From assembly GCA_023898565.1 (NCBI GenBank), contig CP060228.1, positions 696,995-760,994 of the forward strand: a DNA stretch of 64,000 bases, given 5' to 3'. Shown here one piece after another: positions 1 through 64,000 of this stretch; the first letter of the stretch is position 1; the number at the start of each line of letters is the position of its first letter. Made by a program: the position numbers and the translations under genes. The notes beneath the pieces were generated by a model that was given only the letters and a program-made list of their open reading frames with translations, had not been told where the DNA came from and made no database searches. The stretch is from Candidatus Nomurabacteria bacterium. Lineage in GTDB: Bacteria > Patescibacteriota > Minisyncoccia > Phycocordibacterales > UBA918.

Positions 1-211
1 CGAAAAAAGCGCGGGGTGTGCCGTGTTGGCAGCAATTGCAGCTGGCGACATTACTGAACGGGAGTTTCGGAACTACCAAAAACTTTTAATGGAGCGTGCG
101 TACCAGGAGAGTAAGGGAATGACTAATAGTCAGCGATTTAACGACCAGCTTCAAAAACGGCGTAGTCAACGTGACGAGGCGATTAGACGACACCGTTTGA
201 GTCGGCGGTGA
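1..211 (+). CDS. C-terminal fragment of a hypothetical protein; the frame is open to the window edge
   Basis: The frame of listed ORF 23..211 stays open back to nt 2, so the gene probably starts upstream of the window. Arg-rich C-terminus; no family recognised. Confidence 0.35.
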   Translation, partial: EKSAGCAVLAAIAAGDITEREFRNYQKLLMERAYQESKGMTNSQRFNDQLQKRRSQRDEAIRRHRLSRR

Positions 212-223
212 TATACTTAGCGT

Positions 224-424
224 ATGGAAATAAATTGGATGGTAATCGTTTACACGCTTTTGCTGATTGATAGCATGGGTGCCATTATTATGTCGTGGTT
301 CGGACAGAAGTGGTGGCTGCAGTATACCGGCTTCATGGCAAAGTATTTTCCGCCAGCAAAAGGCTGGTCACTTTTGTACTTTGTACTCGTACTTGTGATT
401 GGTCACTTGCTTGGATTGCTGTAA
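224..424 (+). CDS. small hydrophobic hypothetical protein
   Basis: 66-aa ORF with two predicted TM helices; no family recognised. Confidence 0.3.
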   Translation: MEINWMVIVYTLLLIDSMGAIIMSWFGQKWWLQYTGFMAKYFPPAKGWSLLYFVLVLVIGHLLGLL

Positions 425-495
425 GAAAAGTTGTTTTTGTGCGTCATAAGAAGTGGATTTAATCCGTTCTTTAACTTCTTTCGAGGTGTACAAAA

Positions 496-906
496 GTGAA
501 AATACGATGTAGCGTGCTCCGCCCGGTATCTTTATCTCTGATGGTTGCTGTTTCGGCAATGGTCGGTGTTAAAGACGCGCAGGCGGAGCCTCAGGTCATG
601 CACGTTGAGGTTTCTCACTATGGCGGCGGCGGCCCAAACGAGTGCGGCAAGGACCGTGAGTGTCACGGTGCTCGCACTGCTTGTGGCCAGGTCTTTAATA
701 TGTACGGCATTTCTGTCGCACACAAATCACTGCCGTGTGGAACTGAAGTACAGTTCTGCTACGGCAGTCGTTGTGTGGTGGCGAAAGTCACTGACCGTGG
801 TCCGTACGTGGAGGGACGCAGTTTCGATCTCTCTTATGGAGCTGCACGCAAACTCGGCATTGTCGAGGATGGTGTTGCTCGCGTTATGGCGAGAATCATC
901 AATTGA
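496..906 (+). CDS. RlpA-like double-psi beta-barrel (DPBB) domain protein, secreted
   Basis: Signal peptide. DPBB-type motifs VSHYG, TACGQ, VAHKSLPCG, VTDRGPYVEGRSFDLSYGAARKLG. GTG start at 496 with GAGGTG SD 7 nt upstream. Confidence 0.65.
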   Translation: MKIRCSVLRPVSLSLMVAVSAMVGVKDAQAEPQVMHVEVSHYGGGGPNECGKDRECHGARTACGQVFNMYGISVAHKSLPCGTEVQFCYGSRCVVAKVTDRGPYVEGRSFDLSYGAARKLGIVEDGVARVMARIIN

Positions 907-919
907 CCGATGACATTTA

Positions 920-946
920 CAGGGCCTAATGGCCCTGTTTTTTATA
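920..946 (+). terminator. intrinsic terminator
   Basis: Hairpin cagggcc-taat-ggccctg followed by TTTTTTAT. Confidence 0.6.
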
Positions 947-1018
947 TCTCACTAGAGTCTTACTTGTCTTGCGTGTATACTTGTACTACTTAGATTAATT
1001 GCACGTAGTAACCCTAGT

Positions 1019-1810
1019 ATGGAAGAAAAAAACACACAATCAAATGAGAGTTCTGTAGTATCAGCGCATCCAACTGCCAGTGATTTTGCACCAATGAGTA
1101 CGCAGCATCAGTCATCACTTGTAAAAGATTTGGCAGTGCCAATTTCTATCGTTATTGCAGGGATGTTTATTGGCGCTGGATTATACTTCAGTGGCGGTTC
1201 AGCAGCACCTGTCCCTGCAGCTGCTGTAGCCGAAGCTGAGGCTGATAATACTGGTAAGGTTGATCCGGTGGTTGAAGGAGATCACATCAAAGGATCACTT
1301 GAGGCGCCAATCAAGGTGGTTGAGTTTTCTGATTTCGACTGCCCATTTTGTAGCCGTTTCCATGAAGTAATGGACCAGGTGGTGGCAAAGTATGATGATG
1401 TTGCCTGGGTGTATCGTCACATGCCGCTTGAGCAGTTGCATCCCAATGCGCCGTATGTAGCAGTTGCATCCGAGTGTGTTGCGGAGCTGGCAGGCAATGA
1501 CGGTTTTTGGAAATTTACTGACGCGTATTTTGCTGCCCGTGGAGCTGGTGAACAAACTGCTCATGAAACACTAGTTACGACTCTTGCTGCCAATGCGGGG
1601 GTGACTAAAGCTGCACTTACAGAGTGCTTGGAGAGCGGCCGCAATAACAGCAAGGTGCAAGATGATGTAAATGATGCAGTCGAAACTGGTGGTCGTGGTA
1701 CGCCGTGGAGCATCATCATTGGTCCGTCTGGTAAGACATATCCAATCAACGGTGCGTTGCCGCAGGCTGCAGTCGAGCAGCTCATTGAGGCTGCGCGTAG
1801 TGATGCGTAA
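1019..1810 (+). CDS. DsbA-family thiol:disulfide oxidoreductase, membrane-anchored
   Basis: N-terminal TM anchor. Thioredoxin-fold motif FSDFDCPFCSRFH (CPFC active site). C-terminal GTPWSIIIG cis-Pro loop region. Confidence 0.7.
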   Translation: MEEKNTQSNESSVVSAHPTASDFAPMSTQHQSSLVKDLAVPISIVIAGMFIGAGLYFSGGSAAPVPAAAVAEAEADNTGKVDPVVEGDHIKGSLEAPIKVVEFSDFDCPFCSRFHEVMDQVVAKYDDVAWVYRHMPLEQLHPNAPYVAVASECVAELAGNDGFWKFTDAYFAARGAGEQTAHETLVTTLAANAGVTKAALTECLESGRNNSKVQDDVNDAVETGGRGTPWSIIIGPSGKTYPINGALPQAAVEQLIEAARSDA

Positions 1811-1816
1811 GCTCAT

Positions 1817-2365
1817 ATGATTCTACCGGTTCTTCGTCGTGTGTTTTACGAGGGTCGGTACGTGACGTTTGCAGCAGTTGTTGCGTTACTGGTGGTGAGT
1901 GCGATGTTGTTACTGCCGAACCTGAGTGTAATCGTTCAGGTGTTTGGTGTGTCCACTTTGAGTTTTTGGGAAAAAATGTCGTTTGTACTTTCATTGTACG
2001 GCACAATTGAAACAAACTTCACACTTTTTTCAGCGGTTAATTTAATTCTGTTAGCAGTTCTTTCGGGTGTAAATCTGGCTCTACTTCGGTATTACATTAA
2101 ACGTCAGCAAGTTGTTACAAAAAACGCCAAGCTGCATGTGGTCAGTGTTGGTGGTATTTTGAGTGGCTTTTTTGGCGTTGGTTGTGCTGCCTGTGGATCG
2201 GTGATTGCCACAGCGCTTTTAAGTTCGCTGGGAGCCGGCTGGCTTATTGCACTGTTACCGCTTCATGGTGTCGAGTTTGGAATCGTTGGAGTTATTCTGT
2301 TGCTGGTTTCAATCAGGTACCTTATCAAAAAAATCAGTGACCCTCTCACGTGTCGAGTTGATTAG
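1817..2365 (+). CDS. polytopic membrane protein with a CXXC motif, possibly the DsbB/VKOR-like redox partner of the adjacent DsbA
   Basis: 182 aa, 4-5 TM helices, GVGCAACGSV motif within a TM region; 6 nt downstream of the DsbA gene. Family assignment is inference. Confidence 0.35.
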   Translation: MILPVLRRVFYEGRYVTFAAVVALLVVSAMLLLPNLSVIVQVFGVSTLSFWEKMSFVLSLYGTIETNFTLFSAVNLILLAVLSGVNLALLRYYIKRQQVVTKNAKLHVVSVGGILSGFFGVGCAACGSVIATALLSSLGAGWLIALLPLHGVEFGIVGVILLLVSIRYLIKKISDPLTCRVD

Positions 2366-3363
2366 GAGCCTCGGCCATACAAGCTGCGCAATTTGCTCAC
2401 ATGCTCTTCATATGTAGGTGAGCAGTAGTAGTTTTTCTTGTCGTGAAAATAAAATAGGCAGTCAGTTATAACAGGATTAAGTGCCGCGAGAATTGCTTCA
2501 GCAGAAGGGTTGGCAATGGGAGCTGGAGGTAGCCCGTCGTACTTGTACGTATTGAATGGAGATTCAAGGTATTTATCAGCTGGCTGTACCAGCGGCCACC
2601 AGACTGACTGATACGGGCTGCTGCCTTTTACATACTGTAGTGTTGCGTCAAGTTGGAGAGGCATATTGTTAAACAGTCGATTCCAGATTACTCCTGATAC
2701 TTCGCGCATGTTGTCAAAATCACTCGCTTCACGCTCAATTAATGAGGCAATAATAAGTGCATCTTCGAGCGGAACTTGATTGCGTACTTCGGTGGTGTAG
2801 TGATTGAGAATAGTGGTTTGGAAAGAGTTACTAATGAGGGTGTACATATCAAGCGGTGTCGCGCCTTTGTGAGTGACGTATTGGCCAGGAAAGTACTTTC
2901 CTTCGGACAGAATTGGAGCTGAAGTGTCCATTAGGCGCATGAATTCTTCACGCTCGGCTTTCCCCCAATGTAAAATGTCACTCATGTGCTTGCTGACTTC
3001 CTCTTTTCGTTCACCTGGCCAAATGACTGCAATGCGGCTAACGGGTGAAGCGAGGTTTTGGTACCAGTGTTTATCAGAAAAGGCTGCAGCAACCTTATTC
3101 CACCAGTGGTCGGTTGAGCGAGGGTCAATCGCTAAGGTGTTGTGGTAGAACTGGTTGACGGTGACGTTTTCTGCAATTGTCTTGGTATGTACATTTACGC
3201 TCACCGGGAACGGTTTGGTGGTCTCGGTGGCAATTCTGCGCTCGGCTGCACCAAGAATAATGCTTTTTGAGACAAGCAACAACACGATGCCGCAGAGCGC
3301 AAGCAGGGTAAGTGAAAAGACAAGTACGTAAACCAGGCGGACAATTGTAGATAATTTCAACAT
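2362..3363 (-). CDS. mltG: endolytic murein transglycosylase MltG (YceG family)
   Basis: N-terminal TM anchor; YceG-like C-terminal motifs NTYKYDGLPPAPIANPS and FYFHDKKNYYCSPTYEEH. Confidence 0.75.
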   Translation of the reverse strand: MLKLSTIVRLVYVLVFSLTLLALCGIVLLLVSKSIILGAAERRIATETTKPFPVSVNVHTKTIAENVTVNQFYHNTLAIDPRSTDHWWNKVAAAFSDKHWYQNLASPVSRIAVIWPGERKEEVSKHMSDILHWGKAEREEFMRLMDTSAPILSEGKYFPGQYVTHKGATPLDMYTLISNSFQTTILNHYTTEVRNQVPLEDALIIASLIEREASDFDNMREVSGVIWNRLFNNMPLQLDATLQYVKGSSPYQSVWWPLVQPADKYLESPFNTYKYDGLPPAPIANPSAEAILAALNPVITDCLFYFHDKKNYYCSPTYEEHVSKLRSLYGRGS

Positions 3364-3462
3364 CGATTAATTATGCCACGTCTCTTTTTATGAAACTCTT
3401 GTTTTAAACGGTTTTCTGTTGGTGATACAATGAAGTGACCTATTCATAAGTAATATATTTCT

Positions 3463-4095
3463 ATGAGAAACGTTTTAATTTTAGGTCTAGTGGCAGTTGG
3501 CATAGCCGGCTTTGGATACTTTGCACTTTTTTCTACTCCAGCACAGCACATGGCCGAAGAAGCCAAGGAGAGTGCTGACGAGCTATCGGCTGAATCAACA
3601 AAAACTCCTGCGGTGGCAGAGCCACGAGAGGGAACAGGAACGTTGGAGTATTTGCGACTGTTGGGAGAAGATCTTGAGTGTGTCATCCTCTACGAGGATA
3701 CTGAGAGGCAGCACACGGTTGAGGGAACGTACTTTGTTAGTGCTGGTAGTATGCGAGGCGATTTTTTGACGGAATCTCCGGATTTGACTGGAAAGGTGTT
3801 ATCATCAATGATTATTGATGGGCAAGATATGTATGTCTGGAGTGATATCGAAGGCCAACTGTATGGGATGAAAGTAGATTTGTCTTTGACAGCAAATGGT
3901 GCTGTTGATACACATGAACCAGTGGCACTTGATAAGGCTGTGCGGTATGACTGTAAACCGTGGCCAAATGTCGATCGAACCGTCTTTACGCCACCGGCAA
4001 CAGTTATGTTCCAGGATATGAGCACGCTGATGCAATCAGGTATGGAATATGGCACGGTTTATGATCGTGAGACAATGATGGCGCCCGAATTTTAG
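3463..4095 (+). CDS. hypothetical membrane-anchored/exported protein
   Basis: N-terminal TM/signal segment. TGATACAAT extended -10 upstream. No family recognised. Confidence 0.4.
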   Translation: MRNVLILGLVAVGIAGFGYFALFSTPAQHMAEEAKESADELSAESTKTPAVAEPREGTGTLEYLRLLGEDLECVILYEDTERQHTVEGTYFVSAGSMRGDFLTESPDLTGKVLSSMIIDGQDMYVWSDIEGQLYGMKVDLSLTANGAVDTHEPVALDKAVRYDCKPWPNVDRTVFTPPATVMFQDMSTLMQSGMEYGTVYDRETMMAPEF

Positions 4096-4103
4096 CTGGT
4101 TTG

Positions 4104-4139
4104 TAAAAGCCGCGCCCACTTCGTGGGCGCGGCTTTTAC
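4104..4139. terminator. bidirectional intrinsic terminator between convergent genes
   Basis: aaagccgcgccc-actt-cgtgggcgcggcttt hairpin with A-run and T-run flanks. Confidence 0.6.
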
Positions 4140-4146
4140 CTTGTAA

Positions 4147-4506
4147 TCACAAGCGTGGTAACGCTACCACTACGAGGGTGATTAGTAAAAATATCCCGGC
4201 TACCAATACAGCGGCAGCTGCCATATCTTTACTGTGTTTGATTGTGTCGTGTAGCTCGGGGTGGAGTTTGTCGAGTGCTGCTTCAAGGGCGGAGTTTTGG
4301 AGTTCGGTAATAATAATAAGGGTACAAGCTAGAACAACGAACAAAAGCTCAGTGGAGCTAAGCGGTGTCAAAAAGTAGCAGGTACTCATTCCGACCAAGA
4401 TCGCCAGATAGAGCTGGGTGCGAATGCCGAAGTCGTTTTTAAAACCGTACGTAAGCCCACGAATCGCATGGGGAAACCGGTTGAAATAGCGTGTAATCAT
4501 ACTCAT
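4147..4506 (-). CDS. dgkA: diacylglycerol/undecaprenol kinase (DgkA family)
   Basis: 119 aa, 3 TM helices; DgkA-like motifs ITELQNSALEAALD and C-terminal AAAAVLVAGIFLL. Confidence 0.7.
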   Translation of the reverse strand: MSMITRYFNRFPHAIRGLTYGFKNDFGIRTQLYLAILVGMSTCYFLTPLSSTELLFVVLACTLIIITELQNSALEAALDKLHPELHDTIKHSKDMAAAAVLVAGIFLLITLVVVALPRL

Positions 4507-4524
4507 TTAGTATAACTCAGACTT

Positions 4525-5256
4525 CTACTTAAAATCCTTCTCGGCGTAGATTGAGATGGTGCGACGCTTACGAGCTTTGCCGTGGTAGCTGTGCTTGTGC
4601 GAACGATAAATCTTGCGCACGATAAATTTTTCACTCAAAAAGTCAACGAGCTCTTTTTCGCTGTAGACATACTCTGGCACGCCCATGACGGGGTGTATAT
4701 AAGAGCCTTCTTCCGCGCCAGGATGGTCTTTAAGGAGGCGCGCGGTGTGTAAATCAGCATCCTTGAGGAAGGTTTTCATGAAAAAGTGGCCGCCGGGAAC
4801 GAGTACGCGGAAAAGTTCGTCCCGCAATGCAAGACGCTCTTCTCTATTTAAAAAGTGTGATGCCATCATGTCGAGTACCAATGCCTGGCTTTCGTCTGTT
4901 GCTGGTAGTGGCTTTCCGGCACTGCCGACATGGTAGGTGATAGGGAGCGCCTTTGAGAGTTGTTTGGCTTGGGCGATGGCAGCTGAGGATATATCGACAC
5001 CAGTGCCGTGCATGCCAAACTCTTGCGCTAGAAAAATCAAATTACGACCATTTCCACAACCTGCATCGAGTGCGTGCAGTTCTGGTTGGAGTAAGTCAGG
5101 ACGAGTACGATTAAGCCAACGGGTAAATTTTGCCAAATCCTCACTGACGTTTTCTGAGAGTTTTAAGTGCTCTGGGTTGGTATATTCTTTATCCCAAAAT
5201 GTCGCGCCGTGTACCTTGCGCTTTTTCTTGCGAGTGAAGTTTGGTTTCATTGCCAT
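4525..5256 (-). CDS. class I SAM-dependent methyltransferase
   Basis: Motif I LDAGCGNGRNLIFLA, acidic motif II GVDIS. Basic Lys/Arg-rich N- and C-terminal tails. Confidence 0.65.
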   Translation of the reverse strand: MAMKPNFTRKKKRKVHGATFWDKEYTNPEHLKLSENVSEDLAKFTRWLNRTRPDLLQPELHALDAGCGNGRNLIFLAQEFGMHGTGVDISSAAIAQAKQLSKALPITYHVGSAGKPLPATDESQALVLDMMASHFLNREERLALRDELFRVLVPGGHFFMKTFLKDADLHTARLLKDHPGAEEGSYIHPVMGVPEYVYSEKELVDFLSEKFIVRKIYRSHKHSYHGKARKRRTISIYAEKDFK

Positions 5257-5316
5257 AAGCGCTAAAAATACAATAAATTAATACGTCTGTCTACACTGCT
5301 GCCCTGGCAGGCTCTT

Positions 5317-7959
5317 CTACACCAAAAAGCGGTTGGCAAACCATTTAGCTGCTTCTACCACTACAATGTTTACAAGGCTCCATGCCAGTACAAAGCCGAC
5401 CCAAATCAGTGGCAGCGGCTCAACAGCAAATGTTTCGCGCAACAAGGGTACGGTGAAAGTGGCAATGAGAATCAAGGCGCCAATGCCAACACCTGCTAGC
5501 AGTGTGTGGTTTTCGGTTAGTGAATACTGGTAGACGGGACGGCTGAGGTCGCGGAATGAGAAAGCAATAAACAGCGTGTACGAGCCAAAACTGGCAAATA
5601 TGATGGCTCTAGCCAGCTCAACTGCTAAGCCAAGACTGAGGAGTGCAAGGTATAGGCCAAAGAGCATCAGTGAGACGACAATGCCAATGAAAATAGTAAG
5701 AAATACCACGCGAGGATTGAAGAAATCTTTGCTGGTCACCTCACTTTCTTTCATCTTTTGGCGATCAAAGGCAAAAGCAATAGCTGGTAGGCTGCCGGTA
5801 AAGAGATTGACCCAGATAATCTGCACGGCAGAAAGTGGCAGTGCGACACCGGCCAGGATTGCGCCGCCAATCAAAATGAGCTCGTCCAGCGCGTTTGACA
5901 TTAAGTACACGAACATTTTTTTTATATTGGCCAAGATCTGCTTGCCCTCTTCAATGGTCGCGACAATTGTTTTGAAGTTATCGTCAAGCAAAATAAGATC
6001 AGCGACGCTTTTGGCTACGTCACTTCCTGAGCCAACAGCGATGCCAATGTTGGCAGCTTTAAGCGATGGGGAGTCGTTTACACCATCTCCAGTCATTGCC
6101 ACAATTTCACCACGGGCTTGGAAGAGTTTTGTGACACGAAGCTTATCTTTGGGTGTTACTCGAGCATAGATGCTGATGCGATCGAGTAGGTCAATGAGCT
6201 CTTCATCTGAGAGTTGTTGTAGTTGAGCTCCGGTAAGGACGTTTGCTTCACTCACCTCCCAGCCAACTTCGCGAGCAATTGCCAGCGCTGTGCCAGGCAG
6301 GTCACCGGTAGCCATGACCACGCGAGTGCCATATGAGCTGATGCGCTTTAGGGCTTCTGGCACTTCCGGTCGAATCGGGTCATGAAAACTGAGTACACCA
6401 AGGAACATGAGGTTGGTTACATGCTCGACAGTAATAGCAGTTGGGTCTGTGTGCGGAGTAAGGAGGGCAATGCCGAGTACTCGCCGGCCGTACTTGCTGT
6501 GTTCATTAACCGATGCCTTTAACTGTTCCTTAATTTCGTGCTCGTAGTACGAACGATCGATGAGTATGTCTGGAGCACCCATGACCACGTGAGGGTCTTC
6601 GAATTGTGCAAAATCTTTTGGAAGATAACCGCTGGGGATACGTACTACAGAAAACTTATACTTCGAGCTGAACGGGATACGAATCTGAATGTCAGAACGA
6701 TCTGCCGCGGTTTGTCTTATACCGTGTGCTCCAGCGGCGCGAACAATGTTGGTTTCTAGGCCTGATCCATTCATAACCCAGACACTCGGATCTTCCTCAG
6801 GGTTTTCAATGACTACGTCGGAGGCAGAGCGAGCAAGAAGCAAAATGTCGTGTTGTATGTCGGTAAACTGTCCTTCGCTATCTGAAGGTGTAAATTCAGG
6901 CTCCAGAAGCTGCTTGGTCGAATCAATGTCGATAAGCTGCATATTAGCTTGGGTCAAGGTGCCGGTCTTGTCGGTGATAATCACAGACGTTGAACCAAGC
7001 GTTTCAGCTGCGGTAAGACTGCGCATGATGCCGTTCTTTTCTGCAATGCGGGTGACGCCAATAGCCAAAATTGAGGTGAGGCCAATGGGGAGAGCTTCAG
7101 GCACCGAGCCGACAAACACTGCGATTGAAATGACCAACATCTCCACTAGCTCACGATCTTGCCATAGGCCAATGGCAAAAAGCGCCACTACTGCAATACT
7201 GGTGAAAATAATAATGACCCACGTGAGCTTGGCGAGTGCCTTCTGGAGTGGAGTAAGCTCAGCTTCGGTTTCGTCAACCATGCGGGCAAGCTTGCCAATC
7301 TCGGTGTCGTAGCCGGTTGCGGTTACAACAGCATAGGCGGAACCGTCGATACCGAGTGTGCCGGCGTAGAGCATGTTGGTGCGTTCGGGCAGGGTGGCAG
7401 TTTCCGAGAGTGGCTCAATAGTTTTTTCCACCGGAAGTGATTCGCCAGTCAAAATGGCCTCGTCAGCGGTGAAGTTTATTTCTTTTATGATACGCGCATC
7501 GGCCGTGATGCGGGCACCGTGAGTAACATGGAGGATATCGCCAGGCACGATATACCTTGGATCAATTTCTGACTCATGGCCGTCACGAATTACCAAGGTG
7601 CGATGGGTAATGTACGACTTGAGGCTGTCGATGGCTCGCTCTGCTTTGTACTCTTGTATAAAGCCCAAAATAGCGTTCACGATTACAGCAAACGCGATAA
7701 TCGACATGTCGAGCCACTCTTGCAGGCCGGCAGTAATGACTGTCGCGATACAAAGGATAATGATAAGCGGGCTAGTGAATTGTTGCAGTAAAATGGTCAT
7801 CGGCCCCTTCTTTTGTTCTGATTCAAAAATATTTTCGCCGAATTCCTTGCGGCGAGTGACTGCCTCAACTTCTGTGAGACCATGTTGCTCGTTAGTGTGA
7901 AGCGCGTTTAGTACTTCTTCCTCAGCGTCTGACCAAGGTCTATGCGGTGTGCTAATCAT
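5317..7959 (-). CDS. cation-transporting P-type ATPase (type IIA, Ca2+/Mg2+-like)
   Basis: 880 aa. TGESLPVEK, phosphorylation site DKTGTLT, hinge MTGDGVNDSPSLKAANIGIAVG, about 10 TM helices. Confidence 0.85.
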   Translation of the reverse strand: MISTPHRPWSDAEEEVLNALHTNEQHGLTEVEAVTRRKEFGENIFESEQKKGPMTILLQQFTSPLIIILCIATVITAGLQEWLDMSIIAFAVIVNAILGFIQEYKAERAIDSLKSYITHRTLVIRDGHESEIDPRYIVPGDILHVTHGARITADARIIKEINFTADEAILTGESLPVEKTIEPLSETATLPERTNMLYAGTLGIDGSAYAVVTATGYDTEIGKLARMVDETEAELTPLQKALAKLTWVIIIFTSIAVVALFAIGLWQDRELVEMLVISIAVFVGSVPEALPIGLTSILAIGVTRIAEKNGIMRSLTAAETLGSTSVIITDKTGTLTQANMQLIDIDSTKQLLEPEFTPSDSEGQFTDIQHDILLLARSASDVVIENPEEDPSVWVMNGSGLETNIVRAAGAHGIRQTAADRSDIQIRIPFSSKYKFSVVRIPSGYLPKDFAQFEDPHVVMGAPDILIDRSYYEHEIKEQLKASVNEHSKYGRRVLGIALLTPHTDPTAITVEHVTNLMFLGVLSFHDPIRPEVPEALKRISSYGTRVVMATGDLPGTALAIAREVGWEVSEANVLTGAQLQQLSDEELIDLLDRISIYARVTPKDKLRVTKLFQARGEIVAMTGDGVNDSPSLKAANIGIAVGSGSDVAKSVADLILLDDNFKTIVATIEEGKQILANIKKMFVYLMSNALDELILIGGAILAGVALPLSAVQIIWVNLFTGSLPAIAFAFDRQKMKESEVTSKDFFNPRVVFLTIFIGIVVSLMLFGLYLALLSLGLAVELARAIIFASFGSYTLFIAFSFRDLSRPVYQYSLTENHTLLAGVGIGALILIATFTVPLLRETFAVEPLPLIWVGFVLAWSLVNIVVVEAAKWFANRFLV

Positions 7960-8031
7960 AGGTTAAGTGTACCAAACTACTTTTTGTCTAGGGTGAGCAG
8001 ATGTGGGCTAGTGTGGTACACTGCTTTTTAT

Positions 8032-8694
8032 ATGAAAAATCCATGGGTAATTATCGGCATCATCTGTGTCGCGCTCTTCGGCGGAGCGATTTGGTATTCA
8101 GGCTCTTCGGCGGAGCAATATAATGAAGGTTTGATTGAAACAGAACACGTAAAGGGCAATTCGGAAGCATCGGTGGTGCTGTTGGAGTACAGTGATTTGC
8201 AGTGTCCAGCGTGTGCTGCGTTTCAGCCAGCACTTAGTAGTGTACTTGAGGCTTATGGTGACAATCTTCGCTTTGAGTATCGGCATTTTCCACTACCGAT
8301 TCATCCACATTCAGTAGAAGCGGCCGTGGCTTCTGAAGCAGCTGCACAGCAAGGTAAATTCTTCGAGTTTAGCGATATGCTCTTTGAGCGACAGCAGGAG
8401 TGGGCAGGTATGGCTGTGCCACAGACGCAGTTTGTAAAGTATGCCGATGAACTTGGTATGGATGTTGATTTGTTTCGCAAGCAGCTCCGTGCGCCAAACC
8501 TAAAAGATAAAGTGCAGGCGCAGTTCAATGAAGCTCGTGAGCTTGGTCTAACTGGTACTCCAACTTTCTTTCTTAATGGCAAGAAGATGGAGATGGAGTC
8601 ATATCAAGACTTTATTACGCAGATTGCACTAGCAGTAAATCCTGAAACGGCATCGAGCACCAATGATGAGTCAGGTGTTACGTTTGGTTTCTAA
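8032..8694 (+). CDS. DsbA/BdbD-family thiol:disulfide oxidoreductase, membrane-anchored
   Basis: N-terminal TM; YSDLQCPACAAF (CPAC active site) thioredoxin fold. ATG at 8032 preceded by TGGTACACT -10-like box; the upstream extension of listed ORF 7942 overlaps the ATPase gene and is rejected. Confidence 0.7.
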   Translation: MKNPWVIIGIICVALFGGAIWYSGSSAEQYNEGLIETEHVKGNSEASVVLLEYSDLQCPACAAFQPALSSVLEAYGDNLRFEYRHFPLPIHPHSVEAAVASEAAAQQGKFFEFSDMLFERQQEWAGMAVPQTQFVKYADELGMDVDLFRKQLRAPNLKDKVQAQFNEARELGLTGTPTFFLNGKKMEMESYQDFITQIALAVNPETASSTNDESGVTFGF

Positions 8695-8702
8695 GGTGCC
8701 TT

Positions 8703-9956
8703 ATGAAGCAGTCTAAGGTAGTTGCGGTTACTGGAACTAAAGGAAAAACGACTGTTGTCACTGTTCTCGCAGAAGTTTTACGTGCGCTTACCAAAAAGGA
8801 TACGATTCACGTCACCACGACGGGACATTTTGTGAACGGGGAGCGTCGAAGTACGCTCGATGAATCATTAGCGACATGGGGTTTGGTTCCTTCGGTCTGT
8901 CCGGGGCGGTACCTATATGAAAGTTTGTCTTTCAAGGAAAGAGGAGTTGCTGTCCTCGAGTCATCTCTTGGGAGTAGCAGTATTAACGGAATGGGATACT
9001 CTTGGCATGAAGTTGGGATTTTTTTAAACGTCTTTAAAGACCATATCGGAAATTCGAGTCGCATTAAGTCACAAGCGGATATTCTCAAGGCAAAAAAATT
9101 TATTTTTACTCGTATTAGACGACACGAGGGTTGGGGGGTCTACAATGCCGACGACGCTCTTATTTGTTCTGCTGTGCCCGACATTGATCCCTCAGTAAGG
9201 CTTGTTTCATTTGGACTTGCCGATGTGGCTGCTAGTGAGCGACATGTGTTTGTTAAAGATGGGATGGTAACGTACCGCACTGCCGACAAGCGTTTAGTTT
9301 CTGTGGTTGCGCTTGCCGATGTTTCTTGGACGTTTCAGGGTTTGTATGAGCCATCGGTCTATAATCTTTTGGCTGTGGTAGCCGGGGTAATTGCGTTTCA
9401 TGAAGGCAACTTGCCACATGTGCTCAGTGAGATTTTGACCAAGATTAAGCTTGACCCGTATGGTGGTAGGTTAACGCTGCTGCGTAACAAGGAAGGTGTC
9501 AGAATCTTGGCTGATTATGCTCATGAAGAACAATCACTGTGCGCTGTCGGTGAGCTGGCGAGGGCTTTGGCTGGCGATGGGGGTCAGGTGATAGGTGTTG
9601 TTCGTTTGGCTTACGATCGCACCGAGCAGCATATTGCGGAGACCGCAAAAGGGATTGCTAAAAGTTTCGATCGATTCGTAGTATATGACAAGATTGACGG
9701 ATATTACCGGCTGCCAAACACACAGCTTCAGAGTAAGCTCTTCACACAGGAGGTTGGAAAGGTGTCAGAGCTTTTAGCGGATCAGCTTTCGGCCAATGGT
9801 GCTGCTAAGGTTGATCGAATTCTTCGTGAAGATGAAGCGATTACATTTGCTGCCAAAGAAGCGAGGGCGGGCGACGTGGTCGTACATATTGTAAATGACG
9901 ACATCACTCGATCGGTCAATTGGCTGCGAGAATACTTTGGTGCTGACTTTGTCTAA
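8703..9956 (+). CDS. Mur-ligase-family protein (central and C-terminal domains only; CphA M-domain/CapB/MurT-like)
   Basis: P-loop VAVTGTKGKTT at residues 7-17. Mur-ligase signature ESSLGSS...NVFKDHIG. No N-terminal MurC/D/E-type domain. Confidence 0.65.
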   Translation: MKQSKVVAVTGTKGKTTVVTVLAEVLRALTKKDTIHVTTTGHFVNGERRSTLDESLATWGLVPSVCPGRYLYESLSFKERGVAVLESSLGSSSINGMGYSWHEVGIFLNVFKDHIGNSSRIKSQADILKAKKFIFTRIRRHEGWGVYNADDALICSAVPDIDPSVRLVSFGLADVAASERHVFVKDGMVTYRTADKRLVSVVALADVSWTFQGLYEPSVYNLLAVVAGVIAFHEGNLPHVLSEILTKIKLDPYGGRLTLLRNKEGVRILADYAHEEQSLCAVGELARALAGDGGQVIGVVRLAYDRTEQHIAETAKGIAKSFDRFVVYDKIDGYYRLPNTQLQSKLFTQEVGKVSELLADQLSANGAAKVDRILREDEAITFAAKEARAGDVVVHIVNDDITRSVNWLREYFGADFV

Positions 9957-10102
9957 GTTTTGTCAAGAGTTGTCACTGCACAAGATGTGTGTTGGCATTG
10001 GAATTTACACTAATTCCGGTGTATGCTTTTAGCTGTCTGAATACAGCGTTCTGGATATGCAGTGTGATTGAATAACTGCTTTTTTATTTTTTAAGCATTC
10101 TT

Positions 10103-11407
10103 ATGAAGAAGGAGAAGAACATCATCGTGTACGTTATGAACTTGCCTGCTGGTACGGTAGAAGCGGTTCGTGAGTACGAAAAGACTTTAGGACATCAACT
10201 GCAGATTATGTTGTTGCGTGATTCTCGCGTTCCAGATAAGAAGGGTCTTTCGAGTACTCCAGGCTTAGATATTCTAATTTCATGCGACTTCTCCAAGCCA
10301 GAAAAGATTGCCGAGGCGCTGTTGCCGTATGAAGACGAACTTCTGGCTATTACCTGCCGCTCGGAGCAGAGCATGGCGCGGTTTGCTGATGTGCTTCCGC
10401 ATGTGCCGTACTTGCGCACTCCTACGACAGAATCCCTTCGTTGGGCGAGTGATAAATATGAAATGCGTAAGCGTTTCAAGGTGTATGATCCAAAAATTAC
10501 CCCGAAGTTTACGCTAGTCAAAAAGAACTCCAAACCGGAGCGTGATCGGGTAATTAAGAAAATCGGCTTTCCGATGATTATTAAGCCAACTAATATGGCA
10601 GCTAGTCTTTTTGTGACCATTTGTTATCACGAAGAAGAGCTGGATTATGCACTCCGGACAATTTTTCGAAAGATTAAAAGGGCGTACGAAAATGACAACC
10701 GACTGGAAGAGCCTAAAGTAATCGCTGAAGAATATATGGACGGCGATTTGTACTCAATTGATTCGTACGTGGATTCTCGCGGTAAGGTATATCACTGCCC
10801 GCTAGTGCGCCAAATTACTGCCAAGAAAAATGGCCATGACGATTTTTATAATTATCTGCAAATGACCCCGTCTGGCTTAAAATCAGAAACGGTGGCTAAG
10901 GCAGAGTTGGCGGCAGAAAAGGCGACTCATGCCCTTGGGCTGCGCAGCTCGATTGTGCACTCTGAGCTTATGAAGGTAGATGACGAGTGGAAAATTGTGG
11001 AGGTGGCTGCGCGTATGGGTGGGTACCGACATCTCCTTCATAAGCTTAGCTGTGATATTAACCATGCGCTCAATGATGTTTTAATTCGCATTCCAAAGAA
11101 GCCAATTATTCCTAAAAAATGTAAGGGGTACGCTTGCGCGATGAAGTGGTTTGCGGCTAAGGAGGGAAAGATTACTGAACTTAAAGGTATCAAAAAAATT
11201 GAAGCGCTTGAGTCTTTCCACAAAATTGACGTAAAAAAGAAAGTGGGCGATCGAGCAGTGTTTGCGCGCAACGGTGGTCGGTCAGTGTTTGATCTTTTCT
11301 TGTATAACGATGATCGTTCTAAGTTGTTGGCTGATATTAGGCGTGCAGAGAAGTTGGTTGAGGTGAAGGTGGCAGCACGTACGGGTGGTAAGAAGAAGGT
11401 TGTGTAG
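10103..11407 (+). CDS. ATP-grasp domain carboxylate-amine/amino-acid ligase
   Basis: ATP-grasp motifs KIGFPMIIKP, VIAEEYMDGDLYSIDSYVD, HSELMKVDDEWKIVEVAARMGG. Lys-rich C-terminal tail. Immediately follows the Mur-ligase gene. Confidence 0.6.
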   Translation: MKKEKNIIVYVMNLPAGTVEAVREYEKTLGHQLQIMLLRDSRVPDKKGLSSTPGLDILISCDFSKPEKIAEALLPYEDELLAITCRSEQSMARFADVLPHVPYLRTPTTESLRWASDKYEMRKRFKVYDPKITPKFTLVKKNSKPERDRVIKKIGFPMIIKPTNMAASLFVTICYHEEELDYALRTIFRKIKRAYENDNRLEEPKVIAEEYMDGDLYSIDSYVDSRGKVYHCPLVRQITAKKNGHDDFYNYLQMTPSGLKSETVAKAELAAEKATHALGLRSSIVHSELMKVDDEWKIVEVAARMGGYRHLLHKLSCDINHALNDVLIRIPKKPIIPKKCKGYACAMKWFAAKEGKITELKGIKKIEALESFHKIDVKKKVGDRAVFARNGGRSVFDLFLYNDDRSKLLADIRRAEKLVEVKVAARTGGKKKVV

Positions 11408-11424
11408 GGCGGGGCGACTGTGCA

Positions 11425-11457
11425 AAGGGCGGCAGCCTTCGGCTGCCGCCCTTTGCT
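11425..11457 (+). terminator. intrinsic terminator followed directly by a TATAAT promoter box
   Basis: aaagggcggcagcc-ttc-ggctgccgcccttt hairpin then T-run; TATAAT at 11457-11462. Confidence 0.6.
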
Positions 11458-11468
11458 ATAATACACAC

Positions 11469-12248
11469 ATGTTCAGAACACGAGATTTTTTGCTGTTGTT
11501 CACCACGATCGTTTTTCTGATAGTTGCTATCGGAACAACAATCTTTTCGGAGTGGACTGGTACTTCAAGTGCCAAAGATTCACCTTTGCAACCTGTCACG
11601 GCAGTGCATGATGCGTACACTGCTACGGTGGTTTTGCCAGAGACGCTGTCTCGTCAAGAGCGGCTGGCCGAAATGCGTAGGAAAGTTGCTGAAAGCGAAT
11701 CGTTGATGCTAGCTGCTGCCTCCACTGAAGTGTCAGAGGAGGAATCGACAGCTGAATCAGCTAGCGAAACCGATGGTGGTGTTGTGTCAGTTGCTGTCTC
11801 ATGTCCGGCACCAACGCCGTATGGCGGCATATGGCCTCGTGGTGTTTCGTTTGAGTTACGTGAAGGTGCTCGAGTATTATATACAGAATCTACAGTAGTG
11901 GAGCCCGCGATTGGTACTGGCACTCCGCAGACCACGACTGCGCAAGAAGTGGTCCTCCAATTGCCAGTTCCGTTTGGTCCAGCCCCTAACCCTACTTGCC
12001 CAGCCAATGACGTGATTGGTATAGCACAAGACGGTTCGCTTATCCGCAATACTGAAGTTGGTTTGTACTCGGTTTTTGGAGAGAGTACGCTTATTGGATA
12101 CGCCCTCGACGGATTTCCGATTTACGGTGTTTCAAGTGTGGCTACCGATGAATGCGGTGGTGCGGTGGTGGGCACCTATCGATACTATTTGAGTGATAAT
12201 CGGCCACTTATTTTAAACTGTTATTCAGGAACGCCAGTTAAAATGTAG
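11469..12248 (+). CDS. membrane-anchored secreted protein with a degenerate YHYH-like C-terminal domain
   Basis: ATG at 11469 lies 6 nt after the TATAAT box, so the transcript is probably leaderless. TM anchor, Ser/Glu/Thr-rich linker. C-terminal GYALDGFPIYG motif with YRYY in place of YHYH. Confidence 0.4.
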   Translation: MFRTRDFLLLFTTIVFLIVAIGTTIFSEWTGTSSAKDSPLQPVTAVHDAYTATVVLPETLSRQERLAEMRRKVAESESLMLAAASTEVSEEESTAESASETDGGVVSVAVSCPAPTPYGGIWPRGVSFELREGARVLYTESTVVEPAIGTGTPQTTTAQEVVLQLPVPFGPAPNPTCPANDVIGIAQDGSLIRNTEVGLYSVFGESTLIGYALDGFPIYGVSSVATDECGGAVVGTYRYYLSDNRPLILNCYSGTPVKM

Positions 12249-12251
12249 AGT

Positions 12252-12974
12252 ATGGCTACTTTGATTGTTGACATTGAGACTAAAGGGAAAGATTGGAAGG
12301 AGTTGCCAGGAATTACGCGCGCTGCGCTCACGCACAGGATTGATCGGACAGATATGCAGCCTGACGAAAAGCGCAGAAAGCTCGACGAGATACATTTGCG
12401 TACAGCATTGTCACCCTTCACAGCATCAATTATTTCGCTTGCGGTGTATGATGTGGAGCGCAGAAGTGGTGCGGTGTACTTCGTGTCAGATACACCGGAT
12501 GAGAGTTTTGAGATTGATGGTTTTATCTGCAAGCAGCGAACGGAAAAAGAAATTCTCGAGGATTTTTGGGAAGGAGCGAAAGACTACGATGTGTTTGTAA
12601 CTTTCAACGGACGATCATTTACTGTCCCATTCATCTATCACCGATCAATTACGCTAGGAGTTAAACCAACTGCAGATATCGCGAAACAGCGGTATCTAAC
12701 CAAGCAACATATGCCATATCATATTGATCTTATGGATGAATTCTCTTTTTATGGCGCTATGCAGCATCGACCATCACTTCAGCTTTTGTGTGGTGCGTAT
12801 AGTATTGAAAATCCGAGCGTCCTTGGTGGAGAAGAAATCGCAGCTGCATTTGCCAAGGAGCGGTACCGCGTCATTGCTGAAAAAAACGTCGGTGATGTAC
12901 AGGCAATAACCAAGCTCTACGATAAGTGGCTTCAGTACCTTGCTCCAACATCATTCATAAATTCATTTCTGTAG
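12252..12974 (+). CDS. RNase H-fold 3'-5' exonuclease related to the PolB exonuclease domain
   Basis: N-terminal LIVDIETKG (Exo I-like DxE). About 240 aa standalone, consistent with the DNA_pol_B_exo2-like family. Confidence 0.5.
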   Translation: MATLIVDIETKGKDWKELPGITRAALTHRIDRTDMQPDEKRRKLDEIHLRTALSPFTASIISLAVYDVERRSGAVYFVSDTPDESFEIDGFICKQRTEKEILEDFWEGAKDYDVFVTFNGRSFTVPFIYHRSITLGVKPTADIAKQRYLTKQHMPYHIDLMDEFSFYGAMQHRPSLQLLCGAYSIENPSVLGGEEIAAAFAKERYRVIAEKNVGDVQAITKLYDKWLQYLAPTSFINSFL

Positions 12975-13021
12975 TGTGGGAAATAGGTTTTTACAAACAG
13001 TTTACTTGTTAGTATATACAA

Positions 13022-14194
13022 ATGGAGATTAAGCAGATTTTTGTTGGCGGCTGGTTTCAGCGTACTCGTTTGCACTTAGGTGAAATTTACGACTTTCTGC
13101 GCGTAGCTGAATCGCCACTTGCGCTTGATAAAAAGCGGCTTGAATCTCTTCGAGCTTCTCTAGAAATTGATACTTTAAAGCTTCAGGTTGACCAGCTCGA
13201 ATACATCATGCTCACTAGTGGTGAGGTTAAGGTAAAGATTTTTGAAGACGGATTGATTGTCTTAGGGACGCATCATTCACATGATCTTCAGGCAGATATA
13301 AAACGACTGACGTCATACTATGAGGAGCAGTTATCACCCGCTATTGGCTACATATTCAGCTTGGGTGCGCCTGTGCCGAAGGAGTTGGCAAATATAAAGA
13401 CGGTTTACCCGTATTTTGTAACAACTACAAATGCTTCAGAAAAAAGAGTCAATGAACTGTTTGATGAATTTACGCAAGAACGCTACTTCACTGTAAACGG
13501 TGAGTCTTTTGATATTTATCGCGGAGATAAGTTGTATATTATTAACCAGAACAGTGTCTCTGACGATGAGGTTGAGCGCTTTGTTGGAGAACAGATTTTT
13601 GTACGTGAATTTCGTGGTCAGTTGCACCGCTACTTGAATTTGCATCGTACTATCTGGGAGCGTATCGCTGATGTGGTGGAGCGTGGTGAAATGATTGGTT
13701 CTGATATACCTGCCTTTAAGAGTAAAGTAGATGAGTATGCAAAGACTATTAGTTTCATCGGTACTCGTATTAATCAGATGGACACCTACCTGCTTACACG
13801 AAAGAATGTTTCTGACAGCGATCCAAAGCTTGTTCGATTTCAAGAAGTACTCGGATATAAACATGAAGCGCTTGGTGATACGCTCGAATACATTAAGGAT
13901 ATTTGGACGCTGACACGTGAATACGTTGCTTCGGCTTCGCAGGTCTTTTCAGATTTGGCCGCCAAGAGTACAGGAAATTCAGTAAAAAATCTCACCATTG
14001 TGACGTCCATGGGTGTAGGCGCTACGTTAATTGGGCTCTTTACCACTAAGACATTGCCACAGTTTACGCTGGTTGGAGTCGGGTACTTCTTTGCTTTGGC
14101 ACTACTTGGGTACTTGGTTAATAAAGGTCTTGGTGTCTGGAGTGCGCGCAAGCGCTATCCAATACGCGTAGTCGAGGTAGCAAAAGACATTTAG
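13022..14194 (+). CDS. hypothetical membrane protein with CorA-like architecture (large cytoplasmic domain plus 2 C-terminal TM), GMN motif absent
   Basis: About 330-aa soluble region then two TM helices and a basic C-terminus; no G-M-N signature. Confidence 0.3.
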   Translation: MEIKQIFVGGWFQRTRLHLGEIYDFLRVAESPLALDKKRLESLRASLEIDTLKLQVDQLEYIMLTSGEVKVKIFEDGLIVLGTHHSHDLQADIKRLTSYYEEQLSPAIGYIFSLGAPVPKELANIKTVYPYFVTTTNASEKRVNELFDEFTQERYFTVNGESFDIYRGDKLYIINQNSVSDDEVERFVGEQIFVREFRGQLHRYLNLHRTIWERIADVVERGEMIGSDIPAFKSKVDEYAKTISFIGTRINQMDTYLLTRKNVSDSDPKLVRFQEVLGYKHEALGDTLEYIKDIWTLTREYVASASQVFSDLAAKSTGNSVKNLTIVTSMGVGATLIGLFTTKTLPQFTLVGVGYFFALALLGYLVNKGLGVWSARKRYPIRVVEVAKDI

Positions 14195-14215
14195 TTTTTT
14201 GCTATACTGCCAGAT

Positions 14216-15445
14216 ATGAGTGAAAAGCGATTTCCGGAAGGGTTTTATTGGGGGGCGGCGACTGCGTCGTATCAGGTAGAGGGAGATATTGAAAATACCG
14301 ATTGGGCGGCGGCGGCACGCGCGAAGCGCGTGCCGCCCTGTGGAACGGCTTGTGACCACTATCGTCGTTACGAAGCAGATTTTGATATGGCTAAAGAACT
14401 AGGTCACACGGCGCACCGTTTTTCTGTAGAGTGGGCACGGATTGAGCCGGAAGAAGGGAAGTTTGACACTGATGCAATCGAGCATTATCGTCAGGTATTA
14501 CGCGCTTTGAAAAAACGAAATATTACACCATTTGTAACCATTTGGCACTTCACACTACCGCTTTGGTTTTCAGAAACAGGTGGTTTTGAGAGGAGTGATT
14601 CACCAGAGATATTCGCGCGTTACGCAGCGTTTGTTGTACAAGAGCTGGGGGATTTGTGTGGCCATTTTTCAACCATGAATGAGCCAAATGTATTTGGTAG
14701 CAACGGCTGGCTTCGTGGGAGTTGGCCGCCGTTCAAGCGATTTGCTCTGACTGATTTAGTATCTATTACCAACTCCGGTCGTACGTATGAGGCACAGGCC
14801 AGTCGTGGACTTCGACCGCTTCTACTGTATTGGCGTGTTATGAAGCATCTGGCTTTGGCGCATAATGCAGCGTACCAGGCGATTAAACAAGTATCGCCAG
14901 ACACTGAAGTGAGTGTGGTGAAGCACGTGATTGTATTCGCAGCGAACTGGAACCCGTTTAATAAAATCAAAGCGGCCATTGCCAATTACGCCTGGACAAG
15001 CATCTTTATGAGTCGCACGCAGCGTCATTGTGATTCAATTGGACTTAATTACTATTTTTACACGCAGTTTGGTGACAAGCGTCACTGGAAAAAGACTGAT
15101 ATGGATTGGAATTTTGCCCCAGAGCATATCTATGATGCACTCATGATGTTGGCGAAATACAAGAAGCCACTGTTTGTTTCAGAAGGTGGCTTGGCTGATC
15201 ACGACGATTCCGACCGAGCTGAGTATATCAAGAAACAAGTAGCAGCTACTTGGCAAGCAATTCAAGACGGAGCAGATGTACGCGGTCATTTGTATTGGTC
15301 GCTTATGGATAATTATGAGTGGGCACTTGGGTTTGAAAAACAGTTCGGTCTAATTAAGATCAATTATGATACGCTCGAGCGAGAAGTGCGCCCTTCCGCC
15401 TACGTGTACAAAGAAATAATCGAAGGAAATGCCGTAGTAGAATAA
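14216..15445 (+). CDS. glycoside hydrolase family 1 (beta-glucosidase/6-phospho-beta-glucosidase-like)
   Basis: FPEGFYWGAATASYQVEGD N-terminal signature; acid/base TMNEPN; nucleophile region FVSEGG. Confidence 0.8.
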   Translation: MSEKRFPEGFYWGAATASYQVEGDIENTDWAAAARAKRVPPCGTACDHYRRYEADFDMAKELGHTAHRFSVEWARIEPEEGKFDTDAIEHYRQVLRALKKRNITPFVTIWHFTLPLWFSETGGFERSDSPEIFARYAAFVVQELGDLCGHFSTMNEPNVFGSNGWLRGSWPPFKRFALTDLVSITNSGRTYEAQASRGLRPLLLYWRVMKHLALAHNAAYQAIKQVSPDTEVSVVKHVIVFAANWNPFNKIKAAIANYAWTSIFMSRTQRHCDSIGLNYYFYTQFGDKRHWKKTDMDWNFAPEHIYDALMMLAKYKKPLFVSEGGLADHDDSDRAEYIKKQVAATWQAIQDGADVRGHLYWSLMDNYEWALGFEKQFGLIKINYDTLEREVRPSAYVYKEIIEGNAVVE

Positions 15446-15452
15446 GGGTGAT

Positions 15453-16385
15453 ATGGGATGGATTTTGCTTGCTACGGCTGGACAGTTCTTGAACGCGATT
15501 GTTGCTCTGTTCGATAAATATATTGTTTCTGACGAAAAGGTGTTGCCGCGACCATTTGTGTACGCTTTTTACTCATGCTTGGTTACAGGTGGTTGGGTAA
15601 TCATTTTTTTCTTAGGTTGGATACCCGGGCTCTCGGAGCTCGGCGTGCCGTCTCTTGAGAACGTACATAAGCCAACGATTCAAGTGGTGAGCATGGCAAT
15701 GTTGGCAGCGTACACATTTTTTATTGCACTAGTTTCGATGTACGATGCACTGCGACGAGCGGATGCTTCAACTGCCATGCCAATTATTGGGGCTGTTTCA
15801 GCTCTATCCTCGTTTGGGCTCAGCCATATTTTTTTAGAAACAAAACTGCATGACACGTTTATTGTCGGCGTCGTACTTCTTTCAGTTGGTACTTTATTGG
15901 TAGCACAGACTTTGCCGAGAGTAGACACGGTGGTGCAAGTGTTCCATAGCGGACTTTTTTTTGCGTTGCACTATATTACGATGAAGGGGCTGTTCATTGA
16001 GACTGGTTTTGATGATGGTTTTTTCTGGTCGCGTATCGGTTTTGTTATCTTTACGCTTTCTCTGCTCTTGGTGCCAGCGTATTTCGATAAGGTTCGTACC
16101 CAAACGAAACAAGCAACCAAAAAGACAGGCATGATCGTGTTATTGGCAAAAGTATTTGCTGGCGTAGCTGCATTTATGTTGCTGAAGGCGACTGACTTAG
16201 GTGATGCTTCAGTGGTGCAGGCGCTTGGTGGCTTGCAGTACGTTTTTATTTTGCTGATTGGATTTTTGTTTGCTCACTGGTTACCGGAATCCGCAACAGA
16301 CAAAGACACTCGACCTCAAACCACTTTTCGTCGCATGTTGTATGTAGTGGTGATTTTGGTTGGGTATGTCGTACTTTTTACGTGA
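15453..16385 (+). CDS. polytopic membrane transporter, EamA/DMT-like
   Basis: About 10 TM helices in two similar halves; located between two glycoside hydrolase genes. Confidence 0.4.
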   Translation: MGWILLATAGQFLNAIVALFDKYIVSDEKVLPRPFVYAFYSCLVTGGWVIIFFLGWIPGLSELGVPSLENVHKPTIQVVSMAMLAAYTFFIALVSMYDALRRADASTAMPIIGAVSALSSFGLSHIFLETKLHDTFIVGVVLLSVGTLLVAQTLPRVDTVVQVFHSGLFFALHYITMKGLFIETGFDDGFFWSRIGFVIFTLSLLLVPAYFDKVRTQTKQATKKTGMIVLLAKVFAGVAAFMLLKATDLGDASVVQALGGLQYVFILLIGFLFAHWLPESATDKDTRPQTTFRRMLYVVVILVGYVVLFT

Positions 16386-16400
16386 TACCATTAAGCGATT

Positions 16401-17426
16401 GTGATCATGTGGAAGAAACTATTTTATGTTGTACTTGGTTTGGCTGCGGTAACGGTTTTTACATTAGTGCTTTTAGCACAAAAACCCACGCCTCTACATA
16501 TCACGTATGGCATGTCATTTAACACGCCATATGCACGTGAGCTTGGTCTAAACTGGCGTGAGACATACGATGCAATTCTCGATGATTTGCAAGTACGGCA
16601 CTTACGGTTGGCGGCGCACTGGCCAATGATTGAGCCGATGCCTGGCGTCTACAACTTTGAGGAGCTTGACTATCAGGTAGAACGAGCTGAAGCAGTGGGG
16701 GCTGAAGTAGTGCTTGCTGTGGGGCGGCGTTTGCCTCGGTGGCCTGAGTGTCATGTTCCTAGATGGGCTGCAGACTTAGAGCGTAGCGAGCGGCAGGCGG
16801 CGCAACTGCGCTATATGGAGCAGGTTATCGAGCGGTACAAACGGAGTCCGGCAGTAACAGTGTGGCAAATAGAAAACGAACCGTTTCTTGAAGTGTTTGC
16901 GTATGAGCATTGTGGCGAGCTTGATGTAGCGTTTCTTGAAAAAGAAATTGCACTGGCGCATGAGCTGGATCCAACCCGGTTGGTTTTGGTAACCGACAGC
17001 GGTAATTTGGGTACCTGGCACGGTGCGTATCAGCGAGGTGATATGTTCGGCACGAGCGTATACGTCCACTTTTGGAATCCCGAGCTTGGTCAATTTAGGA
17101 CGATTTTGCCACCGTTTGCGTATCGAGTGAAAGACAATTTTATGCAGATGGTTTATGGCAATAAGCCGAGTGTGTTGATTGAATTATCGGCAGAACCATG
17201 GCTCCTAGAGCCAGTGGTGGACGTGCCGCTTGAGGTGCAGTTTACCCGTATGAATTTGGAGAAGTTTGAAGACATTTTAACCTATGCGCGAAAAACTCGA
17301 TTTGAACAGCAGTATCTTTGGGGTGCGGAGTGGTGGTATTGGCTAAAGCTGCAAGGACGAGACGAAATGTGGGAGCGCGGCAAGCAGCTGTTTATGAAAG
17401 ACGAGCAGGAATCTAATCGTATATAG
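16401..17426 (+). CDS. clan GH-A glycoside hydrolase (GH5/GH113-like), secreted or membrane-anchored
   Basis: N-terminal TM/signal; WQIENEPF acid/base motif; RLAAHWPMIEP TIM-barrel strand. Confidence 0.5.
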   Translation: MIMWKKLFYVVLGLAAVTVFTLVLLAQKPTPLHITYGMSFNTPYARELGLNWRETYDAILDDLQVRHLRLAAHWPMIEPMPGVYNFEELDYQVERAEAVGAEVVLAVGRRLPRWPECHVPRWAADLERSERQAAQLRYMEQVIERYKRSPAVTVWQIENEPFLEVFAYEHCGELDVAFLEKEIALAHELDPTRLVLVTDSGNLGTWHGAYQRGDMFGTSVYVHFWNPELGQFRTILPPFAYRVKDNFMQMVYGNKPSVLIELSAEPWLLEPVVDVPLEVQFTRMNLEKFEDILTYARKTRFEQQYLWGAEWWYWLKLQGRDEMWERGKQLFMKDEQESNRI

Positions 17427-17433
17427 AAAGCGT

Positions 17434-18618
17434 ATGGAATCTGGAAACATCGCAAAAGCAATCTTTGTCAGTAGTGTCACGAGCGTTCTGGTAGTCTTTT
17501 CGGCTCTTTATATTGCGCGTGTTCAGATAGCGCAATTGATTAGTCCGGCTGTGTCAGAGCCATCAAGTGTGTCGGCTTCAGGCCAGGATCTAATTATCGA
17601 TACAATTGCCGCCGTCAATCCGGCAGTTGTGTCAGTGATTATTACGAAAGATGTACCGGTGTATGAACGCTATTATGAATCATACGACCCTTGGGGTGTG
17701 TTTGGTGGCTTTAGTATTCCCCGGGTACGCGAAAATGGCACCGAAGAGCGAGAAGTTGGTGGTGGTTCAGGGTTTATTGTGAGCAATGACGGATTGATTG
17801 TAACTAATCGTCATGTTGTTGAAGACGAAGCTGCACGCTATTCTGTTTTGCTAAACGATGGCACGTCATATGCGGTTGATGTTCTCGCGCGTGATCCGCA
17901 GCTAGACATTGCAATTCTGAAAATCAATGAGCCTCTGCAGGCCGCGCTTACGTATCTCACGTTTGGAAATTCAGAATCATTACGGCTCGGGGAGCCGGTC
18001 ATCGCGATTGGTAACGCTCTGGCTGAATTTCGAAATTCCGTCTCAGTGGGAGTAGTGTCTGGTTTGTCGCGTTCAATAATGGCCTCAGACGGCATGGGAC
18101 ATAGTGAACAATTAGACGAGGTGATCCAAACAGATGCTGCGATTAATCCAGGCAATTCAGGTGGTCCGCTACTAAATGTCGCGGGTGAGGTCATAGGGGT
18201 TAATGTGGCAACATCGCGAGGCGCAGATAACATTGGCTTTGCGCTGCCAGCGCATGTGGTGCGTGGAGTCGTCGAATCAGTAAAAGAGTATGGAGAGATA
18301 GTTCGCCCGTTTTTGGGTGTGAGGTATGTGAAAGTAACTGAACAGTTGGCTACGTTGAACAATCTTTCAGTTGATTATGGGGTGTTGGTACTTCGTGGCG
18401 AGAGTGCAGATGAATTGGCTGTGCTGCCGGGTTCGCCAGCGGACAAGGCTGGTATTGCAGAAAACACCATCATTTTAGAAATTGATGGTGAGGAGTTGCG
18501 TGATATGGATCTAGCGGCAGTGCTGCGTCAGAAAAAAGTGGGGCAGACAATCACACTTACAATTTTACAGGACAAAGAGGAGAAAGTCGTTTCGGTAACT
18601 CTTGAGAAGGCGTTATAA
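17434..18618 (+). CDS. htrA: HtrA/DegP-family serine protease with C-terminal PDZ domain
   Basis: Catalytic triad context TNRHVV, D, GNSGGPLLN; C-terminal PDZ segment; N-terminal TM. Confidence 0.8.
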   Translation: MESGNIAKAIFVSSVTSVLVVFSALYIARVQIAQLISPAVSEPSSVSASGQDLIIDTIAAVNPAVVSVIITKDVPVYERYYESYDPWGVFGGFSIPRVRENGTEEREVGGGSGFIVSNDGLIVTNRHVVEDEAARYSVLLNDGTSYAVDVLARDPQLDIAILKINEPLQAALTYLTFGNSESLRLGEPVIAIGNALAEFRNSVSVGVVSGLSRSIMASDGMGHSEQLDEVIQTDAAINPGNSGGPLLNVAGEVIGVNVATSRGADNIGFALPAHVVRGVVESVKEYGEIVRPFLGVRYVKVTEQLATLNNLSVDYGVLVLRGESADELAVLPGSPADKAGIAENTIILEIDGEELRDMDLAAVLRQKKVGQTITLTILQDKEEKVVSVTLEKAL

Positions 18619-18645
18619 TAATCACAAGGAAATTAGGTTACCTGC

Positions 18646-18819
18646 ATGAGTTTTTTTCGTTTCGCATTTTCATTTCTGTATGTTCGCAACTGGCACTCTG
18701 GTCAAAAGGAGTTATCGAGGCCGCGAGTAGCAGTGTTCTGTGGTGGGCTTTTTTTGCTTGTCTTAGGACTTGCTATTATTAGTGTCTTACAGACACCGGT
18801 GGTGTATGTAGCGGTATGA
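18646..18819 (+). CDS. unannotated small hydrophobic ORF (57 aa)
   Basis: Read directly from sequence: MSFFRFAFSFLYVRNWHSGQKELSRPRVAVFCGGLFLLVLGLAIISVLQTPVVYVAV. Below the ORF-track size cutoff; weak SD. Confidence 0.25.
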   Translation: MSFFRFAFSFLYVRNWHSGQKELSRPRVAVFCGGLFLLVLGLAIISVLQTPVVYVAV

Positions 18820-18914
18820 GGAAATTCCTGATTACCAACGCTGCGTTATTGCTGCTTGCCCTCATTCTCGTGGTACTTTTGTGGCTTAAGGTGTCTGGGG
18901 TCGGGGATTTATAA
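18816..18914 (+). CDS. unannotated small hydrophobic ORF (32 aa), translationally coupled to the previous one by an ATGA overlap
   Basis: MRKFLITNAALLLLALILVVLLWLKVSGVGDL; its ATG overlaps the TGA stop of the upstream small ORF. Confidence 0.25.
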   Translation: MRKFLITNAALLLLALILVVLLWLKVSGVGDL

Positions 18915-18978
18915 TTCGTGGGTAGCTGCGTTTACATAGGAGCATAACCAACGTATACTAGGCTTATAATTCAATGTT

Positions 18979-19764
18979 ATGCCTGTATTAGCTCGATTTC
19001 GTGCCTTGCCAGATAAAGATAAGGCAGCTTTAGTTCGTAAGTTGGTGGAGAACGGCACGCCAGACTTCGATTACTTCTATTTAATTGGCCTCTCAACCCT
19101 CATGGCCACTCTTGGTCTGCTGCTTGATAGCAGCTCAATCGTGATTGGTAGCATGCTCATTGCACCGCTCATGTATCCTATTCTTGGTGTAGCGCTTGGT
19201 TTGGTAATGATGGGAACGGATGCTTCTTTGTTCCAGCGTGCTTTTAATACACTCATCAAATCACTTGCGGTCGGTTTAGGTCTCTCTGTTGTTGCTGCAT
19301 TTTTATTTGGAAACGAAGCTTCGTACACTACTGCTGAAGTGATGGCTCGTACAAGTCCTAGCCATCTGCATTTACTTGTGGCTATCGTAGCTGGTGCTGC
19401 GGTGGCGTACATGCTGGCTCGACCAGAGTGGGACGATGCGCTACCAGGAGTCGCGATTGCGGTAGCTTTGGTGCCACCACTTGCAACTATCGGTGTAGGA
19501 ATTGCGGCGCTAAGTGCCACCATTATTAAAGGAGCTGCTATGATGTTGTTGCTCAATCTCTTCGGCATTATCGCTGTAGCTGTGACCATCTTTTTGCTTA
19601 TGAATCTGTCTGAAAAAGAGAGTATTGCCAAATCAACTGTAAAGCGCGAAGATGAAAAAATTGAAAGCGAAAACAAAGTGATTGCGGAAGTGGCGCAGCA
19701 GATTACTGTAAACAGTGGCGGAGACAAGACTACTATTATTAAAGAGAATATTAAGGTTGAATAA
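18979..19764 (+). CDS. DUF389/TIGR00341-like hydrophobic-domain membrane protein
   Basis: DFDYFYLIGLSTLMATLGLLLDSSSIVIGSMLIAPLMYPILGVALG signature-like N-terminal region; multiple TM; TTATAAT box 9 nt upstream. Confidence 0.45.
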   Translation: MPVLARFRALPDKDKAALVRKLVENGTPDFDYFYLIGLSTLMATLGLLLDSSSIVIGSMLIAPLMYPILGVALGLVMMGTDASLFQRAFNTLIKSLAVGLGLSVVAAFLFGNEASYTTAEVMARTSPSHLHLLVAIVAGAAVAYMLARPEWDDALPGVAIAVALVPPLATIGVGIAALSATIIKGAAMMLLLNLFGIIAVAVTIFLLMNLSEKESIAKSTVKREDEKIESENKVIAEVAQQITVNSGGDKTTIIKENIKVE

Positions 19765-19770
19765 GTGTCT

Positions 19771-20898
19771 ATGAAAATTCTAACCAGCTTCACCGTTGCT
19801 TCACTTCTGATGATTGTTACTGCGCATACGGCCCTTGCGGAAACGGTGGTGCGCTCGGGTGACACAGTATCTATTCCTGAAGAGCAGCTCATTGAAGGTG
19901 ACTTTTACTCAGCTGCAGGCAAGATAAACGTATCTGGTGAAGTGGGGGAAGATTTGGTAGTGGCTGCCGGGCAAGTCGTTGTAAACGGCTCAGTCGGTGA
20001 CAACGCTTTTATTGTTGCGGGTCAGACTGATGTGCACGGTACTATTGGCGACGATTTGCGCATTGTGTCGGGGGAGGTAACAATCGCAGACCCAGTGATG
20101 GGCGACTTGCTCGTAGTTGGTGGAACGGTAAACATTTTATCAACCGCTTCAGTGGCTGGTGATGTGCTTATTTACGCAGGTGACGCAGTGATAGAGGGTT
20201 CAGTCGGGGGTGACGTGATGGGTACCGTCGCAAACCTTAGAGTCGACTCGCAGGTAGCTGGCGATGTGGACGTGACCGTAGACCAGTTGACACTCGGTGA
20301 TCGAGCTGTGATAGATGGTTCGGTGCGCTATGTGAGCAAGACCGTTGTAATCCGTGGCACCGAAGCCTCGATTGTTGGTGACCTAACCCGTAGTGATCCG
20401 GTGTTGCCAGGTAGTCAGCCTTCGGCTCAAGCCGCTTTGGTGCCAATCATTGTGCTACTTTTTTCGATAGCGGTTTGGTACCTGGTGTCTCGTAAGACGC
20501 TCAGCACTATCACGGCTCGAGCATTGTCAAAAAGTCCGCGACCACTATTGTTTGGTGTGCTGACTATTTTGTTTGCGCCAATTGCAATTAGCCTTCTGTT
20601 GGTGAGTATGATTGGTGCTATTGTCGGAGCCATTCTTTTACTGGGATATCTCCTCTTTATATTGCTTGGCGTGATTGGAGTTGCTGCTGTGCTCGGAAAG
20701 CTCTTTATGCGCCTCTTTACTAAATCAGATGAACAAATTACTCTTTTGGCACTGGTGTCTGGTTCGGTTGTCGTGGCTCTCTTACTGCTGCTTCCGGTGA
20801 TTGGTCAGATTGCATTAGCTGTAGTCTTCATATTGACATTTGGTGCCATTATCGACGTGCTCCTCCGTCCAGGTTCGCCAGCGGGCGAAAATAGCTAA
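19771..20898 (+). CDS. secreted bactofilin-like beta-helix repeat domain fused to a C-terminal polytopic membrane domain
   Basis: Signal peptide ending ALAETVV; about 10 degenerate repeats of the type (V/I)xGxVxGD(L/V); then 4-5 TM helices. 1 nt downstream of the DUF389 gene. Confidence 0.5.
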   Translation: MKILTSFTVASLLMIVTAHTALAETVVRSGDTVSIPEEQLIEGDFYSAAGKINVSGEVGEDLVVAAGQVVVNGSVGDNAFIVAGQTDVHGTIGDDLRIVSGEVTIADPVMGDLLVVGGTVNILSTASVAGDVLIYAGDAVIEGSVGGDVMGTVANLRVDSQVAGDVDVTVDQLTLGDRAVIDGSVRYVSKTVVIRGTEASIVGDLTRSDPVLPGSQPSAQAALVPIIVLLFSIAVWYLVSRKTLSTITARALSKSPRPLLFGVLTILFAPIAISLLLVSMIGAIVGAILLLGYLLFILLGVIGVAAVLGKLFMRLFTKSDEQITLLALVSGSVVVALLLLLPVIGQIALAVVFILTFGAIIDVLLRPGSPAGENS

Positions 20899-20930
20899 AC
20901 ATCACCTTAGTAAATTGGTACACTAAGGTT

Positions 20931-21617
20931 ATGAAACCAGTAGCATTTTTTGACATCGACGGCACTTTTTTTCGTTCGAGCTTGCTAATCGAGTTAGTTG
21001 AACAACTGATTGAGGAAGAAGTGTTCCCGCCAGAGGCTGCTCTTATGTATGAAACGGAGCTCAAGGAGTGGCAGGAGCGAGAAGGTGACTATCATGCATA
21101 CATCAAGGCGGTCATTAACACGTTTATGAAGTATATTAAGGGTGTTCATTACAGCACCTTCGCTGAAATCGGTAAACACGTTGTTAAAGAGCAGAGTAAA
21201 TACGTATATCAGTATACTCGCGATCTCATTTCTGATTTAAAACAGCAAGGGTATTATGTGGTGGCAATTTCGCAATCGCCGAAAACTATTCTTGATGAAT
21301 TTTGTCATCAATATGGGTTTGATAAGGTCTACGGTAGAATTTACGAGATTGGTCCACAAGATTGCTTTACCGGTGTTGTGACAGATGAGCATCTAATAGA
21401 GAGTAAGGCAAATATTGTCAGACGCGTTTTCGACAAGAACGACGAACTCACTCGCTCTGGTTCTATTGCGGTCGGTGACACCGAAGGAGACATTTCGTTG
21501 CTAGAGTCAGTTGAACGACCAATTTGTTTTAATCCAAATCAGAAGTTGCATGACTATGCAAAGCGTATGCAGTGGAAGATTGTGGTTGAGCGAAAGGATG
21601 TCATTTATCATTTATAA
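20931..21617 (+). CDS. HAD-superfamily hydrolase (subfamily IB, phosphoserine-phosphatase-like)
   Basis: Motif I FFDIDGTFF near the N-terminus; motif IV-like GDTEGD. Confidence 0.6.
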   Translation: MKPVAFFDIDGTFFRSSLLIELVEQLIEEEVFPPEAALMYETELKEWQEREGDYHAYIKAVINTFMKYIKGVHYSTFAEIGKHVVKEQSKYVYQYTRDLISDLKQQGYYVVAISQSPKTILDEFCHQYGFDKVYGRIYEIGPQDCFTGVVTDEHLIESKANIVRRVFDKNDELTRSGSIAVGDTEGDISLLESVERPICFNPNQKLHDYAKRMQWKIVVERKDVIYHL

Positions 21618-21628
21618 ATAGTAGTAAT

Positions 21629-21856
21629 ATGAAACGGAAAAGAAAGTTGGAACGTGACAAAGAAAAAGCGGTAGTGTCTGGTGTGCTGGCTGGTCTGGCT
21701 AATTACTATGATCAGGATCCGGTTTTATTTCGTGTAGTGGCAATCACTTTCTTGATTTTGACCGGTGTCTTTCCTGGATTAATCATCTACCTCGCTGCTG
21801 CAGTGGTCATGCCGAAGCGTGACAGCCGGCAGGTAGATTACGAAGTGGTGGAGTAA
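21629..21856 (+). CDS. PspC-domain protein
   Basis: VVSGVLAGLANYYDQDPVLFRVVAITFLILTG is a PspC-domain signature; single TM. Confidence 0.6.
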   Translation: MKRKRKLERDKEKAVVSGVLAGLANYYDQDPVLFRVVAITFLILTGVFPGLIIYLAAAVVMPKRDSRQVDYEVVE

Positions 21857-21857
21857 T

Positions 21858-23222
21858 ATGTTGATTGACCAGTCTCGTACCAGACTTCTAAATGAAGTAG
21901 AAGCCGGGTCTGGTCCGGTAGTGTATTGGATGCAGCGCGATCAGCGCTCAGTAGATAACTGGGCGCTTTTGTATGCCAAAGAGCAAGCTGATGCCCGTCA
22001 GGTGGCACTCCATGTGGTGTTTAATCTGGTTGAGTCGTATGGTAAGGCATCGTTTCGGCAGTTTGCGTTTATGCTTCGCGGTTTGCGCGAAGTAGAACAA
22101 GATTTACTGAGTAAAAATATTCAGTTTGCCCTCCTTGAGGGAGCACCAGAAAAGACGGTTGTTTCGTACATAGAACGTATTGACGCAGGCGAATTGGTGC
22201 TTGATTTTAACCCTATGCCGCTGCCTGCGCGGTGGAAATCTGAAGTGTTACAGAAGCTTAAGCAGCGAGTCACTGAGGTAGACGCACACAACGTGGTGCC
22301 GTGTTTTGCGGCAAGTGATAAGCAAGAATTTGCTGCCTATACGTTCAGGCCAAAAGTACATAAAGTGCTGCGGCAGTACCTCACTAATCTACCAAAATTG
22401 TCTACACACAAATATGGCGAAGCAAAAACCACCAGCATTGACTGGGATACTGTGATTGCTGGAGTGTCTGCTAATCGTGAGATTGGGGAGATTGATTGGT
22501 GTACGCCAGGCATGAAAGCGGCTACGGTTGCACTGAAGGGTTTCGCCTCGGAAAAACTAGACGGGTATGCTACAGATAGAAATGATCCGACCAAGGATGG
22601 ACAGTCAGATTTGTCACCGTATCTGCACTTTGGGCAACTCTCTGCTCAGCGAGTCGCATACGAAGTCAGTCAAGCCTACGACATGGATAAAGAAAGTCGT
22701 GAAGCGTACCTAGAAGAACTGGTGGTGCGCAAGGAATTAGCAGATAATTACTGCTATTACAGCAAGACGCCAGATAAGGTCTCTGGTGCTCATGAGTGGG
22801 CGCAGAAGACAATTGAGGAGCATAAAAATGACGAGCGGGAGTATTTGTACACCAAAGAGCAATTTGTGCACGGTAAGACACATGACGAGTTCTGGAATGC
22901 GATGCAGGCGCAGCTCGTGACAACTGGTAAGATGCATGGTTGGTGTCGCATGTACTGGGCAAAAAAAGTGCTTGAATGGACCAGGTCAGCTGAAGAAGCG
23001 GTTGAAATCGCGCTCTATCTTAATGACACGTACAGTATTGACGGTAATGACCCAAATGGCATTGTGGGCGTCATGTGGTCGATCTGTGGCGTGCATGACC
23101 GGGCATGGCCAGAGCGACCAGTTTTTGGCAAAATTCGCTACATGAACTTCGCTGGAGCAAAGCGAAAGTTTAAAGTCGATGACTATGTTGAAAAGTGGCT
23201 ACCTAAAGAAAGCTTGTTTTGA
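21858..23222 (+). CDS. phr: deoxyribodipyrimidine photolyase, class II-like
   Basis: 454 aa; FAD-binding C-terminal region with LSPYLHFGQLS and HGWCRMYWAKKVLEW motifs. Confidence 0.75.
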   Translation: MLIDQSRTRLLNEVEAGSGPVVYWMQRDQRSVDNWALLYAKEQADARQVALHVVFNLVESYGKASFRQFAFMLRGLREVEQDLLSKNIQFALLEGAPEKTVVSYIERIDAGELVLDFNPMPLPARWKSEVLQKLKQRVTEVDAHNVVPCFAASDKQEFAAYTFRPKVHKVLRQYLTNLPKLSTHKYGEAKTTSIDWDTVIAGVSANREIGEIDWCTPGMKAATVALKGFASEKLDGYATDRNDPTKDGQSDLSPYLHFGQLSAQRVAYEVSQAYDMDKESREAYLEELVVRKELADNYCYYSKTPDKVSGAHEWAQKTIEEHKNDEREYLYTKEQFVHGKTHDEFWNAMQAQLVTTGKMHGWCRMYWAKKVLEWTRSAEEAVEIALYLNDTYSIDGNDPNGIVGVMWSICGVHDRAWPERPVFGKIRYMNFAGAKRKFKVDDYVEKWLPKESLF

Positions 23223-24034
23223 TGACTAAAAAAGAAGCACAATTCGTTGCCGCCGTGTGGGCCCATTATGAAAAGAATGGCCGGCATGATTTGCCGTGGC
23301 GAAAGGCTATTACGCCCTACAAAATTCTAGTATCGGAGCTTATGTTGCAGCAGACGCAAGTGGATAGAGTGCTACCGAAATTTAAACTTTTCATAAAAAC
23401 ATGGCCAACCGTCGCTAAGCTAGCTGTGGCACCGCAAGCTGAAGTGCTGCGAGCGTGGCAAGGTCTGGGGTATAATCGCCGGGCGAAGTTTCTGCACTTG
23501 GCTGCCAAAGCAGTGATGGAGCAGGGCGGAACGTTTCCAAAAGGTGAGCTCGGCTTGCGGAGATTACCGGGCGTCGGTCCGTATACGGCGAGCGCTATTA
23601 TGGCGTTTGCGTATGATATTCCGACCACCATGATAGAGACTAATATTCGTCAGGCATACCTTCACCACTTCTATAAGGATTCTGTTGGAGTGTCTGATGC
23701 TGAGCTTTTATTCCTTATTGAGCAAACCTGCCCGACTGAGCGAGTGCGAGAGTGGTATTGGGCGCTGATGGATTATGGTTCACATCTAAAGCGCTTGCAT
23801 GGGAATATAAACACCAAAAGCAAGCACTACACCAAGCAGTCAACGTTTAGAGGCAGCGACCGAGAAATCCGCGGTGCGATTTTACGCAAACTAGCTGAAG
23901 TGTCTCGGCTACCAAAACAGCAGCTCATGCGGCAGTTGAGTGAATTAGACAAAACTAAGATAGTCAGGCAGCTAAAAAAGCTTGCAGCGGAAGATTTAAT
24001 TTCAGTGGACCAAGGTGGGTACTTCTTGAAATAG
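23222..24034 (+). CDS. HhH-GPD DNA glycosylase, MutY-like N-terminal domain without a Cys4 Fe-S cluster or NUDIX domain
   Basis: LPWRK...PYKILVSELMLQQTQV MutY-like start; HhH LPGVGPYTASAIMAFAY; a single Cys where the 4Fe-4S loop would lie. Start overlaps the phr stop (TGATG). Confidence 0.6.
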   Translation: MTKKEAQFVAAVWAHYEKNGRHDLPWRKAITPYKILVSELMLQQTQVDRVLPKFKLFIKTWPTVAKLAVAPQAEVLRAWQGLGYNRRAKFLHLAAKAVMEQGGTFPKGELGLRRLPGVGPYTASAIMAFAYDIPTTMIETNIRQAYLHHFYKDSVGVSDAELLFLIEQTCPTERVREWYWALMDYGSHLKRLHGNINTKSKHYTKQSTFRGSDREIRGAILRKLAEVSRLPKQQLMRQLSELDKTKIVRQLKKLAAEDLISVDQGGYFLK

Positions 24035-25249
24035 TTATTTACTATCTTCAATATTGAGTGTGCAGAACATGGCGGGAATGCAGAGTGATGCAAAAATAAT
24101 AAAGACGAGATTAAATGGAAAATAAAGTAAGGCAAGTGAGCCAAGCATGGCGCCAAGAACGTATGCCAGTGGCCGAGTGATGCGGAAAAAGCTAATAATC
24201 TGAGCATCGCTGCTTTTTGTCTGTTTGAAGAAGTAGCTTTCTGTGGTTACTTCTACCAAGCTGGCACCAACGCGACTGATAAACATGATAATTGACCAAG
24301 CGAGTAGGCTGGCAACAGTCACAAATGACATCCATGAAGTGGCGATGGCAATAATAAGGAAGCCGAAGCCCATCATTTCTTTCTCACCAATGTACTTGTC
24401 TGCAATGAGGCCAATAGGATATTCGAAGACTACGTAGGCAAGCTGCGCAAAAAACATGATAATACCGAACTCAGTCCATGAAAAGCCAATGTCACGAGTA
24501 AGGTAGATTGGCGCATACACTACCATCATCATGAAAAACATCTGAAGCGTGAAGTTGGCCAAGAATACATTTTTGATATTCGCATTCCGCCAAAACGTTC
24601 TAATTGATGAGAAAAGGTCAATTTCACTGTATTCTGGGTCACTGAAGTCTTTGAAGTAAAAGAGGAGTATGCCCATAATCGGAATGAGGGTGACCGCGCT
24701 TAATAGGTATGGATACTCAAATGTGGCTTCGTTTCCGTTTACCAAAATACCACTGACGAGTGGAGTTGTGGCACCAATAATACTGCCGAGCATCAGCAGT
24801 AGACCGCGCTTGCTTCCGGTGGTGGTTTCATTATTATCAATCTGGTCTTCCATGAAGACATCGAGATTGAAAATGATGAGTGGTACAGTAATAACGTGAA
24901 TTAAGAAAAGAGGGACGGCTAGCTTGAGTTCATTTGCAAATGCCATTGCTAAAACAGCCGCGAAATCCATGGTTAGGAGAAGTAGTGTAAGCTTAAAATT
25001 ACCCACTCGCCGTAGTACACGAGAAACGAACAGGAAGATGAGTACGCTGAGTGCCGAGCCAAGGGTGTACATCGTACCAACTTCTGCGGTGGAAAGAAAC
25101 TGCTCTAGATATGAAGAGTTTATGTATGCTACTAGGTAGCTGTGCAGCATGAGGAGCAGGGAAGCGGCGTAAATCGGAATAATGTGGCGGCGCGTAACGT
25201 TACGTTTGTGGTGCGCACCAAAGTGTGAAGATCGAGGCATAGTGTTCAC
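24035..25249 (-). CDS. MFS-type transporter
   Basis: 404 aa, about 12 TM helices in two 6-TM halves. Confidence 0.55.
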   Translation of the reverse strand: MNTMPRSSHFGAHHKRNVTRRHIIPIYAASLLLMLHSYLVAYINSSYLEQFLSTAEVGTMYTLGSALSVLIFLFVSRVLRRVGNFKLTLLLLTMDFAAVLAMAFANELKLAVPLFLIHVITVPLIIFNLDVFMEDQIDNNETTTGSKRGLLLMLGSIIGATTPLVSGILVNGNEATFEYPYLLSAVTLIPIMGILLFYFKDFSDPEYSEIDLFSSIRTFWRNANIKNVFLANFTLQMFFMMMVVYAPIYLTRDIGFSWTEFGIIMFFAQLAYVVFEYPIGLIADKYIGEKEMMGFGFLIIAIATSWMSFVTVASLLAWSIIMFISRVGASLVEVTTESYFFKQTKSSDAQIISFFRITRPLAYVLGAMLGSLALLYFPFNLVFIIFASLCIPAMFCTLNIEDSK

Positions 25250-25315
25250 ATTATACCTGTCTTAAATAGTGATACTATCAATCTAATTAACAAGCCGCCC
25301 CTTCGGGGCGGCTGA

Positions 25316-25594
25316 TTAGTGAAGGTACGTGATGATACCAATCATCACGGCAAAAATGAGGCAGAATTTGGCGATGGCAGCATCTCTGTCTCGGCCGTGA
25401 CTGAATCCAATCGCAAGCCATACTAGTGCGATTAGTAGATAGACGGCAGCGAGATAGAACAAGGTGTCGGGTACCGGCACAACCAGGCTACTAAAGCAGG
25501 TGATGATGGCCCCAGCGAGCAGTGTGCCAATGACAGCACTTACCATCTGTCCAAGCTCGACAACTTCGTTAAGGCGAGCTGGTGCAAAACGCAT
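25316..25594 (-). CDS. small hypothetical membrane protein
   Basis: Start trimmed to MRFAPARL because the listed N-terminus is the reverse complement of the RNase J terminator hairpin. Confidence 0.3.
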   Translation of the reverse strand: MRFAPARLNEVVELGQMVSAVIGTLLAGAIITCFSSLVVPVPDTLFYLAAVYLLIALVWLAIGFSHGRDRDAAIAKFCLIFAVMIGIITYLH

Positions 25595-25648
25595 ATTCTT
25601 TCTCCAGTGGTTTGTCCGATTTTTATTAAAACATAGATATATAAAAAA

Positions 25649-25673
25649 ACAACCCTTGGTGTGCAAGGGTTGT
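25649..25673. terminator. intrinsic terminator (A-run/hairpin/T-run) downstream of rnj
   Basis: aacaacccttg-gtgtg-caagggttgtt flanked by AAAAAAA and TTTTTCTT. Confidence 0.6.
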
Positions 25674-25678
25674 TTTTC

Positions 25679-27679
25679 TTAAATGCCAATCAAAACTGGA
25701 ATTACCATTGGACTCTTTTGAGTCTTTTGGAGGAGGAAGCTGCTGACTACGTCGGCAAGATCGTCCTTTACGAGTTCGAGGTCGATTGGGTGCATGTGCT
25801 CGGTCTGTCGCTCAACGGTCTTCTTAATGAGGACACGGGCTTCAGAGAGAAGCTGTTGGTTTTCGCGAAGATAGACAAATCCACGAGAGATAATGTCTGG
25901 TGACTTGCGGAGCTTACCGTTCTTGGTGTTTACCGTCGCAATAATCACAAACATACCATCGTCGGCCAAAGTCTGGCGGTCACGAAGCACTACTTCCTGA
26001 CGTGCGCCAACCGTAAAGCCGTCTACCATCATGAGTTCGTTTGGAATCTTCATTGGCAAGACAGTCATTTCGGTGCCGTTTTTAATCTCAATGATGGTAC
26101 CGTTGTCTGGTACAGCTACATTCTCGCGTGGGAAGCCATTTTCTACAGCAGCATACATATGGCTCTTGAGGTGGAAGTGGTGACCGTGGACCGGAATGAG
26201 AAACTTCGGCTTCACTGCCTGGTGTACCCAAACGAGTTCACCAGCGTTACCATGCCCTGAAGAGTGTACGTGCGAGCCTTGGTAGTTGATGACGCGTACA
26301 TTCTTGCGGTAAATGTTATCTTTCAGATTTTGCACCGCCACTTCATTGCCTGGAATTACCGATGACGAAAGCACGATAGTGTCACGTTCGTTGAGGGTGA
26401 TGAACTTATGCTTATCGGTAGCCATGCGCATCAGGGCTGCAAACTGCTCACCTTGGGCACCAGTTGAAAGAATAACAATGCGATCTGCTGGATAATCATT
26501 CATATCGCCAGCGTTGATAAAGGTGCGCTGATCTACTTCCATGAGCTTGGCTTGAATCGCAATGTCAATGTTGGTCTTAATGCTTCGGCCTTCCATGACG
26601 ACCTTCTTACCCATTTCTTCACAGACCTTGATGACGCTGATGAGGCGGTCAAATTGAGAAGCAAAAGTTCCAATAATGAGACGGCCAGTGGCATTGTGAA
26701 TAATGCTTTCGAGGGTTTCAAATACACGTGCTTCAGTGGCAGAGAAGCCAGCTCGGTCAGCGTTGGTTGAGTCACAGAGAAGGGCGAGGTTGTTATTGAG
26801 ACCAACCTTTTCCCATTGGCCGCGCTCTTCAACGACCACCTGTCCATCTTCGTGGACCAGCTTAATGTCACCAGTAATGACCACATCACCGTGCTTCGTT
26901 TCAACACAGACGCCCATAGCGTCAGGAATTGAGTGAGTTACACGGAAGGTTTTAATCTTGGTCTTACCAACGGTAAATGATTCACCCTCTTTGATTACAT
27001 TCATCTGGACAGGCTCCATCTGTGGGAATTCTTCTTGACGCTTCAAGATCATAAGCGACGTAAGATACTGCGTGTAGATTGGTGGGTTGCCAATACGCTC
27101 CATAATAAATGGAATACCGCCAATGTGGTCGAGGTGGCCGTGAGTCACAACCAGGGCGCGAATTTTGTGCTTACGCTCTTCAAGATACTGTGTGTTGGGC
27201 AGGATGTAGTCGATACCAGGAGCGCCCGCCTCTGGTGACACGAACTGGAAGCCAGCATCAATAACAATAATGTCATCCTTGGTTTCAATGATGTTCATGT
27301 TGCGACCAATCTCCTCGACGCCAGATACTGGAATGATACGTACAGTATCTTCATCTGTAATTTCAGGAATGTGTACGCGTGCTTCGTTCGTGTCGAGTCG
27401 GTGGGTGAGCGCCGGCGCCTTGTCTGGACGCCGTCGCTGATTATTGCGTCGATTACGATTATTGCGGCGACCATTCTTTCCGCCATTTCGGTTTCCAGCT
27501 GGTTTATTATCTGAGCGTTTCTGGCCTCCGGTCACACCACGTCCGTGCGGACGCGGTGATCGACCGGTACTAGCGTGGGCTGGTGCACGTCGATTGCGAT
27601 TGCGGCGAGGCCGATGGTTGCTTGTCTGTTCTGTTTTTTCTGTTGTGTTCATACTTACTTTTACTGAATAAAATTTCAA
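25679..27679 (-). CDS. rnj: ribonuclease J with an Arg/Asn-rich low-complexity N-terminal extension
   Basis: Metallo-beta-lactamase HGHLDHIGG; beta-CASP and C-terminal domains. About 100 N-terminal residues rich in R/N/G (RNRNRR, NRNRRNNQRRR). Confidence 0.85.
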   Translation of the reverse strand: MKFYSVKVSMNTTEKTEQTSNHRPRRNRNRRAPAHASTGRSPRPHGRGVTGGQKRSDNKPAGNRNGGKNGRRNNRNRRNNQRRRPDKAPALTHRLDTNEARVHIPEITDEDTVRIIPVSGVEEIGRNMNIIETKDDIIVIDAGFQFVSPEAGAPGIDYILPNTQYLEERKHKIRALVVTHGHLDHIGGIPFIMERIGNPPIYTQYLTSLMILKRQEEFPQMEPVQMNVIKEGESFTVGKTKIKTFRVTHSIPDAMGVCVETKHGDVVITGDIKLVHEDGQVVVEERGQWEKVGLNNNLALLCDSTNADRAGFSATEARVFETLESIIHNATGRLIIGTFASQFDRLISVIKVCEEMGKKVVMEGRSIKTNIDIAIQAKLMEVDQRTFINAGDMNDYPADRIVILSTGAQGEQFAALMRMATDKHKFITLNERDTIVLSSSVIPGNEVAVQNLKDNIYRKNVRVINYQGSHVHSSGHGNAGELVWVHQAVKPKFLIPVHGHHFHLKSHMYAAVENGFPRENVAVPDNGTIIEIKNGTEMTVLPMKIPNELMMVDGFTVGARQEVVLRDRQTLADDGMFVIIATVNTKNGKLRKSPDIISRGFVYLRENQQLLSEARVLIKKTVERQTEHMHPIDLELVKDDLADVVSSFLLQKTQKSPMVIPVLIGI

Positions 27680-27691
27680 TTAATTAACAAA

Positions 27692-29431
27692 TTACATATC
27701 GTTTCTGAAAAACTCCCATAACGAATCACTTTCAGTGTGCCACTCGGTGATATTGTTGAATCGATCAGCTGGGCGTCCAGGGCGGGCGATTGGGGTAATG
27801 GTCATATCTTCTCGCACAACATACGTTAGCGTTGGCTGAAACAAGAAGACGGCAGGATGTTCGCTCGTGATAATGTCACTGGCTTCTCGCAGTGTTGCTT
27901 GTCGTTGTGGTCCGTATGCTTCTGTTCGAGCTGTTTCAAGCAGCTTGTCCACCTCAACGTTTGCGTATTGAGCAATGTTTAGTCCAGGATCATCTTGCTG
28001 TGATGAGTGCCAGAATGGGTATAAATCATACGAGCGACTCATGTCGAGCCCGAAAAGTAAGGCTTCAAAGTCACGTGGTCGGATGACGGACTGTACAAGG
28101 TCTGCTTGTTCAAACTGCTCGGTGGTCACTGACACTCCAATGGCTTCCCATTGTTTTGATACAGAATCGACTAATGATCCAAATAGCGGGGTGTTGCTGG
28201 TGCGGAGCGTGATGCGTAGTGGCACCATTTCGTCATTTATTTTTTTCTCCCAAGTGCCAAGTGAATCTTGTGTCCAGCCACCACTTTTTAGTAGGGCAAT
28301 CGCTTGATTCGCTGGCGTCGATGTTGCGGTATCAGTGATGCCGTCATTTGATTGTAGCGTAGTGCTTCCGAGCAGGGTAGGTGATGCTGTGGGGACACCA
28401 TATCCATGCAGTGCTGAGTCAATCAGTGCAGGTCGATCAAGCGCGATTGTCAATGCCTTGCGTGCGGTCGTGTCCCGAAGAGCAGCCGAGCGATTTTGGT
28501 TAAAGAAAATACCAAAAACACGAGGCAAAGGTTCTTCTACCAGCTTGTAGCCATCTTCGAGCACCTTTTCAATTTGATTGGTTGAGAGGTATGCCGTTGC
28601 GTCGATGTCGTGAGCGTCTAGAGCATTCAGTAGCGCCGATTCGTTTTGATAGAAATTAAGCTTAATGCCATCAATTTTTGAGTCACTCGTCGTCTGACGA
28701 TATGCTACGAGGTTGTAATTGCTAATAAGTCCAGAGGTGTCTCGCTTGGCGCTTTCAATTCTGAATGGTCCAGAACCGATTGGTTCAGTATTGAGCTGAC
28801 TAAAGGGTAGTTGCTCAATCGGCAAGCTGCTCCAGGCGTGTGCAGGCATAATGCCAAAAGTGAAGTTTTCAATAAATGGTGCGTATGCTTCTTCAAGCAC
28901 AACATTCAGTTCGTATTCATTGATTTCCTCAATCGTCACGTCACTCCAGTTGCCACGCAGTGGACTTTTAAGGTCTGGGTCTTGAATGAGTTTGATGGTG
29001 AAGACAACGTCTCGGGCAGTAAGTGGAGTGCCGTCGTGGAAGGTTACATCCTTCTTGAGAACTACGTTGTACGTTAAGCCATCATCAGATACTACAATCG
29101 TTTCTGCAAGATCATTCACTAGATTACCTTGGTTATCAATGCGCATAAGCCCGCTATACACCAAAGTGGTTACGTCTTGGTCGGCCCGAGTCAAAGCCAA
29201 GGCGGGATTCACAAAGCGAGGGGTGCCAACGATTCCTTCGGTGATTGTGCCGCCACGAGTTGGTGTAATTGCTGAACGGTCGTCATTGAAAGATAGAGCA
29301 AACCAAATGCCGGTGGCAATAACCAAGAAAAATAGGACTCGCAAAAACAAACGGTCACTTGGCGGCGTTCCTTCAATGCGATGGAGAAGTTTATCCAAAA
29401 GTCCTAACGACGGATTGGTTGGAGATGTCAT
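27692..29431 (-). CDS. ABC-transporter substrate-binding protein, family 5 (peptide/nickel), membrane-anchored, no adjacent permease or ATPase
   Basis: 579 aa; N-terminal TM; SBP_bac_5-like length and motifs. Confidence 0.55.
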   Translation of the reverse strand: MTSPTNPSLGLLDKLLHRIEGTPPSDRLFLRVLFFLVIATGIWFALSFNDDRSAITPTRGGTITEGIVGTPRFVNPALALTRADQDVTTLVYSGLMRIDNQGNLVNDLAETIVVSDDGLTYNVVLKKDVTFHDGTPLTARDVVFTIKLIQDPDLKSPLRGNWSDVTIEEINEYELNVVLEEAYAPFIENFTFGIMPAHAWSSLPIEQLPFSQLNTEPIGSGPFRIESAKRDTSGLISNYNLVAYRQTTSDSKIDGIKLNFYQNESALLNALDAHDIDATAYLSTNQIEKVLEDGYKLVEEPLPRVFGIFFNQNRSAALRDTTARKALTIALDRPALIDSALHGYGVPTASPTLLGSTTLQSNDGITDTATSTPANQAIALLKSGGWTQDSLGTWEKKINDEMVPLRITLRTSNTPLFGSLVDSVSKQWEAIGVSVTTEQFEQADLVQSVIRPRDFEALLFGLDMSRSYDLYPFWHSSQQDDPGLNIAQYANVEVDKLLETARTEAYGPQRQATLREASDIITSEHPAVFLFQPTLTYVVREDMTITPIARPGRPADRFNNITEWHTESDSLWEFFRNDM

Positions 29432-29526
29432 ATAAAATGATTAGTGATTACAAATGAGCGACGGTGTTTTCAAGAGAAAACACACATTTTTTACTGCAAA
29501 AGCAAGCCGAACTGAATTTCGGTTGT

Positions 29527-29766
29527 TTACGCGAGGATATTGAGAAATGCCGTGAGTACAAACAAGATTGCAATCCCGACTGAAAACTTGAACAAGAAAA
29601 GCTCCGCGCCTCGACGTTTGTGAAAGGCCGAACTGAAATTGTCGCCACCAAATGCTCCTCCCAAGCTTGAACCGCGCTGCTGGAGTAGAATCGCTGCAAC
29701 GAGGAGGATGGAGAGAATTATCTGGATATATGGCAGTGCTGGAAGCACTAAATCGATAATATTCAT
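29527..29766 (-). CDS. secG: preprotein translocase subunit SecG
   Basis: 79 aa, two TM helices separated by the Gly-rich loop LQQRGSSLGGAFGG typical of SecG. Confidence 0.75.
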   Translation of the reverse strand: MNIIDLVLPALPYIQIILSILLVAAILLQQRGSSLGGAFGGDNFSSAFHKRRGAELFLFKFSVGIAILFVLTAFLNILA

Positions 29767-29847
29767 GCCGAGTGATAGTAGCAGAAAGTGTCTAAGGAGG
29801 CAAGTATAAAGGAAAACAGCGGCTGCTAGCCGCTGTGAAAAGATACC

Positions 29848-30222
29848 TTACTTGAGCGCATATTTGTGGGCGCCTGATACATGGCTGATGTTGTACTTGG
29901 TGGGGGTCAGGGTGAAGTAGTCGATCTCAATGAAACGACTCTCGCCCTTGAGCAGGGTCGCAATCGGCAATTGCTGCCAGGTGTGTTCTTGGATGAGTCG
30001 ATTGATGGCCCCGTCGAATTGAGACGAGACAAACTTGAAACAGGCGCCCTCGCCAGTCAGGAGGCCATCCCAGTTGGTCCACTGGCGTCTCCACCAAGTA
30101 AATGTTTCTGGCAAAATGACCGCTGCGATGTGTGCCAGTAATTTGCTGGGTACTTTCTCGATTATGTTGCCATCGTGCAGTACAAGCAGGTCTTTACAAA
30201 CCAAGACATATCGAATTGCCAT
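29848..30222 (-). CDS. hypothetical protein
   Basis: 124-aa ORF with a downstream hairpin terminator (29820-29840, minus strand). No family recognised. Confidence 0.35.
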   Translation of the reverse strand: MAIRYVLVCKDLLVLHDGNIIEKVPSKLLAHIAAVILPETFTWWRRQWTNWDGLLTGEGACFKFVSSQFDGAINRLIQEHTWQQLPIATLLKGESRFIEIDYFTLTPTKYNISHVSGAHKYALK

Positions 30223-30386
30223 TTGTGTTCTCCTCTTTGAACAAATGTACTGCGGTCTTTATAGCAGTCAGGCCATTCAATTGCAATCAGTTTTTAGTGT
30301 CGGTATAATACCGGCGCGACGGAGGTGATTCGGTTGTTTTGGCAGTCGTAGTTTGATTTTCTACTACATTATAAAGTTCTTAAGTA

Positions 30387-30713
30387 ATGCATGATATGAG
30401 TGAAAAAAGTCCAATTAAGCCACTTGGCGATCGCGTAGTGGTACGACCCCTTACCGATGAGGAATTAGGAACCGTGTCAGCGTCAGGAATTATCATTCCA
30501 GACTCAGCCAAAAAGGAAAAACCAGAACAGGGAATTGTGATTGCGACGGGGCCTGGTAAATGGGATGAGGACGGAGAAAAGCGTATTCCACTGGAAGTAA
30601 AGGAGGGTGACCGCGTAGTCTTTTCGAAGTATGGTTACGACGAAGTAAAATATGAAGATAAGGAGTACTTTATCGTGTCTGAATCGTCTATTTTAGGCAT
30701 TTTCAACGGCTAA
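30387..30713 (+). CDS. groES: co-chaperonin GroES
   Basis: [12 protein letters not shown], mobile loop, [23 protein letters not shown]. The start could instead be the second Met at 30396. Confidence 0.85.
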
Positions 30714-30725
30714 TTAGTTATTTAA

Positions 30726-32387
<1,662 letters not shown>

Positions 32388-32565
32388 CCAGAAAATAAGG
32401 AGCGACGCGACTATATTTTCTGAGCTCTCCGAAAGAGCGCGCCTTCCTAGGGCGCTCGTCGGAGACTTACTGCTTCGCCAGTGATTTGCGCGCTTCCTAG
32501 CGCAAATCATCGGTGCACTACCTCGCACTCACTTCTTTAGTTCGAAATTCTTACATAACCCAATC

Positions 32566-32595
32566 AAAAAACAGCGGATTACCGCTGTTTTTTAT
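32566..32595 (+). terminator. groEL intrinsic terminator
   Basis: aaaaaacagcgg-atta-ccgctgtttttt. Confidence 0.7.
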
Positions 32596-32691
32596 TATTT
32601 GCAAGAACAGGGAAGACTCGTCTCAGAAACACTTGCTAAATTACAAATATGTTGTATTATTCCGCTCATTAACAAATCAAGCAACAAATTT

Positions 32692-34534
32692 TATGACTTT
32701 GCAAGCTTTTGAGCAAAAACATATGATCCAAGGTTCCTTGGCTGGCTTTGTGCTGGCACTGTTCTTTGTGCTTGGAGTGAGTCCAGCTGATGCAAAGAGT
32801 GAGGTGGTGCCAAGCTCGTTTGGTGGTGTTTTGTATTATCAAGCCACTGCAAGCAATTGGACCAACTACTGGTTTGCCGGACTAGGTCAGGTAGATGTGT
32901 ACGTAAAATATAATGCAAATGTCTATGATGCTACTTCTGGTGACTTAATTCCAGAAAATGGCACTGTGTCTGTTGGTACAAAACTTCGCTTTGAGCCAAC
33001 GCGTGGAGAGATTAGTTGGAATGGTGTTGGATATACTTCTGATACACCATTTGGACAATGGGTGCCCGGCGCTGCGCGTCCAGGGCTTACTGGTACTCAA
33101 GTGGTGACTGGTACAAACTGGTCGTACACGTTTCGAACGGGGTCTTGTGCAGCGGCAAATTGGGTAGATAATCCAATTAATCCGTATAATAATCTTCCAA
33201 CCCCAGTGTACATTCCGTTTTCTGTGAATCCGGAGACAATGACTGTTGATTTGTCTGGATCAACAGCTGGTCTGAATGATTTGGGTGGAAACGTCTATGA
33301 GGTGACTGCACCTGGGTCAGTTGTTGCTCAGTTTGTGTATGACCCCACGTTTGGTCGCTTTTACTATGAATACATTTCAACGACTGCTATTTACGCACCG
33401 GGTAGCTGCTTTACTTCTTGGGATCTTCGTCCGATGAGTATTTCGGGTAGCTGGTTTGGGTTTAATCCGACCTACAATCATCCGGTTCCCGGCGCAAGTA
33501 TCTCGTATAACATAACTGTTGCTGATGCTCCGTCAGGAAACAATCCTCCCGAGACGCCGGTCATTACTGGCGCTGGAGCAAACTCACACTTGGCTGGCGA
33601 GTATCAAAACTTTACAATTGTTGCTGACGATCTCGACGGCGATGCATTGTCATACCGAATTGATTGGGATAATAATGGCTCGGTTGATCAGTGGGTGCCA
33701 TCATCTGGGTATGTTGTTCCAAATGTGCCACAAGGTGCGGCAAAGAAATGGTTGTCTGGCGGCACCTATTCATTTAAGGCTAAAGTAATTGATGTGCATG
33801 GTGCAGAGTCTGGCTGGGGTACGTACACAATCAAAATTTGTGACGCTGGTTATGTTTGGGATGGTTCAGCTTGTCAGCCGCCGTTACCAGATCTTACTCC
33901 GTACGCAATGTTGCACCCAAGCACGGTCTTCAACAGTGTAACTGGCATCTTCGACATTGTAGTGATTGAGTACTGGGCGAAAAATGTTGGTGGAAATATC
34001 GTCACTGATAATTTCATCAATACGATTGCGCTCGATCGAGACAACGATGGGTCGATTGCTGCTGGTGATCAGCAAACTGACCCGATGAGTGACAACCTCA
34101 ATCCAAATGACGAATCGGGTCATCATATTCTTACTGTTGCGACAAACGTACCGGCAGGCGACCATGTTATTAAGATTAATCTTGATACAAATGACGATGT
34201 TACCGAGTCGAGTGAGTTAAACAATGACACAACAGTTTCGCTTAATCCGATTGTGCCAACGCTTACTCTCACCATCGATGACGATTTTGTACGCTTCAAA
34301 ACAACAACTACACTACACTGGACCGTTGATATGGTGTATCTCAATGACTGTTCAGTGGTTGGTCCGGGTGTAAATGCTGCTATCAACCCTTCTGTTGTGG
34401 GAGGGTCTGGTGACATAGCAACCGGTCTTATTACGGCCAAGTCTGAATATGTGTTCAGCTGTACGGTGCCAGGTGGAAGCACCTACACTGCCACTGCTAC
34501 GGTTGAGACGACTGGTTCAGTTGAGGAGATTTAG
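32692..34534 (+). CDS. large secreted surface protein with PKD/cadherin-like and CARDB-like beta-sandwich domains (paralog A)
   Basis: Signal peptide MIQGSLAGFVLALFFVLGVSPADA. Motifs ADDLDGDALSYRIDWDNNGSVDQW and DLTPYAMLHP...ALDRDNDGS (CARDB-like). Start chosen at Met 32692; the listed 32513 extension covers the groEL terminator region. Confidence 0.6.
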
Positions 34535-34547
34535 TACGAGTTTGTAC

Positions 34548-34580
34548 ACAAAAAGCCCGCGGCGAAAGCTGTGGGCTTTT
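34548..34580 (+). terminator. intrinsic terminator after paralog A
   Basis: aagcccgcggcgaaagctgtgggcttttt. Confidence 0.6.
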
Positions 34581-34651
34581 TGTGTACAAACGTCTCGCGT
34601 GTTTTCTTATCAGTTGGTACAATGTATGTACTTATCGATTAATATTTCGTT

Positions 34652-37600
34652 ATGCACTTAGTTACAAGAGTCTTAAGTGGCGTGTTTTTTTCCTTGCTGG
34701 TTCTGCCAGCTTTAGTTTTGGCACAGGCACCTGGAATTACCCAGCTAAACACTAATGAACCTCCCAACGAGCTTGCGCTGCAACCGCCAGCATTCTTGGA
34801 TGCCGTGCAGTCAGAAGATGATTGGAATGCTTTAACGCCTGAGCAGCAGGCTGAAGCAGCGGCGTTCTTTGCTTCTTTTGGACCAGGCTTAACTACTGCC
34901 AATACAGCTTCGCCGGACGGGACAGTGTCGTGTTTTGACTACTACACGTTCGGCAGTGTTAAGGTAAATGTGCAAGGTGTGCTAGCGTCAACGGTGTCGG
35001 GAGTACCCTTCACCTTCACCGGTACAATTGATAACGAGAACCCGTATCCAGTTGTTGATGGCGCGGTGTACATGAAGATTTTTCGTCAGCCAGGAGATGG
35101 CTCAACACCAGTAAATGGCTATGATGTGGTGTACCAAGGTTTTGTAGAAGAGGGGTTGTCCTTACCTGCTGGTGGTTCAATGCCAATCAATTTTAGTTGG
35201 AATATTCCTGCTGCACTACCGTCAGGGCAATATCAAGCTGCTTTTTTCTATACGTCTGCAAAGCGCTTCAACCTGCTCGGGTTACCCTTTACCGATGATG
35301 TTGTGGGCAACACCGTCTCGTTCGCTGTCACTGGTGAGCTTACGGATACGGTGACCTTTCAAAAAGATAGTGTGACCGTCGCTGACAATAACTACTTTTT
35401 TGCTGCCTTTACGCCAAAGGTAGATACGGTTGCGCCTGTAGAAGTTGCTGCTGTGCTAGTAAATACCACCGACAAAGAGCAGGTTGTGCCCATCACAATT
35501 ACCACGTATGCCTGGGACCAACAGCGTGCTGAAAATGTTGTTGATACCACGACCACTTCAGTTACTTTGGCAGCGGGAGAGAGTTCGCCGTTGCGGCATG
35601 TTGTTACCGACACAAGAAATTCAGTCTATCTTGTGGTATTTGAGTCTTCATACCTGGATACGAAAAGCATTCTTAATGTTCGGTTCACGCGTAGTGACGT
35701 GCCAACCACACGCATTAATTTCCCGGCTGTCACGTCATACCCACTACGCGCAGGCGAGCAAGCAACTGTGTTCTCGTGTTTGCATGCAGCTGGCACTATG
35801 GAGATGGTCGCGGGAGGAAAGCTGGAGCTTACGCTCAAAGACGAAGCAGGGAATCCGTTCCATGCCTACACGTACGAAGGCGGTGTCACTGGAGCAATGA
35901 TGGGTGTTGCTGAGGTTTTTACTCCAGAACGTGATTATTCAAAATTTACACTTTCGGCAGCACTTTACCGAGATAATCAGCTTGTTGACACGGTAGACAT
36001 GGTTTATGACTGCACTGCGCTCCAAGAAACGTGTACGCAAGTTCCAGCGTCAGTTTCGCCTGGTGAGCAGGGGCAGGCCGCCGGCATTGTGGTGAAGCTT
36101 TTTGCCATGGCACTTATTTTTGCGGCGTTACTTGCTATTGCTTTTAAAATCTTTTTCAAAGAAGAAAAGTATATTACCGGCGAACACACACCTGATGATC
36201 TTGGAAACTCAAACGGCCCGTCACCGATGGGGCCGATGATACTTCTGCTCTTGGCTTTTGGCAGTTTTGTGTTTGGCGCGGGCCAGGCGGAAGCGAAAAG
36301 TGTCGTTTGGAACAGTGCGATGTTGCCCCCGCTGGCTTATTATTGGGCAAACATACACTCAGCGTGGCAGACTTCAGCAATGACCCCCGGTGCGGTAGGG
36401 TGTGTAAACCCAGGCCCAGGCGGCTGTGGGTTTCAACTAGCGTTAGATAACGCTCTGGCTTCTGTCACTTATAAAGCTGAGGTTTATGACTATACAACAG
36501 GAAATGTTTTGGCTGATGGAGCGGTGGTGCCGGTTGGAACAAAGCTTCAAATTCGAGAAATCCCTAAAATCAATACTGATATTTCATGGTTCGGAACTGG
36601 ACATTCGAGTGATAGTCCCTACGGTCGCTGGGTCGCTGCTGCTGGTCCTTTGACGAGCATCGGCTGTTCTCCTGGTGACTATACAGGTACTGCCAGTTTA
36701 ATTCTAGCCGAAGATCCAATTCATACATACAACATGTTGCATGTTGACCCCAAGACACCACTGCCGCTTCCTGTCAGTGCTAATTTGTCGTGCGATGCTG
36801 GCGGGGTGTGTGACGTAACTGCTCCAGGACCAATAAACCTTCGCATGTCATTTCCTGAAACTGTCGGTCGATTTTATCATCGGTACGTGGGAAAAATTTG
36901 GGGAAATTGGATTTGTGGTGGGAACAATGTACCTTTGAGAACTTTCACGGCAGAAGATTATTCGTTTACGTACATGGGTGTATATTATGCATTTTATGCG
37001 AATATTGTGCCAAGTGGTAGTGATTATTTTTTACAGATTCCCGAGCAAGCTATAGATTTTACCTTTAATGCTATTTCGGTTTCGGAGAACTCGGTACCTG
37101 AAATTCCTAGTATTTCTAACGCACTCCCCCAGACCCACATGGTGGGTGACGCTCAAACCTTCAGTGTTGTAGCAGATGATCCCGATGGTGATGTGTTGCG
37201 TTATGGAGTGGATTGGAATGAAGATGGTGTAGTTGATCAGTGGTTGCCTGGCATTGGGCATGTTTCGGGCGGAACTTCCGTAACAACAGCGCGAACGTGG
37301 GTAACGGCCGGCATAAAATCATTTCAGGTCTTAGCAGAGGATATTAATGGTGGGCGTTCGGAGTTTGCTTCTCACCAGATTGTAATTTGCAATACAGGTT
37401 ACACCTGGGATGGTGCTACGTGCTTACCGCCAAAGCCAGACTTAGTACCATATGCTTCGATTAGTCCGTTAACCGTCTTTGACTCAGTTCTAGGTGTGTA
37501 TCCTCAGGTGGTGATTGAGTATTCAATTGAAAATAATGGTGACGTTCAAGTTGATGAAGCCTCAGAGAATTATATTGGCCTTGATCGCAATAATGATGGT

Positions 37601-38089
37601 AGTTACGCTGCTGCAGATGAGCAGTATGATGCTACTGATTTTAGCCTGGCACCATTATCGGTTGGCTCTGTGTCTGCTCCAAAGACTGTCGTGGTTGGAA
37701 CAAATGTTCCGCTCGGAACACACACTATTTTGATTGATGTTGATTACGATAACTCAATTGACGAGACTGATGAAACAAACAACCAACGAACGTTAACGCT
37801 CACTTCTCCGGCACCATCGCTGACGCTCGACGTTTCAGATGACTTTGTCCGCGCGGGGACCACCGCGGTGCTTACCTGGGCAACAAGCGCCACGTACCTT
37901 TCTAGCTGTACCATTAAGGGGCCGGGAGTGAATGTTGCTATCAATCCTTCAGTGTCTGGTTCGACCGGTACGGTACCGACTGGTGCAATCGCTGCCAAGT
38001 CAGAGTATGTATTTAGTTGTTCGGATACAGGAGGTGTATATTCAGTGTCTGCAGTAGTGGGGACAACAGGAACGGTGCAGGAAATATAA
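34652..38089 (+). CDS. very large surface protein: unique N-terminal half plus a C-terminal half paralogous to the upstream gene (apparent fusion)
   Basis: Signal peptide; residues about 1-480 unique; TM-like stretch then signal-peptide-like MGPMILLLLAFGSFVFGAGQAEA; residues about 545-1145 align along paralog A (ADDPDGDVLRYGVDWNEDGVVDQW, C-terminal AAKSEYVFSC). Confidence 0.6.
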   Translation: MHLVTRVLSGVFFSLLVLPALVLAQAPGITQLNTNEPPNELALQPPAFLDAVQSEDDWNALTPEQQAEAAAFFASFGPGLTTANTASPDGTVSCFDYYTFGSVKVNVQGVLASTVSGVPFTFTGTIDNENPYPVVDGAVYMKIFRQPGDGSTPVNGYDVVYQGFVEEGLSLPAGGSMPINFSWNIPAALPSGQYQAAFFYTSAKRFNLLGLPFTDDVVGNTVSFAVTGELTDTVTFQKDSVTVADNNYFFAAFTPKVDTVAPVEVAAVLVNTTDKEQVVPITITTYAWDQQRAENVVDTTTTSVTLAAGESSPLRHVVTDTRNSVYLVVFESSYLDTKSILNVRFTRSDVPTTRINFPAVTSYPLRAGEQATVFSCLHAAGTMEMVAGGKLELTLKDEAGNPFHAYTYEGGVTGAMMGVAEVFTPERDYSKFTLSAALYRDNQLVDTVDMVYDCTALQETCTQVPASVSPGEQGQAAGIVVKLFAMALIFAALLAIAFKIFFKEEKYITGEHTPDDLGNSNGPSPMGPMILLLLAFGSFVFGAGQAEAKSVVWNSAMLPPLAYYWANIHSAWQTSAMTPGAVGCVNPGPGGCGFQLALDNALASVTYKAEVYDYTTGNVLADGAVVPVGTKLQIREIPKINTDISWFGTGHSSDSPYGRWVAAAGPLTSIGCSPGDYTGTASLILAEDPIHTYNMLHVDPKTPLPLPVSANLSCDAGGVCDVTAPGPINLRMSFPETVGRFYHRYVGKIWGNWICGGNNVPLRTFTAEDYSFTYMGVYYAFYANIVPSGSDYFLQIPEQAIDFTFNAISVSENSVPEIPSISNALPQTHMVGDAQTFSVVADDPDGDVLRYGVDWNEDGVVDQWLPGIGHVSGGTSVTTARTWVTAGIKSFQVLAEDINGGRSEFASHQIVICNTGYTWDGATCLPPKPDLVPYASISPLTVFDSVLGVYPQVVIEYSIENNGDVQVDEASENYIGLDRNNDGSYAAADEQYDATDFSLAPLSVGSVSAPKTVVVGTNVPLGTHTILIDVDYDNSIDETDETNNQRTLTLTSPAPSLTLDVSDDFVRAGTTAVLTWATSATYLSSCTIKGPGVNVAINPSVSGSTGTVPTGAIAAKSEYVFSCSDTGGVYSVSAVVGTTGTVQEI

Positions 38090-38092
38090 ACA

Positions 38093-38120
38093 AAAGCCCG
38101 CGGCGAAGCCGCGGGCTTTT
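38093..38120 (+). terminator. intrinsic terminator after paralog B, near-copy of the one after paralog A
   Basis: aaagcccgcggcgaagccgcgggcttttg. Confidence 0.65.
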
Positions 38121-38186
38121 GTTTCTTGCGTGTCAGATTGTGGTACTATATAGAACACAGTTAATTATTTGTTTATTTGAGTAGTT

Positions 38187-38762
38187 ATGGGAATTTCTAT
38201 TGTAGTTATTGTTCTGCTGGCGCTGTACGTTGTGTTTGCATACAACAAGTTTGTAAAGCTCACGCAGCAAGCCAAAGAAGCTTGGGCAGATATTGATGTA
38301 CAGCTTAAACGTCGTTACGACCTTATTCCAAATTTGATAGAGACTGTAAAGGGGTATGCTGGTCACGAGAGACAAACACTCGAACAGGTGACAGCGGCGA
38401 GAGCAGCTGCCACGCAGACACACGTTGATCCTTCGAATTTAACCGCGGACAGCATTGCTGCTATGGCCGGAGCAGAATCTGCCCTTACTGGCGCACTTGG
38501 CCGCTTGATGGCGATTGCAGAGAATTACCCGGACCTTAAAGCAAACACCAACTTTTTGGAATTGCAGCGCGAGCTTTCAGATACTGAAAACAAGATTCAG
38601 GCAGCACGTCGCTTCTACAATGGTAACGTCCGTGATTTGAATATTGCCCTCAAATCATTTCCTTCAAATGTAGTTGCTTCAATGTTCAGTTTCAAGGAGG
38701 AGCCGTACTTTGAACTTGAGGAAAATAGTGTTGAACGAGAAGCGGTTAAGGTGCAGTTCTAA
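38187..38762 (+). CDS. lemA: LemA-family protein
   Basis: N-terminal TM; YNKFVKLTQQAKEAWADIDVQLKRRYDLIPNLIETVKGYAGHE is the LemA signature region. Confidence 0.8.
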   Translation: MGISIVVIVLLALYVVFAYNKFVKLTQQAKEAWADIDVQLKRRYDLIPNLIETVKGYAGHERQTLEQVTAARAAATQTHVDPSNLTADSIAAMAGAESALTGALGRLMAIAENYPDLKANTNFLELQRELSDTENKIQAARRFYNGNVRDLNIALKSFPSNVVASMFSFKEEPYFELEENSVEREAVKVQF

Positions 38763-38764
38763 TC

Positions 38765-40495
38765 ATGTTTGCTCGCTCCGTCTCAGGTTTGCGTAGCGCG
38801 TTGACAGTAGCAATATTGAGCGCCAGCCTTTGGCTGGCGCTCTTTGCTTTCGTTTCTGCCACTGAAACCATCACTTTGTTTACTTCTGATATTGAAATTC
38901 AGGCAGATGGAGACCTTTTAGTGACCGAAACAATTACGTATGATTTTGGCAACTCGCTGCGTCACGGAATATATCGTAATTTGAGTGAACGTCATTTTGA
39001 GATGCCAACGAAGTGGTATAAGGAACGATATACTTCATACGCAGTAATTTCAGTTACACGAGACGGAAGTCCTGAACCGTATACCACAGCCGAAAAGGAT
39101 GGTCTTTCAATCAAAATTGGCAGTGCGACGACTCAAATTCAGGGTGTACACACGTATGAGATTGTCTATCGAGTACAAGGCGCACTTTCAAATTCGACAG
39201 ACGGGCCAGAGTTGTATTGGAATGTAACCGGCGACGAATGGCAAGTAACAATGCAGAAGGTTTTAGCCAATATCACTGTTGCTTCAGGGGTGGCTTTGGG
39301 CACCAAACAATACTGCTATGCTGGCAGCTCCGGGACACGGACACAATGTAGCCACAATGCGCTGCAAGACGGCGTGGCAATTTTCCAACAAGAAAGTATT
39401 TCGCCAGGACAACAGCTTACTGTTGCGCAAACAGTGTCGTTGTTGCAACCTTTAGTGCCACTAGAACGGCTTAAGCTGGGTTTTATTCTTATTCCATTTG
39501 GTGTTATTGCGTTACTCTATACAGCCTTTGCGAGCTATCGGTGGCGCACTAGGTACAAAGGAAACACAACGGTTGTTGCACAATATGAACCATACGAAAA
39601 TTTCAAACCCATGTTTACTGGTGTGCTTATTGACGGTAGGCTTGATGCGAGTGATATTTCCGCAGGAATTATTTATTTAGCGCAGCAGGGTTTTTTGAAG
39701 ATCAGACAACAAGAGCACAAGATTTTATTCTTTACGGCCAAGGACTACGAGATTGAGCTTTTACGACCAAAATCTGAAGTTGAGCTTGCCTCGCAGGGAG
39801 AATTACTTCACTTGTTGTTTTTAGATGCAAATCAAGTGGGGAGTATTGTCTCTCTTTCTGAGCTTAAAAAAGACATGTCTAGACGCAGGTCAAATAGTAA
39901 AGTAATTAGCGAGCTTAAAAAATCAGTCGTGAAGGACATGGTCGATAATGGTTTTTTGGAGCAACGATTTCCTCGAGTGGCAGTTGTTATCAGTGTTTTC
40001 TTGGTTTTCATTTTCGTGCAGATTTCTGCACCGCTCCTTGCATCTCTGGGTACAAACACGATGGTCGTATTCACTATCGTGATTACACTCTCTGTCGTGT
40101 TGATCTACTTTACGGTTACGGCAGAACGGCGTACTGCACATGGCTATGAAGCATTGCATTATCTCAAGGGCTTTAGAGAGTTTCTTTCGGTGACAGAGGC
40201 TGAGCGGTATAAGTTTCACAATGCTCCAAGGAAATCACCTGAACAATTTATGGAGTTTCTTCCGTATGCAATTGCGTTTAAGGTAGAAAAGGAATGGGCA
40301 AAAATTTTTGATGATCTCACGATTCCAAATCCCGACTGGTACGAAGGTAATGCCACTGTTTTTTCCGCCTCAGCTTTTACTGAAGGTCTAGGTTCGTTTT
40401 CAACAACTTTTGTGCAATCGTCTGGTTCTTCTGGCTCGTCTGGCAGTGGTTCTGCCGGTGGAGGTGGCGGAGGTGGAGGTGGGGGTTCATGGTAG
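38765..40495 (+). CDS. DUF2207-like membrane protein with Gly/Ser-rich C-terminal tail
   Basis: 576 aa: signal/TM, extracellular beta-rich domain, about 4 TM, C-terminal SGSSGSSGSGSAGGGGGGGGGGSW. Immediately follows lemA, as is typical for this pairing. Confidence 0.55.
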   Translation: MFARSVSGLRSALTVAILSASLWLALFAFVSATETITLFTSDIEIQADGDLLVTETITYDFGNSLRHGIYRNLSERHFEMPTKWYKERYTSYAVISVTRDGSPEPYTTAEKDGLSIKIGSATTQIQGVHTYEIVYRVQGALSNSTDGPELYWNVTGDEWQVTMQKVLANITVASGVALGTKQYCYAGSSGTRTQCSHNALQDGVAIFQQESISPGQQLTVAQTVSLLQPLVPLERLKLGFILIPFGVIALLYTAFASYRWRTRYKGNTTVVAQYEPYENFKPMFTGVLIDGRLDASDISAGIIYLAQQGFLKIRQQEHKILFFTAKDYEIELLRPKSEVELASQGELLHLLFLDANQVGSIVSLSELKKDMSRRRSNSKVISELKKSVVKDMVDNGFLEQRFPRVAVVISVFLVFIFVQISAPLLASLGTNTMVVFTIVITLSVVLIYFTVTAERRTAHGYEALHYLKGFREFLSVTEAERYKFHNAPRKSPEQFMEFLPYAIAFKVEKEWAKIFDDLTIPNPDWYEGNATVFSASAFTEGLGSFSTTFVQSSGSSGSSGSGSAGGGGGGGGGGSW

Positions 40496-40531
40496 TTTAT
40501 TTTACGGCGTGTATAGTATTATAATTAGACT

Positions 40532-40915
40532 ATGTCAGAGATAAATCGTATCTACTACAACAAGCTTGTGCGAGATAATATTCCAGCAAAAATCGAGGCA
40601 AAGCATCAGACGTGCGAGATACGGAAAATTACCGATGTACAGGAGCTTCAGCAGGAACTTTTCAAAAAAATTAAGGAGGAAGCTGCTTCTTTGGCGATGT
40701 GTCGTACAAAGGAAGAATTTCTTGAAGAGTACAGCGACTTAATGGTCGTGCTCGATACGCTTATTCGACAACTTGAGGTAAGTAAAGAGGAGCTGATTGA
40801 ACATCGGCGGAATAATCTGCTCAAGAAGGGTGGCTACAAGCAAGGACATTTCCTTGTGTGGTCCGACGATGTGGGATATCGTTCAAACGAAAGTGTGCAA
40901 GGAATCCCGCTCTAG
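40532..40915 (+). CDS. MazG-like all-alpha nucleoside triphosphate pyrophosphohydrolase domain protein
   Basis: N-terminal YYNKLVRDNIPAKIE and downstream EE...E helix pattern typical of MazG/HisE-like NTP-PPases. Confidence 0.45.
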   Translation: MSEINRIYYNKLVRDNIPAKIEAKHQTCEIRKITDVQELQQELFKKIKEEAASLAMCRTKEEFLEEYSDLMVVLDTLIRQLEVSKEELIEHRRNNLLKKGGYKQGHFLVWSDDVGYRSNESVQGIPL

Positions 40916-40944
40916 CTCGTAGTAATGAATTGTAATTACTGTAA

Positions 40945-41841
40945 ATGGCAACCCTATATACCGAACAATCGAGAAATGTGACGAAGACGTTTATGTTAAT
41001 GGGCGTTTTCTTAGTGATGATTATCGGCATTTGCTACTTTATTTCTAGCTACGTAGGTAACCCGGTTATTCTGTACGTTGGTGCTATCTTTGCAATTTGT
41101 ACGAGTGTGGGGAGCTATTGGTTTTCTGACAAGATTGTCTTGCGCATGACCAACGCTCATCCCGTCGCCCATGCTGAGGCTCCAGAGCTCTATAATATTG
41201 TCGAAAACCTTGCTATCACTGCAGGATTGCCTATGCCGAAAGTGTACATAGTCGATGATCCTGCGCCCAATGCTTTTGCGACGGGGCGTGACCCAGAGCA
41301 TGCAGTAGTGGCGGCAACGACTGGTCTATTGCGTATTCTGGACCGTACGGAGCTTGAGGGTGTCATGGCTCACGAGCTGTCTCATGTCGGGAACCGCGAC
41401 ATGCTTGTTATGACGGTGGCGGTGGTTTTGGCTGGGTTTGTGGCAATTATTGCTGACATGTTTTCACGCGCGCTCTGGTTTGGTGGTGACAACGACCGTA
41501 ATCGTTCTCCCATTTTTTTGATTATTGGAATTATTGGAATTATTTTAGCGCCAATTGCAGCAAAGCTTATTCAGTTAGCAATTTCTCGTAAGCGTGAATA
41601 CCTGGCTGATGCTTCTGGTGCACTACTGACCAGATACCCAGAAGGATTAGCTTCTGCTTTAGAAAAAATTAATACTGCAGGCATACCCATGCGCAATGCG
41701 TCCACTGCAACGGCTCACTTATTTATCTCAGATCCATTTACTGGTAACAAGAAGGGAATTGGTCAAAAGATTGCCGGATTATTTCAGACGCATCCACCAG
41801 CTGAAGATCGCATTGCTCGGTTGCGTAACATGGGTTCATAA
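40945..41841 (+). CDS. htpX: zinc metalloprotease HtpX (M48 family)
   Basis: Four TM; HELSHVGNRD zinc-binding HExxH; downstream E in ISRKREYLAD. Confidence 0.85.
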   Translation: MATLYTEQSRNVTKTFMLMGVFLVMIIGICYFISSYVGNPVILYVGAIFAICTSVGSYWFSDKIVLRMTNAHPVAHAEAPELYNIVENLAITAGLPMPKVYIVDDPAPNAFATGRDPEHAVVAATTGLLRILDRTELEGVMAHELSHVGNRDMLVMTVAVVLAGFVAIIADMFSRALWFGGDNDRNRSPIFLIIGIIGIILAPIAAKLIQLAISRKREYLADASGALLTRYPEGLASALEKINTAGIPMRNASTATAHLFISDPFTGNKKGIGQKIAGLFQTHPPAEDRIARLRNMGS

Positions 41842-42851
41842 TGATGTTAATAAAAAACAACATTCCCGATGTTGCAACACTACATAACCGACTAGAGTCT
41901 GTTCTGGAGAGTGGCTTGACCGAGTTTTTGGAGCACACTAAAGATCGCCGATCTAAGGTGTATGCAAATGTTAAGTTTGTACTCGTTTCAGTTTTTTTCT
42001 TCGTGGCTATTTGGGTATTTATTTCAGTTTTTCTACTCTCAATTGGGACTGGCATGACATTTCAAATAGCGGTTGCGCTGTCAATTATTTGGGCGGCGAT
42101 TCTTTTAGTTAGCAGTCGGTCGTGGCTCCGAAACACTCGCCTGCTTGCTCGTGAGGTAAATATGGCCCTGACGCCGACGTTTTCGGCGGTGTTTGATCGA
42201 TTGTTTTTGTATACCCACAATGGGGAGAAGGCGAAACGAGTAAAGCAGCTGCTGACCGAATCGTCACTACTGACCACGGAAGGACTGTGGGTGACAGCCG
42301 ATGATTCTTTTGAAGTGTTTTCTGGAGAGCAGAAGACTGAGTTTCATGAAGTATTGGTAAGTATGCGTGAACCGAAAGGCGGTACTGGTCGCGATGCTGT
42401 AGAGACAGAAATCTTTAGAGGTATGTTGATGGTTACAAAGCTTGGAATACAGCATCAAGCCGAGACGTACATTTCTACCGATGGTGACCGGCATGGTTTT
42501 GCACATCAAAGTTTTTGGACAGTGGTGCTGGGTATGAGCAAGGTGAAAACCACAGAGTTGGAATGGAATGATTTTGAGCAAGTGCTGCATGTGGCGAGTA
42601 CAGATGGTCGAGCTGCTCGAGAGTTTTTAAGTCCTGAGGTTATGCAGGATGTCTATGAGTGGTGGCAAGAGCATAAGCTTAATATGCGGATAGCAATTAA
42701 GCACGATCGGCTGTATTTGCTTTTGCCAGAGGCGAAAACACGTATCGAGGCTAGTACTGCGTCAGCAAAGCTGTCAGAGATTGTAAAGTACGCCAAGACA
42801 CTCGCCAGGCCGATTTGGCGCGGGTTAGTGTTGGCTGACGATGTAGCATGA
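41841..42851 (+). CDS. hypothetical membrane protein (DUF3137-like?), start overlaps the htpX stop (ATAATG)
   Basis: Two N-terminal TM helices then a soluble domain. The family call is recollection only. Confidence 0.3.
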   Translation: MMLIKNNIPDVATLHNRLESVLESGLTEFLEHTKDRRSKVYANVKFVLVSVFFFVAIWVFISVFLLSIGTGMTFQIAVALSIIWAAILLVSSRSWLRNTRLLAREVNMALTPTFSAVFDRLFLYTHNGEKAKRVKQLLTESSLLTTEGLWVTADDSFEVFSGEQKTEFHEVLVSMREPKGGTGRDAVETEIFRGMLMVTKLGIQHQAETYISTDGDRHGFAHQSFWTVVLGMSKVKTTELEWNDFEQVLHVASTDGRAAREFLSPEVMQDVYEWWQEHKLNMRIAIKHDRLYLLLPEAKTRIEASTASAKLSEIVKYAKTLARPIWRGLVLADDVA

Positions 42852-42881
42852 TCATGAGGTTGGTGTAGAATGTGCTTGCCT

Positions 42882-42969
42882 GGAAGAGTGGCCGAGTGGT
42901 TTAAGGCGCACGCCTGGAACGCGTGTTGAGCGCAAGCTCTCGCAGGTTCAAATCCTGTCTCTTCCGCCG
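42882..42969 (+). tRNA. tRNA-Ser (anticodon GGA), long variable arm, CCA not encoded
   Basis: Acceptor GGAAGAG/CTCTTCC; D-arm GCC..GGC; anticodon stem CACGC/GCGTG with loop CTGGAAC; long variable arm; T-arm GCAGG-TTCAAAT-CCTGT; discriminator G followed by CCG. Confidence 0.8.
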
Positions 42970-42970
42970 T

Positions 42971-43483
42971 ATGATTAAACGAGAAGACAAACTGAGTATT
43001 TTATTTACTTTTTTAATCGGCTTTATTGCGGGTGGATATTTTTATATTTCTAATGTGGCTGGATTGGCAACAAAACTTGAAACACCCGATGTGGAGAAAG
43101 CTTCTAAGTTTGTAATTGTGGCCGATGTGTACGGCGGCTGTCGCAACACCTGCCCATCATTTCAAGTGCAAAATGATGGTTCGTATCGATACCTTTATAC
43201 ACCAGCTGCTGGTGCAGAGAAGATCATTAGACAAGGGGTTTTATCTCACGAGCTGATGGTACGACTGCGAACAGCGCTCACAAAAGAAGCTCTGCTGAAA
43301 GAGTCTGTAGAGATTGAGCCAGCAATTTGTAGCTCGTATACAGATGGGATTGATATTCTTTATGAAATTACTCTTGATGGTGAGGTGTTTTCGCTCGATT
43401 CGTGTGGGACAGATATCAATAGTGATGGGCAACTGTGGCAAGCATTGGCAGCCGTTTGGGATTTTTACGAACGAGGGAAATAA
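42971..43483 (+). CDS. hypothetical membrane-anchored protein
   Basis: Start moved to Met 42971 just after the tRNA (the listed ORF begins inside the tRNA). N-terminal TM. No family recognised. Confidence 0.4.
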   Translation: MIKREDKLSILFTFLIGFIAGGYFYISNVAGLATKLETPDVEKASKFVIVADVYGGCRNTCPSFQVQNDGSYRYLYTPAAGAEKIIRQGVLSHELMVRLRTALTKEALLKESVEIEPAICSSYTDGIDILYEITLDGEVFSLDSCGTDINSDGQLWQALAAVWDFYERGK

Positions 43484-43506
43484 AACGAGAAGTGCTGCGT
43501 ACATCT

Positions 43507-43547
43507 TCAAATCGGCCGAATTCCATTTTGGAATTCGGCCGATTTGA
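43507..43547 (+). terminator. intrinsic terminator with an 18-bp perfect inverted repeat
   Basis: tcaaatcggccgaattcc-atttt-ggaattcggccgatttga. Confidence 0.6.
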
Positions 43548-43641
43548 AACCTTAGCGGACCCTTTGGCGTAGTAATAGAGGCAAGGGAAGTCGCATCCTT
43601 GCAGTTTGAAACACTGATAATTTGAAATTTAGAAAATAACT

Positions 43642-44238
43642 ATGCAGTCAAAATCCTTACTTATTGCTATTGCAGCGTTTGCGGTTGCAACTACTGGTAT
43701 CTATGGATACACAAGTCCGAAGGTGTATGCGCGGGCGGGACTTACCGAAGAACAGGTTGAGGCGCTAGAAGAGGCGCAAGAGTTGCGTCAGGCAGGAGAT
43801 TACACAAAAGCTCGCAATCGATTAGCAAAAGCCGGCATTACCGCTGAAGACTTACAAGCTTTGTACCAAGCCGCACACAGCGCAAAGGCAGCCATTTTTG
43901 CATCACTTGAAGCAGGTGACTATGAAGCGTTTAAAGCAGCCATTGCCGATTCGCCATTAGCTGACATTGTCACATCAGAGGCAGATTTTGTACAATTCAA
44001 AGAAGCTCACGAGCTAAAGTTGGCGGAAGCACCAAAAAACACTGCTTCTTTAAGTGACGCTCCTGTGTCTGACCTAAGAGAAGATGCAGTGCGTTTACGT
44101 CATTCGCTCATTACGGAGTTTACAGCCGATCAACAGGCTGCGCTTCAGGTTGCGCGTCAGTCAAATGATCGAGCAACTATCCAAGCCATTTTTGATGAGG
44201 CAGGAATTGAGGATCACCGCCACGATAAGTGGCGGTGA
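43642..44238 (+). CDS. hypothetical secreted Ala-rich alpha-helical protein
   Basis: Signal peptide MQSKSLLIAIAAFAVATTGIYG; repeated (E/Q)A..A helical segments. Confidence 0.4.
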   Translation: MQSKSLLIAIAAFAVATTGIYGYTSPKVYARAGLTEEQVEALEEAQELRQAGDYTKARNRLAKAGITAEDLQALYQAAHSAKAAIFASLEAGDYEAFKAAIADSPLADIVTSEADFVQFKEAHELKLAEAPKNTASLSDAPVSDLREDAVRLRHSLITEFTADQQAALQVARQSNDRATIQAIFDEAGIEDHRHDKWR

Positions 44239-44321
44239 TACAGAGATACTTCACAACGATAATTCATACGTTACGCAAACAGGCGCCCTGACGGCGCCTG
44301 TTGTGTTTGGTATGATAGGTC

Positions 44322-44977
44322 ATATGAAAATAATGATTGGTGCAGTTTTGGTGTGGCTTGTTTTGAGTGGCACATCTTTTGCATTTGATGTCGCCACGAC
44401 AGAGGTGGCGAAGCCTTATGATGTGGTTAAGATTACACCAAACGAATATAGTCAGGTTGTTCACATGGGCACGTTGGACAGTTTTCCAATCATGTATGAA
44501 TTTACTCTTGAAGAGTCGACTGAGCTTTCGTTTCAGCTTCGAACGCTTGCAAATATACTTCCAGGCGGAGCGTTTTCACTGATGATTGTTCGTGAGAATG
44601 ATGACGGAAGTGGCGTGACTGAAGTTGCACGACAAATTGCCGGGAATAATAACTGGCAAGCGCATAAAGATCGTGTATACGGGCTAACGTTTCTTGATGG
44701 TGAGGTGTTGACGCTTGCGTATGAGCCAGGAACCTATCGAGTGGAGGTGAGTACGCCGGTCAATGAAGGGAAGTATTTGTTGGTGGTGGGCGATACATCT
44801 GATCATTTGGGCTATTTTGCTACTTTGAATCGAGCCCATGCCATTCAGTCTCATTTTGGCTATTCATTTGTTCGTCTACTTACTTCTTCGTACCTGTACT
44901 ATCCATTTGGCATTATCATGCTCTTGATTATTTTTGAACGCACGTGGAAGTTTAGAAACAAAATTAGTCGTGCTTAA
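44322..44977 (+). CDS. hypothetical exported protein with C-terminal TM anchor
   Basis: Start at MKIMIGAVLVWLVLSGTSFA (signal peptide); the listed 44084 extension overlaps the preceding gene. Confidence 0.4.
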
Positions 44978-45089
44978 AGCAATTCTTATAATCATAGCTG
45001 GACTCGTGTTATTTTATTTTGCGAACCTGGCTTTTCTTGGTGAGATGTAGACAAAACGCTATAAAGTAAGTATGCTAGCGATGTTCGTG

Positions 45090-45120
45090 GGCGGCGGCCC
45101 GAAGGGCCGCCGCCTTTCTC
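45090..45120 (+). promoter_or_regulatory. GC-rich hairpin plus T-run 37 nt upstream of typA (terminator of the upstream gene or a typA leader attenuator)
   Basis: gggcggcggccc-gaa-gggccgccgcc-tttct. Confidence 0.4.
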
Positions 45121-45156
45121 ATTTAGTAGTCCACGACGTTGTTAGTATTTATTTTT

Positions 45157-46941
45157 ATGTCACAAGAAATTCGTAATATTGCGATTATCGCCCACGTAGA
45201 CCATGGCAAGACCACCTTGACCGACGGTCTCATGGAATTTGCCGGAAACCGAGAAGAGGGAGCTTCTATGGATAGTAATGCGCTTGAAAAGGAGCGTGGT
45301 ATTACCATTTATGCCAAAAACACCTCGGTAACCTACAAGGACACCAAAATCAACATCGTGGACACGCCAGGTCACGCCGACTTCGGTTCTGAAGTGGAGC
45401 GTGTACTTCGCTCAATCGACTCAGTGCTGCTCGTCGTGGACGCACAGGAAGGCCCAATGCCGCAGACTCGTTTTGTGCTCAAGAAGTCACTTGAGCTTGG
45501 TCTTAAGCCGATTGTGGTTCTTAATAAAATCGATAAGCCAGCAGCCGATCCTGATCGTGCTGAAGAGCAGGTATTGGAGCTTTTCCTTGAGCTTGGCGCT
45601 TCAGACGAGCAGTCAAACTTCCCCGTGGTGTACGCGATTGGTCGCGATAAGGTAGCGAAGCGCAAGATGGAAGATGATCTCACTGATCTTTCACCACTCC
45701 TTGATACTATTCTCGAACACGTTCCAGCAGCGAAGGTATATGAGGAGGGACAGAATCTACGTGCGCAGGTGTTCAATCTCGGTTACGACAACTTCCTTGG
45801 TCGTCTCGCAGTAGCGCGTATCTACGAAGGCAAAATTGCGAAGAACCAGCCAGTAATCATCAAGCACAAGGGTGAAGAAACCAAGAAGGGTAAGGTGGTA
45901 AAGCTCTCTGGCTACAACGGTGTGCAGCAGGTAGAAGTGACTGAGGCTTTTGCCGGCGACATCGTGCTGATTGCTGGTCTTGAAGATATTAATATCGGCG
46001 ATACCGTAACTGACTCAGAAACCGCTGAAGCACTACCGGCAATTAACGTAGACGAGCCAACGGTAGCAATGCAGTTCTTGGTAAACTCATCACCATTTGC
46101 TGGTCGAGAAGGAAAGTACGTGACCTCACGCCAGATTGGTGAGCGTCTCATGAAGGAAATGGAAATCAACGTTGGTCTCCAGGTGGAATCGGCTGGTGGT
46201 GACGCGTACGATGTGCGCGGTCGTGGTGAAATGCACATCGCGATTCTCCTAGAAAACATGCGCCGCGAGGGCTACGAAATGTCTGTCTCACAGCCGCAGG
46301 TAATTATCAAGGAAGTGGACGGAGTGAAAATGGAACCGTATGAAGAGGTGACGGTTGATGTGCCGAGTGAATTCCAGGGTGCTGTAATTGAACGTCTCGG
46401 CAACCGCGGCTTTATCATGCAGAACATGATTATGCACGAAAACCAGGTGCGTCTTCTCTTTGAAGGTCCAACACGCGGTCTTCTCGGCTACAAAAATCAG
46501 TTTATTATCGATACTAAGGGCGAGGGAATTATCGCGTCACGTTTCATCGAATTCCGTCCATATTACGGCGAAATCAAGAAGCGTCAGGTTGGTTCTATGA
46601 TTTCTATGGCAACTGGCAAAGCGCTCGCGTTTGCGCTCTTTGGTCTCCAGGATCGTGGTGAGCTCTACATCGGTGCCGGAGCGGAAGTATACGAAGGGAT
46701 GGTGATTGGAAATACCTCAAAGGGTGAAGAAATGACGGTAAACCCAACGAAGGGTAAGCAGCTCACCAACATGCGTGCGTCAGGTAGCGATGACGCGGTA
46801 ACACTCACACCACACCGCGCCCTTTCAATCGAGCTCGGTCTTGAAATCATGCAGGAAGACGAATATCTCGAAGTCTGTCCAGTTTCAGTTCGCTTGCGCA
46901 AGCAGGGACTGAAGGAATCTGACCGAAAGCGAAGTAAATAA
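45157..46941 (+). CDS. typA: translational GTPase TypA/BipA
   Basis: [31 protein letters not shown]-motifs; about 595 aa EF-G-like domain order. Confidence 0.9.
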
Positions 46942-46943
46942 GC

Positions 46944-46971
46944 AAAAACCACCCGCTTGGGTGGTTTTTGC
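46944..46971 (+). terminator. typA intrinsic terminator
   Basis: aaaaaccacccg-ctt-gggtggttttt. Confidence 0.7.
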
Positions 46972-47016
46972 TTGGGCGAGTATTATACTTACGATATATC
47001 AAATAAGCTTTTGGAT

Positions 47017-47397
47017 ATGGAAGAACTACTTGCAAATATTACGTGGACGCCGGTGATGGTATCGTTTGTGCTGGCGTATGGTCTGGGGTGGTTGTGGTAT
47101 TCACCAAAGATGTTTTATGAAAAGTGGCGTAGCGGCAAAGGCGGCGAGGTGGTGCAGCATCCAATGTGGATGCCAATGACTGCTCAGGCGGGAAGTACAC
47201 TGCTGCTTGCAATTATCACCAACCTCGCCGCCAATGACGGACACGTTGGTCACGCCATCTTGGTAGCCATTACAATCGCAGGATTTATCAAAGCTAATGG
47301 TTTTTACGCAGGCAAGACACGATTTGCGATTGGGGTTGAGGTTGGATATATCATTGCGGTGATTTTTGTGATGGTGGCGGTCAATCTGGTATTGTAG
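47017..47397 (+). CDS. DUF1761-like small membrane protein (paralog 1)
   Basis: Motifs AYGLGWLWYSPKMF..W and 3-4 TM. Paralogous to 47975..48361. Confidence 0.4.
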   Translation: MEELLANITWTPVMVSFVLAYGLGWLWYSPKMFYEKWRSGKGGEVVQHPMWMPMTAQAGSTLLLAIITNLAANDGHVGHAILVAITIAGFIKANGFYAGKTRFAIGVEVGYIIAVIFVMVAVNLVL

Positions 47398-47540
47398 GGA
47401 TTGCTGATTTGCTTCGTCCTTTTGCGACATGCCTCCATCGTTTTCAAGTATCTTAATGCCGTACTCGGTACGGTTTAATTATTGACAAGGGATAGGCTTC
47501 GTCGTACAGTGTTTACCGTTCTTTTGTAAGGAGGTGTGAG

Positions 47541-47858
47541 ATGACTGTGCCGAGCGACATGTTTGAAAATACGCTCAGGTTTATTGCTGTCAACAATCTT
47601 CTGTTGTGGCATTTCGGACGCCGGGCCGATTCTCGTATTGGTAGCGCTGCTGAAGCTGGCTGTGGCTGGATGTATATTCCGGCTACGCAAGAAGAAGAGC
47701 ACCGGATGCTCACCGTGCTTGACCAGTTGCGCAGAGAGATTTTGCGCTGTGATGTCCAGCTGGTTGCCTGTCTGTTTGGCAGATCTGATATCTGCCCCAG
47801 TTTTGGCCCTGTGTTGCGGGTGCAAGTTACTTGGGGGCAGATTTTGGCACAAGCCTGA
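47541..47858 (+). CDS. small hypothetical protein (105 aa)
   Basis: Strong SD AAGGAGGTG 5 nt before the ATG; own terminator at 47882-47908. Confidence 0.45.
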   Translation: MTVPSDMFENTLRFIAVNNLLLWHFGRRADSRIGSAAEAGCGWMYIPATQEEEHRMLTVLDQLRREILRCDVQLVACLFGRSDICPSFGPVLRVQVTWGQILAQA

Positions 47859-47881
47859 GTTTTAACCATGCAGACGATACA

Positions 47882-47908
47882 AAAGGCGCAGTATGCGCCT
47901 TTTTTTAT
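47882..47908 (+). terminator. intrinsic terminator
   Basis: aaaggcgca-gtat-gcgccttttttt. Confidence 0.65.
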
Positions 47909-47974
47909 ATCTCCCATTTTCTCGACAGAAGAGTATACTAGATAGAGTTGTTTACTCGTTTAAGCCTAGCTTGT

Positions 47975-48361
47975 ATGGATCCGATTCTTTTTCACGTGGA
48001 TTGGGCCGCAGTGGTGGTGGGTGCAATCCTGGCCTATTTTATTGGCTGGCTGTGGTACAGCAGACATCTTTTCGGTGCTGACTGGGCGGTGGGAGTCGGG
48101 CTCGATACCGACTCCGCTTCTGCTTCGTATGGCGATGCTATGGTGGCGCAAGCCTTTGGCACTTTCTTGCTCTCCTGGGTGGTGGGTGTAGCAGACGCCA
48201 TCGACAATTACATGCTGGCGATTTTGGTCGCCTTTGCGGTGGCTGCACTAATGAAAGCACGTGGTTTTTTTATGAAAAACTCACGCTACGCGATTGCTGT
48301 TGATAGTGGATACGTTCTTATTGTCGTGTTTGTGATGGTATTGATTCAAGTTTTACTATAG
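47975..48361 (+). CDS. DUF1761-like small membrane protein (paralog 2)
   Basis: AYFIGWLWYSRHLFGADW with the same topology and length as 47017..47397. Confidence 0.4.
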   Translation: MDPILFHVDWAAVVVGAILAYFIGWLWYSRHLFGADWAVGVGLDTDSASASYGDAMVAQAFGTFLLSWVVGVADAIDNYMLAILVAFAVAALMKARGFFMKNSRYAIAVDSGYVLIVVFVMVLIQVLL

Positions 48362-48440
48362 GTCTTTTCTAGGGAGTGGTTGACTTCTGATTTCTACTTG
48401 GGTAATACTTGCGTAAGGTTGTTCTTTTCGGAGGTGCGTC

Positions 48441-48914
48441 ATGTCTCATGCGTTTGTTGTTACCGAATGTACTCGCGTACTCATTCGGAATGTTATATGG
48501 GGCATTGTTGACCACATTCTTAATCTCAAGTCGTTTGAGCGTAGAGTGTCGGTGACGATTTCTTTCCAATATCCAGCGAATAGTTTTGACTCTCAGAACT
48601 ACTTCAGGCACACCGAAACACTGCATGCAGGCCCGGTGCTTGAGGATCAGGTTTTAGAGAGCCTTCTCGGTGCAGCTATAAAGTGTGTAAATCCCTACGC
48701 TAATCCGCATTTTCACTGCAGTACTGTGCGTGGAATGACGGTGGCAGGTTTGTCTGAGCCTGATGTGCCACAGAATGCTCGTCGCGTGATGATTATTTCG
48801 GTATGGGCGCCAGGTGATACATCAAGTGTGCTTGCTCGTGACATCGCATTCCATGCGCCTGAAATGTGGGATGATGTGTTGCGGCTTTTGTATCGAGACG
48901 CTGGACTTTCATGA
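48441..48914 (+). CDS. hypothetical protein (157 aa)
   Basis: SD GGAGGTG 6 nt upstream; terminator at 48918-48943. Confidence 0.5.
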   Translation: MSHAFVVTECTRVLIRNVIWGIVDHILNLKSFERRVSVTISFQYPANSFDSQNYFRHTETLHAGPVLEDQVLESLLGAAIKCVNPYANPHFHCSTVRGMTVAGLSEPDVPQNARRVMIISVWAPGDTSSVLARDIAFHAPEMWDDVLRLLYRDAGLS

Positions 48915-48917
48915 CGT

Positions 48918-48943
48918 AAAGGTCGCCCGAAAGGCGACCTTTC
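48918..48943 (+). terminator. intrinsic terminator
   Basis: aaaggtcgcc-cgaa-aggcgaccttt. Confidence 0.6.
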
Positions 48944-49007
48944 AATTTGAAAGCCTTTGCCTTAAAGACAGGTAGTTTTAGTTGTTATACAACATAAGGA
49001 GTGTCTT

Positions 49008-49460
49008 ATGTCATCGCAAAGAAGCCGCTCGCTTATTCCTGGCCAGTATGAAAAGGAAGCGGCAGTTAGGCAAAAGATTCAAACGATATTTGCTGAACGC
49101 GGTTATTTCGGTCCAGCAAGTGTACTGTTGTGCATGTCATTTCCAACTGCAACGGGTGTGCCACTTCAGTATGATCAGTTCTTTAGTATACATCGAGGAT
49201 TGGAGCGAGAGATTGTTGAGCGCTACTTGGCTGCTATGTCGGTCGCGTTGGCTGAGCATAAAAATCAAGGAGGATTAGTGCTAGGTAAGAATTTTTCGCT
49301 CGTTGGTCTACGTCGTGTATGCTTTGAGAATAAGGCGCCGGTACAAGTACACCTTGTCATGTGGCTGCCGGACATCGATGCTGATCTTCAGGAAATCATT
49401 GCCGTGGAAGTCTCGAAGAATTTTGGAGCGTTTCTACAAATTGTGTTTCCTGGATTGTAA
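49008..49460 (+). CDS. hypothetical protein (150 aa)
   Basis: SD TAAGGAGTG upstream; hairpin at 49464-49497 downstream. Confidence 0.5.
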   Translation: MSSQRSRSLIPGQYEKEAAVRQKIQTIFAERGYFGPASVLLCMSFPTATGVPLQYDQFFSIHRGLEREIVERYLAAMSVALAEHKNQGGLVLGKNFSLVGLRRVCFENKAPVQVHLVMWLPDIDADLQEIIAVEVSKNFGAFLQIVFPGL

Positions 49461-49463
49461 TGC

Positions 49464-49497
49464 AACCACGCGAACAATTAATCGTTCGCGTGGTTTT
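49464..49497 (+). terminator. hairpin terminator
   Basis: aaccacgcgaacaattaatcgttcgcgtggtttt. Confidence 0.5.
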
Positions 49498-49531
49498 CTG
49501 ATGAACACTGCTTGGTGCTACACTGGTGAGT

Positions 49532-49738
49532 ATGGATTCGAAAACACAAGAACAAATTAATGAAATTGAACGAAAAGTGGCAGCAATATATGTTTCCGTT
49601 GAAAAGACTCGTAAATACATGCTCATAACAGCGTGGGTAACCTTGGCAGTTATTGTCTTGCCCTTGGTCGGACTTTTGTTTGCTGTTCCAGCACTCATTA
49701 AAACGGTCACAGAGGCAAGTTCCTTAATGCAGTTTTGA
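49532..49738 (+). CDS. small membrane protein (about 69 aa)
   Basis: TGCTACACT -10-like box 8 nt upstream of the ATG; single C-terminal TM helix. Confidence 0.3.
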   Translation: MDSKTQEQINEIERKVAAIYVSVEKTRKYMLITAWVTLAVIVLPLVGLLFAVPALIKTVTEASSLMQF

Positions 49739-49778
49739 TGTGGTACTCTAATGAGGGATAACCGCAAAGGAGATTGTC

Positions 49779-50045
49779 ATGGATATGCCAGTTTCGACGC
49801 TGCGTATGCAGCATGTCAACCCGTTCAAGCTTACTGGGCAAAGCTTGTGTGTCATCAGTTCATTTTCGACGCTGCCGGAAGAATCGGTCATCGAGGGCTT
49901 ATGGCGAAAGTGTTGCCCGAAGTTCGGTCACCTTTTTCCACTCACGGTCTTTGAACATGCGGGTACACGCTGCCTGGTGGTGGTTCCATCTGGTACTCGA
50001 AAGCGTGAACGACACAACTTTCTCGAGGCGCTTCAAGATGCGTAA
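49779..50045 (+). CDS. small hypothetical protein (88 aa)
   Basis: SD AAGGAG 7 nt upstream; terminator at 50052-50077. Confidence 0.45.
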   Translation: MDMPVSTLRMQHVNPFKLTGQSLCVISSFSTLPEESVIEGLWRKCCPKFGHLFPLTVFEHAGTRCLVVVPSGTRKRERHNFLEALQDA

Positions 50046-50051
50046 ACCTCC

Positions 50052-50077
50052 AAAGGCTGCCAAAAGGCAGCCTTTTT
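50052..50077 (+). terminator. intrinsic terminator
   Basis: aaaggctgcc-aaaa-ggcagccttttt. Confidence 0.65.
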
Positions 50078-50139
50078 AATATGTGCAGCGTGTGCTATTC
50101 TCGTGGCAGTTTTGTTTCTTTTGTTGATGAGGACGTGTC

Positions 50140-50421
50140 ATGTCTGTATGTAATTGGCGGTATGAATACGTAGTGTCGCAAGTGACTGATGTGAGCTTTG
50201 AATATTTGTTTGCAGTAGTTGGTGTGCCGATTGAGTATCGTCTGGAGCACCCTGCATACGACCGAATTAGAAATATTTTTTCAATTTGCGTCGATGTACC
50301 TGCGTGGCAAGTGCAAGTTTCGTCTCGGCCGATTGGCGGGGTATACACACTTGTGTGTAACATTGCCAAAACAGGTTTTCGAAGAAGAATTTCAGGATGT
50401 GTTGAAGTTCATGCACCGTGA
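50140..50421 (+). CDS. small hypothetical protein (93 aa); the alternative overlapping frame 50219..50482 is equally possible
   Basis: Weak SD GAGGA; two overlapping open frames, neither with a recognisable family. Confidence 0.2.
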   Translation: MSVCNWRYEYVVSQVTDVSFEYLFAVVGVPIEYRLEHPAYDRIRNIFSICVDVPAWQVQVSSRPIGGVYTLVCNIAKTGFRRRISGCVEVHAP

Positions 50422-50586
50422 TGCTCGCTGTGCGAAGGTGCGGTCGCTCGCGAAGGTTCGACGTCAAGTTGAGCTGGGCTGAGCATCTTTACAAACAAAA
50501 AGCATGTGCTACACTATGACTAGTGACGTCTGAGCTCTTTTCCGCGCCTCTGGTGCGTAGCTCCGGCAGGGTCACTGACCTCCAAC

Positions 50587-50615
50587 GCCCGTCGCAATTG
50601 CGACGGGCTTTTTTT
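50587..50615 (+). terminator. intrinsic terminator ending a roughly 100-nt ORF-less transcription unit
   Basis: gcccgtcgc-aatt-gcgacgggcttttttt. Confidence 0.65.
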
Positions 50616-50667
50616 ATTTGCACGGCATTCATTTTTTATTGAACCACCAGTGATACAATGAACCAGT

Positions 50668-51261
50668 ATGCAATTTTTTGGATTGATTTCATTACTCCTT
50701 AGTTTGGTAGTAGTTGGATGGTGGTTTGTGAGTGCGGTTCCGGCTCATGCGCCGGAGGAGAGCGCCTTCTCTGAAGCTTCATCGCAAACTAGAGTAGATC
50801 CGGCAATTAAGGCACACATAGCAGCTAAGGCTGATCTTATTCAGCTTGCGGTGCCAGTGGTGAATGATGTTATTGCTCGTCCACTCGTTGTAAGTGGGGA
50901 GGCGCGCGGGTACTGGTTTTTTGAAGCGAGTTTCCCGGTGGTGCTGACAGACTGGGACGGTAAAATTATTGCAGAGTCATATGCGACGGCGGCTGGGGAT
51001 TGGATGACTGAGGATTTTGTGCCGTTCACTGCTACAGTAGATTTTACAAGCCCCTATCACGCCGGTGATCCGGACTTTATGCGCCGCGGTACACTTATAC
51101 TCAAGCGTGACAATCCATCTGGCTTGCCCGAACATGACGATGCGTTAGAAATTCCTGTTTTATTTGAGAACAGCTCAGTAACAGAGCCGGTTGGGCAGCG
51201 CGATACGTATAGTGAAGCAATTGATGTAGCTGAGGAAGCTGCTGAACTCATGAGTAGATAA
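50668..51261 (+). CDS. Gmad2-type immunoglobulin-like domain protein, membrane-anchored
   Basis: N-terminal TM. VSGEARGYWFFEASFPVVLTDWDGKIIAE...GDWMTEDFVPFTATVDF matches the Gmad2 Ig-like pattern. Confidence 0.5.
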   Translation: MQFFGLISLLLSLVVVGWWFVSAVPAHAPEESAFSEASSQTRVDPAIKAHIAAKADLIQLAVPVVNDVIARPLVVSGEARGYWFFEASFPVVLTDWDGKIIAESYATAAGDWMTEDFVPFTATVDFTSPYHAGDPDFMRRGTLILKRDNPSGLPEHDDALEIPVLFENSSVTEPVGQRDTYSEAIDVAEEAAELMSR

Positions 51262-51321
51262 TTCATTGCTTTTTTTGTTAGGTTGTGGTGAAATGGTACC
51301 CACAACGATTTATTTATATAA

Positions 51322-52302
51322 ATGGAATACTTAATATCCACGGTCTTAGTGCTTTTATCAGGGCTCTTCTCGGGCTTAACACTAGGACTTCTTTCGCTCG
51401 ATACGCAATCACTTCGTCGTCGTGCCAAACATGGCGATAAAGACGCTGCTATCATTTATCCAATTCGAGAAAAAGGTAATTTGCTGCTGGCAACGCTGCT
51501 TTTAGGTAACGTAGCGGTAAACACTACACTTTCTATCTTTCTTGGCACAATTGCTTCAGGTGTAGTGGCTGGTTTTATCGCGACGGGGCTTATTGTGGTA
51601 TTTGGTGAAATTATTCCACAGGCGGTTATTTCTCGCTATGCGCTATGGTTTGGTGCTAAGACAATTTGGTTTACTAAAATTGCCATCGTCTTAGCGTGGC
51701 CAGTAGCGTACCCAATTGCGAAGGCACTCGACTACTTTCTTGGCTCTGAGCTTCCAGTCGTGTATTCACGTAGTGAGTTGATGGATATTATTTCTGAACA
51801 TGAAGATTCAGAGCATAGTACGATCGATGAGGACGAAGAGCGCATTATGCACGGTGCACTGCAGTTCTCCCATCTGTCTGTCCGTGAAGTGATGACGCCA
51901 TCTGAGCGGGTAGTATCTTTTGATGAAAACCAACGTCTCAACGACGAATTCTTTGAGGAGGTGTATGAGCACGGGTATTCACGTTTGCCGGTTTATAGTG
52001 GAGACAAAGAGAATATTGTCGGTGTCATGTATGTAAAAGACTTGATTGTTGAGGATGAGAATATTTCAATTAAGGAAACAGAGGGTGCGTTTGATGCAAA
52101 GTTTTTGACGGTGCGGGCGGGGGATAAGCTGGACGTTGTTCTGGGGCGTATGCTGAAGCAACATCAGCATCTTGCCGTTGTGCGCAATCAAGCCAAGCGT
52201 TTTGTTGGAGTCATTGCGCTAGAAGACATTATTGAAGAGATTATCCAACAGGAAATTGTTGACGAAGATGATGAGGATCCGGTGGACAGAGATATTGACT
52301 AA
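51322..52302 (+). CDS. CNNM/HlyC/CorC-family membrane protein (DUF21 domain plus CBS pair)
   Basis: Four N-terminal TM (DUF21); two CBS motifs; acidic C-terminal tail. Confidence 0.75.
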   Translation: MEYLISTVLVLLSGLFSGLTLGLLSLDTQSLRRRAKHGDKDAAIIYPIREKGNLLLATLLLGNVAVNTTLSIFLGTIASGVVAGFIATGLIVVFGEIIPQAVISRYALWFGAKTIWFTKIAIVLAWPVAYPIAKALDYFLGSELPVVYSRSELMDIISEHEDSEHSTIDEDEERIMHGALQFSHLSVREVMTPSERVVSFDENQRLNDEFFEEVYEHGYSRLPVYSGDKENIVGVMYVKDLIVEDENISIKETEGAFDAKFLTVRAGDKLDVVLGRMLKQHQHLAVVRNQAKRFVGVIALEDIIEEIIQQEIVDEDDEDPVDRDID

Positions 52303-52368
52303 CTCGTTATAAATCAGTATTATTTTTACAGGATTTCTGTTGTTTATAATTTTTTGGAGGACTACGTA

Positions 52369-52770
52369 ATGCCAGACGGTGACAGGTCGGTTGTGTGTCA
52401 TGACCAGGACGAGATGGCGCTCAGGCAAGGCTCCAATGGTCGTGTCGTCTTCATTCGAGACCCCGAAGGATGTTGCGAAGAAGTACTGCTTCGTCCTCAA
52501 GATCGCTTAAGGTTAACTAATCTGCCGAAGCGTTTTCGGCAGAGGTACAAGACAGCTGCGTGTGTTGAGTGCTTGTACGTAGTGGCTGAGGGTCAAGCTG
52601 GTATTTTTATCCCGTCCGTGCCAGGTGCGGGACATAATGTGGCAGTGTTACTTGCTAAGCTGGTTATGTATGAAGGAGTACAAATCAAACTGGTAGGAAT
52701 TGCACCGTTTCACTTGCCAAGAAGTGCTTTCGACTGTGCTGTGCCAGGATGCTGGCTTGACCAAACGTAA
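52369..52770 (+). CDS. hypothetical Cys-rich small protein in a GC-rich insert
   Basis: SD GGAGGA 8 nt upstream of the ATG at 52369; own terminator; noticeably higher GC than its neighbours. Confidence 0.45.
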   Translation: MPDGDRSVVCHDQDEMALRQGSNGRVVFIRDPEGCCEEVLLRPQDRLRLTNLPKRFRQRYKTAACVECLYVVAEGQAGIFIPSVPGAGHNVAVLLAKLVMYEGVQIKLVGIAPFHLPRSAFDCAVPGCWLDQT

Positions 52771-52776
52771 ACCAAT

Positions 52777-52800
52777 AACCCGGGTTCTGCCCCGGGTTTT
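52777..52800 (+). terminator. intrinsic terminator (AACCCGGG-ttctgc-CCCGGGTT)
   Basis: 8-bp stem plus T-run; near-duplicate of the terminator at 53361-53391. Confidence 0.6.
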
Positions 52801-52919
52801 GCTTTATGCACGGTAGGCAAGGTTGACATACTAGGCATTTAAAATGTATAGTCACAGGCGGACTTTGGTCCGTTCTTTCTTTTTTTTCAATAACACATTT
52901 GCTTCATTGGAGGTCGTAA

Positions 52920-53345
52920 ATGTCACAAGAAAATGGTTTGGTACATGTCAGGCTTTGTCCCGATCTGCGGACGGATGGGCCGGCCAGAAAACCGCCGCTG
53001 TTTTTGCTCTGCAATCAGGACGGGAAACCGTTCTATGATGAAGAGACCGGTAACTGCCAGGAAGTGATGATCAAAGGCAATGCTCGTCTGCAAGCGGTCT
53101 CGCTTAACGACAGCGTTTCCAGTCGCTATGCCTGGCTTCTGAAAGCGGAAAAGTGCCGGTTGACCCACGTGATCAATGGCCATGGGAACTGGGTGCTCAT
53201 CAGCTCGGAAGCTGGTCGTCGTGAGTTTCGCACGGGCCTTCTGGCTGGCTCTGTCTTCGCGGTTTCTGCTTCAGCCTGGGAGGAACAGCGGCCGCTTCGG
53301 CCTGAGTTCGTGGCTTCCATGATGGACGACATGGCTGCAGCGTAA
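52920..53345 (+). CDS. hypothetical protein (141 aa) in a GC-rich insert
   Basis: SD GGAGGT 6 nt upstream; no family recognised. Confidence 0.45.
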   Translation: MSQENGLVHVRLCPDLRTDGPARKPPLFLLCNQDGKPFYDEETGNCQEVMIKGNARLQAVSLNDSVSSRYAWLLKAEKCRLTHVINGHGNWVLISSEAGRREFRTGLLAGSVFAVSASAWEEQRPLRPEFVASMMDDMAAA

Positions 53346-53360
53346 GCTGTCTGACCTGTT

Positions 53361-53391
53361 TCAAAAAACCGGGGTTCTACCCCGGTTTTTT
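53361..53391. terminator. bidirectional intrinsic terminator (A6-CCGGGG-ttcta-CCCCGG-T7)
   Basis: Serves the plus-strand gene 52920..53345 and the minus-strand rluB-like gene. Confidence 0.7.
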
Positions 53392-54107
53392 TATGTACCT
53401 TTCAAGCCAAGGTCCCTTAGCATAACATGGAGTTCTTCGGCCTGGATTTTTCGATATTGATTTGGTTTTAGCTTGCCAAGTTCTATGTTCATGATGCGAA
53501 CGCGCTTAAGCGACTGAACCTGATACCCGAGCGCAGCGCACATACGGCGAATTTGGTGCTTCTTGCCTTCAGTAATAGTAAGACGAAAGCGCTTGTCGTT
53601 GCGTGGATTAGCTTCGACTATTGCTGGCTTGGTGCGATAGCCTTCAATGTCCACGCCAGCAGCCATTGCTCTTAAAAACATGCCAGAAACAGCTTTGTCC
53701 ACAGTGACATCGTATTCTTTTTCGTGACCAGATTCAGGATTAAGTAGCGGACCAGTAATTCGACCATCGTTTGAAAGTAGAATTAATCCTTCAGAGTCCT
53801 TATCGAGGCGTCCGATTGGCGCGACGTGTGTAATGCCGTAGTCGTGTGCAAGACGTGAAGCGATGTCTATTTCGCTATCGGCAGGAGAGTGTGTGATGAT
53901 GCCGCGACCTTTGTAGTAGGCGAGGTACGTTTTAGGCTTGGTTTTTCCGATTATTTCTACTTGATCATGCTCAAGAACCTGCTGGCCCATTTCGGCAAGC
54001 TTTCCGTTGATCTTGACTTGTTTTTTGGTTACAAGTTCGTCAGCCTCTCTTCGAGAAGCTACGCCAGTGTGTGCAAGGTATTTATTAATTCGCATTGGGA
54101 ATTCCAT
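53391..54107 (-). CDS. rluB: pseudouridine synthase, RsuA/RluB family, with N-terminal S4 domain
   Basis: S4 motif NKYLAHTGVASRREADELV; catalytic HVAPIGRLDKDSEGLILLSNDG. Confidence 0.8.
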   Translation of the reverse strand: MEFPMRINKYLAHTGVASRREADELVTKKQVKINGKLAEMGQQVLEHDQVEIIGKTKPKTYLAYYKGRGIITHSPADSEIDIASRLAHDYGITHVAPIGRLDKDSEGLILLSNDGRITGPLLNPESGHEKEYDVTVDKAVSGMFLRAMAAGVDIEGYRTKPAIVEANPRNDKRFRLTITEGKKHQIRRMCAALGYQVQSLKRVRIMNIELGKLKPNQYRKIQAEELHVMLRDLGLKGT

Positions 54108-54152
54108 AGGTCGTGATTATGTCATAAAAAATTGTATCTGGCAAACAAAACG

Positions 54153-54178
54153 GTCGACCATGAAATGGTCGACCTTGG
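54153..54178 (-). terminator. hairpin terminator for the upstream minus-strand gene
   Basis: ggtcgacc-atgaaat-ggtcgacc followed on the minus strand by GTTTTGTTTG. Confidence 0.45.
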
Positions 54179-54183
54179 ACTGT

Positions 54184-54495
54184 TCACGAGAGCAGAACCC
54201 CGTGAGTCAGAAAAAGTACGGTGATGTGATTTGACACGGGCGTGTCGCTTGAAAGCCACTTGTAGAACGCCGCGTTGTTGAGCAGGTCATTGATGGTCGA
54301 GCGGGACAGTGGTTGATTCAGCGACCACGCAACCATTTGACACTTTTCTTTAAAAACAGCGTAAAAACGCTGCTTTCGGATAAGCTCGGCGCCAATCGGT
54401 GTTTTCCGCAGGAAGGACTCGTGCAGAAAGTATTCAAGCGGCATGTTCAGAACATCAGTGCTTTGCGTTTGTGCGGTGGTGTACATGTGAACCAC
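54184..54495 (-). CDS. hypothetical protein (103 aa)
   Basis: ORF with a terminator downstream. No family recognised. Confidence 0.3.
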   Translation of the reverse strand: MVHMYTTAQTQSTDVLNMPLEYFLHESFLRKTPIGAELIRKQRFYAVFKEKCQMVAWSLNQPLSRSTINDLLNNAAFYKWLSSDTPVSNHITVLFLTHGVLLS

Positions 54496-54571
54496 CCGTA
54501 AAATTCCGTGTATTTTATACTTTGATTTAATCGATCAGTCAATAGCTCGCACTGTGTGTAGGGCACCTTGT

Positions 54572-55096
54572 TTAAAAGGTGATGGCTGGAGTGTGATAGT
54601 ACTGCAGCTCAGATGGATTAAGATGCGCATCAATAGTCAGTTCATCAGTTTTCATAACAAAGGGCAATTGGGTTACTAGTACTGACAAATCGTCATTCGT
54701 TGCTGCTGTGTCGGTGAGTGTAGTGAGGACGTAGAGCGTAAATGTTGCGCTGCTACCAGCAGGCACGTGGTAGGTGTTGTTAATTATTGTAACGTTTGTA
54801 TCTTTGGTTAAAACCAGACCATTGGTAATACTGTTGTCTATCGGTTTGTTATCTGAAAGTAGTTGATAGGTAAGTATAAGCGCATCAGCATCGGCACTGT
54901 CTCGGAGGGCACCAATCGGCATGTATACGTCTCGTTTTTCAAGGCCGAATCGATAGGTGATGGTAAAAAGGGCGGTGGTGTCCGTGAGTTTGTAGGCTTG
55001 TTGGTCGGTGGTAAAGTAGGCCTCTGAGCTTTGTGGTGTCCAAAGGGCATAAAAGGCAAATAAGAGCGCGGCAAGTTTCAATTTGTGTGTATTCAT
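54572..55096 (-). CDS. hypothetical secreted protein
   Basis: Signal peptide MNTHKLKLAALLFAFYALWTPQSSEA; Thr-rich beta-like mature region. Confidence 0.45.
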   Translation of the reverse strand: MNTHKLKLAALLFAFYALWTPQSSEAYFTTDQQAYKLTDTTALFTITYRFGLEKRDVYMPIGALRDSADADALILTYQLLSDNKPIDNSITNGLVLTKDTNVTIINNTYHVPAGSSATFTLYVLTTLTDTAATNDDLSVLVTQLPFVMKTDELTIDAHLNPSELQYYHTPAITF

Positions 55097-55122
55097 GTCA
55101 CTATTCTAACTGTACGAACGAT

Positions 55123-55707
55123 ATGGAACAACTACCCAAGCTACCTCCAAGTGATGAGGAATTGGTCAGGAAAACTCTTGACGATAAGCGCTTTTTTGCT
55201 GTCTTGGTCGATCGATACGAAGCAAAGTTGCGTCGGTACATCACGCGACTTGGTGTCCGCGATCCCGAAGATCAGCTGGATGTCTTGCAGGAAATTTTTT
55301 TGAAGACGTATCGCAATCTCAATGGTTTTGATACGTCACTACAGTTTTCTTCATGGATTTACCGTATCGCGCACAATGAAGCTGTGAGTTGGTATCGAAA
55401 GAAAAACGTTCGTCCTGAAGGTCATTTAATTGCAGATAGTGAAGAACTGATTTCATTCTTAAGTGCAAAAGAAGATACGCAGGAGGTGGTCTTCGATAAA
55501 CATATCAATGCACAAGTGGTCAATGACGCGTTGATGAAAATCGACGAAAAATATCGTGAGGTAATCATTCTCCGTTTTTTTGAACACAAAGAATACGAAG
55601 AAATATCAGATATTTTAAAAATCCCCGTTGGATCAGTGGGTACGCTGCTGCATCGGGGGAAGAAGCAGCTGGCACATGCATTAAACCGTGATGCGGTACG
55701 TATATAA
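55123..55707 (+). CDS. RNA polymerase sigma factor, ECF (sigma-70 group 4) type
   Basis: Region 2 LQEIFLKTYRNLNGF...WIYRIAHNEAVSWYRK; region 4 HTH YREVIILRFFEHKEYEEISDILKIPVGSVGTLLHRGKKQL. Start set at MEQLPKL. Confidence 0.75.
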   Translation: MEQLPKLPPSDEELVRKTLDDKRFFAVLVDRYEAKLRRYITRLGVRDPEDQLDVLQEIFLKTYRNLNGFDTSLQFSSWIYRIAHNEAVSWYRKKNVRPEGHLIADSEELISFLSAKEDTQEVVFDKHINAQVVNDALMKIDEKYREVIILRFFEHKEYEEISDILKIPVGSVGTLLHRGKKQLAHALNRDAVRI

Positions 55708-55714
55708 GCAGTAA

Positions 55715-56656
55715 GTGAGTATGGAAACAAACGAAACACAAAAAGGACATCTACTCAAAGAAGCGCTCTTTGCGAGGATTGAGAGTGAAAAAGTCTGTCC
55801 GCGACCAAAGTACATTTTTTGGGGGAAAGAGTGTTCTTTTTGGGTGTTGTGGGGACTTGCCGTTCTTGTGGGCGCTTTGGCGTTTGCTGTCACAATGCTG
55901 GTGACCTTACATGGTCAGTATGCACTCTATGAAGCCACGCACGAAAACTTTTTCACCTTTATGGTGGATGTTTTGCCATATTTGTGGATATTTATTTTAG
56001 GCTTAGTTACGATTGGCGCCGTGTACAATGTCCGGCACACCAAGCGGGGGTATCGGTATCCTGTGTGGATGATTGTTGCGAGCAGCGTTGTGCTTAGTTT
56101 TGCTGGTGGTTCGGCATTACATTACTTTGGTCTTGGGTATCGTCTTGATGAAGTGATGGGGCAGCATTTGGCCATGTATATGTCGCAAGAAAAAATGGAG
56201 CGTGAGCTGTGGCAGGTTCCAGAGCAAGGCCGTCTGGTTGGAAGGTTGGTGTATACCACTGTTGCGCCAACCACCACTGTAGTATTTGAAGATAGTTTGG
56301 GGCAGCGGTGGCGAGTTGAAATGGCTGATTTAACCTCAGCTGATATGGAGCTTTTAGCAAGTAAACAGACCGTACGATTGCTTGGTATGGTTGAAAACGA
56401 GACAGCGTACGTATTTCATGCGTGTGGCGCTTTCCCGTGGATGCTGAGCCCAGAAACTACAGTTGCTGACATGAGTAAGGAGCGAGAAAATTTTGTGCAA
56501 CAGATTGTACGACATCGTGTCGTTCAAGAGCGGTTTGCAGAAGAGGTGCGTGAGGCGGTTGTTGATGAAGCAGGGGAGCGCACGACACCAACGGCAGTGG
56601 TAAAGCGCCGGAATAGTTGCGCTGATCTTGACGTGGTAAAGCGCATGCCTGAATAG
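55715..56656 (+). CDS. membrane protein co-transcribed with the ECF sigma (candidate anti-sigma factor; speculative)
   Basis: 8 nt downstream of the sigma gene; short cytoplasmic N-terminus, 4 TM, soluble C-terminal domain. No recognisable anti-sigma (zinc-finger) motif. Confidence 0.35.
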   Translation: MSMETNETQKGHLLKEALFARIESEKVCPRPKYIFWGKECSFWVLWGLAVLVGALAFAVTMLVTLHGQYALYEATHENFFTFMVDVLPYLWIFILGLVTIGAVYNVRHTKRGYRYPVWMIVASSVVLSFAGGSALHYFGLGYRLDEVMGQHLAMYMSQEKMERELWQVPEQGRLVGRLVYTTVAPTTTVVFEDSLGQRWRVEMADLTSADMELLASKQTVRLLGMVENETAYVFHACGAFPWMLSPETTVADMSKERENFVQQIVRHRVVQERFAEEVREAVVDEAGERTTPTAVVKRRNSCADLDVVKRMPE

Positions 56657-56831
56657 CTCTTGGTTGAGTAGATTCTGTCCCGCGCAAGAAGTCAGACGGG
56701 ATACTATTGCCAAATTTGTTTTTTTGTGTTCTTCTTGATTTGTCTGAAATAAAGGAGTATCATTTGTGTAAGACAGCGTTTTGATGTCAGTACCGAAGTT
56801 CGGTATATTTGTTGGTAAGTTTAATAATGTA

Positions 56832-59800
56832 ATGTACAAAATCATGAACACTCTTACTTTTTCCCGGAGTGGCCTGGTTGCTCGCTTCTATGCAGCAGTA
56901 ACGATGGTTTCTTTAGTATTGTCCGCTTTTCCCGCGGCTTTTTTTGTGGCCGAGGCTGAAACAACAGGTATTATTCTTGATAAAACCACTGCTTCAGTGG
57001 CGGTGGATGAAAAGTTAAATTTTAAGGTTTCTACAGTTAAGTCTGGCGAACCAACAGCCGGCACGGTAGTTTCTGTGTCTGACGGTAGTCAAGGAGGTTT
57101 GTTTTTCAACGGAAATGCTACAAATGGTCAGTGCAATGAAGATACTGCAGACTCAGATAATGCATTTTCGATTCAGAGCAACAAGGGTATTTGTTACAGT
57201 AACGCCACGCCCGGTGTGTACACAGTTACCGTCACACTGCTTGATTCACAAAGTCAAATAATTGGTGATGCGAAAACATTGGAAGTGACTGTTTCTGAAC
57301 AGTCGCTATCAGGTGATGAAAAGAAGGTGGTCATTTGCAAGGCTACTGATAGTGATTCCAACCCATTTAATATAAGTGAAATCAACACTGCCTCAATTCT
57401 AAATGGAGGACATGGAGAAAGTGGCATTAATCATAATGACATTATTCCTATTTTTGACGGTTACGCTGGGCAAAATCTCGATACTCTATATGACGGCATG
57501 ACTGGCGCGGAGGTGCTGGCAAATGATTGTGTGATTGCTCCAGTCAATCCTGGTCCGCAAGCGCCGCTGGTCTGTGCCTACGTTGGTGAAGTAATTTCAT
57601 ATACTGACCCGGCGTACCGAATCAACAACGTAGAAGTGTCTGCTTTGCGTCGCGGTGTGGCTGGAATTGAAGCTGGTGTGTCTGCCAATGCCAACTTCTT
57701 TGGTAAAGAATCAACCTACCAAGAACCAGACTTTTTCTCACTTGGCATGAACGGTGAGGTTGTCTATAAATTTACTGATAAAGTCGCGTATGATCAGGCC
57801 GGTGCTGATATCGCGATTTGGGAGACCACTGGTGGTCCTTCTGGCGAAACCAACGAAAGCGTTGAGGTGCTTGTGTCACAAGATGGTGTGACGTATGAGT
57901 CACTTGGAGTGATTGTTGGTTCTGCTGCGCTAGATATTGCACCCGCCGGCCTTGATTTTGTGCAGTACGTAAAGGTGATCGACCAAGGAAACAGTAACGA
58001 TGACGGTTACGACGTAGATGCCATCACAATTATCGATGATTCTTGTGGGGATGTTCCACCACCACCGCAAATGTGTACACTGAAACTTAAGAGTGACACA
58101 TCAAATACAGTGATTGAGAAACTTGGTGCAAATGCAGTGCTTACCTTTGTGCACAATAGCTGGGTTCAAAGCTTAATCGACGCTGACTGGATTTGGGGTG
58201 ATGCGCTCGTGGTGAATCCGCTCGTAGACGAAACACAAACCTTCGTCAATCAGTTTGGCTGGGGCTTGCCGTCTGTTACTCACGCAACACTCACCATCGC
58301 GGCTGACAACTCATTTTCAGCTGATTTAAACGGGTCAACAGCAGCTGAAGACCTTGGTCAGTACAACTACACAACCTTAAAAACGTACGACGTCACAGGT
58401 CTAGTGCAGCCAGGCAATAACGAGCTTGCGGTGGCTGTTAAGAATTTTGCGCTGCAAGGATCAACTCCGCAAAGTAACCCTGCCGGCTTGTACTACGAGC
58501 TTGAAATTACTGGAGAGGGAGAAGATTGTGACGTGCCATATGTGCCTCCAGTGGTAGACGATCAGAAGCCGCAGGTGAGGATCATGTATCCAGAACACGG
58601 TGCGGTCTTTTTCCCGGGTACAATCATCGCCACTGGTACAGCGACTGATACCGACTCGGGTATCGTTGAAGTGAAGTACACCATCACTAAGATTGATGCG
58701 ATTGGTGGTACGTATGTAGCAAATGTGGCGTCTGGTATCGCGAGCGGAACCGACGCATGGGAATTCCCGGCTTTCAATCTCCAACCAGGCTTCTATCGAC
58801 TTAAGGTGCAGGCGTTTGACGCTGAAGGTAACTGGAAGTACGACTATCACGATATTCAGGTTATTGAAGAGCCGCGGTATGAAAACTACTGTGGTGATGG
58901 TGAGATGAACCAAGAGTGGGAGCAGTGTGATGGTGACGATGTAGCTGGAGGTGAGACTTGTACCGCCTACTGTACGCTCGCAAACCAGTGTTCAGATCTT
59001 CGTTTGGTTAAAATTACCCTCGATCCACAGGCGCCCGCTTCAGAATCATTTGATGGTGATATCTACCTCGGATCAACTGGTAACGTGATTCCAAGCAGTG
59101 CGTGGTTCAACTTTGACGAAGTAGGAGATGCTCCGCTAAATGTCACCGCGCTTGGTGTCGACGGATTAGCTGTGGAGCGTACTGCGACAGCTCTCCGCCT
59201 GGCGGTTGTCGGTGATAATGCTAAAAATCATTTCGATTACGCGTTTGGACGTATTGAAACCCTTGGTATTGCGCTTGGCACACTAAATCGCAACACAATA
59301 ACCGGCTGGGCACTTGAAAACAGCGGTGACTACAAAGACGTCTTTATGAAAGATGGCGACGCTGCGCTCGACTTTAAGTTCTGGCTTACTACTGGTAACG
59401 ACGCGGCGGCAGTCGAGGTGCTTGATGGTGAACCGTTTGATTGTATTGAGTGTGATGCTGAAGTAGAGGCGCGCGTGATCATTCGCGATGAGGATGGTGC
59501 CGAGATTGCTAATGGTGGTCTTGGCAACCTAAAGCCACAGGTAATTCTTGGTGATGGTACAATCGTGCCGTTTGGAGAGTGGTTTAAGCTTTCAGAAGCG
59601 CCGAATCCAGGTGACTCTGCTGTCTGGCATGATGATGCTGATACGGTCACTAATTTCCCTAATCCGGCCGACCTCGAAGGACTTTTTGTGAGTCGTGAGG
59701 GTAATGGTCAGGTGAAGGTAGCGTTGTATGGGTATCACAACCCAGGCGGTGACGTACACTACGAATCTCTCCGTGCCACGATTGAATTTAACGACGCAAA

Positions 59801-60836
59801 GGTTGCTTCGGTCGCACAGATTCCAGGTAACTTCGTACTAGAAAACCATTCTGAAACAGATCAGGTACAGTCAAATGATAATTTTGATTCATTTGCCGTC
59901 GTTGGCGATAATTCAGCGGTTGATTTCGACTTCTGGGTAGACACTAAGGCTGATGGTATTACCATCACGCTCGACGACGATTCGGTGGCGACTTGTGACG
60001 AAGATACTGAACCAGAAAATCCAAAGACAGATCCGGATACCTGGTTTATCTCTGGACATAAGTTTGAAGTTGGTGATGATTATTACGCTCCGGTGCTCGG
60101 CTGGACAATCGAACTTCGCGATGGGCTGGGAGTGTTCATTGCTACCACAACAACCGACAGTAATGGCCAATACTCCTTTGAGGTAGAAGCCGGTGACTAT
60201 CAGGTGTATGAAGTGATGCAGGCAGACTGGGTACAGGATCAGGTAACGTATGATGGGTATCCGGTAGACACGGACACAGATTACGCTTATTGTGCGGTTC
60301 AGGTGCCTGATAATGAGTCTGATTACGTCTGTGATTTCTACAACGTGTATGACCCTGAAGATACTGTCAATCCATCAACGGTCACACCGCCTCAGACTAC
60401 TCGCTCATCAAGCGGTGGTTCCGGCACCAAGATTAAGCGGCCAACCCCGCAAGTGCTTGGTGAATCGACCACTAGTTTCTGTCCGTTTATTGTCGATTAC
60501 ATGCAGATTGGCTGGGAGAACGACTCGTGGGAGGTGACTAAGTTGCAGTTGTTCCTCAATCTATTCAAAGGAATCTTCGGTGGCACCGATAATCCAGTGA
60601 CGGGCACCTTCGATGCAACAACTGATGCCAACGTTAAAGCCTTCCAGGAGCACTTCCGTAGCGAAATTCTTGACCCGTGGTACAAACAAGGCATCGTGCC
60701 GCACGATCGTCCGACTGGTTTTGTATACAAGACTACTCGGTGGAAGATTAATGATATCGTGTGTCCAGGCTGGGAGGCGTATCCGAGCTTTGACGGAGAG
60801 AATCTCTCTTCGAATGTAGATATCACGAGAAATTAA
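56832..60836 (+). CDS. giant secreted multi-domain surface protein (about 1335 aa) with Ig-like repeats, a Cna-B/SdrD-like fold segment and a C-terminal peptidoglycan-binding-like module
   Basis: Signal peptide ...SAFPAAFFVAEA. GWTIELRDGLGVF...DSNGQYSFEVEAGDYQVYEV is Cna-B-like. The C-terminal LQLFLNLFKG...TFDATTDANVKAFQEHF resembles PG_binding_1. Start ambiguous (in-frame ATGs at 56784, 56832, 56844). Confidence 0.6.
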   Translation: MYKIMNTLTFSRSGLVARFYAAVTMVSLVLSAFPAAFFVAEAETTGIILDKTTASVAVDEKLNFKVSTVKSGEPTAGTVVSVSDGSQGGLFFNGNATNGQCNEDTADSDNAFSIQSNKGICYSNATPGVYTVTVTLLDSQSQIIGDAKTLEVTVSEQSLSGDEKKVVICKATDSDSNPFNISEINTASILNGGHGESGINHNDIIPIFDGYAGQNLDTLYDGMTGAEVLANDCVIAPVNPGPQAPLVCAYVGEVISYTDPAYRINNVEVSALRRGVAGIEAGVSANANFFGKESTYQEPDFFSLGMNGEVVYKFTDKVAYDQAGADIAIWETTGGPSGETNESVEVLVSQDGVTYESLGVIVGSAALDIAPAGLDFVQYVKVIDQGNSNDDGYDVDAITIIDDSCGDVPPPPQMCTLKLKSDTSNTVIEKLGANAVLTFVHNSWVQSLIDADWIWGDALVVNPLVDETQTFVNQFGWGLPSVTHATLTIAADNSFSADLNGSTAAEDLGQYNYTTLKTYDVTGLVQPGNNELAVAVKNFALQGSTPQSNPAGLYYELEITGEGEDCDVPYVPPVVDDQKPQVRIMYPEHGAVFFPGTIIATGTATDTDSGIVEVKYTITKIDAIGGTYVANVASGIASGTDAWEFPAFNLQPGFYRLKVQAFDAEGNWKYDYHDIQVIEEPRYENYCGDGEMNQEWEQCDGDDVAGGETCTAYCTLANQCSDLRLVKITLDPQAPASESFDGDIYLGSTGNVIPSSAWFNFDEVGDAPLNVTALGVDGLAVERTATALRLAVVGDNAKNHFDYAFGRIETLGIALGTLNRNTITGWALENSGDYKDVFMKDGDAALDFKFWLTTGNDAAAVEVLDGEPFDCIECDAEVEARVIIRDEDGAEIANGGLGNLKPQVILGDGTIVPFGEWFKLSEAPNPGDSAVWHDDADTVTNFPNPADLEGLFVSREGNGQVKVALYGYHNPGGDVHYESLRATIEFNDAKVASVAQIPGNFVLENHSETDQVQSNDNFDSFAVVGDNSAVDFDFWVDTKADGITITLDDDSVATCDEDTEPENPKTDPDTWFISGHKFEVGDDYYAPVLGWTIELRDGLGVFIATTTTDSNGQYSFEVEAGDYQVYEVMQADWVQDQVTYDGYPVDTDTDYAYCAVQVPDNESDYVCDFYNVYDPEDTVNPSTVTPPQTTRSSSGGSGTKIKRPTPQVLGESTTSFCPFIVDYMQIGWENDSWEVTKLQLFLNLFKGIFGGTDNPVTGTFDATTDANVKAFQEHFRSEILDPWYKQGIVPHDRPTGFVYKTTRWKINDIVCPGWEAYPSFDGENLSSNVDITRN

Positions 60837-60853
60837 CGTAGAGGTCTATAGTA

Positions 60854-60890
60854 GCAGCAAAAAATCCCTGTACAGGGATTTTTTGCTGCT
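60854..60890 (+). terminator. intrinsic terminator after the giant gene
   Basis: gcagcaaaaaatccctg-taca-cagggattttttgctgc. Confidence 0.7.
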
Positions 60891-60938
60891 ACGTTCATAA
60901 AAGCTGTGGTGTATACTTTAGATACTGATATTCAGAGT

Positions 60939-62054
60939 ATGAATGTACGCGGATTTGATGCCTTACAAAAAATAGCCATGACGCTCATGGCGGTGTTGGC
61001 AGTGCTCACTTTTGTGGGTTCAAATCTGCATGCGCTTTTGTGGCAGCAGTCGAGCTGGTTGGTAGGCACTGTTTTGCCAGCAGTGGTGGTTGATTTGACC
61101 AACGAAGAGCGAGCAATGAACCACGCCGCGCCGCTTCAGCGTAATGCTGTGCTTGACGAAGCGGCGCGGCTAAAGGCCGAACATATGGCCAAGTATGAAT
61201 ACTTCGCACACTTTAGCCCTGACGGCGTGTCGCCCTGGCACTGGTTTGATAAGGCTGGATACCGCTATGCCTTCGCTGGTGAAAATCTGGCTATCCATTT
61301 TACTGATTCAGATGAAGTGGTGGAAGCCTGGATGAATTCACCGGCTCATCGGCAAAATATCGTTGACCAAAAGTATACCGAAATCGGCGTCGGAACTGCC
61401 AAAGGGGAGTATGAGGGATACAAAACGGTATATGTAGTGCAGCTGTTTGGAGCACCCGCAGCTGTGGTGACAGAGAAGGAAGGTCAGGTTGTGGCGACAT
61501 TGCCAGACGTGGCGGCGGTGGAGGTAGAGGGTAAAGAGGTATTAGGGTCGCATGTTATTCAAGCTGAAGTGGAAGTTGCGAGGGAGTCAGTTGCTGTCAC
61601 TGCTCCTCAAGTAGCGACTGAAATTGCCCCGACTCCCCCGCCTGCTCCAGAAAAAACCAGCCCGACTCCCCCGCTTCAGACTGCGCAAAATGTCCCCGAC
61701 TCCCCCGCACCCGCTGTTACCAAGACTGTAACCATGGCTAATGATGTGGTAGTGGTTGAAATGCCGGTTATCTCAACCTCTTCCGGCTTGGCGGTGGCGC
61801 AGATTACTAGAGGAACCGGTAGTTTACATGCTGGCGCTACGGTCTCTGCAGTACTCACAAAGCCAAACGAGCTATTGCAGTTTGTATACACCGTGGTTGG
61901 TTCGGTGGTTGTTTTATTGCTTAGTTTGTCAATTGTGTTAGAAGCGCGTCGACTTCGCTTGGCTCAAGTAGCGTACGGCATCATGCTGCTGTGTGGCATG
62001 GGCACGCTGTGGTATGTGCATGCATTGCTCACGAGCGGCGCCGTGGTGGCTTAA
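60939..62054 (+). CDS. CAP/SCP/PR-1-like domain protein with N- and C-terminal TM segments and a Pro-rich linker
   Basis: CAP motifs HFSPDGVSPWHWFDKAGY, GENLA, VEAWMNSPAHRQNI; PTPPPAPEKTSPTPP linker encoded by ccgactcccccgc repeats. Confidence 0.6.
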   Translation: MNVRGFDALQKIAMTLMAVLAVLTFVGSNLHALLWQQSSWLVGTVLPAVVVDLTNEERAMNHAAPLQRNAVLDEAARLKAEHMAKYEYFAHFSPDGVSPWHWFDKAGYRYAFAGENLAIHFTDSDEVVEAWMNSPAHRQNIVDQKYTEIGVGTAKGEYEGYKTVYVVQLFGAPAAVVTEKEGQVVATLPDVAAVEVEGKEVLGSHVIQAEVEVARESVAVTAPQVATEIAPTPPPAPEKTSPTPPLQTAQNVPDSPAPAVTKTVTMANDVVVVEMPVISTSSGLAVAQITRGTGSLHAGATVSAVLTKPNELLQFVYTVVGSVVVLLLSLSIVLEARRLRLAQVAYGIMLLCGMGTLWYVHALLTSGAVVA

Positions 62055-62081
62055 AGGTTTCAAGCGCCGTATACTGTACTC

Positions 62082-62522
62082 ATGAAAAAAACTCCTACCC
62101 GGGTTGTGGCGGCGGCTCCCGCACTCGTCCAAGACGAGCAAACAAGCCCTATATATAGCGCTGGCGTGGCAGCCGGCTTCCCGGCCCCTGGGGATGATTT
62201 GGTGGAAGAACCACTTGACCTGAATGATTTGTTGGTTGATAACCCAACCGCTACATTTTTCGTGCGGGTGTCAGGTGATTCTATGGAAGGTGCGCGAATT
62301 TTTGATGGTGATGTTCTGGTGGTTGATCGTTCAATAGTGCCTACTTCAGGTGTTATTGTGGTAGCAGCGGTCTATGGTGAGCTAGTGGTAAAAAGACTAG
62401 AAAAGACTGCTTCTGGCCTGGCGCTCGTGTCAGAAAATGAAGCGTATGCACCAATTTTGATAGATGATGTGGAAGGTTGTTTTATTTGGGGTGTCGTAAC
62501 AGGATTAGCAAGAGTATTTTAA
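62082..62522 (+). CDS. umuD: UmuD-like S24 peptidase (LexA C-terminal-domain fold, no HTH)
   Basis: Cleavage-site region AGFPAPGDD; catalytic VRVSGDSMEG and Lys in VVKRLE; 146 aa with no DNA-binding domain. Confidence 0.65.
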   Translation: MKKTPTRVVAAAPALVQDEQTSPIYSAGVAAGFPAPGDDLVEEPLDLNDLLVDNPTATFFVRVSGDSMEGARIFDGDVLVVDRSIVPTSGVIVVAAVYGELVVKRLEKTASGLALVSENEAYAPILIDDVEGCFIWGVVTGLARVF

Positions 62523-62541
62523 TAACACGTAAGATTTTCAC

Positions 62542-63762
62542 ATGGCAAACGTCATTGCGTACATGAATCAAAGTAAGACTACAAATTATTTATTGCAGGG
62601 GTATGTTGCGCTGCTTCTGCTTGGTTTTATGTTGCTGCCGGGAGTGGCGCATGGTGCTACTGGTGAGGTGGCGGCCTGGATTCCATGGTGGTCTGAGGAA
62701 GCTGGGGTTGAAAGTACACTTAAGAATCTTCGTGATTTGGATGTTGTGTATCCATTTGTATACGAAGTACAGGCTAATGGTACGCTCAAAAATCGGGTCG
62801 ATTTTGATGAAAAGCACTGGAAAGATTTGTTTAAAAAAGCTGACCGCCGCAATGTAGCTGTTATGCCTACAGTCATGTGGTTTGATGGCGAAGCAATTGA
62901 TGCCATTTTGAGCAATGAAAAAGCCCGCACAGCGCACATTGAAGTAATTGTTGATATGGTCAAGGAATACGATTTTGCGGGGGTAAATATCGACTACGAA
63001 AGTAAGTTATCAAAGACCAAAGACAACTTCTCCCTCTTCCTTAAAGAACTTGAAGCTGCGCTTGGACGGCGTGATTTGTCGTGTACAGTAGAGGCCAGAA
63101 CACCAGCTGATTCTCGCTGGAAAGAGGTGCCAGCAGTCATCGAGTACGCCAATGATTACAAAGCGATGAATAGGTACTGTGATTGGGTAGAGATCATGGC
63201 GTATGACCAACAGCGCGCCGACCTCAGGCTCAATAGTGAGCGACGCGGCGTGCCGTATATGCCGGTGGCAGATGCTGACTGGGTAGAGAAAGTGCTTGAC
63301 TTAGCACTTGAAGATTTTGATGAAGACAAGGTGATGCTTGGCGTGCCGACGTACGGTCGGGCTTGGGATGTGACAGTGGCGGCCGATTGGTATAAAGATT
63401 ACAAGTCGGTTGCGTCACTCAATACTCCGCGGATTCTTGAATTGGCAAAAAAGTACGATGCACCAATCGGCCGCACTGAAGCCGGCGAGGCGGTGATCAC
63501 GTATTTTCCAGAAGACTCAATCTGGAAAATATTCAATGCACTACCGACTCCAGAAGGAACCCCAAAAGGTTTTGAAGCCGCAGCAAAAGCGCTCGTGGTA
63601 GCCACCTATGCAGACATCGAAATCCCAGTCCGGTTTGTTTCTTGGAGTGATGCAGAGGCAATTGAGGAGAAGCTGGATTTGGTCAAGAAGTACGATCTCA
63701 GAGGCACCGCTATCTTTAAGGTAGATGGTGAAGAAGATCCTGATATTTGGAAACTGTTCTAG
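62542..63762 (+). CDS. secreted GH18-like (chitinase/peptidoglycan-hydrolase fold) protein
   Basis: Signal peptide. DFAGVNIDYE resembles the GH18 DxxDxDxE catalytic motif. Lies between the umuD-like and umuC genes. Confidence 0.5.
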   Translation: MANVIAYMNQSKTTNYLLQGYVALLLLGFMLLPGVAHGATGEVAAWIPWWSEEAGVESTLKNLRDLDVVYPFVYEVQANGTLKNRVDFDEKHWKDLFKKADRRNVAVMPTVMWFDGEAIDAILSNEKARTAHIEVIVDMVKEYDFAGVNIDYESKLSKTKDNFSLFLKELEAALGRRDLSCTVEARTPADSRWKEVPAVIEYANDYKAMNRYCDWVEIMAYDQQRADLRLNSERRGVPYMPVADADWVEKVLDLALEDFDEDKVMLGVPTYGRAWDVTVAADWYKDYKSVASLNTPRILELAKKYDAPIGRTEAGEAVITYFPEDSIWKIFNALPTPEGTPKGFEAAAKALVVATYADIEIPVRFVSWSDAEAIEEKLDLVKKYDLRGTAIFKVDGEEDPDIWKLF

Positions 63763-63768
63763 GTTACT

Positions 63769-63806
63769 AAAAAGCGGGCGGTCCCTACAGGGACCGCCCG
63801 CTTTTT
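63769..63806 (+). terminator. intrinsic terminator
   Basis: aaaaagcgggcggtccc-taca-gggaccgcccgcttttt. Confidence 0.7.
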
Positions 63807-63820
63807 AGTATACTTATCTC

Positions 63821-64000
63821 ATGACCAAACCACGTATCGGGCTTCTCGATTGCAACAATTTTTTCGTGTCTTGCGAGCGACTCTTTCGGCCCGACTTACT
63901 AGGGAAGCCGGTGTTGGTGCTCTCCAGCAATGATGGGTGTGTGGTGGCGCGCTCACAAGAAGTAAAGGACATCGGTGTCCTTATGGGTGTCCCTTATTTT
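63821..64000 (+). CDS. umuC: Y-family DNA polymerase UmuC/DinB (N-terminal fragment, continues past the window)
   Basis: MTKPRIGLLDCNNFFVSCERLFRPDLLGKPVLVLSSNDGCVVARSQEVKDIGV closely matches the UmuC N-terminus. AGTATACT box 6 nt upstream of the ATG. Confidence 0.8.
   Translation, partial: MTKPRIGLLDCNNFFVSCERLFRPDLLGKPVLVLSSNDGCVVARSQEVKDIGVLMGVPYF

What the first reader, a model, noticed from the sequence alone, without database searches (positions are those of the whole stretch)
8703..11407. Mur-ligase-like gene plus ATP-grasp ligase gene: possible split, order-reversed cyanophycin-synthetase-like or novel peptide-forming system
Two adjacent plus-strand genes ending in a strong terminator at 11425-11457 encode two proteins. 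The first is a 417-aa Mur-ligase-family protein: P-loop VAVTGTKGKTT at the extreme N-terminus, ESSLGSS...NVFKDHIG signature, and no MurC/D/E N-domain. The second is a 434-aa ATP-grasp enzyme. Cyanophycin synthetase CphA carries the same two catalytic modules fused in the opposite order (ATP-grasp then Mur ligase). Poly-gamma-glutamate synthase CapB and the MurT/GatD system are other N-domain-less Mur ligases with dedicated partners. Two separate polypeptides in this order, in a small genome, is unusual. It could mean a non-ribosomal amino-acid polymer or a cell-wall stem-peptide modification made by a two-enzyme system.
Basis: partly seen in the sequence, partly recalled or inferred. Interest (0 to 1): 0.6.

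Follow-up and report, generated by a model that had tools for sequence, protein, structure and literature searches.

The report
Stand-alone cyanophycin-type ligase beside unrelated ATP-grasp
A small-genome (Kaiserbacteria) bacterium encodes a free-standing copy of the side-chain-adding half of cyanophycin synthetase, but the ATP-grasp gene next to it is a separately controlled core gene rather than the missing other half, which relatives encode as a different gene that this region lacks.

Summary
Gene A (8703-9956, 417 aa) is a Mur-ligase protein with no N-domain. Gene B (10103-11407, 434 aa) is an ATP-grasp enzyme.

Gene A's closest relative by sequence and fold is the M-domain of cyanophycin synthetase CphA1, and its catalytic residues are intact. 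It belongs to an uncharacterised stand-alone family of about 100 clusters at 50% identity, mostly in Patescibacteria.

Gene B is an L-amino-acid-ligase-type ATP-grasp (BacD-like), not CphA-G-like. It is 60-80% identical across the 80 metagenome relatives, has its own conserved promoter/operator element, and lacks gene A in 47 of 51 related loci.

Gene A's recurrent partners elsewhere are RimK-type or CphA-G-type ATP-grasp genes, often with a RimB-like protease. These lie nearby in 22 of 33 loci, including 6 of 12 in the window's own clade. The 64-kb window has none.

So split G+M pairs do exist in relatives, but this pair is not one. The two genes sit in a variable slot rich in ligase genes between a DsbA-like gene and gene B. 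Whether they share a pathway, and what the product is, remains open. I rate it a new variant of a known kind, of moderate interest.

The parts
8703..9956 (+). Gene A: a stand-alone ATP-dependent amide ligase (417 aa) resembling the CphA1 M-domain, made of Mur_ligase_M and Mur_ligase_C with no N-domain.
   Evidence: ORF. Pfam. Best NCBIfam match is TIGR02068 cyanophycin synthetase, profile positions 481-859, 140 bits. Family profile against PDB: CphA1 E=1e-37, best MurE 7.5e-11. Model pLDDT 92.3. Foldseek top hits are CphA1 at TMq 0.78-0.79, against 0.70 or less for MurE. K15, T16, E86, D113/H114, N221, R256 and H274 align with tested or ATP/Mg-binding CphA1 residues and are invariant in 27 homologs (PMC9427784, PMC9262961).
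10103..11407 (+). Gene B: an L-amino-acid-ligase-type ATP-grasp enzyme (434 aa), a highly conserved gene with its own regulatory region.
   Evidence: ATP-grasp_4 74.7 bits; LAL_C2 23.8 bits, below its 29.4 cut-off. Best PDB matches are BacD (profile E=3e-14) and BL00235. All Ddl, PurT and PylC models score far below their cut-offs. The 120 listed relatives are 69-100% identical. The AlphaFold model was poor (pLDDT 60) and was not used.
8032..8694 (+). DsbA-like thioredoxin-fold gene (220 aa from the ATG at 8032; the longest ORF starts at 7942). It is the conserved left border of the variable slot and ends 8 nt before gene A.
   Evidence: Thioredoxin_4 and DSBA. Gene callers use the 220-aa form. 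A homolog lies upstream of gene B in 54 of 80 metagenome loci (51 after removing duplicates); the 26 without one all have under 2.5 kb of upstream sequence.
9980..10027 (+). Bipartite element specific to gene B: the box ACAAGATGTGTGTTG (family consensus AACAACATGTGTGTTG), about 28 nt of spacer, then GTATGCT (10021-10027). It is probably an operator plus a -10-like promoter element.
   Evidence: The GTATGCT (or GTATAGT) half is found upstream of gene B homologs in 47 of 70 non-redundant loci, whatever gene lies upstream, and most of those also show the box about 28 nt before it. It occurs once in the 64-kb window, against 0 expected by chance.
10059..10092 (+). Short GCAGT...ACTGC hairpin followed by T6-A-T6, 10 nt before the gene B start codon. 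It is a terminator-like leader element seen only in the closer relatives.
   Evidence: Sequence. The same GCAG..CTGC+T-run arrangement is in L085, L086, L088-L092, L096/L098 and L126. The stem is part of the minimum-energy fold, but the spacer as a whole folds no better than shuffles, z = -0.8. No Rfam match.
11422..11456 (+). Perfect 16-bp GC-rich hairpin after gene B, with no U-tract. TATAAT follows directly, 9 nt before the next gene's ATG at 11469.
   Evidence: Minimum free energy -38.3 kcal/mol, z = -4.5, 0 of 200 shuffles as good. Sequence. Its arm sequence matches exactly nowhere else in the window; the only other hit, at 45089, has one mismatch.

Best explanation
These are two separate ATP-dependent amide-bond ligases. 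They are neighbours because both sit in a variable, ligase-rich slot of Paceibacteria-type genomes. They are not the two halves of one enzyme.

Gene A is a free-standing homolog of the cyanophycin synthetase M-domain. By analogy, which is inference, it phosphorylates a carboxylate and joins an amino acid to it through an isopeptide or peptide bond. The carboxylate is most likely the side-chain carboxylate of an Asp or Glu at the end of a peptide or poly-amino-acid chain. In relatives that chain would be made by a RimK-type or CphA-G-type ATP-grasp enzyme encoded next to it, and in Saccharibacteria trimmed by a RimB-like protease. This 64-kb window has no such partner.

Gene B is an L-amino-acid-ligase-type ATP-grasp of unknown substrate. 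It is the constant element of the locus, has its own promoter/operator, and does not depend on gene A.

Shown: family assignments, intact catalytic residues, gene-neighbourhood statistics, and the separate regulatory element. Inferred: substrates, products, and whether gene A still has an acceptor in this organism.
For: - Gene A resembles the CphA M-domain by sequence, profile and fold. Its catalytic and ATP/Mg residues are conserved (with PMC9427784 and PMC9262961).
- Gene B is LAL-type. CphA and RimK are not among its best 25 NCBIfam matches (36 matched in all) or its PDB matches.
- Of 33 distinct gene A family loci, 22 have a RimK-type or CphA-G-type ATP-grasp within about 3.5 kb. Seven Saccharibacteria loci show a tight Mur-like/RimB-like/RimK operon with gaps of 0-30 nt.
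- The 317-328-aa neighbours match the CphA G-region best: TIGR02068 positions 211-447, and GshAB and CphA1 among solved structures.
- Of 51 non-redundant DsbA..gene B loci, the slot is empty in 17, holds RimK/G-type ATP-grasp in 18, holds other genes in 12, and holds gene A in only 4.
- Gene B has a private conserved upstream element.
- The gap between DsbA and gene A is 8 nt; between gene A and gene B it is 146 nt.
- The gene A copies adjacent to LAL form one clade, so the adjacency is an inherited position.
- The window has no RimK/G-type gene, and no close RimK ortholog is listed on the 951,832-bp contig.
Against: - The slot next to gene B repeatedly holds amide-ligase genes: RimK-type, G-like, a second LAL paralogue, and gene A. 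It also holds a MATCAP-type peptidase. This coherence suggests some functional tie to gene B.
- Gene A lies next to a gene B homolog in a very distant lineage in the opposite order (L023), and in a MAG labelled Saccharibacteria (L005).
- In six loci of the window's clade, gene A is kept intact with gene B as the only ATP-grasp nearby. Either a partner is encoded elsewhere, or gene B supplies the substrate.
- Only 64 kb of a roughly 0.95-Mb genome was searched.
- No substrate is known for any of these enzymes.
Confidence: 0.6

Rival explanations
1. Gene A and gene B work in sequence in one pathway. The LAL-type enzyme makes a dipeptide or short peptide, or replaces the lost G/RimK enzyme. The M-like ligase then adds a further residue to a free carboxylate, giving a small branched peptide or a polymer.
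For: They are adjacent in all 12 loci of the window's clade and in distant L023 in reversed order. The gene B neighbourhood is enriched in amide ligases. In many loci the G-like gene is transcribed divergently from gene B across the shared conserved element, which suggests co-regulation of that island. Gene A is retained intact where gene B is the only nearby ATP-grasp.
Against: Gene B occurs without gene A in 47 of 51 loci and is much more conserved, at 60-80% identity against 47-61%. Gene A occurs without gene B in 19 of 21 loci of the unbiased scan. Gene B has its own promoter/operator in a 146-bp spacer. Broad gene order is conserved in this lineage anyway, and gene A is closer (8 nt) to a functionally unrelated DsbA-like gene.
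Confidence: 0.25
2. The locus makes genuine cyanophycin (a poly-Asp backbone with Arg side chains) using a split synthetase.
For: Gene A matches the CphA model best. JGI and KEGG-style pipelines already name the family cyanophycin synthetase / K03802. Relatives pair it with a CphA-G-like gene.
Against: Gene A scores 140 bits against the 850-bit cut-off of TIGR02068 and covers the M region only. The window has no G-like gene and no CphA N-domain. Gene B is not G-like. Identity to the CphA M-domain is only about 20-23%. The adenine-stacking Phe692 is replaced by a family-invariant Pro. In Saccharibacteria the partner is a near-canonical RimK, a glutamate ligase (321.9 bits against a 331-bit cut-off), not an aspartate ligase.
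Confidence: 0.05
3. Gene A modifies a peptidoglycan precursor or stem peptide, in the manner of MurT or a MurE variant, with gene B supplying a dipeptide as Ddl does.
For: It belongs to the Mur ligase superfamily, with MurE as its second-best relative. ATP-grasp plus Mur ligase is the logic of Ddl plus MurF (general knowledge).
Against: There is no UDP-binding N-domain, no MurT_C domain and no GatD neighbour. All MurC-F, Mpl and pseudomurein models score far below their cut-offs. Distribution among close genomes is patchy, 4 of 51 loci, which does not fit core wall synthesis. The gene is not in a cell-wall gene cluster. L003 carries a separate MurT/GatD pair. Gene B scores 35 bits or less on Ddl models whose cut-offs are 243 bits or more.
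Confidence: 0.05
4. Gene A is a functionless remnant left after its G/RimK partner was lost.
For: The partner is absent from the window and from five other loci of the clade.
Against: The reading frame is intact and all catalytic residues are kept. The identical protein is on at least 24 contigs from independent samples. A Shine-Dalgarno-like AAGGTG lies 5 nt upstream of the start. GC and GC3 match the neighbours.
Confidence: 0.05

Closest known systems
Cyanophycin synthetase 1 (CphA1), M-domain (Mcore + Mlid), e.g. TeCphA1 7WAC-7WAF and SuCphA1 7LG5
   Same: It is the best sequence, profile and fold match to gene A, and both sub-domains are covered. Conserved features are the P-loop Lys/Thr, the Mg-binding Glu, the DH pair whose mutation inactivates the M-domain, and the lid Arg and His that contact ATP.
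   Different: Gene A is a separate 417-aa protein with no N or G domains. Identity is only 20-23%. It scores 140 bits against the family cut-off of 850. Phe692 is replaced by Pro217. Substrate is unknown. The window has no G-type partner.
RimK / RimB (RimABK) ribosomal protein S6 polyglutamylation system (PMC11957791, PMC10092738)
   Same: In Saccharibacteria, gene A homologs sit in tight operons with a RimB-like retropepsin peptidase and a near-canonical RimK. L001 in the window's clade has a RimK-family gene directly upstream of the gene A homolog.
   Different: No Mur-type ligase is part of the described Rim systems. No paper in the searched library combines RimK, RimB and Mur ligase. The window has neither rimK nor rimB.
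L-amino acid ligases BacD/YwfE (3WNZ, 3VMM) and BL00235 (3VOT)
   Same: They are the best solved relatives of gene B. The ATP-grasp_4 core and a weak LAL_C2 tail are shared, and the E-x-A-A-R-x-x-G stretch aligns with BacD.
   Different: Gene B scores 42.6 bits against the 850-bit BacD cut-off. It is a core, highly conserved Patescibacteria gene, not part of an antibiotic cluster. It has six invariant cysteines. Substrates are unknown.
Cyanophycin synthetase 2 (CphA2) and GshAB ATP-grasp domains
   Same: They are among the best solved relatives of the 317-328-aa G-like proteins encoded next to gene A homologs in L133, L139, L142, L177 and L178.
   Different: Those are domains of larger proteins. 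Here the G-like unit is a separate gene, and it is absent from the window.
MurT/GatD and CapB/PgsB (other N-domain-less Mur-family ligases with dedicated partners)
   Same: Both use a Mur-type central and C-terminal domain without the UDP-binding N-domain, together with a partner protein.
   Different: Gene A has no MurT_C domain and no GatD, PgsC or PgsA neighbours, and no match to those models.

Membership tests
Mur ligase superfamily | Mur_ligase_M and Mur_ligase_C domains above Pfam gathering scores, and a P-loop GxxGKT/S | tested here: met
   Gene A scores 53.6 bits (cut-off 24) and 41.2 bits (cut-off 28.4). The P-loop is GTKGKTT at residues 11-17.
Cyanophycin synthetase CphA1 (TIGR02068) | A single polypeptide of about 870-930 aa with N, G (ATP-grasp) and M domains, scoring at least 850 bits | tested here: not met
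   Gene A scores 140.2 bits and matches profile positions 481-859 only. Gene B has no CphA match among its best 25 families or its PDB matches.
Cyanophycin synthetase CphA1 (M-domain chemistry) | Catalytic and ATP/Mg residues: TeCphA1 K499, T500, E558, R731, H748; SuCphA1 D585/H586 | tested here: met
   These align with K15, T16, E86, R256, H274 and D113/H114, all invariant in 27 homologs (PMC9427784, PMC9262961). F692 aligns with Pro217, so that residue differs.
Cyanophycin synthetase CphA1 (product) | Adds L-Arg to the beta-carboxylate of the C-terminal Asp of a poly-Asp primer | not testable with these tools
   The papers read here describe no Arg-binding residues, and no assay is possible.
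MurC/MurD/MurE/MurF/Mpl | An N-terminal UDP-MurNAc-binding domain and an equivalog-level score | tested here: not met
   The protein starts 8 residues before the P-loop. The best score is MurE at 79.7 bits against a cut-off of 373, matching profile positions 103-374 only.
MurT/GatD | A MurT_C (PF08353) domain and an adjacent GatD glutaminase | tested here: not met
   There is no PF08353 hit and no GATase_3 neighbour. L003 has a separate MurT/GatD pair.
FolC / FPGS | TIGR01499 at 162.65 bits or more | tested here: not met
   21.7 bits, covering the P-loop region only.
CapB/PgsB poly-gamma-glutamate synthase | A match to a PgsB model, with pgsC and pgsA neighbours | tested here: not met
   No such family appears among the 23 NCBIfam matches, and the neighbours are unrelated.
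L-amino acid ligase (LAL) group of ATP-grasp enzymes (gene B) | An ATP-grasp core plus the LAL C-terminal domain, with closest relatives among characterised LALs | tested here: inconclusive
   ATP-grasp_4 is met at 74.7 bits. LAL_C2 scores 23.8 bits, below its 29.4 cut-off. The best PDB matches are BacD and BL00235. All equivalog scores are far below cut-off. No usable model was obtained.
D-Ala-D-Ala ligase / RimK (gene B) | A score at or above the family cut-off | tested here: not met
   Ddl models score 35 bits or less against cut-offs of 243 bits or more. There is no RimK or GSH-S match.

The most novel reading that the evidence does not exclude
The stand-alone M-like ligases are the side-chain-adding half of a modular, split, cyanophycin-like system in Patescibacteria and a few other lineages. 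A separate RimK-type or CphA-G-type ATP-grasp builds an alpha-linked Glu or Asp chain, either free or on a protein such as ribosomal protein S6. The M-like enzyme decorates its side-chain carboxylates, and a RimB-like protease trims it. The product would be a previously unknown branched amino-acid polymer or a branched protein tail. In G-less genomes such as this one, the neighbouring LAL-type ATP-grasp would supply the acceptor.
Probability: 0.25. Interest if true: 0.75.

Novelty: new variant of a known kind. Interest (0 to 1): 0.5.

Why it matters
- Cyanophycin synthetase is the only known enzyme in which a Mur-type ligase decorates a poly-amino-acid backbone. A family of free-standing M-type ligases, repeatedly encoded next to separate G-type or RimK-type ATP-grasp genes and a polyglutamate-specific protease, would show this chemistry is modular. 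It may point to new branched polymers or protein modifications in ultra-small symbiotic bacteria, whose nitrogen storage and ribosome regulation are poorly understood.
- There is also a practical point. Pipelines already label these ~420-aa proteins "cyanophycin synthetase" (K03802). That label can lead metabolic reconstructions of Patescibacteria to infer cyanophycin synthesis without a G domain or an N domain. A recent preprint reports cyanophycin synthetase in Saccharimonadia MAGs (bioRxiv 10.64898/2026.09.16.751625). I could not check whether those calls rest on this family.
- For this window the message is more modest.

Tried and rejected
- **Missed N-domain through a mis-called start.** Rejected on ORF limits, homolog lengths, and the alignment to the start of the CphA M-domain.
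- **Gene B as CphA-G, RimK or Ddl.** Rejected by family scans.
- **Gene B structure model.** pLDDT was 60 because the alignment rows were all at least 68% identical.
- **Riboswitch in the 146-bp spacer.** There is no Rfam match at E up to 1, and the fold is no better than shuffles.
- **A RimK-type partner elsewhere in the same genome.** I looked for homologs listed on the 951,832-bp contig. None appeared among only 13 hits, so this is weak negative evidence. The rest of the genome could not be read.
- **The absence of a 100% hit for gene A.** It looked like strain-level absence, but it was a limit of the word index. The exact protein is on at least 24 contigs.
- **Iyer et al. 2009 on amidoligases.** The id I recalled for it from memory (PMC3268129) is not held in the library.
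- **Horizontal transfer of gene A.** I found no support. GC and GC3 match the neighbours, and the clade structure fits inheritance in place.
- **Hairpin after gene B as a repeated element.** Its arm sequence has no other exact copy in the window.
Full report
**What is there.** The window has two + strand ORFs exactly as described: 8703..9956 (417 aa, gene A) and 10103..11407 (434 aa, gene B). Gene B's exact protein is on record as an ATP-grasp protein of Candidatus Kaiserbacteria, on a contig of 951,832 bp. Gene A's exact protein is on at least 24 contigs from many samples, and every place shown has the same local order: P-type ATPase (-), DsbA-like, gene A, gene B, YHYH-like, PolB-exonuclease-like. 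Gene A follows the DsbA-like gene after 8 nt and has an AAGGTG upstream. Gene B follows gene A after 146 nt. After gene B there is a perfect 16-bp hairpin at 11422-11456 (z = -4.5), but no U-tract follows it.

**Gene A.** It carries the Mur_ligase_M and Mur_ligase_C domains and nothing before the P-loop. Its best curated-family match is cyanophycin synthetase TIGR02068, at profile positions 481-859. The score is 140 bits, far below the 850-bit cut-off. MurE models come next at 80 bits or less, and FolC reaches 22 bits.

A profile of 27 homologs finds CphA1 chains at E = 1e-37 and the best MurE at 7.5e-11. The AlphaFold model is confident (pLDDT 92.3, pTM 0.92). Its best Foldseek matches are CphA1 structures at TMq 0.78-0.79, ahead of MurE at 0.70 or less.

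From the HMMER alignment to TeCphA1 and the residues reported in PMC9427784 and PMC9262961, the key residues map as follows:

| CphA1 residue | Role | Gene A |
|---|---|---|
| TeCphA1 K499, T500 | P-loop Lys (essential) and Mg-binding Thr | K15, T16 |
| TeCphA1 E558 | Mg binding | E86 |
| SuCphA1 D585/H586 | mutation inactivates the M-domain | D113/H114 |
| TeCphA1 N696 | aligned conserved Asn; no role given in the papers read | N221 |
| TeCphA1 R731, H748 | lid residues contacting ATP | R256, H274 |

All of these are invariant in the family. The adenine-stacking F692 is replaced by an invariant Pro217. I therefore take gene A to be an active ATP-dependent amide ligase of the CphA-M type. Its substrates cannot be read from the sequence.

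**Gene B.** It matches ATP-grasp_4 (74.7 bits) and has a sub-threshold LAL_C2 tail. Its best solved relatives are the L-amino-acid ligases BacD and BL00235. Ddl, PurT and PylC models are far below their cut-offs, and CphA and RimK are not among its best 25 NCBIfam matches or its PDB matches. It is remarkably conserved: the 120 listed relatives are 69-100% identical. Its structure model was too poor to use.

**Synteny anchored on gene A.** I collected 33 distinct loci from a GTDB species scan, look-ups of close homologs, and the gene B scan.
- A RimK-type or CphA-G-type ATP-grasp lies within about 3.5 kb in 22 of them, and at 6-9 kb in two more.
- Seven Saccharibacteria loci show a tight Mur-like / RimB-like / RimK operon with gaps of 0-30 nt. 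The RimK there nearly reaches the RimK equivalog cut-off (321.9 against 331 bits).
- In the unbiased subset (L005-L025, 21 loci), a gene B homolog is adjacent in only two, L005 and L023, and in L023 the order is reversed.

**Synteny anchored on gene B.** Among 80 metagenome loci, the conserved neighbour is the upstream DsbA-like gene. The space between the two is a variable slot. In 51 non-redundant loci the slot holds:

| Slot content | Loci |
|---|---|
| Empty | 17 |
| RimK/G-type ATP-grasp | 18 |
| Other genes | 12 |
| Gene A | 4 |

The "other" group includes an operon of a G-like gene with a second LAL paralogue, a recurrent 249-aa unknown, and a MATCAP/DUF1704 peptidase. The 317-328-aa slot proteins match the G-region of cyanophycin synthetase best (TIGR02068 positions 211-447), and GshAB and CphA1/CphA2 among solved structures. 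A published ATP-grasp phylogeny places CphA within the RimK group (PMC11915815).

**The window's own clade.** A neighbour-joining tree puts all gene A copies that lie next to gene B in one clade, sister to the Saccharibacteria RimB/RimK-linked clade. After adding three more close relatives, the clade has 12 loci:
- five pair the M-like gene with a G-like gene (L133, L139, L142, L177, L178);
- one pairs it with a RimK-family gene (L001);
- six, including the window, have neither.

The whole 64-kb window has no RimK/G-type gene. No close RimK ortholog is listed on the 951,832-bp contig, but that search returned only 13 hits, so this is weak evidence.

**Regulation.** Upstream of gene B homologs there is a bipartite element: AACAACATGTGTGTTG, about 28 nt, then GTATGCT. 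The GTATGCT half was found in 47 of 70 non-redundant loci, whatever gene lies upstream, and most of these also show the box. In the window it sits at 9980-10027 and is unique there, with 0 expected by chance. Closer relatives also share a short hairpin plus T-run just before the start codon (window 10059-10092). No Rfam family matches. So gene B has its own control region. Where a G-like gene is present, it is transcribed divergently across the same element.

**Size of the family and prior knowledge.** An exhaustive profile search finds about 100 representatives at 50% identity that are stand-alone proteins of about 400-440 aa (665 down to about 165 bits). Below that, full-length CphA1 proteins appear. 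Sources name them "Mur ligase family protein", "hypothetical" or "cyanophycin synthetase". I found no paper describing them or linking a Mur-type ligase with RimK/RimB. The library is incomplete, and one relevant paper could not be read.

**Conclusion.** The reading as a split, order-reversed CphA does not fit this gene pair, because gene B is the wrong kind of ATP-grasp and is not a dedicated partner. The underlying idea does hold for relatives, which encode CphA-G-like and CphA-M-like enzymes as separate genes. The most likely account is that gene A is a stand-alone side-chain or peptide carboxylate ligase whose usual partner is missing here or encoded elsewhere, and that gene B is an independent core ligase (confidence 0.6). 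A shared pathway for the two cannot be excluded (0.25), because the gene B neighbourhood is consistently rich in amide ligases. Whether the products are polymers, protein tails or small peptides is unknown. The G-like family also has relatives that make small peptides, such as GshAB and the N-acetylglutaminylglutamine synthetase model.

Noticed in passing
window 9980-10027 (and upstream of gene B homologs in L085-L164): A conserved bipartite element, AACAACATGTGTGTTG followed about 28 nt later by GTATGCT, lies upstream of the LAL-type ATP-grasp gene. The GTATGCT half was found in 47 of 70 non-redundant loci whatever the upstream gene, and most of those also carry the box. It is unique in the window. 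It is probably an operator plus promoter for an unknown regulator.
   Followed up: partly
window 10059-10092: A short GCAGT...ACTGC hairpin with a T6-A-T6 run lies 10 nt before the gene B start codon. Closer relatives share it as sequence (GCAG..CTGC+T-run) without obvious covariation. It could be a leader attenuator or a protein-binding site. There is no Rfam match.
   Followed up: partly
L003:5959-10668, L009, L010-L013 (Saccharibacteria loci): A tight operon of an M-like ligase, a RimB-like retropepsin peptidase and a near-canonical RimK. It is sometimes preceded by a second RimK-like gene and a 354-aa protein with no family match. I found no description of it in the searched literature.
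   Followed up: partly
L103:504-2693, L143:5619-7785 and similar loci: An operon on the opposite strand, with a CphA-G-like ATP-grasp (317 aa) followed after 3-7 nt by a second LAL-type paralogue (411 aa), sits in the same slot next to the main LAL gene. This is another two-ligase pairing of unknown product.
   Followed up: no
L095, L097, L118, L147, L141 (slot between DsbA-like and LAL genes): A recurrent protein of about 249 aa with no Pfam or NCBIfam match. In L141 and L150 it lies next to a RimK-type gene. L124 instead has a MATCAP/DUF1704-type carboxypeptidase homolog in the slot.
   Followed up: no
L017:8114-10542 and L018:10001-12435 (Gammaproteobacteria MAGs): Two tandem paralogues of the M-like ligase with no ATP-grasp detected nearby.
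   Followed up: no
window 10103-11407 (gene B protein): Six cysteines (C61, C85, C174, C232, C317, C340) are invariant across 24 homologs of the LAL-type ATP-grasp. This caught my eye because the BacD alignment does not show them conserved, and the conserved neighbour is a DsbA-like oxidoreductase, although that protein appears membrane-anchored and extracytoplasmic.
   Followed up: no
window 13022-14194: A 390-aa ORF with no Pfam match and a hydrophobic C-terminus is conserved in the closest relatives (L165, L178) between the exonuclease-like gene and the GH1 glycosidase gene, and is absent from L001, L002, L177 and L180.
   Followed up: no
annotations; bioRxiv 10.64898/2026.09.16.751625: JGI and KEGG-style pipelines label these ~420-aa M-domain-only proteins as cyanophycin synthetase (K03802). 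A recent preprint reports cyanophycin synthetase in 5 of 21 Saccharimonadia MAGs. If those calls rest on this family, the inference of cyanophycin synthesis would be unsafe.
   Followed up: partly

Follow-up and report, generated by a model that had tools for sequence, protein, structure and literature searches.

Two paralogous genes for putative envelope proteins in a Candidatus Nomurabacteria genome, one of them with a predicted internal signal peptide

Near the middle of the 64-kb window, that is, the whole stretch of Candidatus Nomurabacteria DNA analysed here, two adjacent genes on the same strand, A and B, encode proteins that are predicted to reach the cell envelope (Table 1). Gene A had been recognized in the first-pass annotation, but its ATG lies at 32693 and not at 32692; this ATG is kept in the orthologs of two related genomes, L001 and L002, and promoter-like hexamers are kept upstream of both. 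With 613 and 1145 residues the products are not the 'giant' proteins they had been called, while their description as secreted or surface proteins agrees with the signal peptides and the all-beta, Ig-like folds. The AF2 models (pLDDT 89 for A; pLDDT 82 and pTM 0.70 for B) consist entirely of beta-sandwiches, with structural matches to PKD and CARDB domains, and no enzyme fold was found in either model. A tblastn search of the window gave no further copies of A or B.

Table 1. Features of the A/B locus (positions in the window; an arrow marks a predicted signal-peptidase site)
Feature	Position	Strand	Basis
Promoter-like site of gene A (TTGCTA, 16 nt, TATTAT)	32633..32660	+	Consensus scan; putative function
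Gene A, 613 aa, stand-alone distal (C-terminal) half of the two-part module	32693..34534	+	ORF
A signal peptide, aa 1-34, ...GVSPADA↓KSEVV	32693..32794	+	One hydrophobic segment, aa 11-29
A N-domain, aa 35-285, beta-rich	32795..33547	+	36% identical to B 549-815; AF2 all-beta
A PKD domain, aa 286-382	33548..33838	+	
A Cys linker (CDAGYVWDGSACQPP) and CARDB domain, aa 383-522	33839..34258	+	
A C-terminal domain, aa 523-613, end VETTGSVEEI	34259..34531	+	57% identical to last domain of B
A terminator, palindrome, 24-nt arms	34540..34591	.	Kept in L001, L002
Recombination tract, 94.6% identical to L001 vs ~71% in flanks	34630..37420	.	Sliding-window identity, mismatch density
Gene B, 1145 aa, fused two-part envelope protein (predicted)	34652..38089	+	ORF; 61 Parcubacteria homologs
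B N-terminal signal peptide, aa 1-25, ...LVLA↓QA	34652..34726	+	Hydrophobic segment aa 7-25
B proximal half, three beta-sandwich domains, aa ~90-455	34919..36016	+	AF2 strands, pLDDT mostly >90
B helix 1, stop-transfer membrane anchor (predicted), aa 478-502	36083..36157	+	Hydropathy 2.71; model helix 476-502
B putative cytoplasmic loop, aa 503-528	36158..36235	+	Basic in homologs
B helix 2, putative internal signal peptide with AEA↓KS site, aa 529-548	36236..36295	+	Short hydrophobic run, then (A/V)EA↓KS; cleavage predicted
B distal-half N-domain, aa 549-815, paralog of A 35-285	36296..37096	+	Alignment and AF2
B PKD domain, aa 816-912	37097..37387	+	
B Cys linker (CNTGYTWDGATCLPP) and CARDB, aa 913-1050	37388..37801	+	Pfam CARDB 25.9 bits, E 1.2e-5
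B C-terminal domain, aa 1056-1145, end GTTGTVQEI	37817..38086	+	Alignment to A; AF2
B terminator, perfect palindrome, 17-nt arms	38088..38124	.	Not kept in L001 or L002

A and the C-terminal part of B are collinear paralogs, as had been proposed. BLASTP of the two translations (32693-34531 against 34652-38086) returned one collinear alignment of A 71-613 with B 605-1145 (39% identity, 567 columns, E 4e-113), and because this far exceeds short low-complexity motifs, the similarity is not confined to them. When the proteins are aligned globally, the signal peptide joins the alignment as well, and identity amounts to 43% in the signal peptide, 36% in the N-domain, 39% in PKD, 61% in the Cys linker, 43% in CARDB and 57% in the last domain, with nucleotide identity of only 47-59% over the whole length; at 39% protein identity, the divergence of A and B is evidently old. 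Common to A and the last ~545-575 residues of B are a PKD domain, the Cys linker, CARDB and a C-terminal domain ending in ...VETTGxVEEI. The PKD domain is a PKD-type beta-sandwich with a WDFGDG-like core and was matched by no Pfam PKD HMM at E<=1 in A or B, and CARDB (PF07705) scores above the gathering cut-off of 22.7 bits. A weak precomputed PF00801 match is on record for a relative, P0072. The NCBIfam scan of A and B matched nothing, PKD and CARDB account for only ~220 of the ~600 common residues, and neither Pfam nor NCBIfam has a model for the N-domain of A or for the proximal half, distal N-domain and last domain of B.

Judged by its homologs, gene B is the canonical form of a large, unnamed Parcubacteria family. 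Parcubacteria contain 61 homologs, the alignments of which mostly span B ~40-912 and mostly stop at B 905-940, commonly at 912; the Cys linker of B is thus both the limit of the family-wide core and the 3' breakpoint of the recombination tract described below. The fused layout recurs in at least 92 Parcubacteria proteins. From the N-terminus onward, it consists of a signal peptide, three beta-sandwich domains of Ig-like type, a hydrophobic helix that is long and predicted to stop transfer, a short K/R-rich loop, a shorter second helix ending in the signal-peptidase-type motif (A/V)EA↓KS, a beta-rich domain, PKD, the Cys linker and a variable tail. Motifs of the proximal half, including CFDYYxFGS and LLGLSFTDDVVGN, are strongly conserved. 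For ~650 of the ~900 residues of the family core there is no family model, and our searches of the literature on Patescibacteria with CARDB or PKD and on Parcubacteria S-layers found no description of such proteins.

Both internal helices occur in nearly all long members (helix 1 in all). At least two of the first eight loop residues are K or R in 57/57 homologs (median net charge +3), and in B the stretch 503-548 reads as a K-rich loop, MILLLLAFGSFVFGAG and QAEA↓KS, followed directly after AEA(548) by KSVVWNSAMLPP (KSVVWNS...). B therefore displays what is expected of an internal signal peptide, namely a basic n-region, a short hydrophobic h-region and small residues at -3/-1, the signal-peptide assignments being made by hydropathy and motif inspection. 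A small-residue motif at -3/-1 follows helix 2 in 77 of the 92 fused proteins (exact EA[KA][ST] in 42/92); by regular expression, the remaining 15 have no clear motif of this kind.

The two parts of the fused form are also encoded separately. For instance, L006 has a gene for the proximal half, 456 aa long, that matches B 83-496 at 37% identity (E 8e-83) and stops just past helix 1; a 614-aa distal-half gene starts 4 nt downstream with MKKYSFLILGVFSFVLFTASFVQSVSA↓KS. L008 and L009 carry adjacent split genes arranged in the same way, so that the split point falls exactly between the two helices at 3/3 loci examined, and the second gene of the split loci opens with an ordinary signal peptide. 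Forty short proteins comprise the distal half only, each with its own Met and a hydrophobic N-terminus. When A is aligned with B and with the fused family, its signal peptide falls on helix 2 and the AEA↓KS site; A 16-613 aligns with P0008 535-1142, and the A ortholog P0003 (9-614) aligns with B 518-1145. By these alignments, A is the distal half of B alone and begins at the counterpart of helix 2. A simple whole-gene tandem duplication is not supported, since A matches only the distal half of B, and B is a two-part protein of ancestral type. Production of a separate distal half from an internal start at Met523/526 of B was considered and set aside, as other family members do not keep this Met and no Shine-Dalgarno-like sequence was seen before it in the DNA. 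The C-terminal domain, a small beta-sandwich of ~90 residues, stands at the extreme C-terminus in 41/50 proteins, with VETxGx(V/I)EE(I) as a near-invariant closing motif, and it also occurs behind unrelated N-terminal architectures (L004, 1215 aa; L007, 823 aa).

Each gene is followed directly after its stop codon by a GC-rich hairpin and a T run, as is typical of Rho-independent terminators, and both hairpins contain the exact 16-mer AAAAGCCCGCGGCGAA (at 34551 and 38092). This match had been taken as the trace of a tandem duplication that included the 3' UTR and terminator. With coding DNA only 47-59% identical, however, an untouched 16-mer cannot be a relic of duplication; moreover, the B ortholog has a different hairpin in L001 and none in L002, whereas that of A is kept in both, and a hairpin of the form AAGCCCGCGGC-N3-4-GCCGCGGGCTT is shared by over 120 unrelated genomes that represent many phyla. 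The look-alike terminators are evidently instances of a generic hairpin. An Rfam search of 29000-42000 gave sub-threshold matches only, between the terminators and attenuator leaders or terminators. Gene conversion of the 3' ends was rejected as a source of the match, the adjoining coding DNA being only ~56% identical.

The same evidence makes it very unlikely that the 3' part was duplicated fairly recently together with its 3' UTR and terminator, and that the copies are diverging as antigenic- or phase-variable attachment proteins. Such an event would explain why A and B are adjacent same-strand paralogs sharing 16 nt in their terminators, and would suit the faster evolution of B relative to its neighbours in some segments (PKD dN 0.47-0.52 for L002 vs the other two genomes), but it is at odds with the coding divergence and with the turnover and wide distribution of the hairpin. 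Nor did 32300-38300 contain tandem repeats beyond an 8-nt unit present twice, or inverted repeats other than the terminators, and hence no invertible elements. Concerted evolution of A and B was not detected, identity between them within a genome equalling that across genomes. The proposal of phase or antigenic variation thus finds neither slippage-prone or invertible repeats nor A/B homogenisation in this interval. A itself is under strong purifying selection (dN/dS ~0.04-0.07; orthologs in L001 and L002 75-80% identical), which marks it, by sequence comparison, as a functional gene.

A and B are both kept in three genomes (that of the window, L001 and L002), and the comparison of related genomes for recombination variants, which had been suggested, yielded one. 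A 2.8-kb tract covering the conserved core of B, which extends from the start codon as far as the linker of PKD and CARDB, shares 94.6% identity with L001, a genome otherwise ~71% identical, and this indicates recent recombination between lineages; dS is 0.10-0.22 within the tract and saturated outside. The core of B has evidently been exchanged recently by homologous recombination with the L001 lineage, or was received from the same donor. The window is part of a metagenome-assembled genome, so that a mosaic B or a gene fusion produced by mis-assembly or sequencing error has to be weighed; we give this almost no credence. The 9.25 kb at 32837-42089 recur at 100% identity in L130, an independent assembly, and the locus is therefore not an assembly artefact; the fused ORF is intact in L001, L002 and about 90 other genomes, and the tract matches L001 at 94.6%, not 100%.

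How A came to lie beside B is less clear-cut. Its core (aa 20-382) is 39-44% identical to the fused proteins P0009, P0011, P0012 and P0008 of other lineages vs 36-39% to B, and in a neighbour-joining tree, which carries no support values, A is not sister to B and their clades lie apart; a local partial duplication from B is therefore less certain than the identity of A as a paralog of the distal half only. A could instead be the remnant of a split-type operon, or a horizontally acquired distal-half gene that settled beside B, with only the tails later homogenised or exchanged. Tails are indeed closest between neighbouring genes at three loci (49%, 71% and 46%), and the core of B is demonstrably replaceable by recombination. 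Nevertheless, we regard a non-local origin as doubtful: the differences in identity are small, an ordinary local duplication followed by exchange of the B core for a foreign allele would give the same pattern, and upstream of A lie the groEL terminator and a structured spacer, with no remnant of a proximal half.

We consider it probable that B is a two-part precursor with an internal signal peptide, both halves of which are exported and cut apart, that A is an old, functional copy of the distal half, that the terminators are generic and that the B core has recombined. B would be made as a precursor, of which both large halves are exported. Helix 1 would halt transfer, leaving the loop in the cytoplasm, and helix 2 would act as an internal signal peptide and restart export. 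Signal peptidase I would then cleave after AEA(548), a cut predicted from the AEA↓KS motif, so that the three-Ig proximal half stays anchored in the membrane and the distal half is freed. The freed half may be kept at the surface by binding to the anchor and/or by the common tail of CARDB and C-terminal domain, and A would serve as an alternative distal subunit with the same kind of tail.

Alternatively, B may never be processed: the helices would form a permanent membrane hairpin with both ectodomains on one polypeptide, and A, a relative of the outer part, would be secreted on its own or signal-anchored. This arrangement, which we think unlikely though deserving of some weight, is in keeping with the conservation of the helix pair in all long homologs, with the two helices in a whole-chain AF2 model of pTM 0.70 and with the lack of a clean AxA-type motif in some members. 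It leaves unexplained why (A/V)EA↓KS is strongly conserved right after a short hydrophobic run, why the same site ends the signal peptide of the split genes and of A, and why fission has occurred exactly between the helices at all three loci, features that argue for the processed precursor. As for function, fold type and topology, with all modules Ig-like, lead us to infer an envelope scaffold or adhesin; attachment to a host or epibiont is a possible role.

Hardly anything is known of the proteins that make up the cell envelopes of Candidate Phyla Radiation (CPR) bacteria, although the cells rely on contact with hosts through their surface. What the locus points to is a family of proteins that is widespread but lacks annotation, with an unusual feature, two halves predicted to be exported and, between them, a putative stop-transfer helix and internal signal peptide; fused and split versions occur naturally. 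The core tract of B is, moreover, a clean case in which the core of a surface protein was replaced between species, the exchange falling at a domain boundary. Tandem paralogs with copied terminators, which had been the initial claim, are ordinary, and the idea of a copied terminator was wrong.

Single reading frames that give rise to two exported parts are known elsewhere. In Clostridioides difficile, the SlpA precursor yields two envelope subunits that cooperate, the cut being made by Cwp84, a dedicated cysteine protease and not a signal peptidase; in Bradyrhizobium, the cytochrome b/c1 polyprotein FbcH is processed at an internal signal peptide. Viral envelope polyproteins are cut by signal peptidase (e.g. 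PMC8002126). B resembles all three in that one ORF encodes two parts, in its case predicted to be exported, and FbcH and the viral polyproteins also in the internal hydrophobic segment with a signal-peptidase site between the parts; in contrast to them, its cleavage is only predicted, and there is no homology.

For the modules of A and B, the nearest known kinds are PKD (e.g. PDB 4xed, collagenase ColG/ColH) and CARDB (PF07705, PDB 3idu) domains. The T9SS CTD is a conserved C-terminal beta-sandwich sorting domain (PMC4804311). The last ~90 residues of A and B are similar in forming a small beta-sandwich at the extreme C-terminus on unrelated architectures, and differ in that there is no homology and no candidate sorting enzyme was identified. 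Neither an outer membrane nor a T9SS is known from Parcubacteria. A structural or anchoring role of the C-terminal domain is as possible as one in sorting.

In the archaeon Sulfolobus, whose S-layer has two components, SlaB carries the larger, more variable, beta-rich outer SlaA (PMC10903991). Neither in sequence nor in specific fold is B homologous to known S-layer proteins, and it differs from SlaA/SlaB in that it has no coiled-coil stalk, it comes from a bacterium and its parts usually form one ORF. On paper, however, its proximal half (~500 aa, three beta-sandwiches and a C-terminal helix) and its distal half divide the labour in the same way, and the parts are adjacent genes in some Parcubacteria genomes; by analogy only, B, L006 and L008 each encode a putative anchored beta-sandwich subunit together with a separate outer subunit. 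A bolder proposal, which we hold to be improbable as a whole, is that the B family is a major envelope polyprotein of Parcubacteria, cut by signal peptidase into an anchored three-Ig stalk and a released outer subunit. A-type genes and tail-bearing neighbours (CARDB and VETxGxxEEI) would then supply interchangeable, tail-docking outer subunits, recombination would swap the core from one species to another, and the system would be a bacterial analogue of two-component S-layers.

Gene B is a member of a large, unannotated family of two-part envelope proteins with a conserved internal signal peptide. Homologs are numerous across Parcubacteria (source labels Kaiser-, Nomura-, Moran- and Pacebacteria and Paceibacterota), and their alignments mostly span B residues ~40-912, running from the N-terminus through the whole PKD domain, beyond which the C-terminal parts vary and carry CARDB, Big_7, BiPBP_C, Calx-beta or Flg_new modules. 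Apart from these add-on modules, no Pfam or NCBIfam model was found for the conserved core. The elements that B shows in its AlphaFold2 model (pLDDT 82, pTM 0.70), two internal helices among them, are listed from N- to C-terminus in the Table. In three other loci with family members (L003, L004 and L005), a gene of ~461 aa with a von Willebrand factor A domain lies directly 3' of the B-type gene; it is absent from this position in the window.

Table. Features of the A/B locus and related loci. Plain numbers are window nucleotides, aa marks residues of B; L001 is a related metagenomic contig.
Feature	Position	Strand	A/B aa identity, global alignment	nt identity, window vs L001	Remark
Spacer long hairpins	about 32421-32468 and 32477-32514				loop of each contains CUUCCUAG
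groEL terminator	32566-32593				after the two spacer hairpins
Gene A	32693..34534	+		~71%	613 aa ORF
A-B spacer				69%	
Gene B	34652..38089	+			1145 aa ORF
B tract	34652-37400			94.6%	
B tail				71%	CARDB and last domain
lemA				~75%	
Signal peptide of B	N-terminal				first element, AlphaFold2 model
Signal peptide of A			43%		
Linker	between signal peptide and beta-sandwiches				poorly ordered, AlphaFold2 model
Three beta-sandwich domains	aa about 90-455				AlphaFold2 model
First internal helix	aa 476-502				AlphaFold2 model
Loop	between the two helices				disordered, AlphaFold2 model
Second internal helix	aa 526-539				AlphaFold2 model
Beta-rich domain	aa 548-815				AlphaFold2 model
N-domain			36%		
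PKD	aa 816-912		39%		AlphaFold2 model
Cys linker			61%		
CARDB	aa about 930-1050		43%		AlphaFold2 model
Final beta-sandwich	aa 1056-1140				AlphaFold2 model
Last ~90-residue domain	B 37817-38086; A 34259-34531; L004 9185-9790; L007 5347-7818		57%		
von Willebrand factor A domain gene	L003 14679-16064; L004 14540-15928; L005 8493-9881				after B-type gene

A pair of hydrophobic segments is found near residues 430-560 in nearly all of ~58 long homologs, P0063 having only the first at the hydropathy threshold used. The first segment is long, very hydrophobic and followed by a K/R cluster, the ensuing loop (median net charge +3) containing at least two K/R within its first 8 residues in 57/57 homologs. 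The second is shorter and runs directly into a conserved (A/V)EA-KS motif (hyphen, putative cleavage site); small residues occupy -3 and -1 in 77 of the 92 fused proteins collected, and 42 have exact EA[KA][ST]. Two established guides apply here, the positive-inside rule for membrane topology and the -3/-1 rule for signal-peptidase sites; by these the helix pair reads as a stop-transfer anchor, a cytoplasmic loop and an internal signal peptide that carries a signal-peptidase I site, so that both large halves of B would be outside the cell. Signal peptidase would cut B after A548 and the proximal half would remain in the membrane, and the distal half, and A, may be kept at the surface via the shared tail, the proximal half or both.

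The module also occurs in natural split forms. With A as phmmer query, 1.84 billion representatives yielded 1953 matches, 94 of them below 1e-30; they include numerous short proteins whose A-like region begins no more than ~10-60 residues from the N-terminus, and 40 of the short proteins collected start with Met and a hydrophobic segment. Genomic context was examined for three short distal-half proteins, at loci L006, L008 and L009. L006 encodes a 456-aa protein with 37% identity to B 83-496 (E 8e-83) that stops just past helix 1 and, 4 nt downstream, a 614-aa protein with the N-terminus MKKYSFLILGVFSFVLFTASFVQSVSA-KS. The arrangement recurs in L008 and in L009, where the contig end cuts the upstream gene. 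Hence, the module occurs both fused and split, with the break exactly between the two helices; this is the strongest indirect support for a signal-peptide function of the second helix and for halves that are separate, cooperating polypeptides.

The first-pass annotation had described A and the C-terminal part of B as collinear paralogs, and both this and its domain calls hold: BLASTP matches residues 71-613 of A to residues 605-1145 of B as a single collinear block (39% identity, E 4e-113), and in global alignment the match reaches back through the A signal peptide. The tandem paralogy is real, old and ordinary; nucleotide identity is just 47-59% in all segments. The window is 100% identical to a second assembly across 9.25 kb. 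The A start codon is the ATG at 32693, kept in both orthologs, rather than position 32692, and the NCBI annotation starts at the second Met (603 aa). A16-613 aligns with residues 535-1142 of the fused homolog P0008, the match starting at the second helix, and residues 9-614 of the A ortholog P0003 align with B 518-1145. Since these alignments begin at the second helix, A is a distal-half-only gene. Its signal peptide end (PADA-KS) is in register with QAEA-KS of B, and its AF2 model (pLDDT 89) has the domain order of the B distal half. In contrast to the split loci, A has no proximal-half gene before it; that place is taken by a structured spacer and the groEL terminator, and A is an orphan outer-half copy. 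The groEL-A spacer (32388-32600) folds into a very stable structure (MFE -81.4 kcal/mol, z -7.4), matches no Rfam family and contains a hairpin unit present in one copy in L001 and three in L002, a second related metagenomic contig.

Local partial duplication of B is a less certain origin for A. The A core shares 39-44% identity with several fused genes of other lineages versus 36-39% with B, and A and B are not sisters in a rough neighbour-joining tree. The A tail is closest to the B tail of its own genome (49% versus 24-40% to tails elsewhere). The closest tails also belong to neighbouring genes in L007 (71%), with a weaker case in L004 (46%); at both loci the N-terminal parts of the upstream tail-sharing genes are unrelated. 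The palindromic terminators after A and B share an exact 16-mer and had been taken for a duplicated 3' UTR. This reading falls, as B has a different hairpin in L001 and none in L002, and the exact hairpin AAGCCCGCGGC-N3-4-GCCGCGGGCTT occurs in at least 120 genomes of many phyla; the A hairpin is kept in both contigs. Rfam gave only weak matches of the terminators to attenuator terminators.

NCBI records list identical A and B proteins as hypothetical; the MAG with A bears the label Candidatus Kaiserbacteria and the one with B, where the gene sits on a 951,832-bp contig, Candidatus Nomurabacteria, so at least one taxonomic label is loose. The gene order groES-groEL, A, B, lemA, ..., htpX is common to the window, L001 and L002. 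Identity of the A protein to its ortholog is 75% in L001 and 80% in L002. Purifying selection on A is strong (dN 0.06-0.20, dS saturated, ratio ~0.04-0.07 where computable), which together with conservation of the pair indicates that A and B are both maintained. A 576-aa DUF2207 membrane-protein gene (38765-40495), between lemA and a 127-aa gene in the window and in the identical independent assembly L130, is missing in L001 and L002, although synteny is otherwise kept.

Comparison with these contigs reveals a clear inter-lineage replacement of the B core, which is 94.6% identical to L001 between flanks at ~71%, with switch points near 34630 and 37420. Synonymous divergence is 0.10-0.22 within the tract and saturated outside, a difference for which protein-level selection cannot account. 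At its 3' end, the tract breaks off within the Cys linker that joins PKD to CARDB, near the usual end of family-wide alignments (B 905-940, commonly 912). In L002, the divergence of the B core exceeds that of its flanks (66% identity versus 73-77%, with stretches at 53-58%). Together, these identity patterns mark the B core as an exchangeable cassette. Phase variation, suggested earlier for the pair, is not borne out: no A/B homogenisation, tandem repeats or invertible elements were seen. The B PKD is exceptionally diverged between L002 and the window (37040-37400; 53-59% nucleotide identity, dN 0.47-0.52), the flanking distal N-domain having a dN of ~0.12; a second module swap is a possible cause. 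Within htpX (41078-41600), the window and L002 are 88-96% identical over ~450 nt and ~75-80% around it (dS 0.88, other pairs saturated), a possible second recombination tract.

A near-invariant VETxGx(V/I)EE(I) closes the last domain and in 41/50 proteins stands at the very end of the chain. In L004 and L007, the domain also terminates unrelated proteins whose genes lie immediately 5' of B-type genes. It may have a conserved role in docking or sorting; a word-indexed protein search with the last 96 residues of B, too short a query for that index, gave no match. The analysis adds an unannotated two-part family with an internal signal peptide, A as its orphan copy and replacement of the B core. 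In other Patescibacteria, the highly expressed genes include those for Ig-like and PKD proteins, which have been put forward as candidate attachment factors (PMC10936435). In Sulfolobus, S-layers are built from a pair of a SlaB stalk and a SlaA canopy, which the two-part layout of B resembles, by analogy only (PMC10903991).

Follow-up and report, generated by a model that had tools for sequence, protein, structure and literature searches.

A probable flexible locus of small orphan genes 3' of typA in one clade of Parcubacteria

Introduction

Two described systems serve for comparison: orphan immunity-gene arrays, in which divergent alleles are shuffled, and phage 'morons', imported genes that carry their own expression signals. 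Reduced genomes are expected to lose useless DNA quickly. The array considered here lies in a Parcubacteria (CPR) genome of ~0.95 Mb, within a 64-kb stretch of DNA that was analysed as a whole (the window), and comprises the genes o1 to o8 (Table 1). Its position is fixed, 3' of typA and 5' of a Gmad2/CNNM/rluB block; rluB follows typA after 6.4 kb here versus ~1 kb in L013. With somewhat better than even confidence, the array is read as a small, flexible and non-mobile chromosomal locus of one genus-level clade of Parcubacteria, composed of a membrane module and self-contained cassettes. The array is presented as a neat case of a flexible locus, and no new mechanism is claimed.

Organization and expression signals

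The original prediction recognised two DUF1761-like paralogs with a GWLWYS motif, and this is borne out: o3 covers the whole Pfam profile PF08570 (E 1.4e-10; 42 bits, above the 31-bit cutoff), o1 covers profile positions 2-121 of 123 (E 8.6e-7; 29.7 bits, just below the cutoff), and the two share the motif and 37.5% mutual identity (E 1e-28). They do not bracket the island as had been proposed, since both lie at its 5' end and flank o2 alone. This first part of the locus would form a conserved membrane module, the DUF1761 pair surrounding the small soluble alpha/beta protein o2. The fold of o2 is predicted to be an alpha-beta-beta-alpha-beta-beta two-layer sandwich (best AF2 model: pLDDT 73, pTM 0.61; one of five models confident). 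In the structure-based search that had been suggested, matches of o2 are limited to generic or de novo designed folds, and the o4 model (pLDDT 44) is not usable.

The second part would consist of autonomous cassettes, each with a dedicated promoter, a start that is either leaderless or preceded by an SD, a coding sequence and, in most cases, a terminator as well, and their products would be small soluble cytoplasmic orphan proteins together with the single-pass membrane protein o6. The promoters, leaderless starts and small RNA of the array are predictions from sequence. All five terminators listed originally consist of a stable hairpin and a T-run behind it (dG -14.3 to -20.5 kcal/mol; z -4.8 to -7.1 versus shuffles); that at 50587 is probably not exclusive to its gene (see below), and none follows o3 or o6. 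A strict scan of the 64 kb detects ~13 terminators on the plus strand, and these 3.7 kb contain five of them (~10-fold enrichment), and a consensus scan of 44-54 kb yields 21 terminator-like sites versus 10.7 +/- 3.1 in shuffles. At the 5' edge, the typA/bipA terminator (dG -25.5 kcal/mol, z -5.2) is detected on both strands and kept in L091. The five predicted SDs are likewise present. The genome is otherwise poor in SDs, and it is in the orphan genes that canonical ones are concentrated. Strong SDs precede 4 of 8 island genes versus 2 of 41 genes elsewhere (Fisher p = 0.004), and SDs are preserved in the L091 and L092 orthologs. The gene o1 has no SD, and o6 lacks one because its mRNA is probably leaderless. 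Same-strand intergenic gaps have a median of 93 nt in the island versus 34 nt, a marginal difference (p = 0.06).

Table 1. Features of the array and its 5' neighbour (window coordinates).
Feature	Coordinates	Strand	Remarks
typA/bipA	45139-46941		5' neighbour of island
Bidirectional hairpin terminator of typA/bipA	46940..46973	.	5' edge of island
o1, DUF1761 membrane protein paralog A, 126 aa	47017..47397	+	PF08570
Promoter-like site of o2	47482..47510	+	TTGACA, 17 nt, TACAGT; 10/12 consensus match
SD of o2	47530-47534	+	GGAGG
o2, soluble orphan, 105 aa	47541..47858	+	Between o1 and o3
Intrinsic terminator of o2	47881..47903	+	dG -14.3 kcal/mol, z -5.2; kept in L091
o3, DUF1761 membrane protein paralog B, 128 aa	47975..48361	+	PF08570
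Promoter-like site of o4	48380..48409	+	TTGACT, 18 nt, AATACT; equal layout 5' of L091 ortholog
SD of o4	48430-48434	+	GGAGG
o4, soluble orphan, 157 aa	48441..48914	+	Lineage-specific '...VW.P...' family
Intrinsic terminator of o4	48918..48942	+	dG -16.3 kcal/mol, z -4.8
SD of o5	48996	+	AAGGAG
o5, soluble orphan, 150 aa	49008..49460	+	Remote tandem paralog of o4 (profile comparison)
Intrinsic terminator of o5	49464..49495	+	dG -20.5 kcal/mol, z -7.1; perfect inverted repeat I8
Extended -10 of o6	49516-49524	+	TGCTACACT; ends 7 nt before o6 ATG
o6, one C-terminal membrane helix, 68 aa	49532..49738	+	68-aa call in independent assemblies
SD of o7	49767	+	AAGGAG
o7, soluble orphan, 88 aa	49779..50045	+	Only in the window's own lineage
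Intrinsic terminator of o7	50052..50075	+	dG -17.5 kcal/mol, z -4.9
Extended -10 of o8	50093	+	TGCTATTCT
SD of o8	50129	+	GAGGA
o8, frameshifted pseudogene in window strain	50140..50482	+	Intact form 113 aa
Promoter-like site	50488..50515	+	TTTACA, 16 nt, TG-extended TACACT; between o8 stop and last terminator
Candidate ~98-nt small RNA	50520..50617	+	5' stem-loop, CCUCC linker, intrinsic terminator
CCUCC linker of candidate small RNA	50579-50583	+	Single-stranded
Intrinsic terminator of candidate small RNA	50587-50608	+	dG -20.1 kcal/mol

Coding evidence and divergence between lineages

The genes o1-o5 and o8 have collinear orthologs in the sister lineages L091 and L092, o6 in one of them and o7 in neither, and gene order is identical in all three lineages. 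Ortholog lengths (window/L091/L092) are 126/126/126 aa for o1, 105/105/105 for o2, 128/129/128 for o3, 157/154/153 for o4 and 150/149/151 for o5. The position and length held in two sister lineages, together with dN/dS values below 1 (0.05-0.43 overall and 0.14-0.43 for o4, o5 and o8, from three lineages with synonymous sites saturated in most pairs), indicate that o1-o5 and o8 are real genes. By codon score, the annotated frame is the best of six in all ORFs, with ties for o6 and the short 3' fragment of o8. Ordinary purifying selection acts on o1-o3 (dN/dS 0.05-0.16), whose L091 and L092 orthologs are 82% and 98% identical for o1 (dN/dS 0.07), 66% and 96% for o2 (dN/dS 0.16), and 88% and 98% for o3.

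Where TypA remains 96-98% identical between lineages, o4 and o5 reach only 32-45% identity, and their dN/dS is several-fold higher than that of their neighbours. The orthologs of o4, at the same position and of near-equal length, are 41% (L091) and 44% (L092) identical (dN 0.51-0.57, dN/dS 0.14-0.35); those of o5 are 32% and 45% identical (dN 0.47-0.72), with G, W and P invariant in the alignment. Comparison by hhalign identifies o4 as a remote tandem paralog of o5, the two families aligning with a score of 30.2 over 122 columns (column-shuffled null: 12.4 +/- 2.5, maximum 21.1). An additional o5-like paralog, 149 aa long, is present in L092 (hhalign E 0.009). Since the two families have no motif in common except an invariant G and W.P, and very fast change is tolerated, the most likely role of the array orphans is that of binding or adaptor proteins that are non-enzymatic and dispensable, with partners that would vary by lineage and could include host, phage or toxin-related factors.

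The evidence is less uniform for the remaining genes. The ortholog of o6 is 74% identical in L092 and missing from L091, and L020 carries a 38% identical homolog 3' of typA with the EKTRKY motif in common. For o7, tblastn against L091 and L092 gives no match, and its coding status therefore depends solely on the frame score, which is the best of six yet low; strains differ in it by two SNPs, both nonsynonymous, and o7 has the weakest coding evidence within the array. The original prediction of six small ORFs without a family holds insofar as all are present and the island orphans have no match in Pfam, NCBIfam, PHROGs, PADLOC or PDB sequences; o8, however, is a pseudogene here. An additional A at 50347 leaves an open frame of 93 aa (50140-50421), whereas the intact gene would run to 50482. 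This frameshift is common to the window, L001, L002 and L007, and a second, independent one (T6-to-T5 at 50276) is found in L004, L005, L006, L008 and L009, such that o8 is broken in most sampled strains. It is intact in L003 (113 aa), and intact orthologs, 42-50% identical, are present in L091 (7353-7691) and L092.

Distribution, turnover and recombination

The array is known in three lineages only, namely that of the window, L091 and L092. In the next relatives (TypA 77-82% identical) the block is absent 3' of typA, and o2, o4, o5, o7 and o8 are all missing from the 80 closest typA loci. Large protein libraries contain almost nothing beyond the three lineages for o2, o4 and o5: o2 and o4 each form just two 90%-identity clusters among 5.8 billion proteins, a library of 1.84 billion contains two representatives of o4, and a word-indexed search with o5 returns the self-match alone, its orthologs in L091 and L092 nonetheless existing. 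Each lineage has one unique gene (o7 in that of the window, a 174-aa gene in L091, a 149-aa gene in L092). The array thus turns over via gene gain and loss and pseudogenisation, and the term 'accessory' is supported by its scarcity in the protein libraries, its absence from the next relatives, its varying content and the broken o8. Of the observations that would have spoken against the original prediction, synteny and normal composition are found in the two sister lineages; conservation of the block does not reach the more distant relatives, and no housekeeping homologs were found.

The match to L092 at the nucleotide level runs at 96% identity as far as 48354, within the last codons of o3, and collapses beyond it, so that a recombination breakpoint is placed at or just past the 3' end of o3. 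At fourfold sites, the window and L092 diverge by 0.00-0.07 in o1-o3 versus 0.27-0.43 in TypA, CNNM and sigma, and divergence is saturated (0.69-0.83) from o4 through Gmad2. Between L092 and L091, o4 diverges by 0.46 versus 0.55-0.63 in most neighbouring genes, and values are lower still for TypA (0.42) and p141 (0.31). These patterns indicate that single cassettes have been replaced by homologous recombination. Because each gene would be an autonomous unit, cassettes could be gained, lost or swapped without disturbing their neighbours.

Alternative readings of the array

Such divergence and exchange recall orphan immunity-gene arrays. By analogy, immunity-like, anti-phage or anti-toxin neutralisers would be encoded by o4, o5, o8 and the genes unique to one lineage, and these genes would be kept divergent by balancing or diversifying selection and shuffled by recombination, a reading that we regard as doubtful. 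The small, soluble, cytoplasmic proteins fit it, as do remote tandem paralogs with copy numbers of 2-3, dN values of 0.5-0.7 beside neighbours at 0.02-0.16, allele ages above the genome background with exchange cassette by cassette, a unique gene in each lineage and the repeated loss of o8. However, no toxin, Rhs/CDI, secretion or known defence gene lies nearby, PADLOC and Pfam immunity domains give no matches, and the genes are all monocistronic rather than trailing a toxin operon. Moreover, dN/dS is below 1 and neither variable sites nor invariant columns cluster (p = 0.43-0.46 for the latter); hence the data do not establish diversifying selection and are explained just as well by relaxed constraint. 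The suggestion of 'immunity proteins' is neither supported nor contradicted.

In another reading, the array would be a by-product of drift in the small-population genome of a symbiont, its weakly constrained orphans moving to loss with little or no current function. Two independent o8 frameshifts, with most sampled strains broken, the elevated dN/dS of o4 and o5, unclustered conserved columns, mildly atypical amino-acid composition of the orphans (z -0.3 to -1.7) and an o7 backed by frame score only all point this way. What makes drift improbable is that the frames, lengths, start contexts, SDs, promoters and terminators of o2, o4 and o5 are held in three lineages despite saturated synonymous divergence, that dN/dS (0.14-0.43) is clearly below 1, and that a 0.95-Mb genome would be expected to shed useless DNA fast.

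The original prediction spoke of accessory or mobile cargo. As mobile cargo, the array would be a horizontally acquired islet imported with its own expression signals like a phage moron and possibly phage-derived. A promoter and usually a terminator per gene, canonical SDs inside an SD-poor genome, absence from the next relatives and sharp recombination boundaries agree with import, but the proposed composition checks show the island to be native: its GC (0.46-0.48) lies within the window range (0.41-0.53), its tetranucleotide distance is unremarkable (z = -1.0), and synonymous codon usage stays at |z| < 1 for every gene except o6. Furthermore, no integrase, transposase or phage genes occur among the neighbours, no flanking direct or inverted repeats were found, the nearest tRNA lies 4 kb upstream without adjoining the island, a structure search against viral proteins returns nothing at E <= 0.001, and the three lineages agree in the position of the block and in gene order, all of which renders import very unlikely. 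Toxin-antitoxin modules or small secreted effectors, also proposed initially, have only small gene size and clustering in their favour and are hardly credible, as the genes are monocistronic with no overlapping or coupled pairs and with terminators between most of them, no toxin or antitoxin domain was detected (Pfam, PADLOC, PHROG, NCBIfam), and o2, o4, o5, o7 and o8 have no hydrophobic, signal-peptide-like N-terminus or membrane segment (maximum 19-residue hydropathy <= 1.4).

A candidate small RNA at the 3' end

The flexible locus favoured here may include one non-coding unit. The promoter-like site at 50488..50515 is kept in L091 and L092, where the flanking coding sequence is <55% identical, and because this conserved element separates the o8 stop from the terminator at 50587, the latter probably also closes a separate, conserved sRNA-like unit. 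No Rfam family is matched at threshold, and a covariance model of the candidate finds matches in these three lineages only. The predicted RNA has an MFE of -44.7 kcal/mol (z -6.0), and its consensus structure is held in the three lineages, with two-sided changes in 9 of 30 pairs.

A flexible array of small genes downstream of typA

The best description of the locus is a flexible, lineage-specific array of autonomous small-gene cassettes in the chromosome, in which a conserved DUF1761/o2 membrane module is joined to fast-diverging, recombining soluble orphans, including an o4/o5 family. A cassette here is one gene with its own promoter-like site, a Shine-Dalgarno (SD) sequence or leaderless start, and usually a terminator. 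The host belongs to the Parcubacteria group of the CPR/Patescibacteria, whose tiny genomes are rich in proteins of unknown function; to our knowledge, the means by which such genomes retain flexible gene content are poorly documented. Its TypA is at most 85% identical to that of any GTDB species representative, the nearest relatives in GTDB being MAGs labelled Minisyncoccia, Kaiserbacteria, Nomurabacteria and Adlerbacteria. Identical or near-identical island proteins occur as 'hypothetical proteins' in NCBI MAGs assigned to Ca. Kaiserbacteria (KC902_00745-00760), Ca. Nomurabacteria (H6780_03950-03960, on a 951,832-bp contig) and Ca. Saccharibacteria (KDA17_07620), and an exact-protein look-up found at least 19 metagenome contigs that hold the window's species.

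Through the sole detectable homologs of o4, two sister lineages (L091 and L092) were identified, which have in common the order typA, DUF1761, a 105-aa gene, DUF1761, a gene of about 155 aa, a gene of about 150 aa, further small genes, Gmad2 and CNNM. Each lineage also has a single array gene found in neither of the other two: o7 in the window, a 174-aa gene in L091 and a 149-aa gene in L092.

Features of the array and its surroundings, with amino acid identity to, or position in, the two sister lineages
Feature	Window position (nt)	Remark	L091	L092
typA/bipA	45139-46941	directly upstream of island	96%	98%
o1	47017-47397	DUF1761	82%	98%
o2	47541-47858	105 aa, soluble orphan	66%	96%
o3	47975-48361	DUF1761	88%	98%
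o4	48441-48914	157 aa	41%	44%
o5	49008-49460	150 aa	32%	45%
o6	49532-49738	68 aa	absent	74%
o7	49779-50045	88 aa		
o8	from 50140	113 aa in intact form, to which the identities refer	42%	50-53%
Promoter-like site and structured RNA	50488-50617 (+)	candidate small RNA	7730-7838	4316-4412
Gmad2-domain protein	50668-51261	directly after island	60%	62%
CNNM/CBS protein	51322-52302	after Gmad2	88%	93%
RluB-type pseudouridine synthase, ECF-type sigma factor		farther downstream of CNNM		

Coding status and relationships of the small genes

Two DUF1761-like paralogs of about 125 aa with a GWLWYS motif had been predicted from the sequence, and both hold up as membrane proteins of this kind. The o3 protein scores 42 bits against Pfam PF08570 (gathering cutoff 31 bits; profile positions 2-121 of 123), while o1, at 29.7 bits, falls slightly under the cutoff but covers the whole profile; given this full-length coverage and its 37.5% identity to o3 (E 1e-28), o1 is assigned to DUF1761 by paralogy. 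The pair does not bracket the island, as had been proposed, since both genes lie at its 5' end with o2 alone between them. Among the loci examined, this duplication around a soluble orphan is seen only in the window's clade. A literature search turned up incidental mentions of the PF08570 family and nothing more.

The six small ORFs are present as described and have no match in Pfam, NCBIfam, PHROGs or PADLOC; the PADLOC-DB search, at E <= 0.01, also covered the lineage-unique genes of L091 and L092. For the structure-based homology search suggested as a check, o2 and o4 were modelled; the o4 model (pLDDT 44) was unusable and only one o2 model was moderately confident. This best AF2 model of o2 (pLDDT 73, pTM 0.61; the other four, 40-48) has an alpha-beta-beta-alpha-beta-beta order, Foldseek returned no match in PDB or BFVD at E <= 0.001, and the modelled fold reveals no function. 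The o4/o5, o8 and o2 alignments, used as profiles against PDB sequences, gave nothing significant, and two JGI metagenome scans, with the o3 and o4 profiles, had no match.

Island orthologs have near-identical lengths in the window, L091 and L092. Values of dN/dS are 0.05-0.16 for o1-o3 and 0.14-0.43 for o4, o5 and o8, and the annotated frame has the top codon score of six for every ORF, with ties at o6 and at the short 3' fragment of o8. Together, ortholog conservation, matching lengths, dN/dS and frame score show that o2, o4, o5 and o8 are real protein-coding genes, the conservation of orthologs ruling out that these four are spurious. A minus-strand antisense ORF overlapping o2 (47513-47917, 134 aa) was rejected because of its lower frame score (-0.31 vs 0.02 for o2) and the conservation of o2. 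The coding support is weakest for o7, which is confined to the window's own lineage; it is a candidate coding gene, for which a spurious ORF is less firmly ruled out than for o2, o4, o5 and o8. Read directly from its sequence, o6 carries a single hydrophobic helix at the C-terminus. L020, a more distant Parcubacteria MAG, has a 67-aa homolog of o6 downstream of typA (12850-13053; 38% identity, common EKTRKY motif, one membrane helix), and o6 is therefore no clade-restricted orphan.

The o4 and o5 families are related to each other, with an hhalign score of 30.2 (E 3e-4, 122 columns aligned) against a column-shuffled null of 12.4 +/- 2.5 and a null maximum of 21.1. The L092-specific 149-aa gene is o5-like with weaker support than the o4-o5 match (hhalign E 0.009), and an invariant G and a VW.P motif are common to seven sequences of the o4/o5 type. 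Beyond these, phmmer and hhalign show no significant relationship between any two small ORFs. A single paralog family for all small ORFs was rejected, as pairwise phmmer comparisons among o2, o4, o5, o7, o8, the L091 174-aa gene and the ORFs of the more distant typA locus L013 were non-significant. Two apparent echoes, one between the C-termini of o4 and o8 (WDDVLRLLYRDA vs FQDVLKFMHRDA; 30-nt repeat D3) and one between o2 and o8 (36-nt repeat D1), are no more than expected by chance in a region of this size. Conserved columns in o4, o5 and o8 showed no significant clustering, which would have hinted at a conserved core beneath variable surfaces.

Mosaic divergence and decay of o8

Divergence between the window and L092 changes abruptly along the locus. 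From typA to the end of o3, window positions 46498-48354 and L092 positions 1-1855 are 96% identical at the DNA level; beyond 48354 the two are unalignable, then 73-75% identical from o8 on and 83-93% identical farther downstream (to ~59336). The cleanest measure is the difference at third positions of fourfold sites in conserved residues, which for this pair is 0.00-0.07 in o1-o3, 0.27-0.43 in the background of TypA, CNNM and sigma, and 0.69-0.83, and hence saturated, in o4, o5, o6, o8 and Gmad2. Between L092 and L091, o4 shows 0.46 vs 0.55-0.63 for most neighbouring genes, the exceptions below o4 being TypA (0.42) and the downstream orphan p141 (0.31). For o5, two of the three pairs are saturated (0.79 and 0.83) and the window-L091 pair stands at 0.55 (11/20 sites). 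These differing values mean that individual cassettes have different histories; they indicate that the typA-o3 block was exchanged recently and that the alleles from o4 to Gmad2 are older than the genome background. In addition, dN between the window and L091 is 0.57-0.73 for o4 and o5 vs 0.02-0.16 for their neighbours at similar synonymous saturation, which points to fast evolution of both proteins over and above cassette exchange. This fast divergence may come from conflict-driven selection or from relaxed constraint, the comparison spanning three lineages with saturated synonymous sites.

In the window strain, o8 is a pseudogene, and two independent frameshifts have arisen within one species. 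An extra A at 50347 is common to the window and the conspecific contigs L001, L002 and L007, and a T6-to-T5 deletion at 50276 arose independently in L004, L005, L006, L008 and L009; as each lesion is common to several independent assemblies, neither is an assembly error. Among the sampled contigs, only L003 retains the intact 113-aa form, ending at window position 50482, and both sister lineages carry intact orthologs.

Expression signals

Both the strong ribosome-binding sites and the terminators proposed for five of the genes were recovered. The SD sequences are GGAGG (47530 and 48430), AAGGAG (48996 and 49767) and GAGGA (50129), and each of the five terminators consists of a stable hairpin followed by a T-run (dG -14.3 to -20.5 kcal/mol, z -4.8 to -7.1), so that all five are predicted intrinsic terminators more stable than shuffled sequence. 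Of the approximately 13 strong terminators on the plus strand of the 64-kb window, five fall in the 3.7 kb of the island; intergenic gaps there are only marginally longer (median 93 nt, vs 34 nt elsewhere; p = 0.06). There is no terminator after o3 or o6; most other genes are bounded by a promoter-like site and an intrinsic terminator, an arrangement by which each could be expressed, gained and lost independently.

A GGAGG/AGGAG SD precedes four of the eight island genes vs 2/41 other genes of the window (Fisher p = 0.004), the latter count holding even with alternative starts allowed. GGAGG also precedes the orphans p133 (52369) and p141 (52920) downstream of the island, and no such SD is present at typA, CNNM, sigma or the DUF1761 pair, the conserved genes examined near the island. 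The genome is SD-poor, and small orphan genes within the island and just downstream of it carry canonical GGAGG SDs; the SDs are kept in the L091 and L092 orthologs. The lack of an SD at o6 is explained by its apparently leaderless start. An extended -10 element (TGnTAnnnT) ends 6-9 nt before the ATG of o6 (49516-49534), Gmad2 (50651-50670) and a minus-strand 174-aa gene (~55096), the distance being 7-9 nt for o6 and Gmad2. The mRNAs of o6 and Gmad2 are probably leaderless, and the closeness of this element to three start codons suggests that leaderless mRNAs are common in the genome.

In many terminators, the stem is preceded by an A-tract and followed by a T-tract (AAAGG...CCTTT; 47881-47903, 48918-42, 50052-75, 53363-91 and 46940-73). 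With such flanks, they may stop transcription in both directions.

A candidate small RNA at the end of the island

The last island terminator (50587) probably also closes a separate small RNA (50520-50617). A promoter-like site (TTTACA, 16 nt, TG-extended TACACT) sits between the o8 stop and this terminator, and the RNA of about 98 nt has a predicted fold of -44.7 kcal/mol (z = -6.0), in which a 5' stem-loop is joined to the terminator by a single-stranded CCUCC linker. L091 and L092 retain the promoter-like site, the stem and the terminator, even though the adjoining o8 protein is less than 55% identical between lineages. Two-sided changes affect 9/30 base pairs, a weak covariation since only three sequences are available. 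A covariance model found no other copy in the window or 43 other loci, the candidate being present only in the three island-bearing lineages, and Rfam holds no family matching it by sequence or covariance.

RsaE/RoxS of Firmicutes are regulatory sRNAs whose C-rich seeds pair with SD sequences. The candidate resembles them in its 5' stem-loop, exposed CCUCC, Rho-independent terminator and predicted promoter of its own; it differs in having only one C-rich motif and no Rfam match. Its CCUCC linker is complementary to the SDs, and the best predicted duplex forms with the conserved p141 leader, UUGGAGGUC, which is perfectly complementary to the linker (-14.5 to -17 kcal/mol in all three lineages). 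Duplexes at gene starts range from -10 to -16.4 kcal/mol, and those for all 50-nt windows have a mean of -8.7 and a 1st percentile of -18.5; because gene starts fall within the bulk of all windows, ranking targets by energy is not decisive. The pairing with p141, conserved across the three lineages, is a prediction, and the small RNA as a whole is to be taken as a lead and no finding. It is a long shot that the linker controls the SD-bearing cassettes (o2, o4, o5, o7, o8, p133 and p141) post-transcriptionally as an accessory regulon in an SD-poor CPR genome and that, jointly, o4/o5 form a new conflict-type, immunity-like family whose ancient alleles are maintained by balancing selection.

Accessory gene content and comparison with known systems

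The original prediction considered the block typical of accessory or mobile cargo, and it is the accessory part that survives: the array is restricted to a narrow clade, has lineage-unique genes and is absent from the next relatives. In 5.8 billion proteins, o2 and o4 each form two clusters at 90% identity, and a set of 1.84 billion proteins holds two representatives of o4. Among the 80 closest typA loci, the only recurring items are a DUF1761 gene (L012) and the o6 homolog (L020). Presence and absence in related genomes gave a divided answer, in that the block is missing from L012, L013, L014 and other typA loci and is present and syntenic in three lineages. The typA-rluB spacing is ~1 kb in L013 vs ~6.4 kb in the window. 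Two unrelated minus-strand orphans occupy L013 between these genes (11435-12456), and in L012 typA is followed first by a 119-aa ORF on the minus strand and next by a DUF1761 gene (6568-7678); with such differing content, the 3' flank of typA is a plastic site across the family.

A mobile origin is not borne out. GC, tetranucleotide and synonymous codon usage are native: GC is 0.46-0.48, inside the range of the window, tetranucleotide z is -1.0 (rank 108/121), and synonymous codon z lies between -0.6 and +0.6 for all island genes except o6 (-1.9); only amino acid composition is mildly unusual. The Pfam content of neighbours within +/-10 kb includes no integrase, transposase or recombinase, no flanking repeats were found around the island, and the sole tRNA (Ser, 42882-42968) is not adjacent, lying 4 kb upstream with five genes between. 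The suggestion of small secreted effectors finds no support in hydropathy, as membrane or signal-like segments are missing from o2, o4, o5, o7 and o8 (no 19-residue window at >=1.6). A type II toxin-antitoxin module consists of two small co-transcribed, usually overlapping genes; the island genes give no support to this reading, being 40-143 nt apart, mostly separated by terminators and without domain matches.

Flexible islands and hypervariable regions are known at conserved sites of streamlined genomes, for example the HVRs of SAR11/Pelagibacter and 'replacement' flexible islands. The array resembles them in its fixed site between conserved genes, native composition, lack of mobility genes, lineage-specific content and deeply divergent alleles, which homologous recombination exchanges by way of the conserved flanks. 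Unlike them, it is very small (~2-4 kb of variable DNA), carries small soluble orphans rather than surface-polysaccharide or transporter genes, exchanges single cassettes and is known from three lineages. Phage 'morons' are autonomous promoter-gene-terminator units, as are most island genes (o3 and o6 lacking the terminator), but the island lies outside a prophage, is negative in PHROGs and BFVD and has native codon usage. Orphan immunity-gene arrays, which are part of polymorphic toxin systems, likewise have tandem, fast-diverging small cytoplasmic paralogs, variable copy number and pseudogenes; here, the genes are monocistronic, and no adjacent toxin-like or secretion gene and no Pfam immunity domain was found.

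The locus offers a compact, clean CPR example of promoter-SD-gene-terminator cassettes at one fixed site that are exchanged singly by homologous recombination and diverge far faster than their neighbours, with canonical SDs that are otherwise largely missing from the genome and an adjoining candidate regulatory RNA. Its contribution is four to five orphan protein families and a single candidate RNA, and no new mechanism; if the o4/o5 family or the RNA acted in host, phage or toxin interactions, the locus would provide a handle on episymbiont-specific biology. Downstream of CNNM, three further small orphans (52369-52770, 52920-53345 and, on the minus strand, 54184-54486) have synonymous codon z values of -2.1 to -2.7, a bias that the island genes do not have, and are 28-69% identical between lineages.
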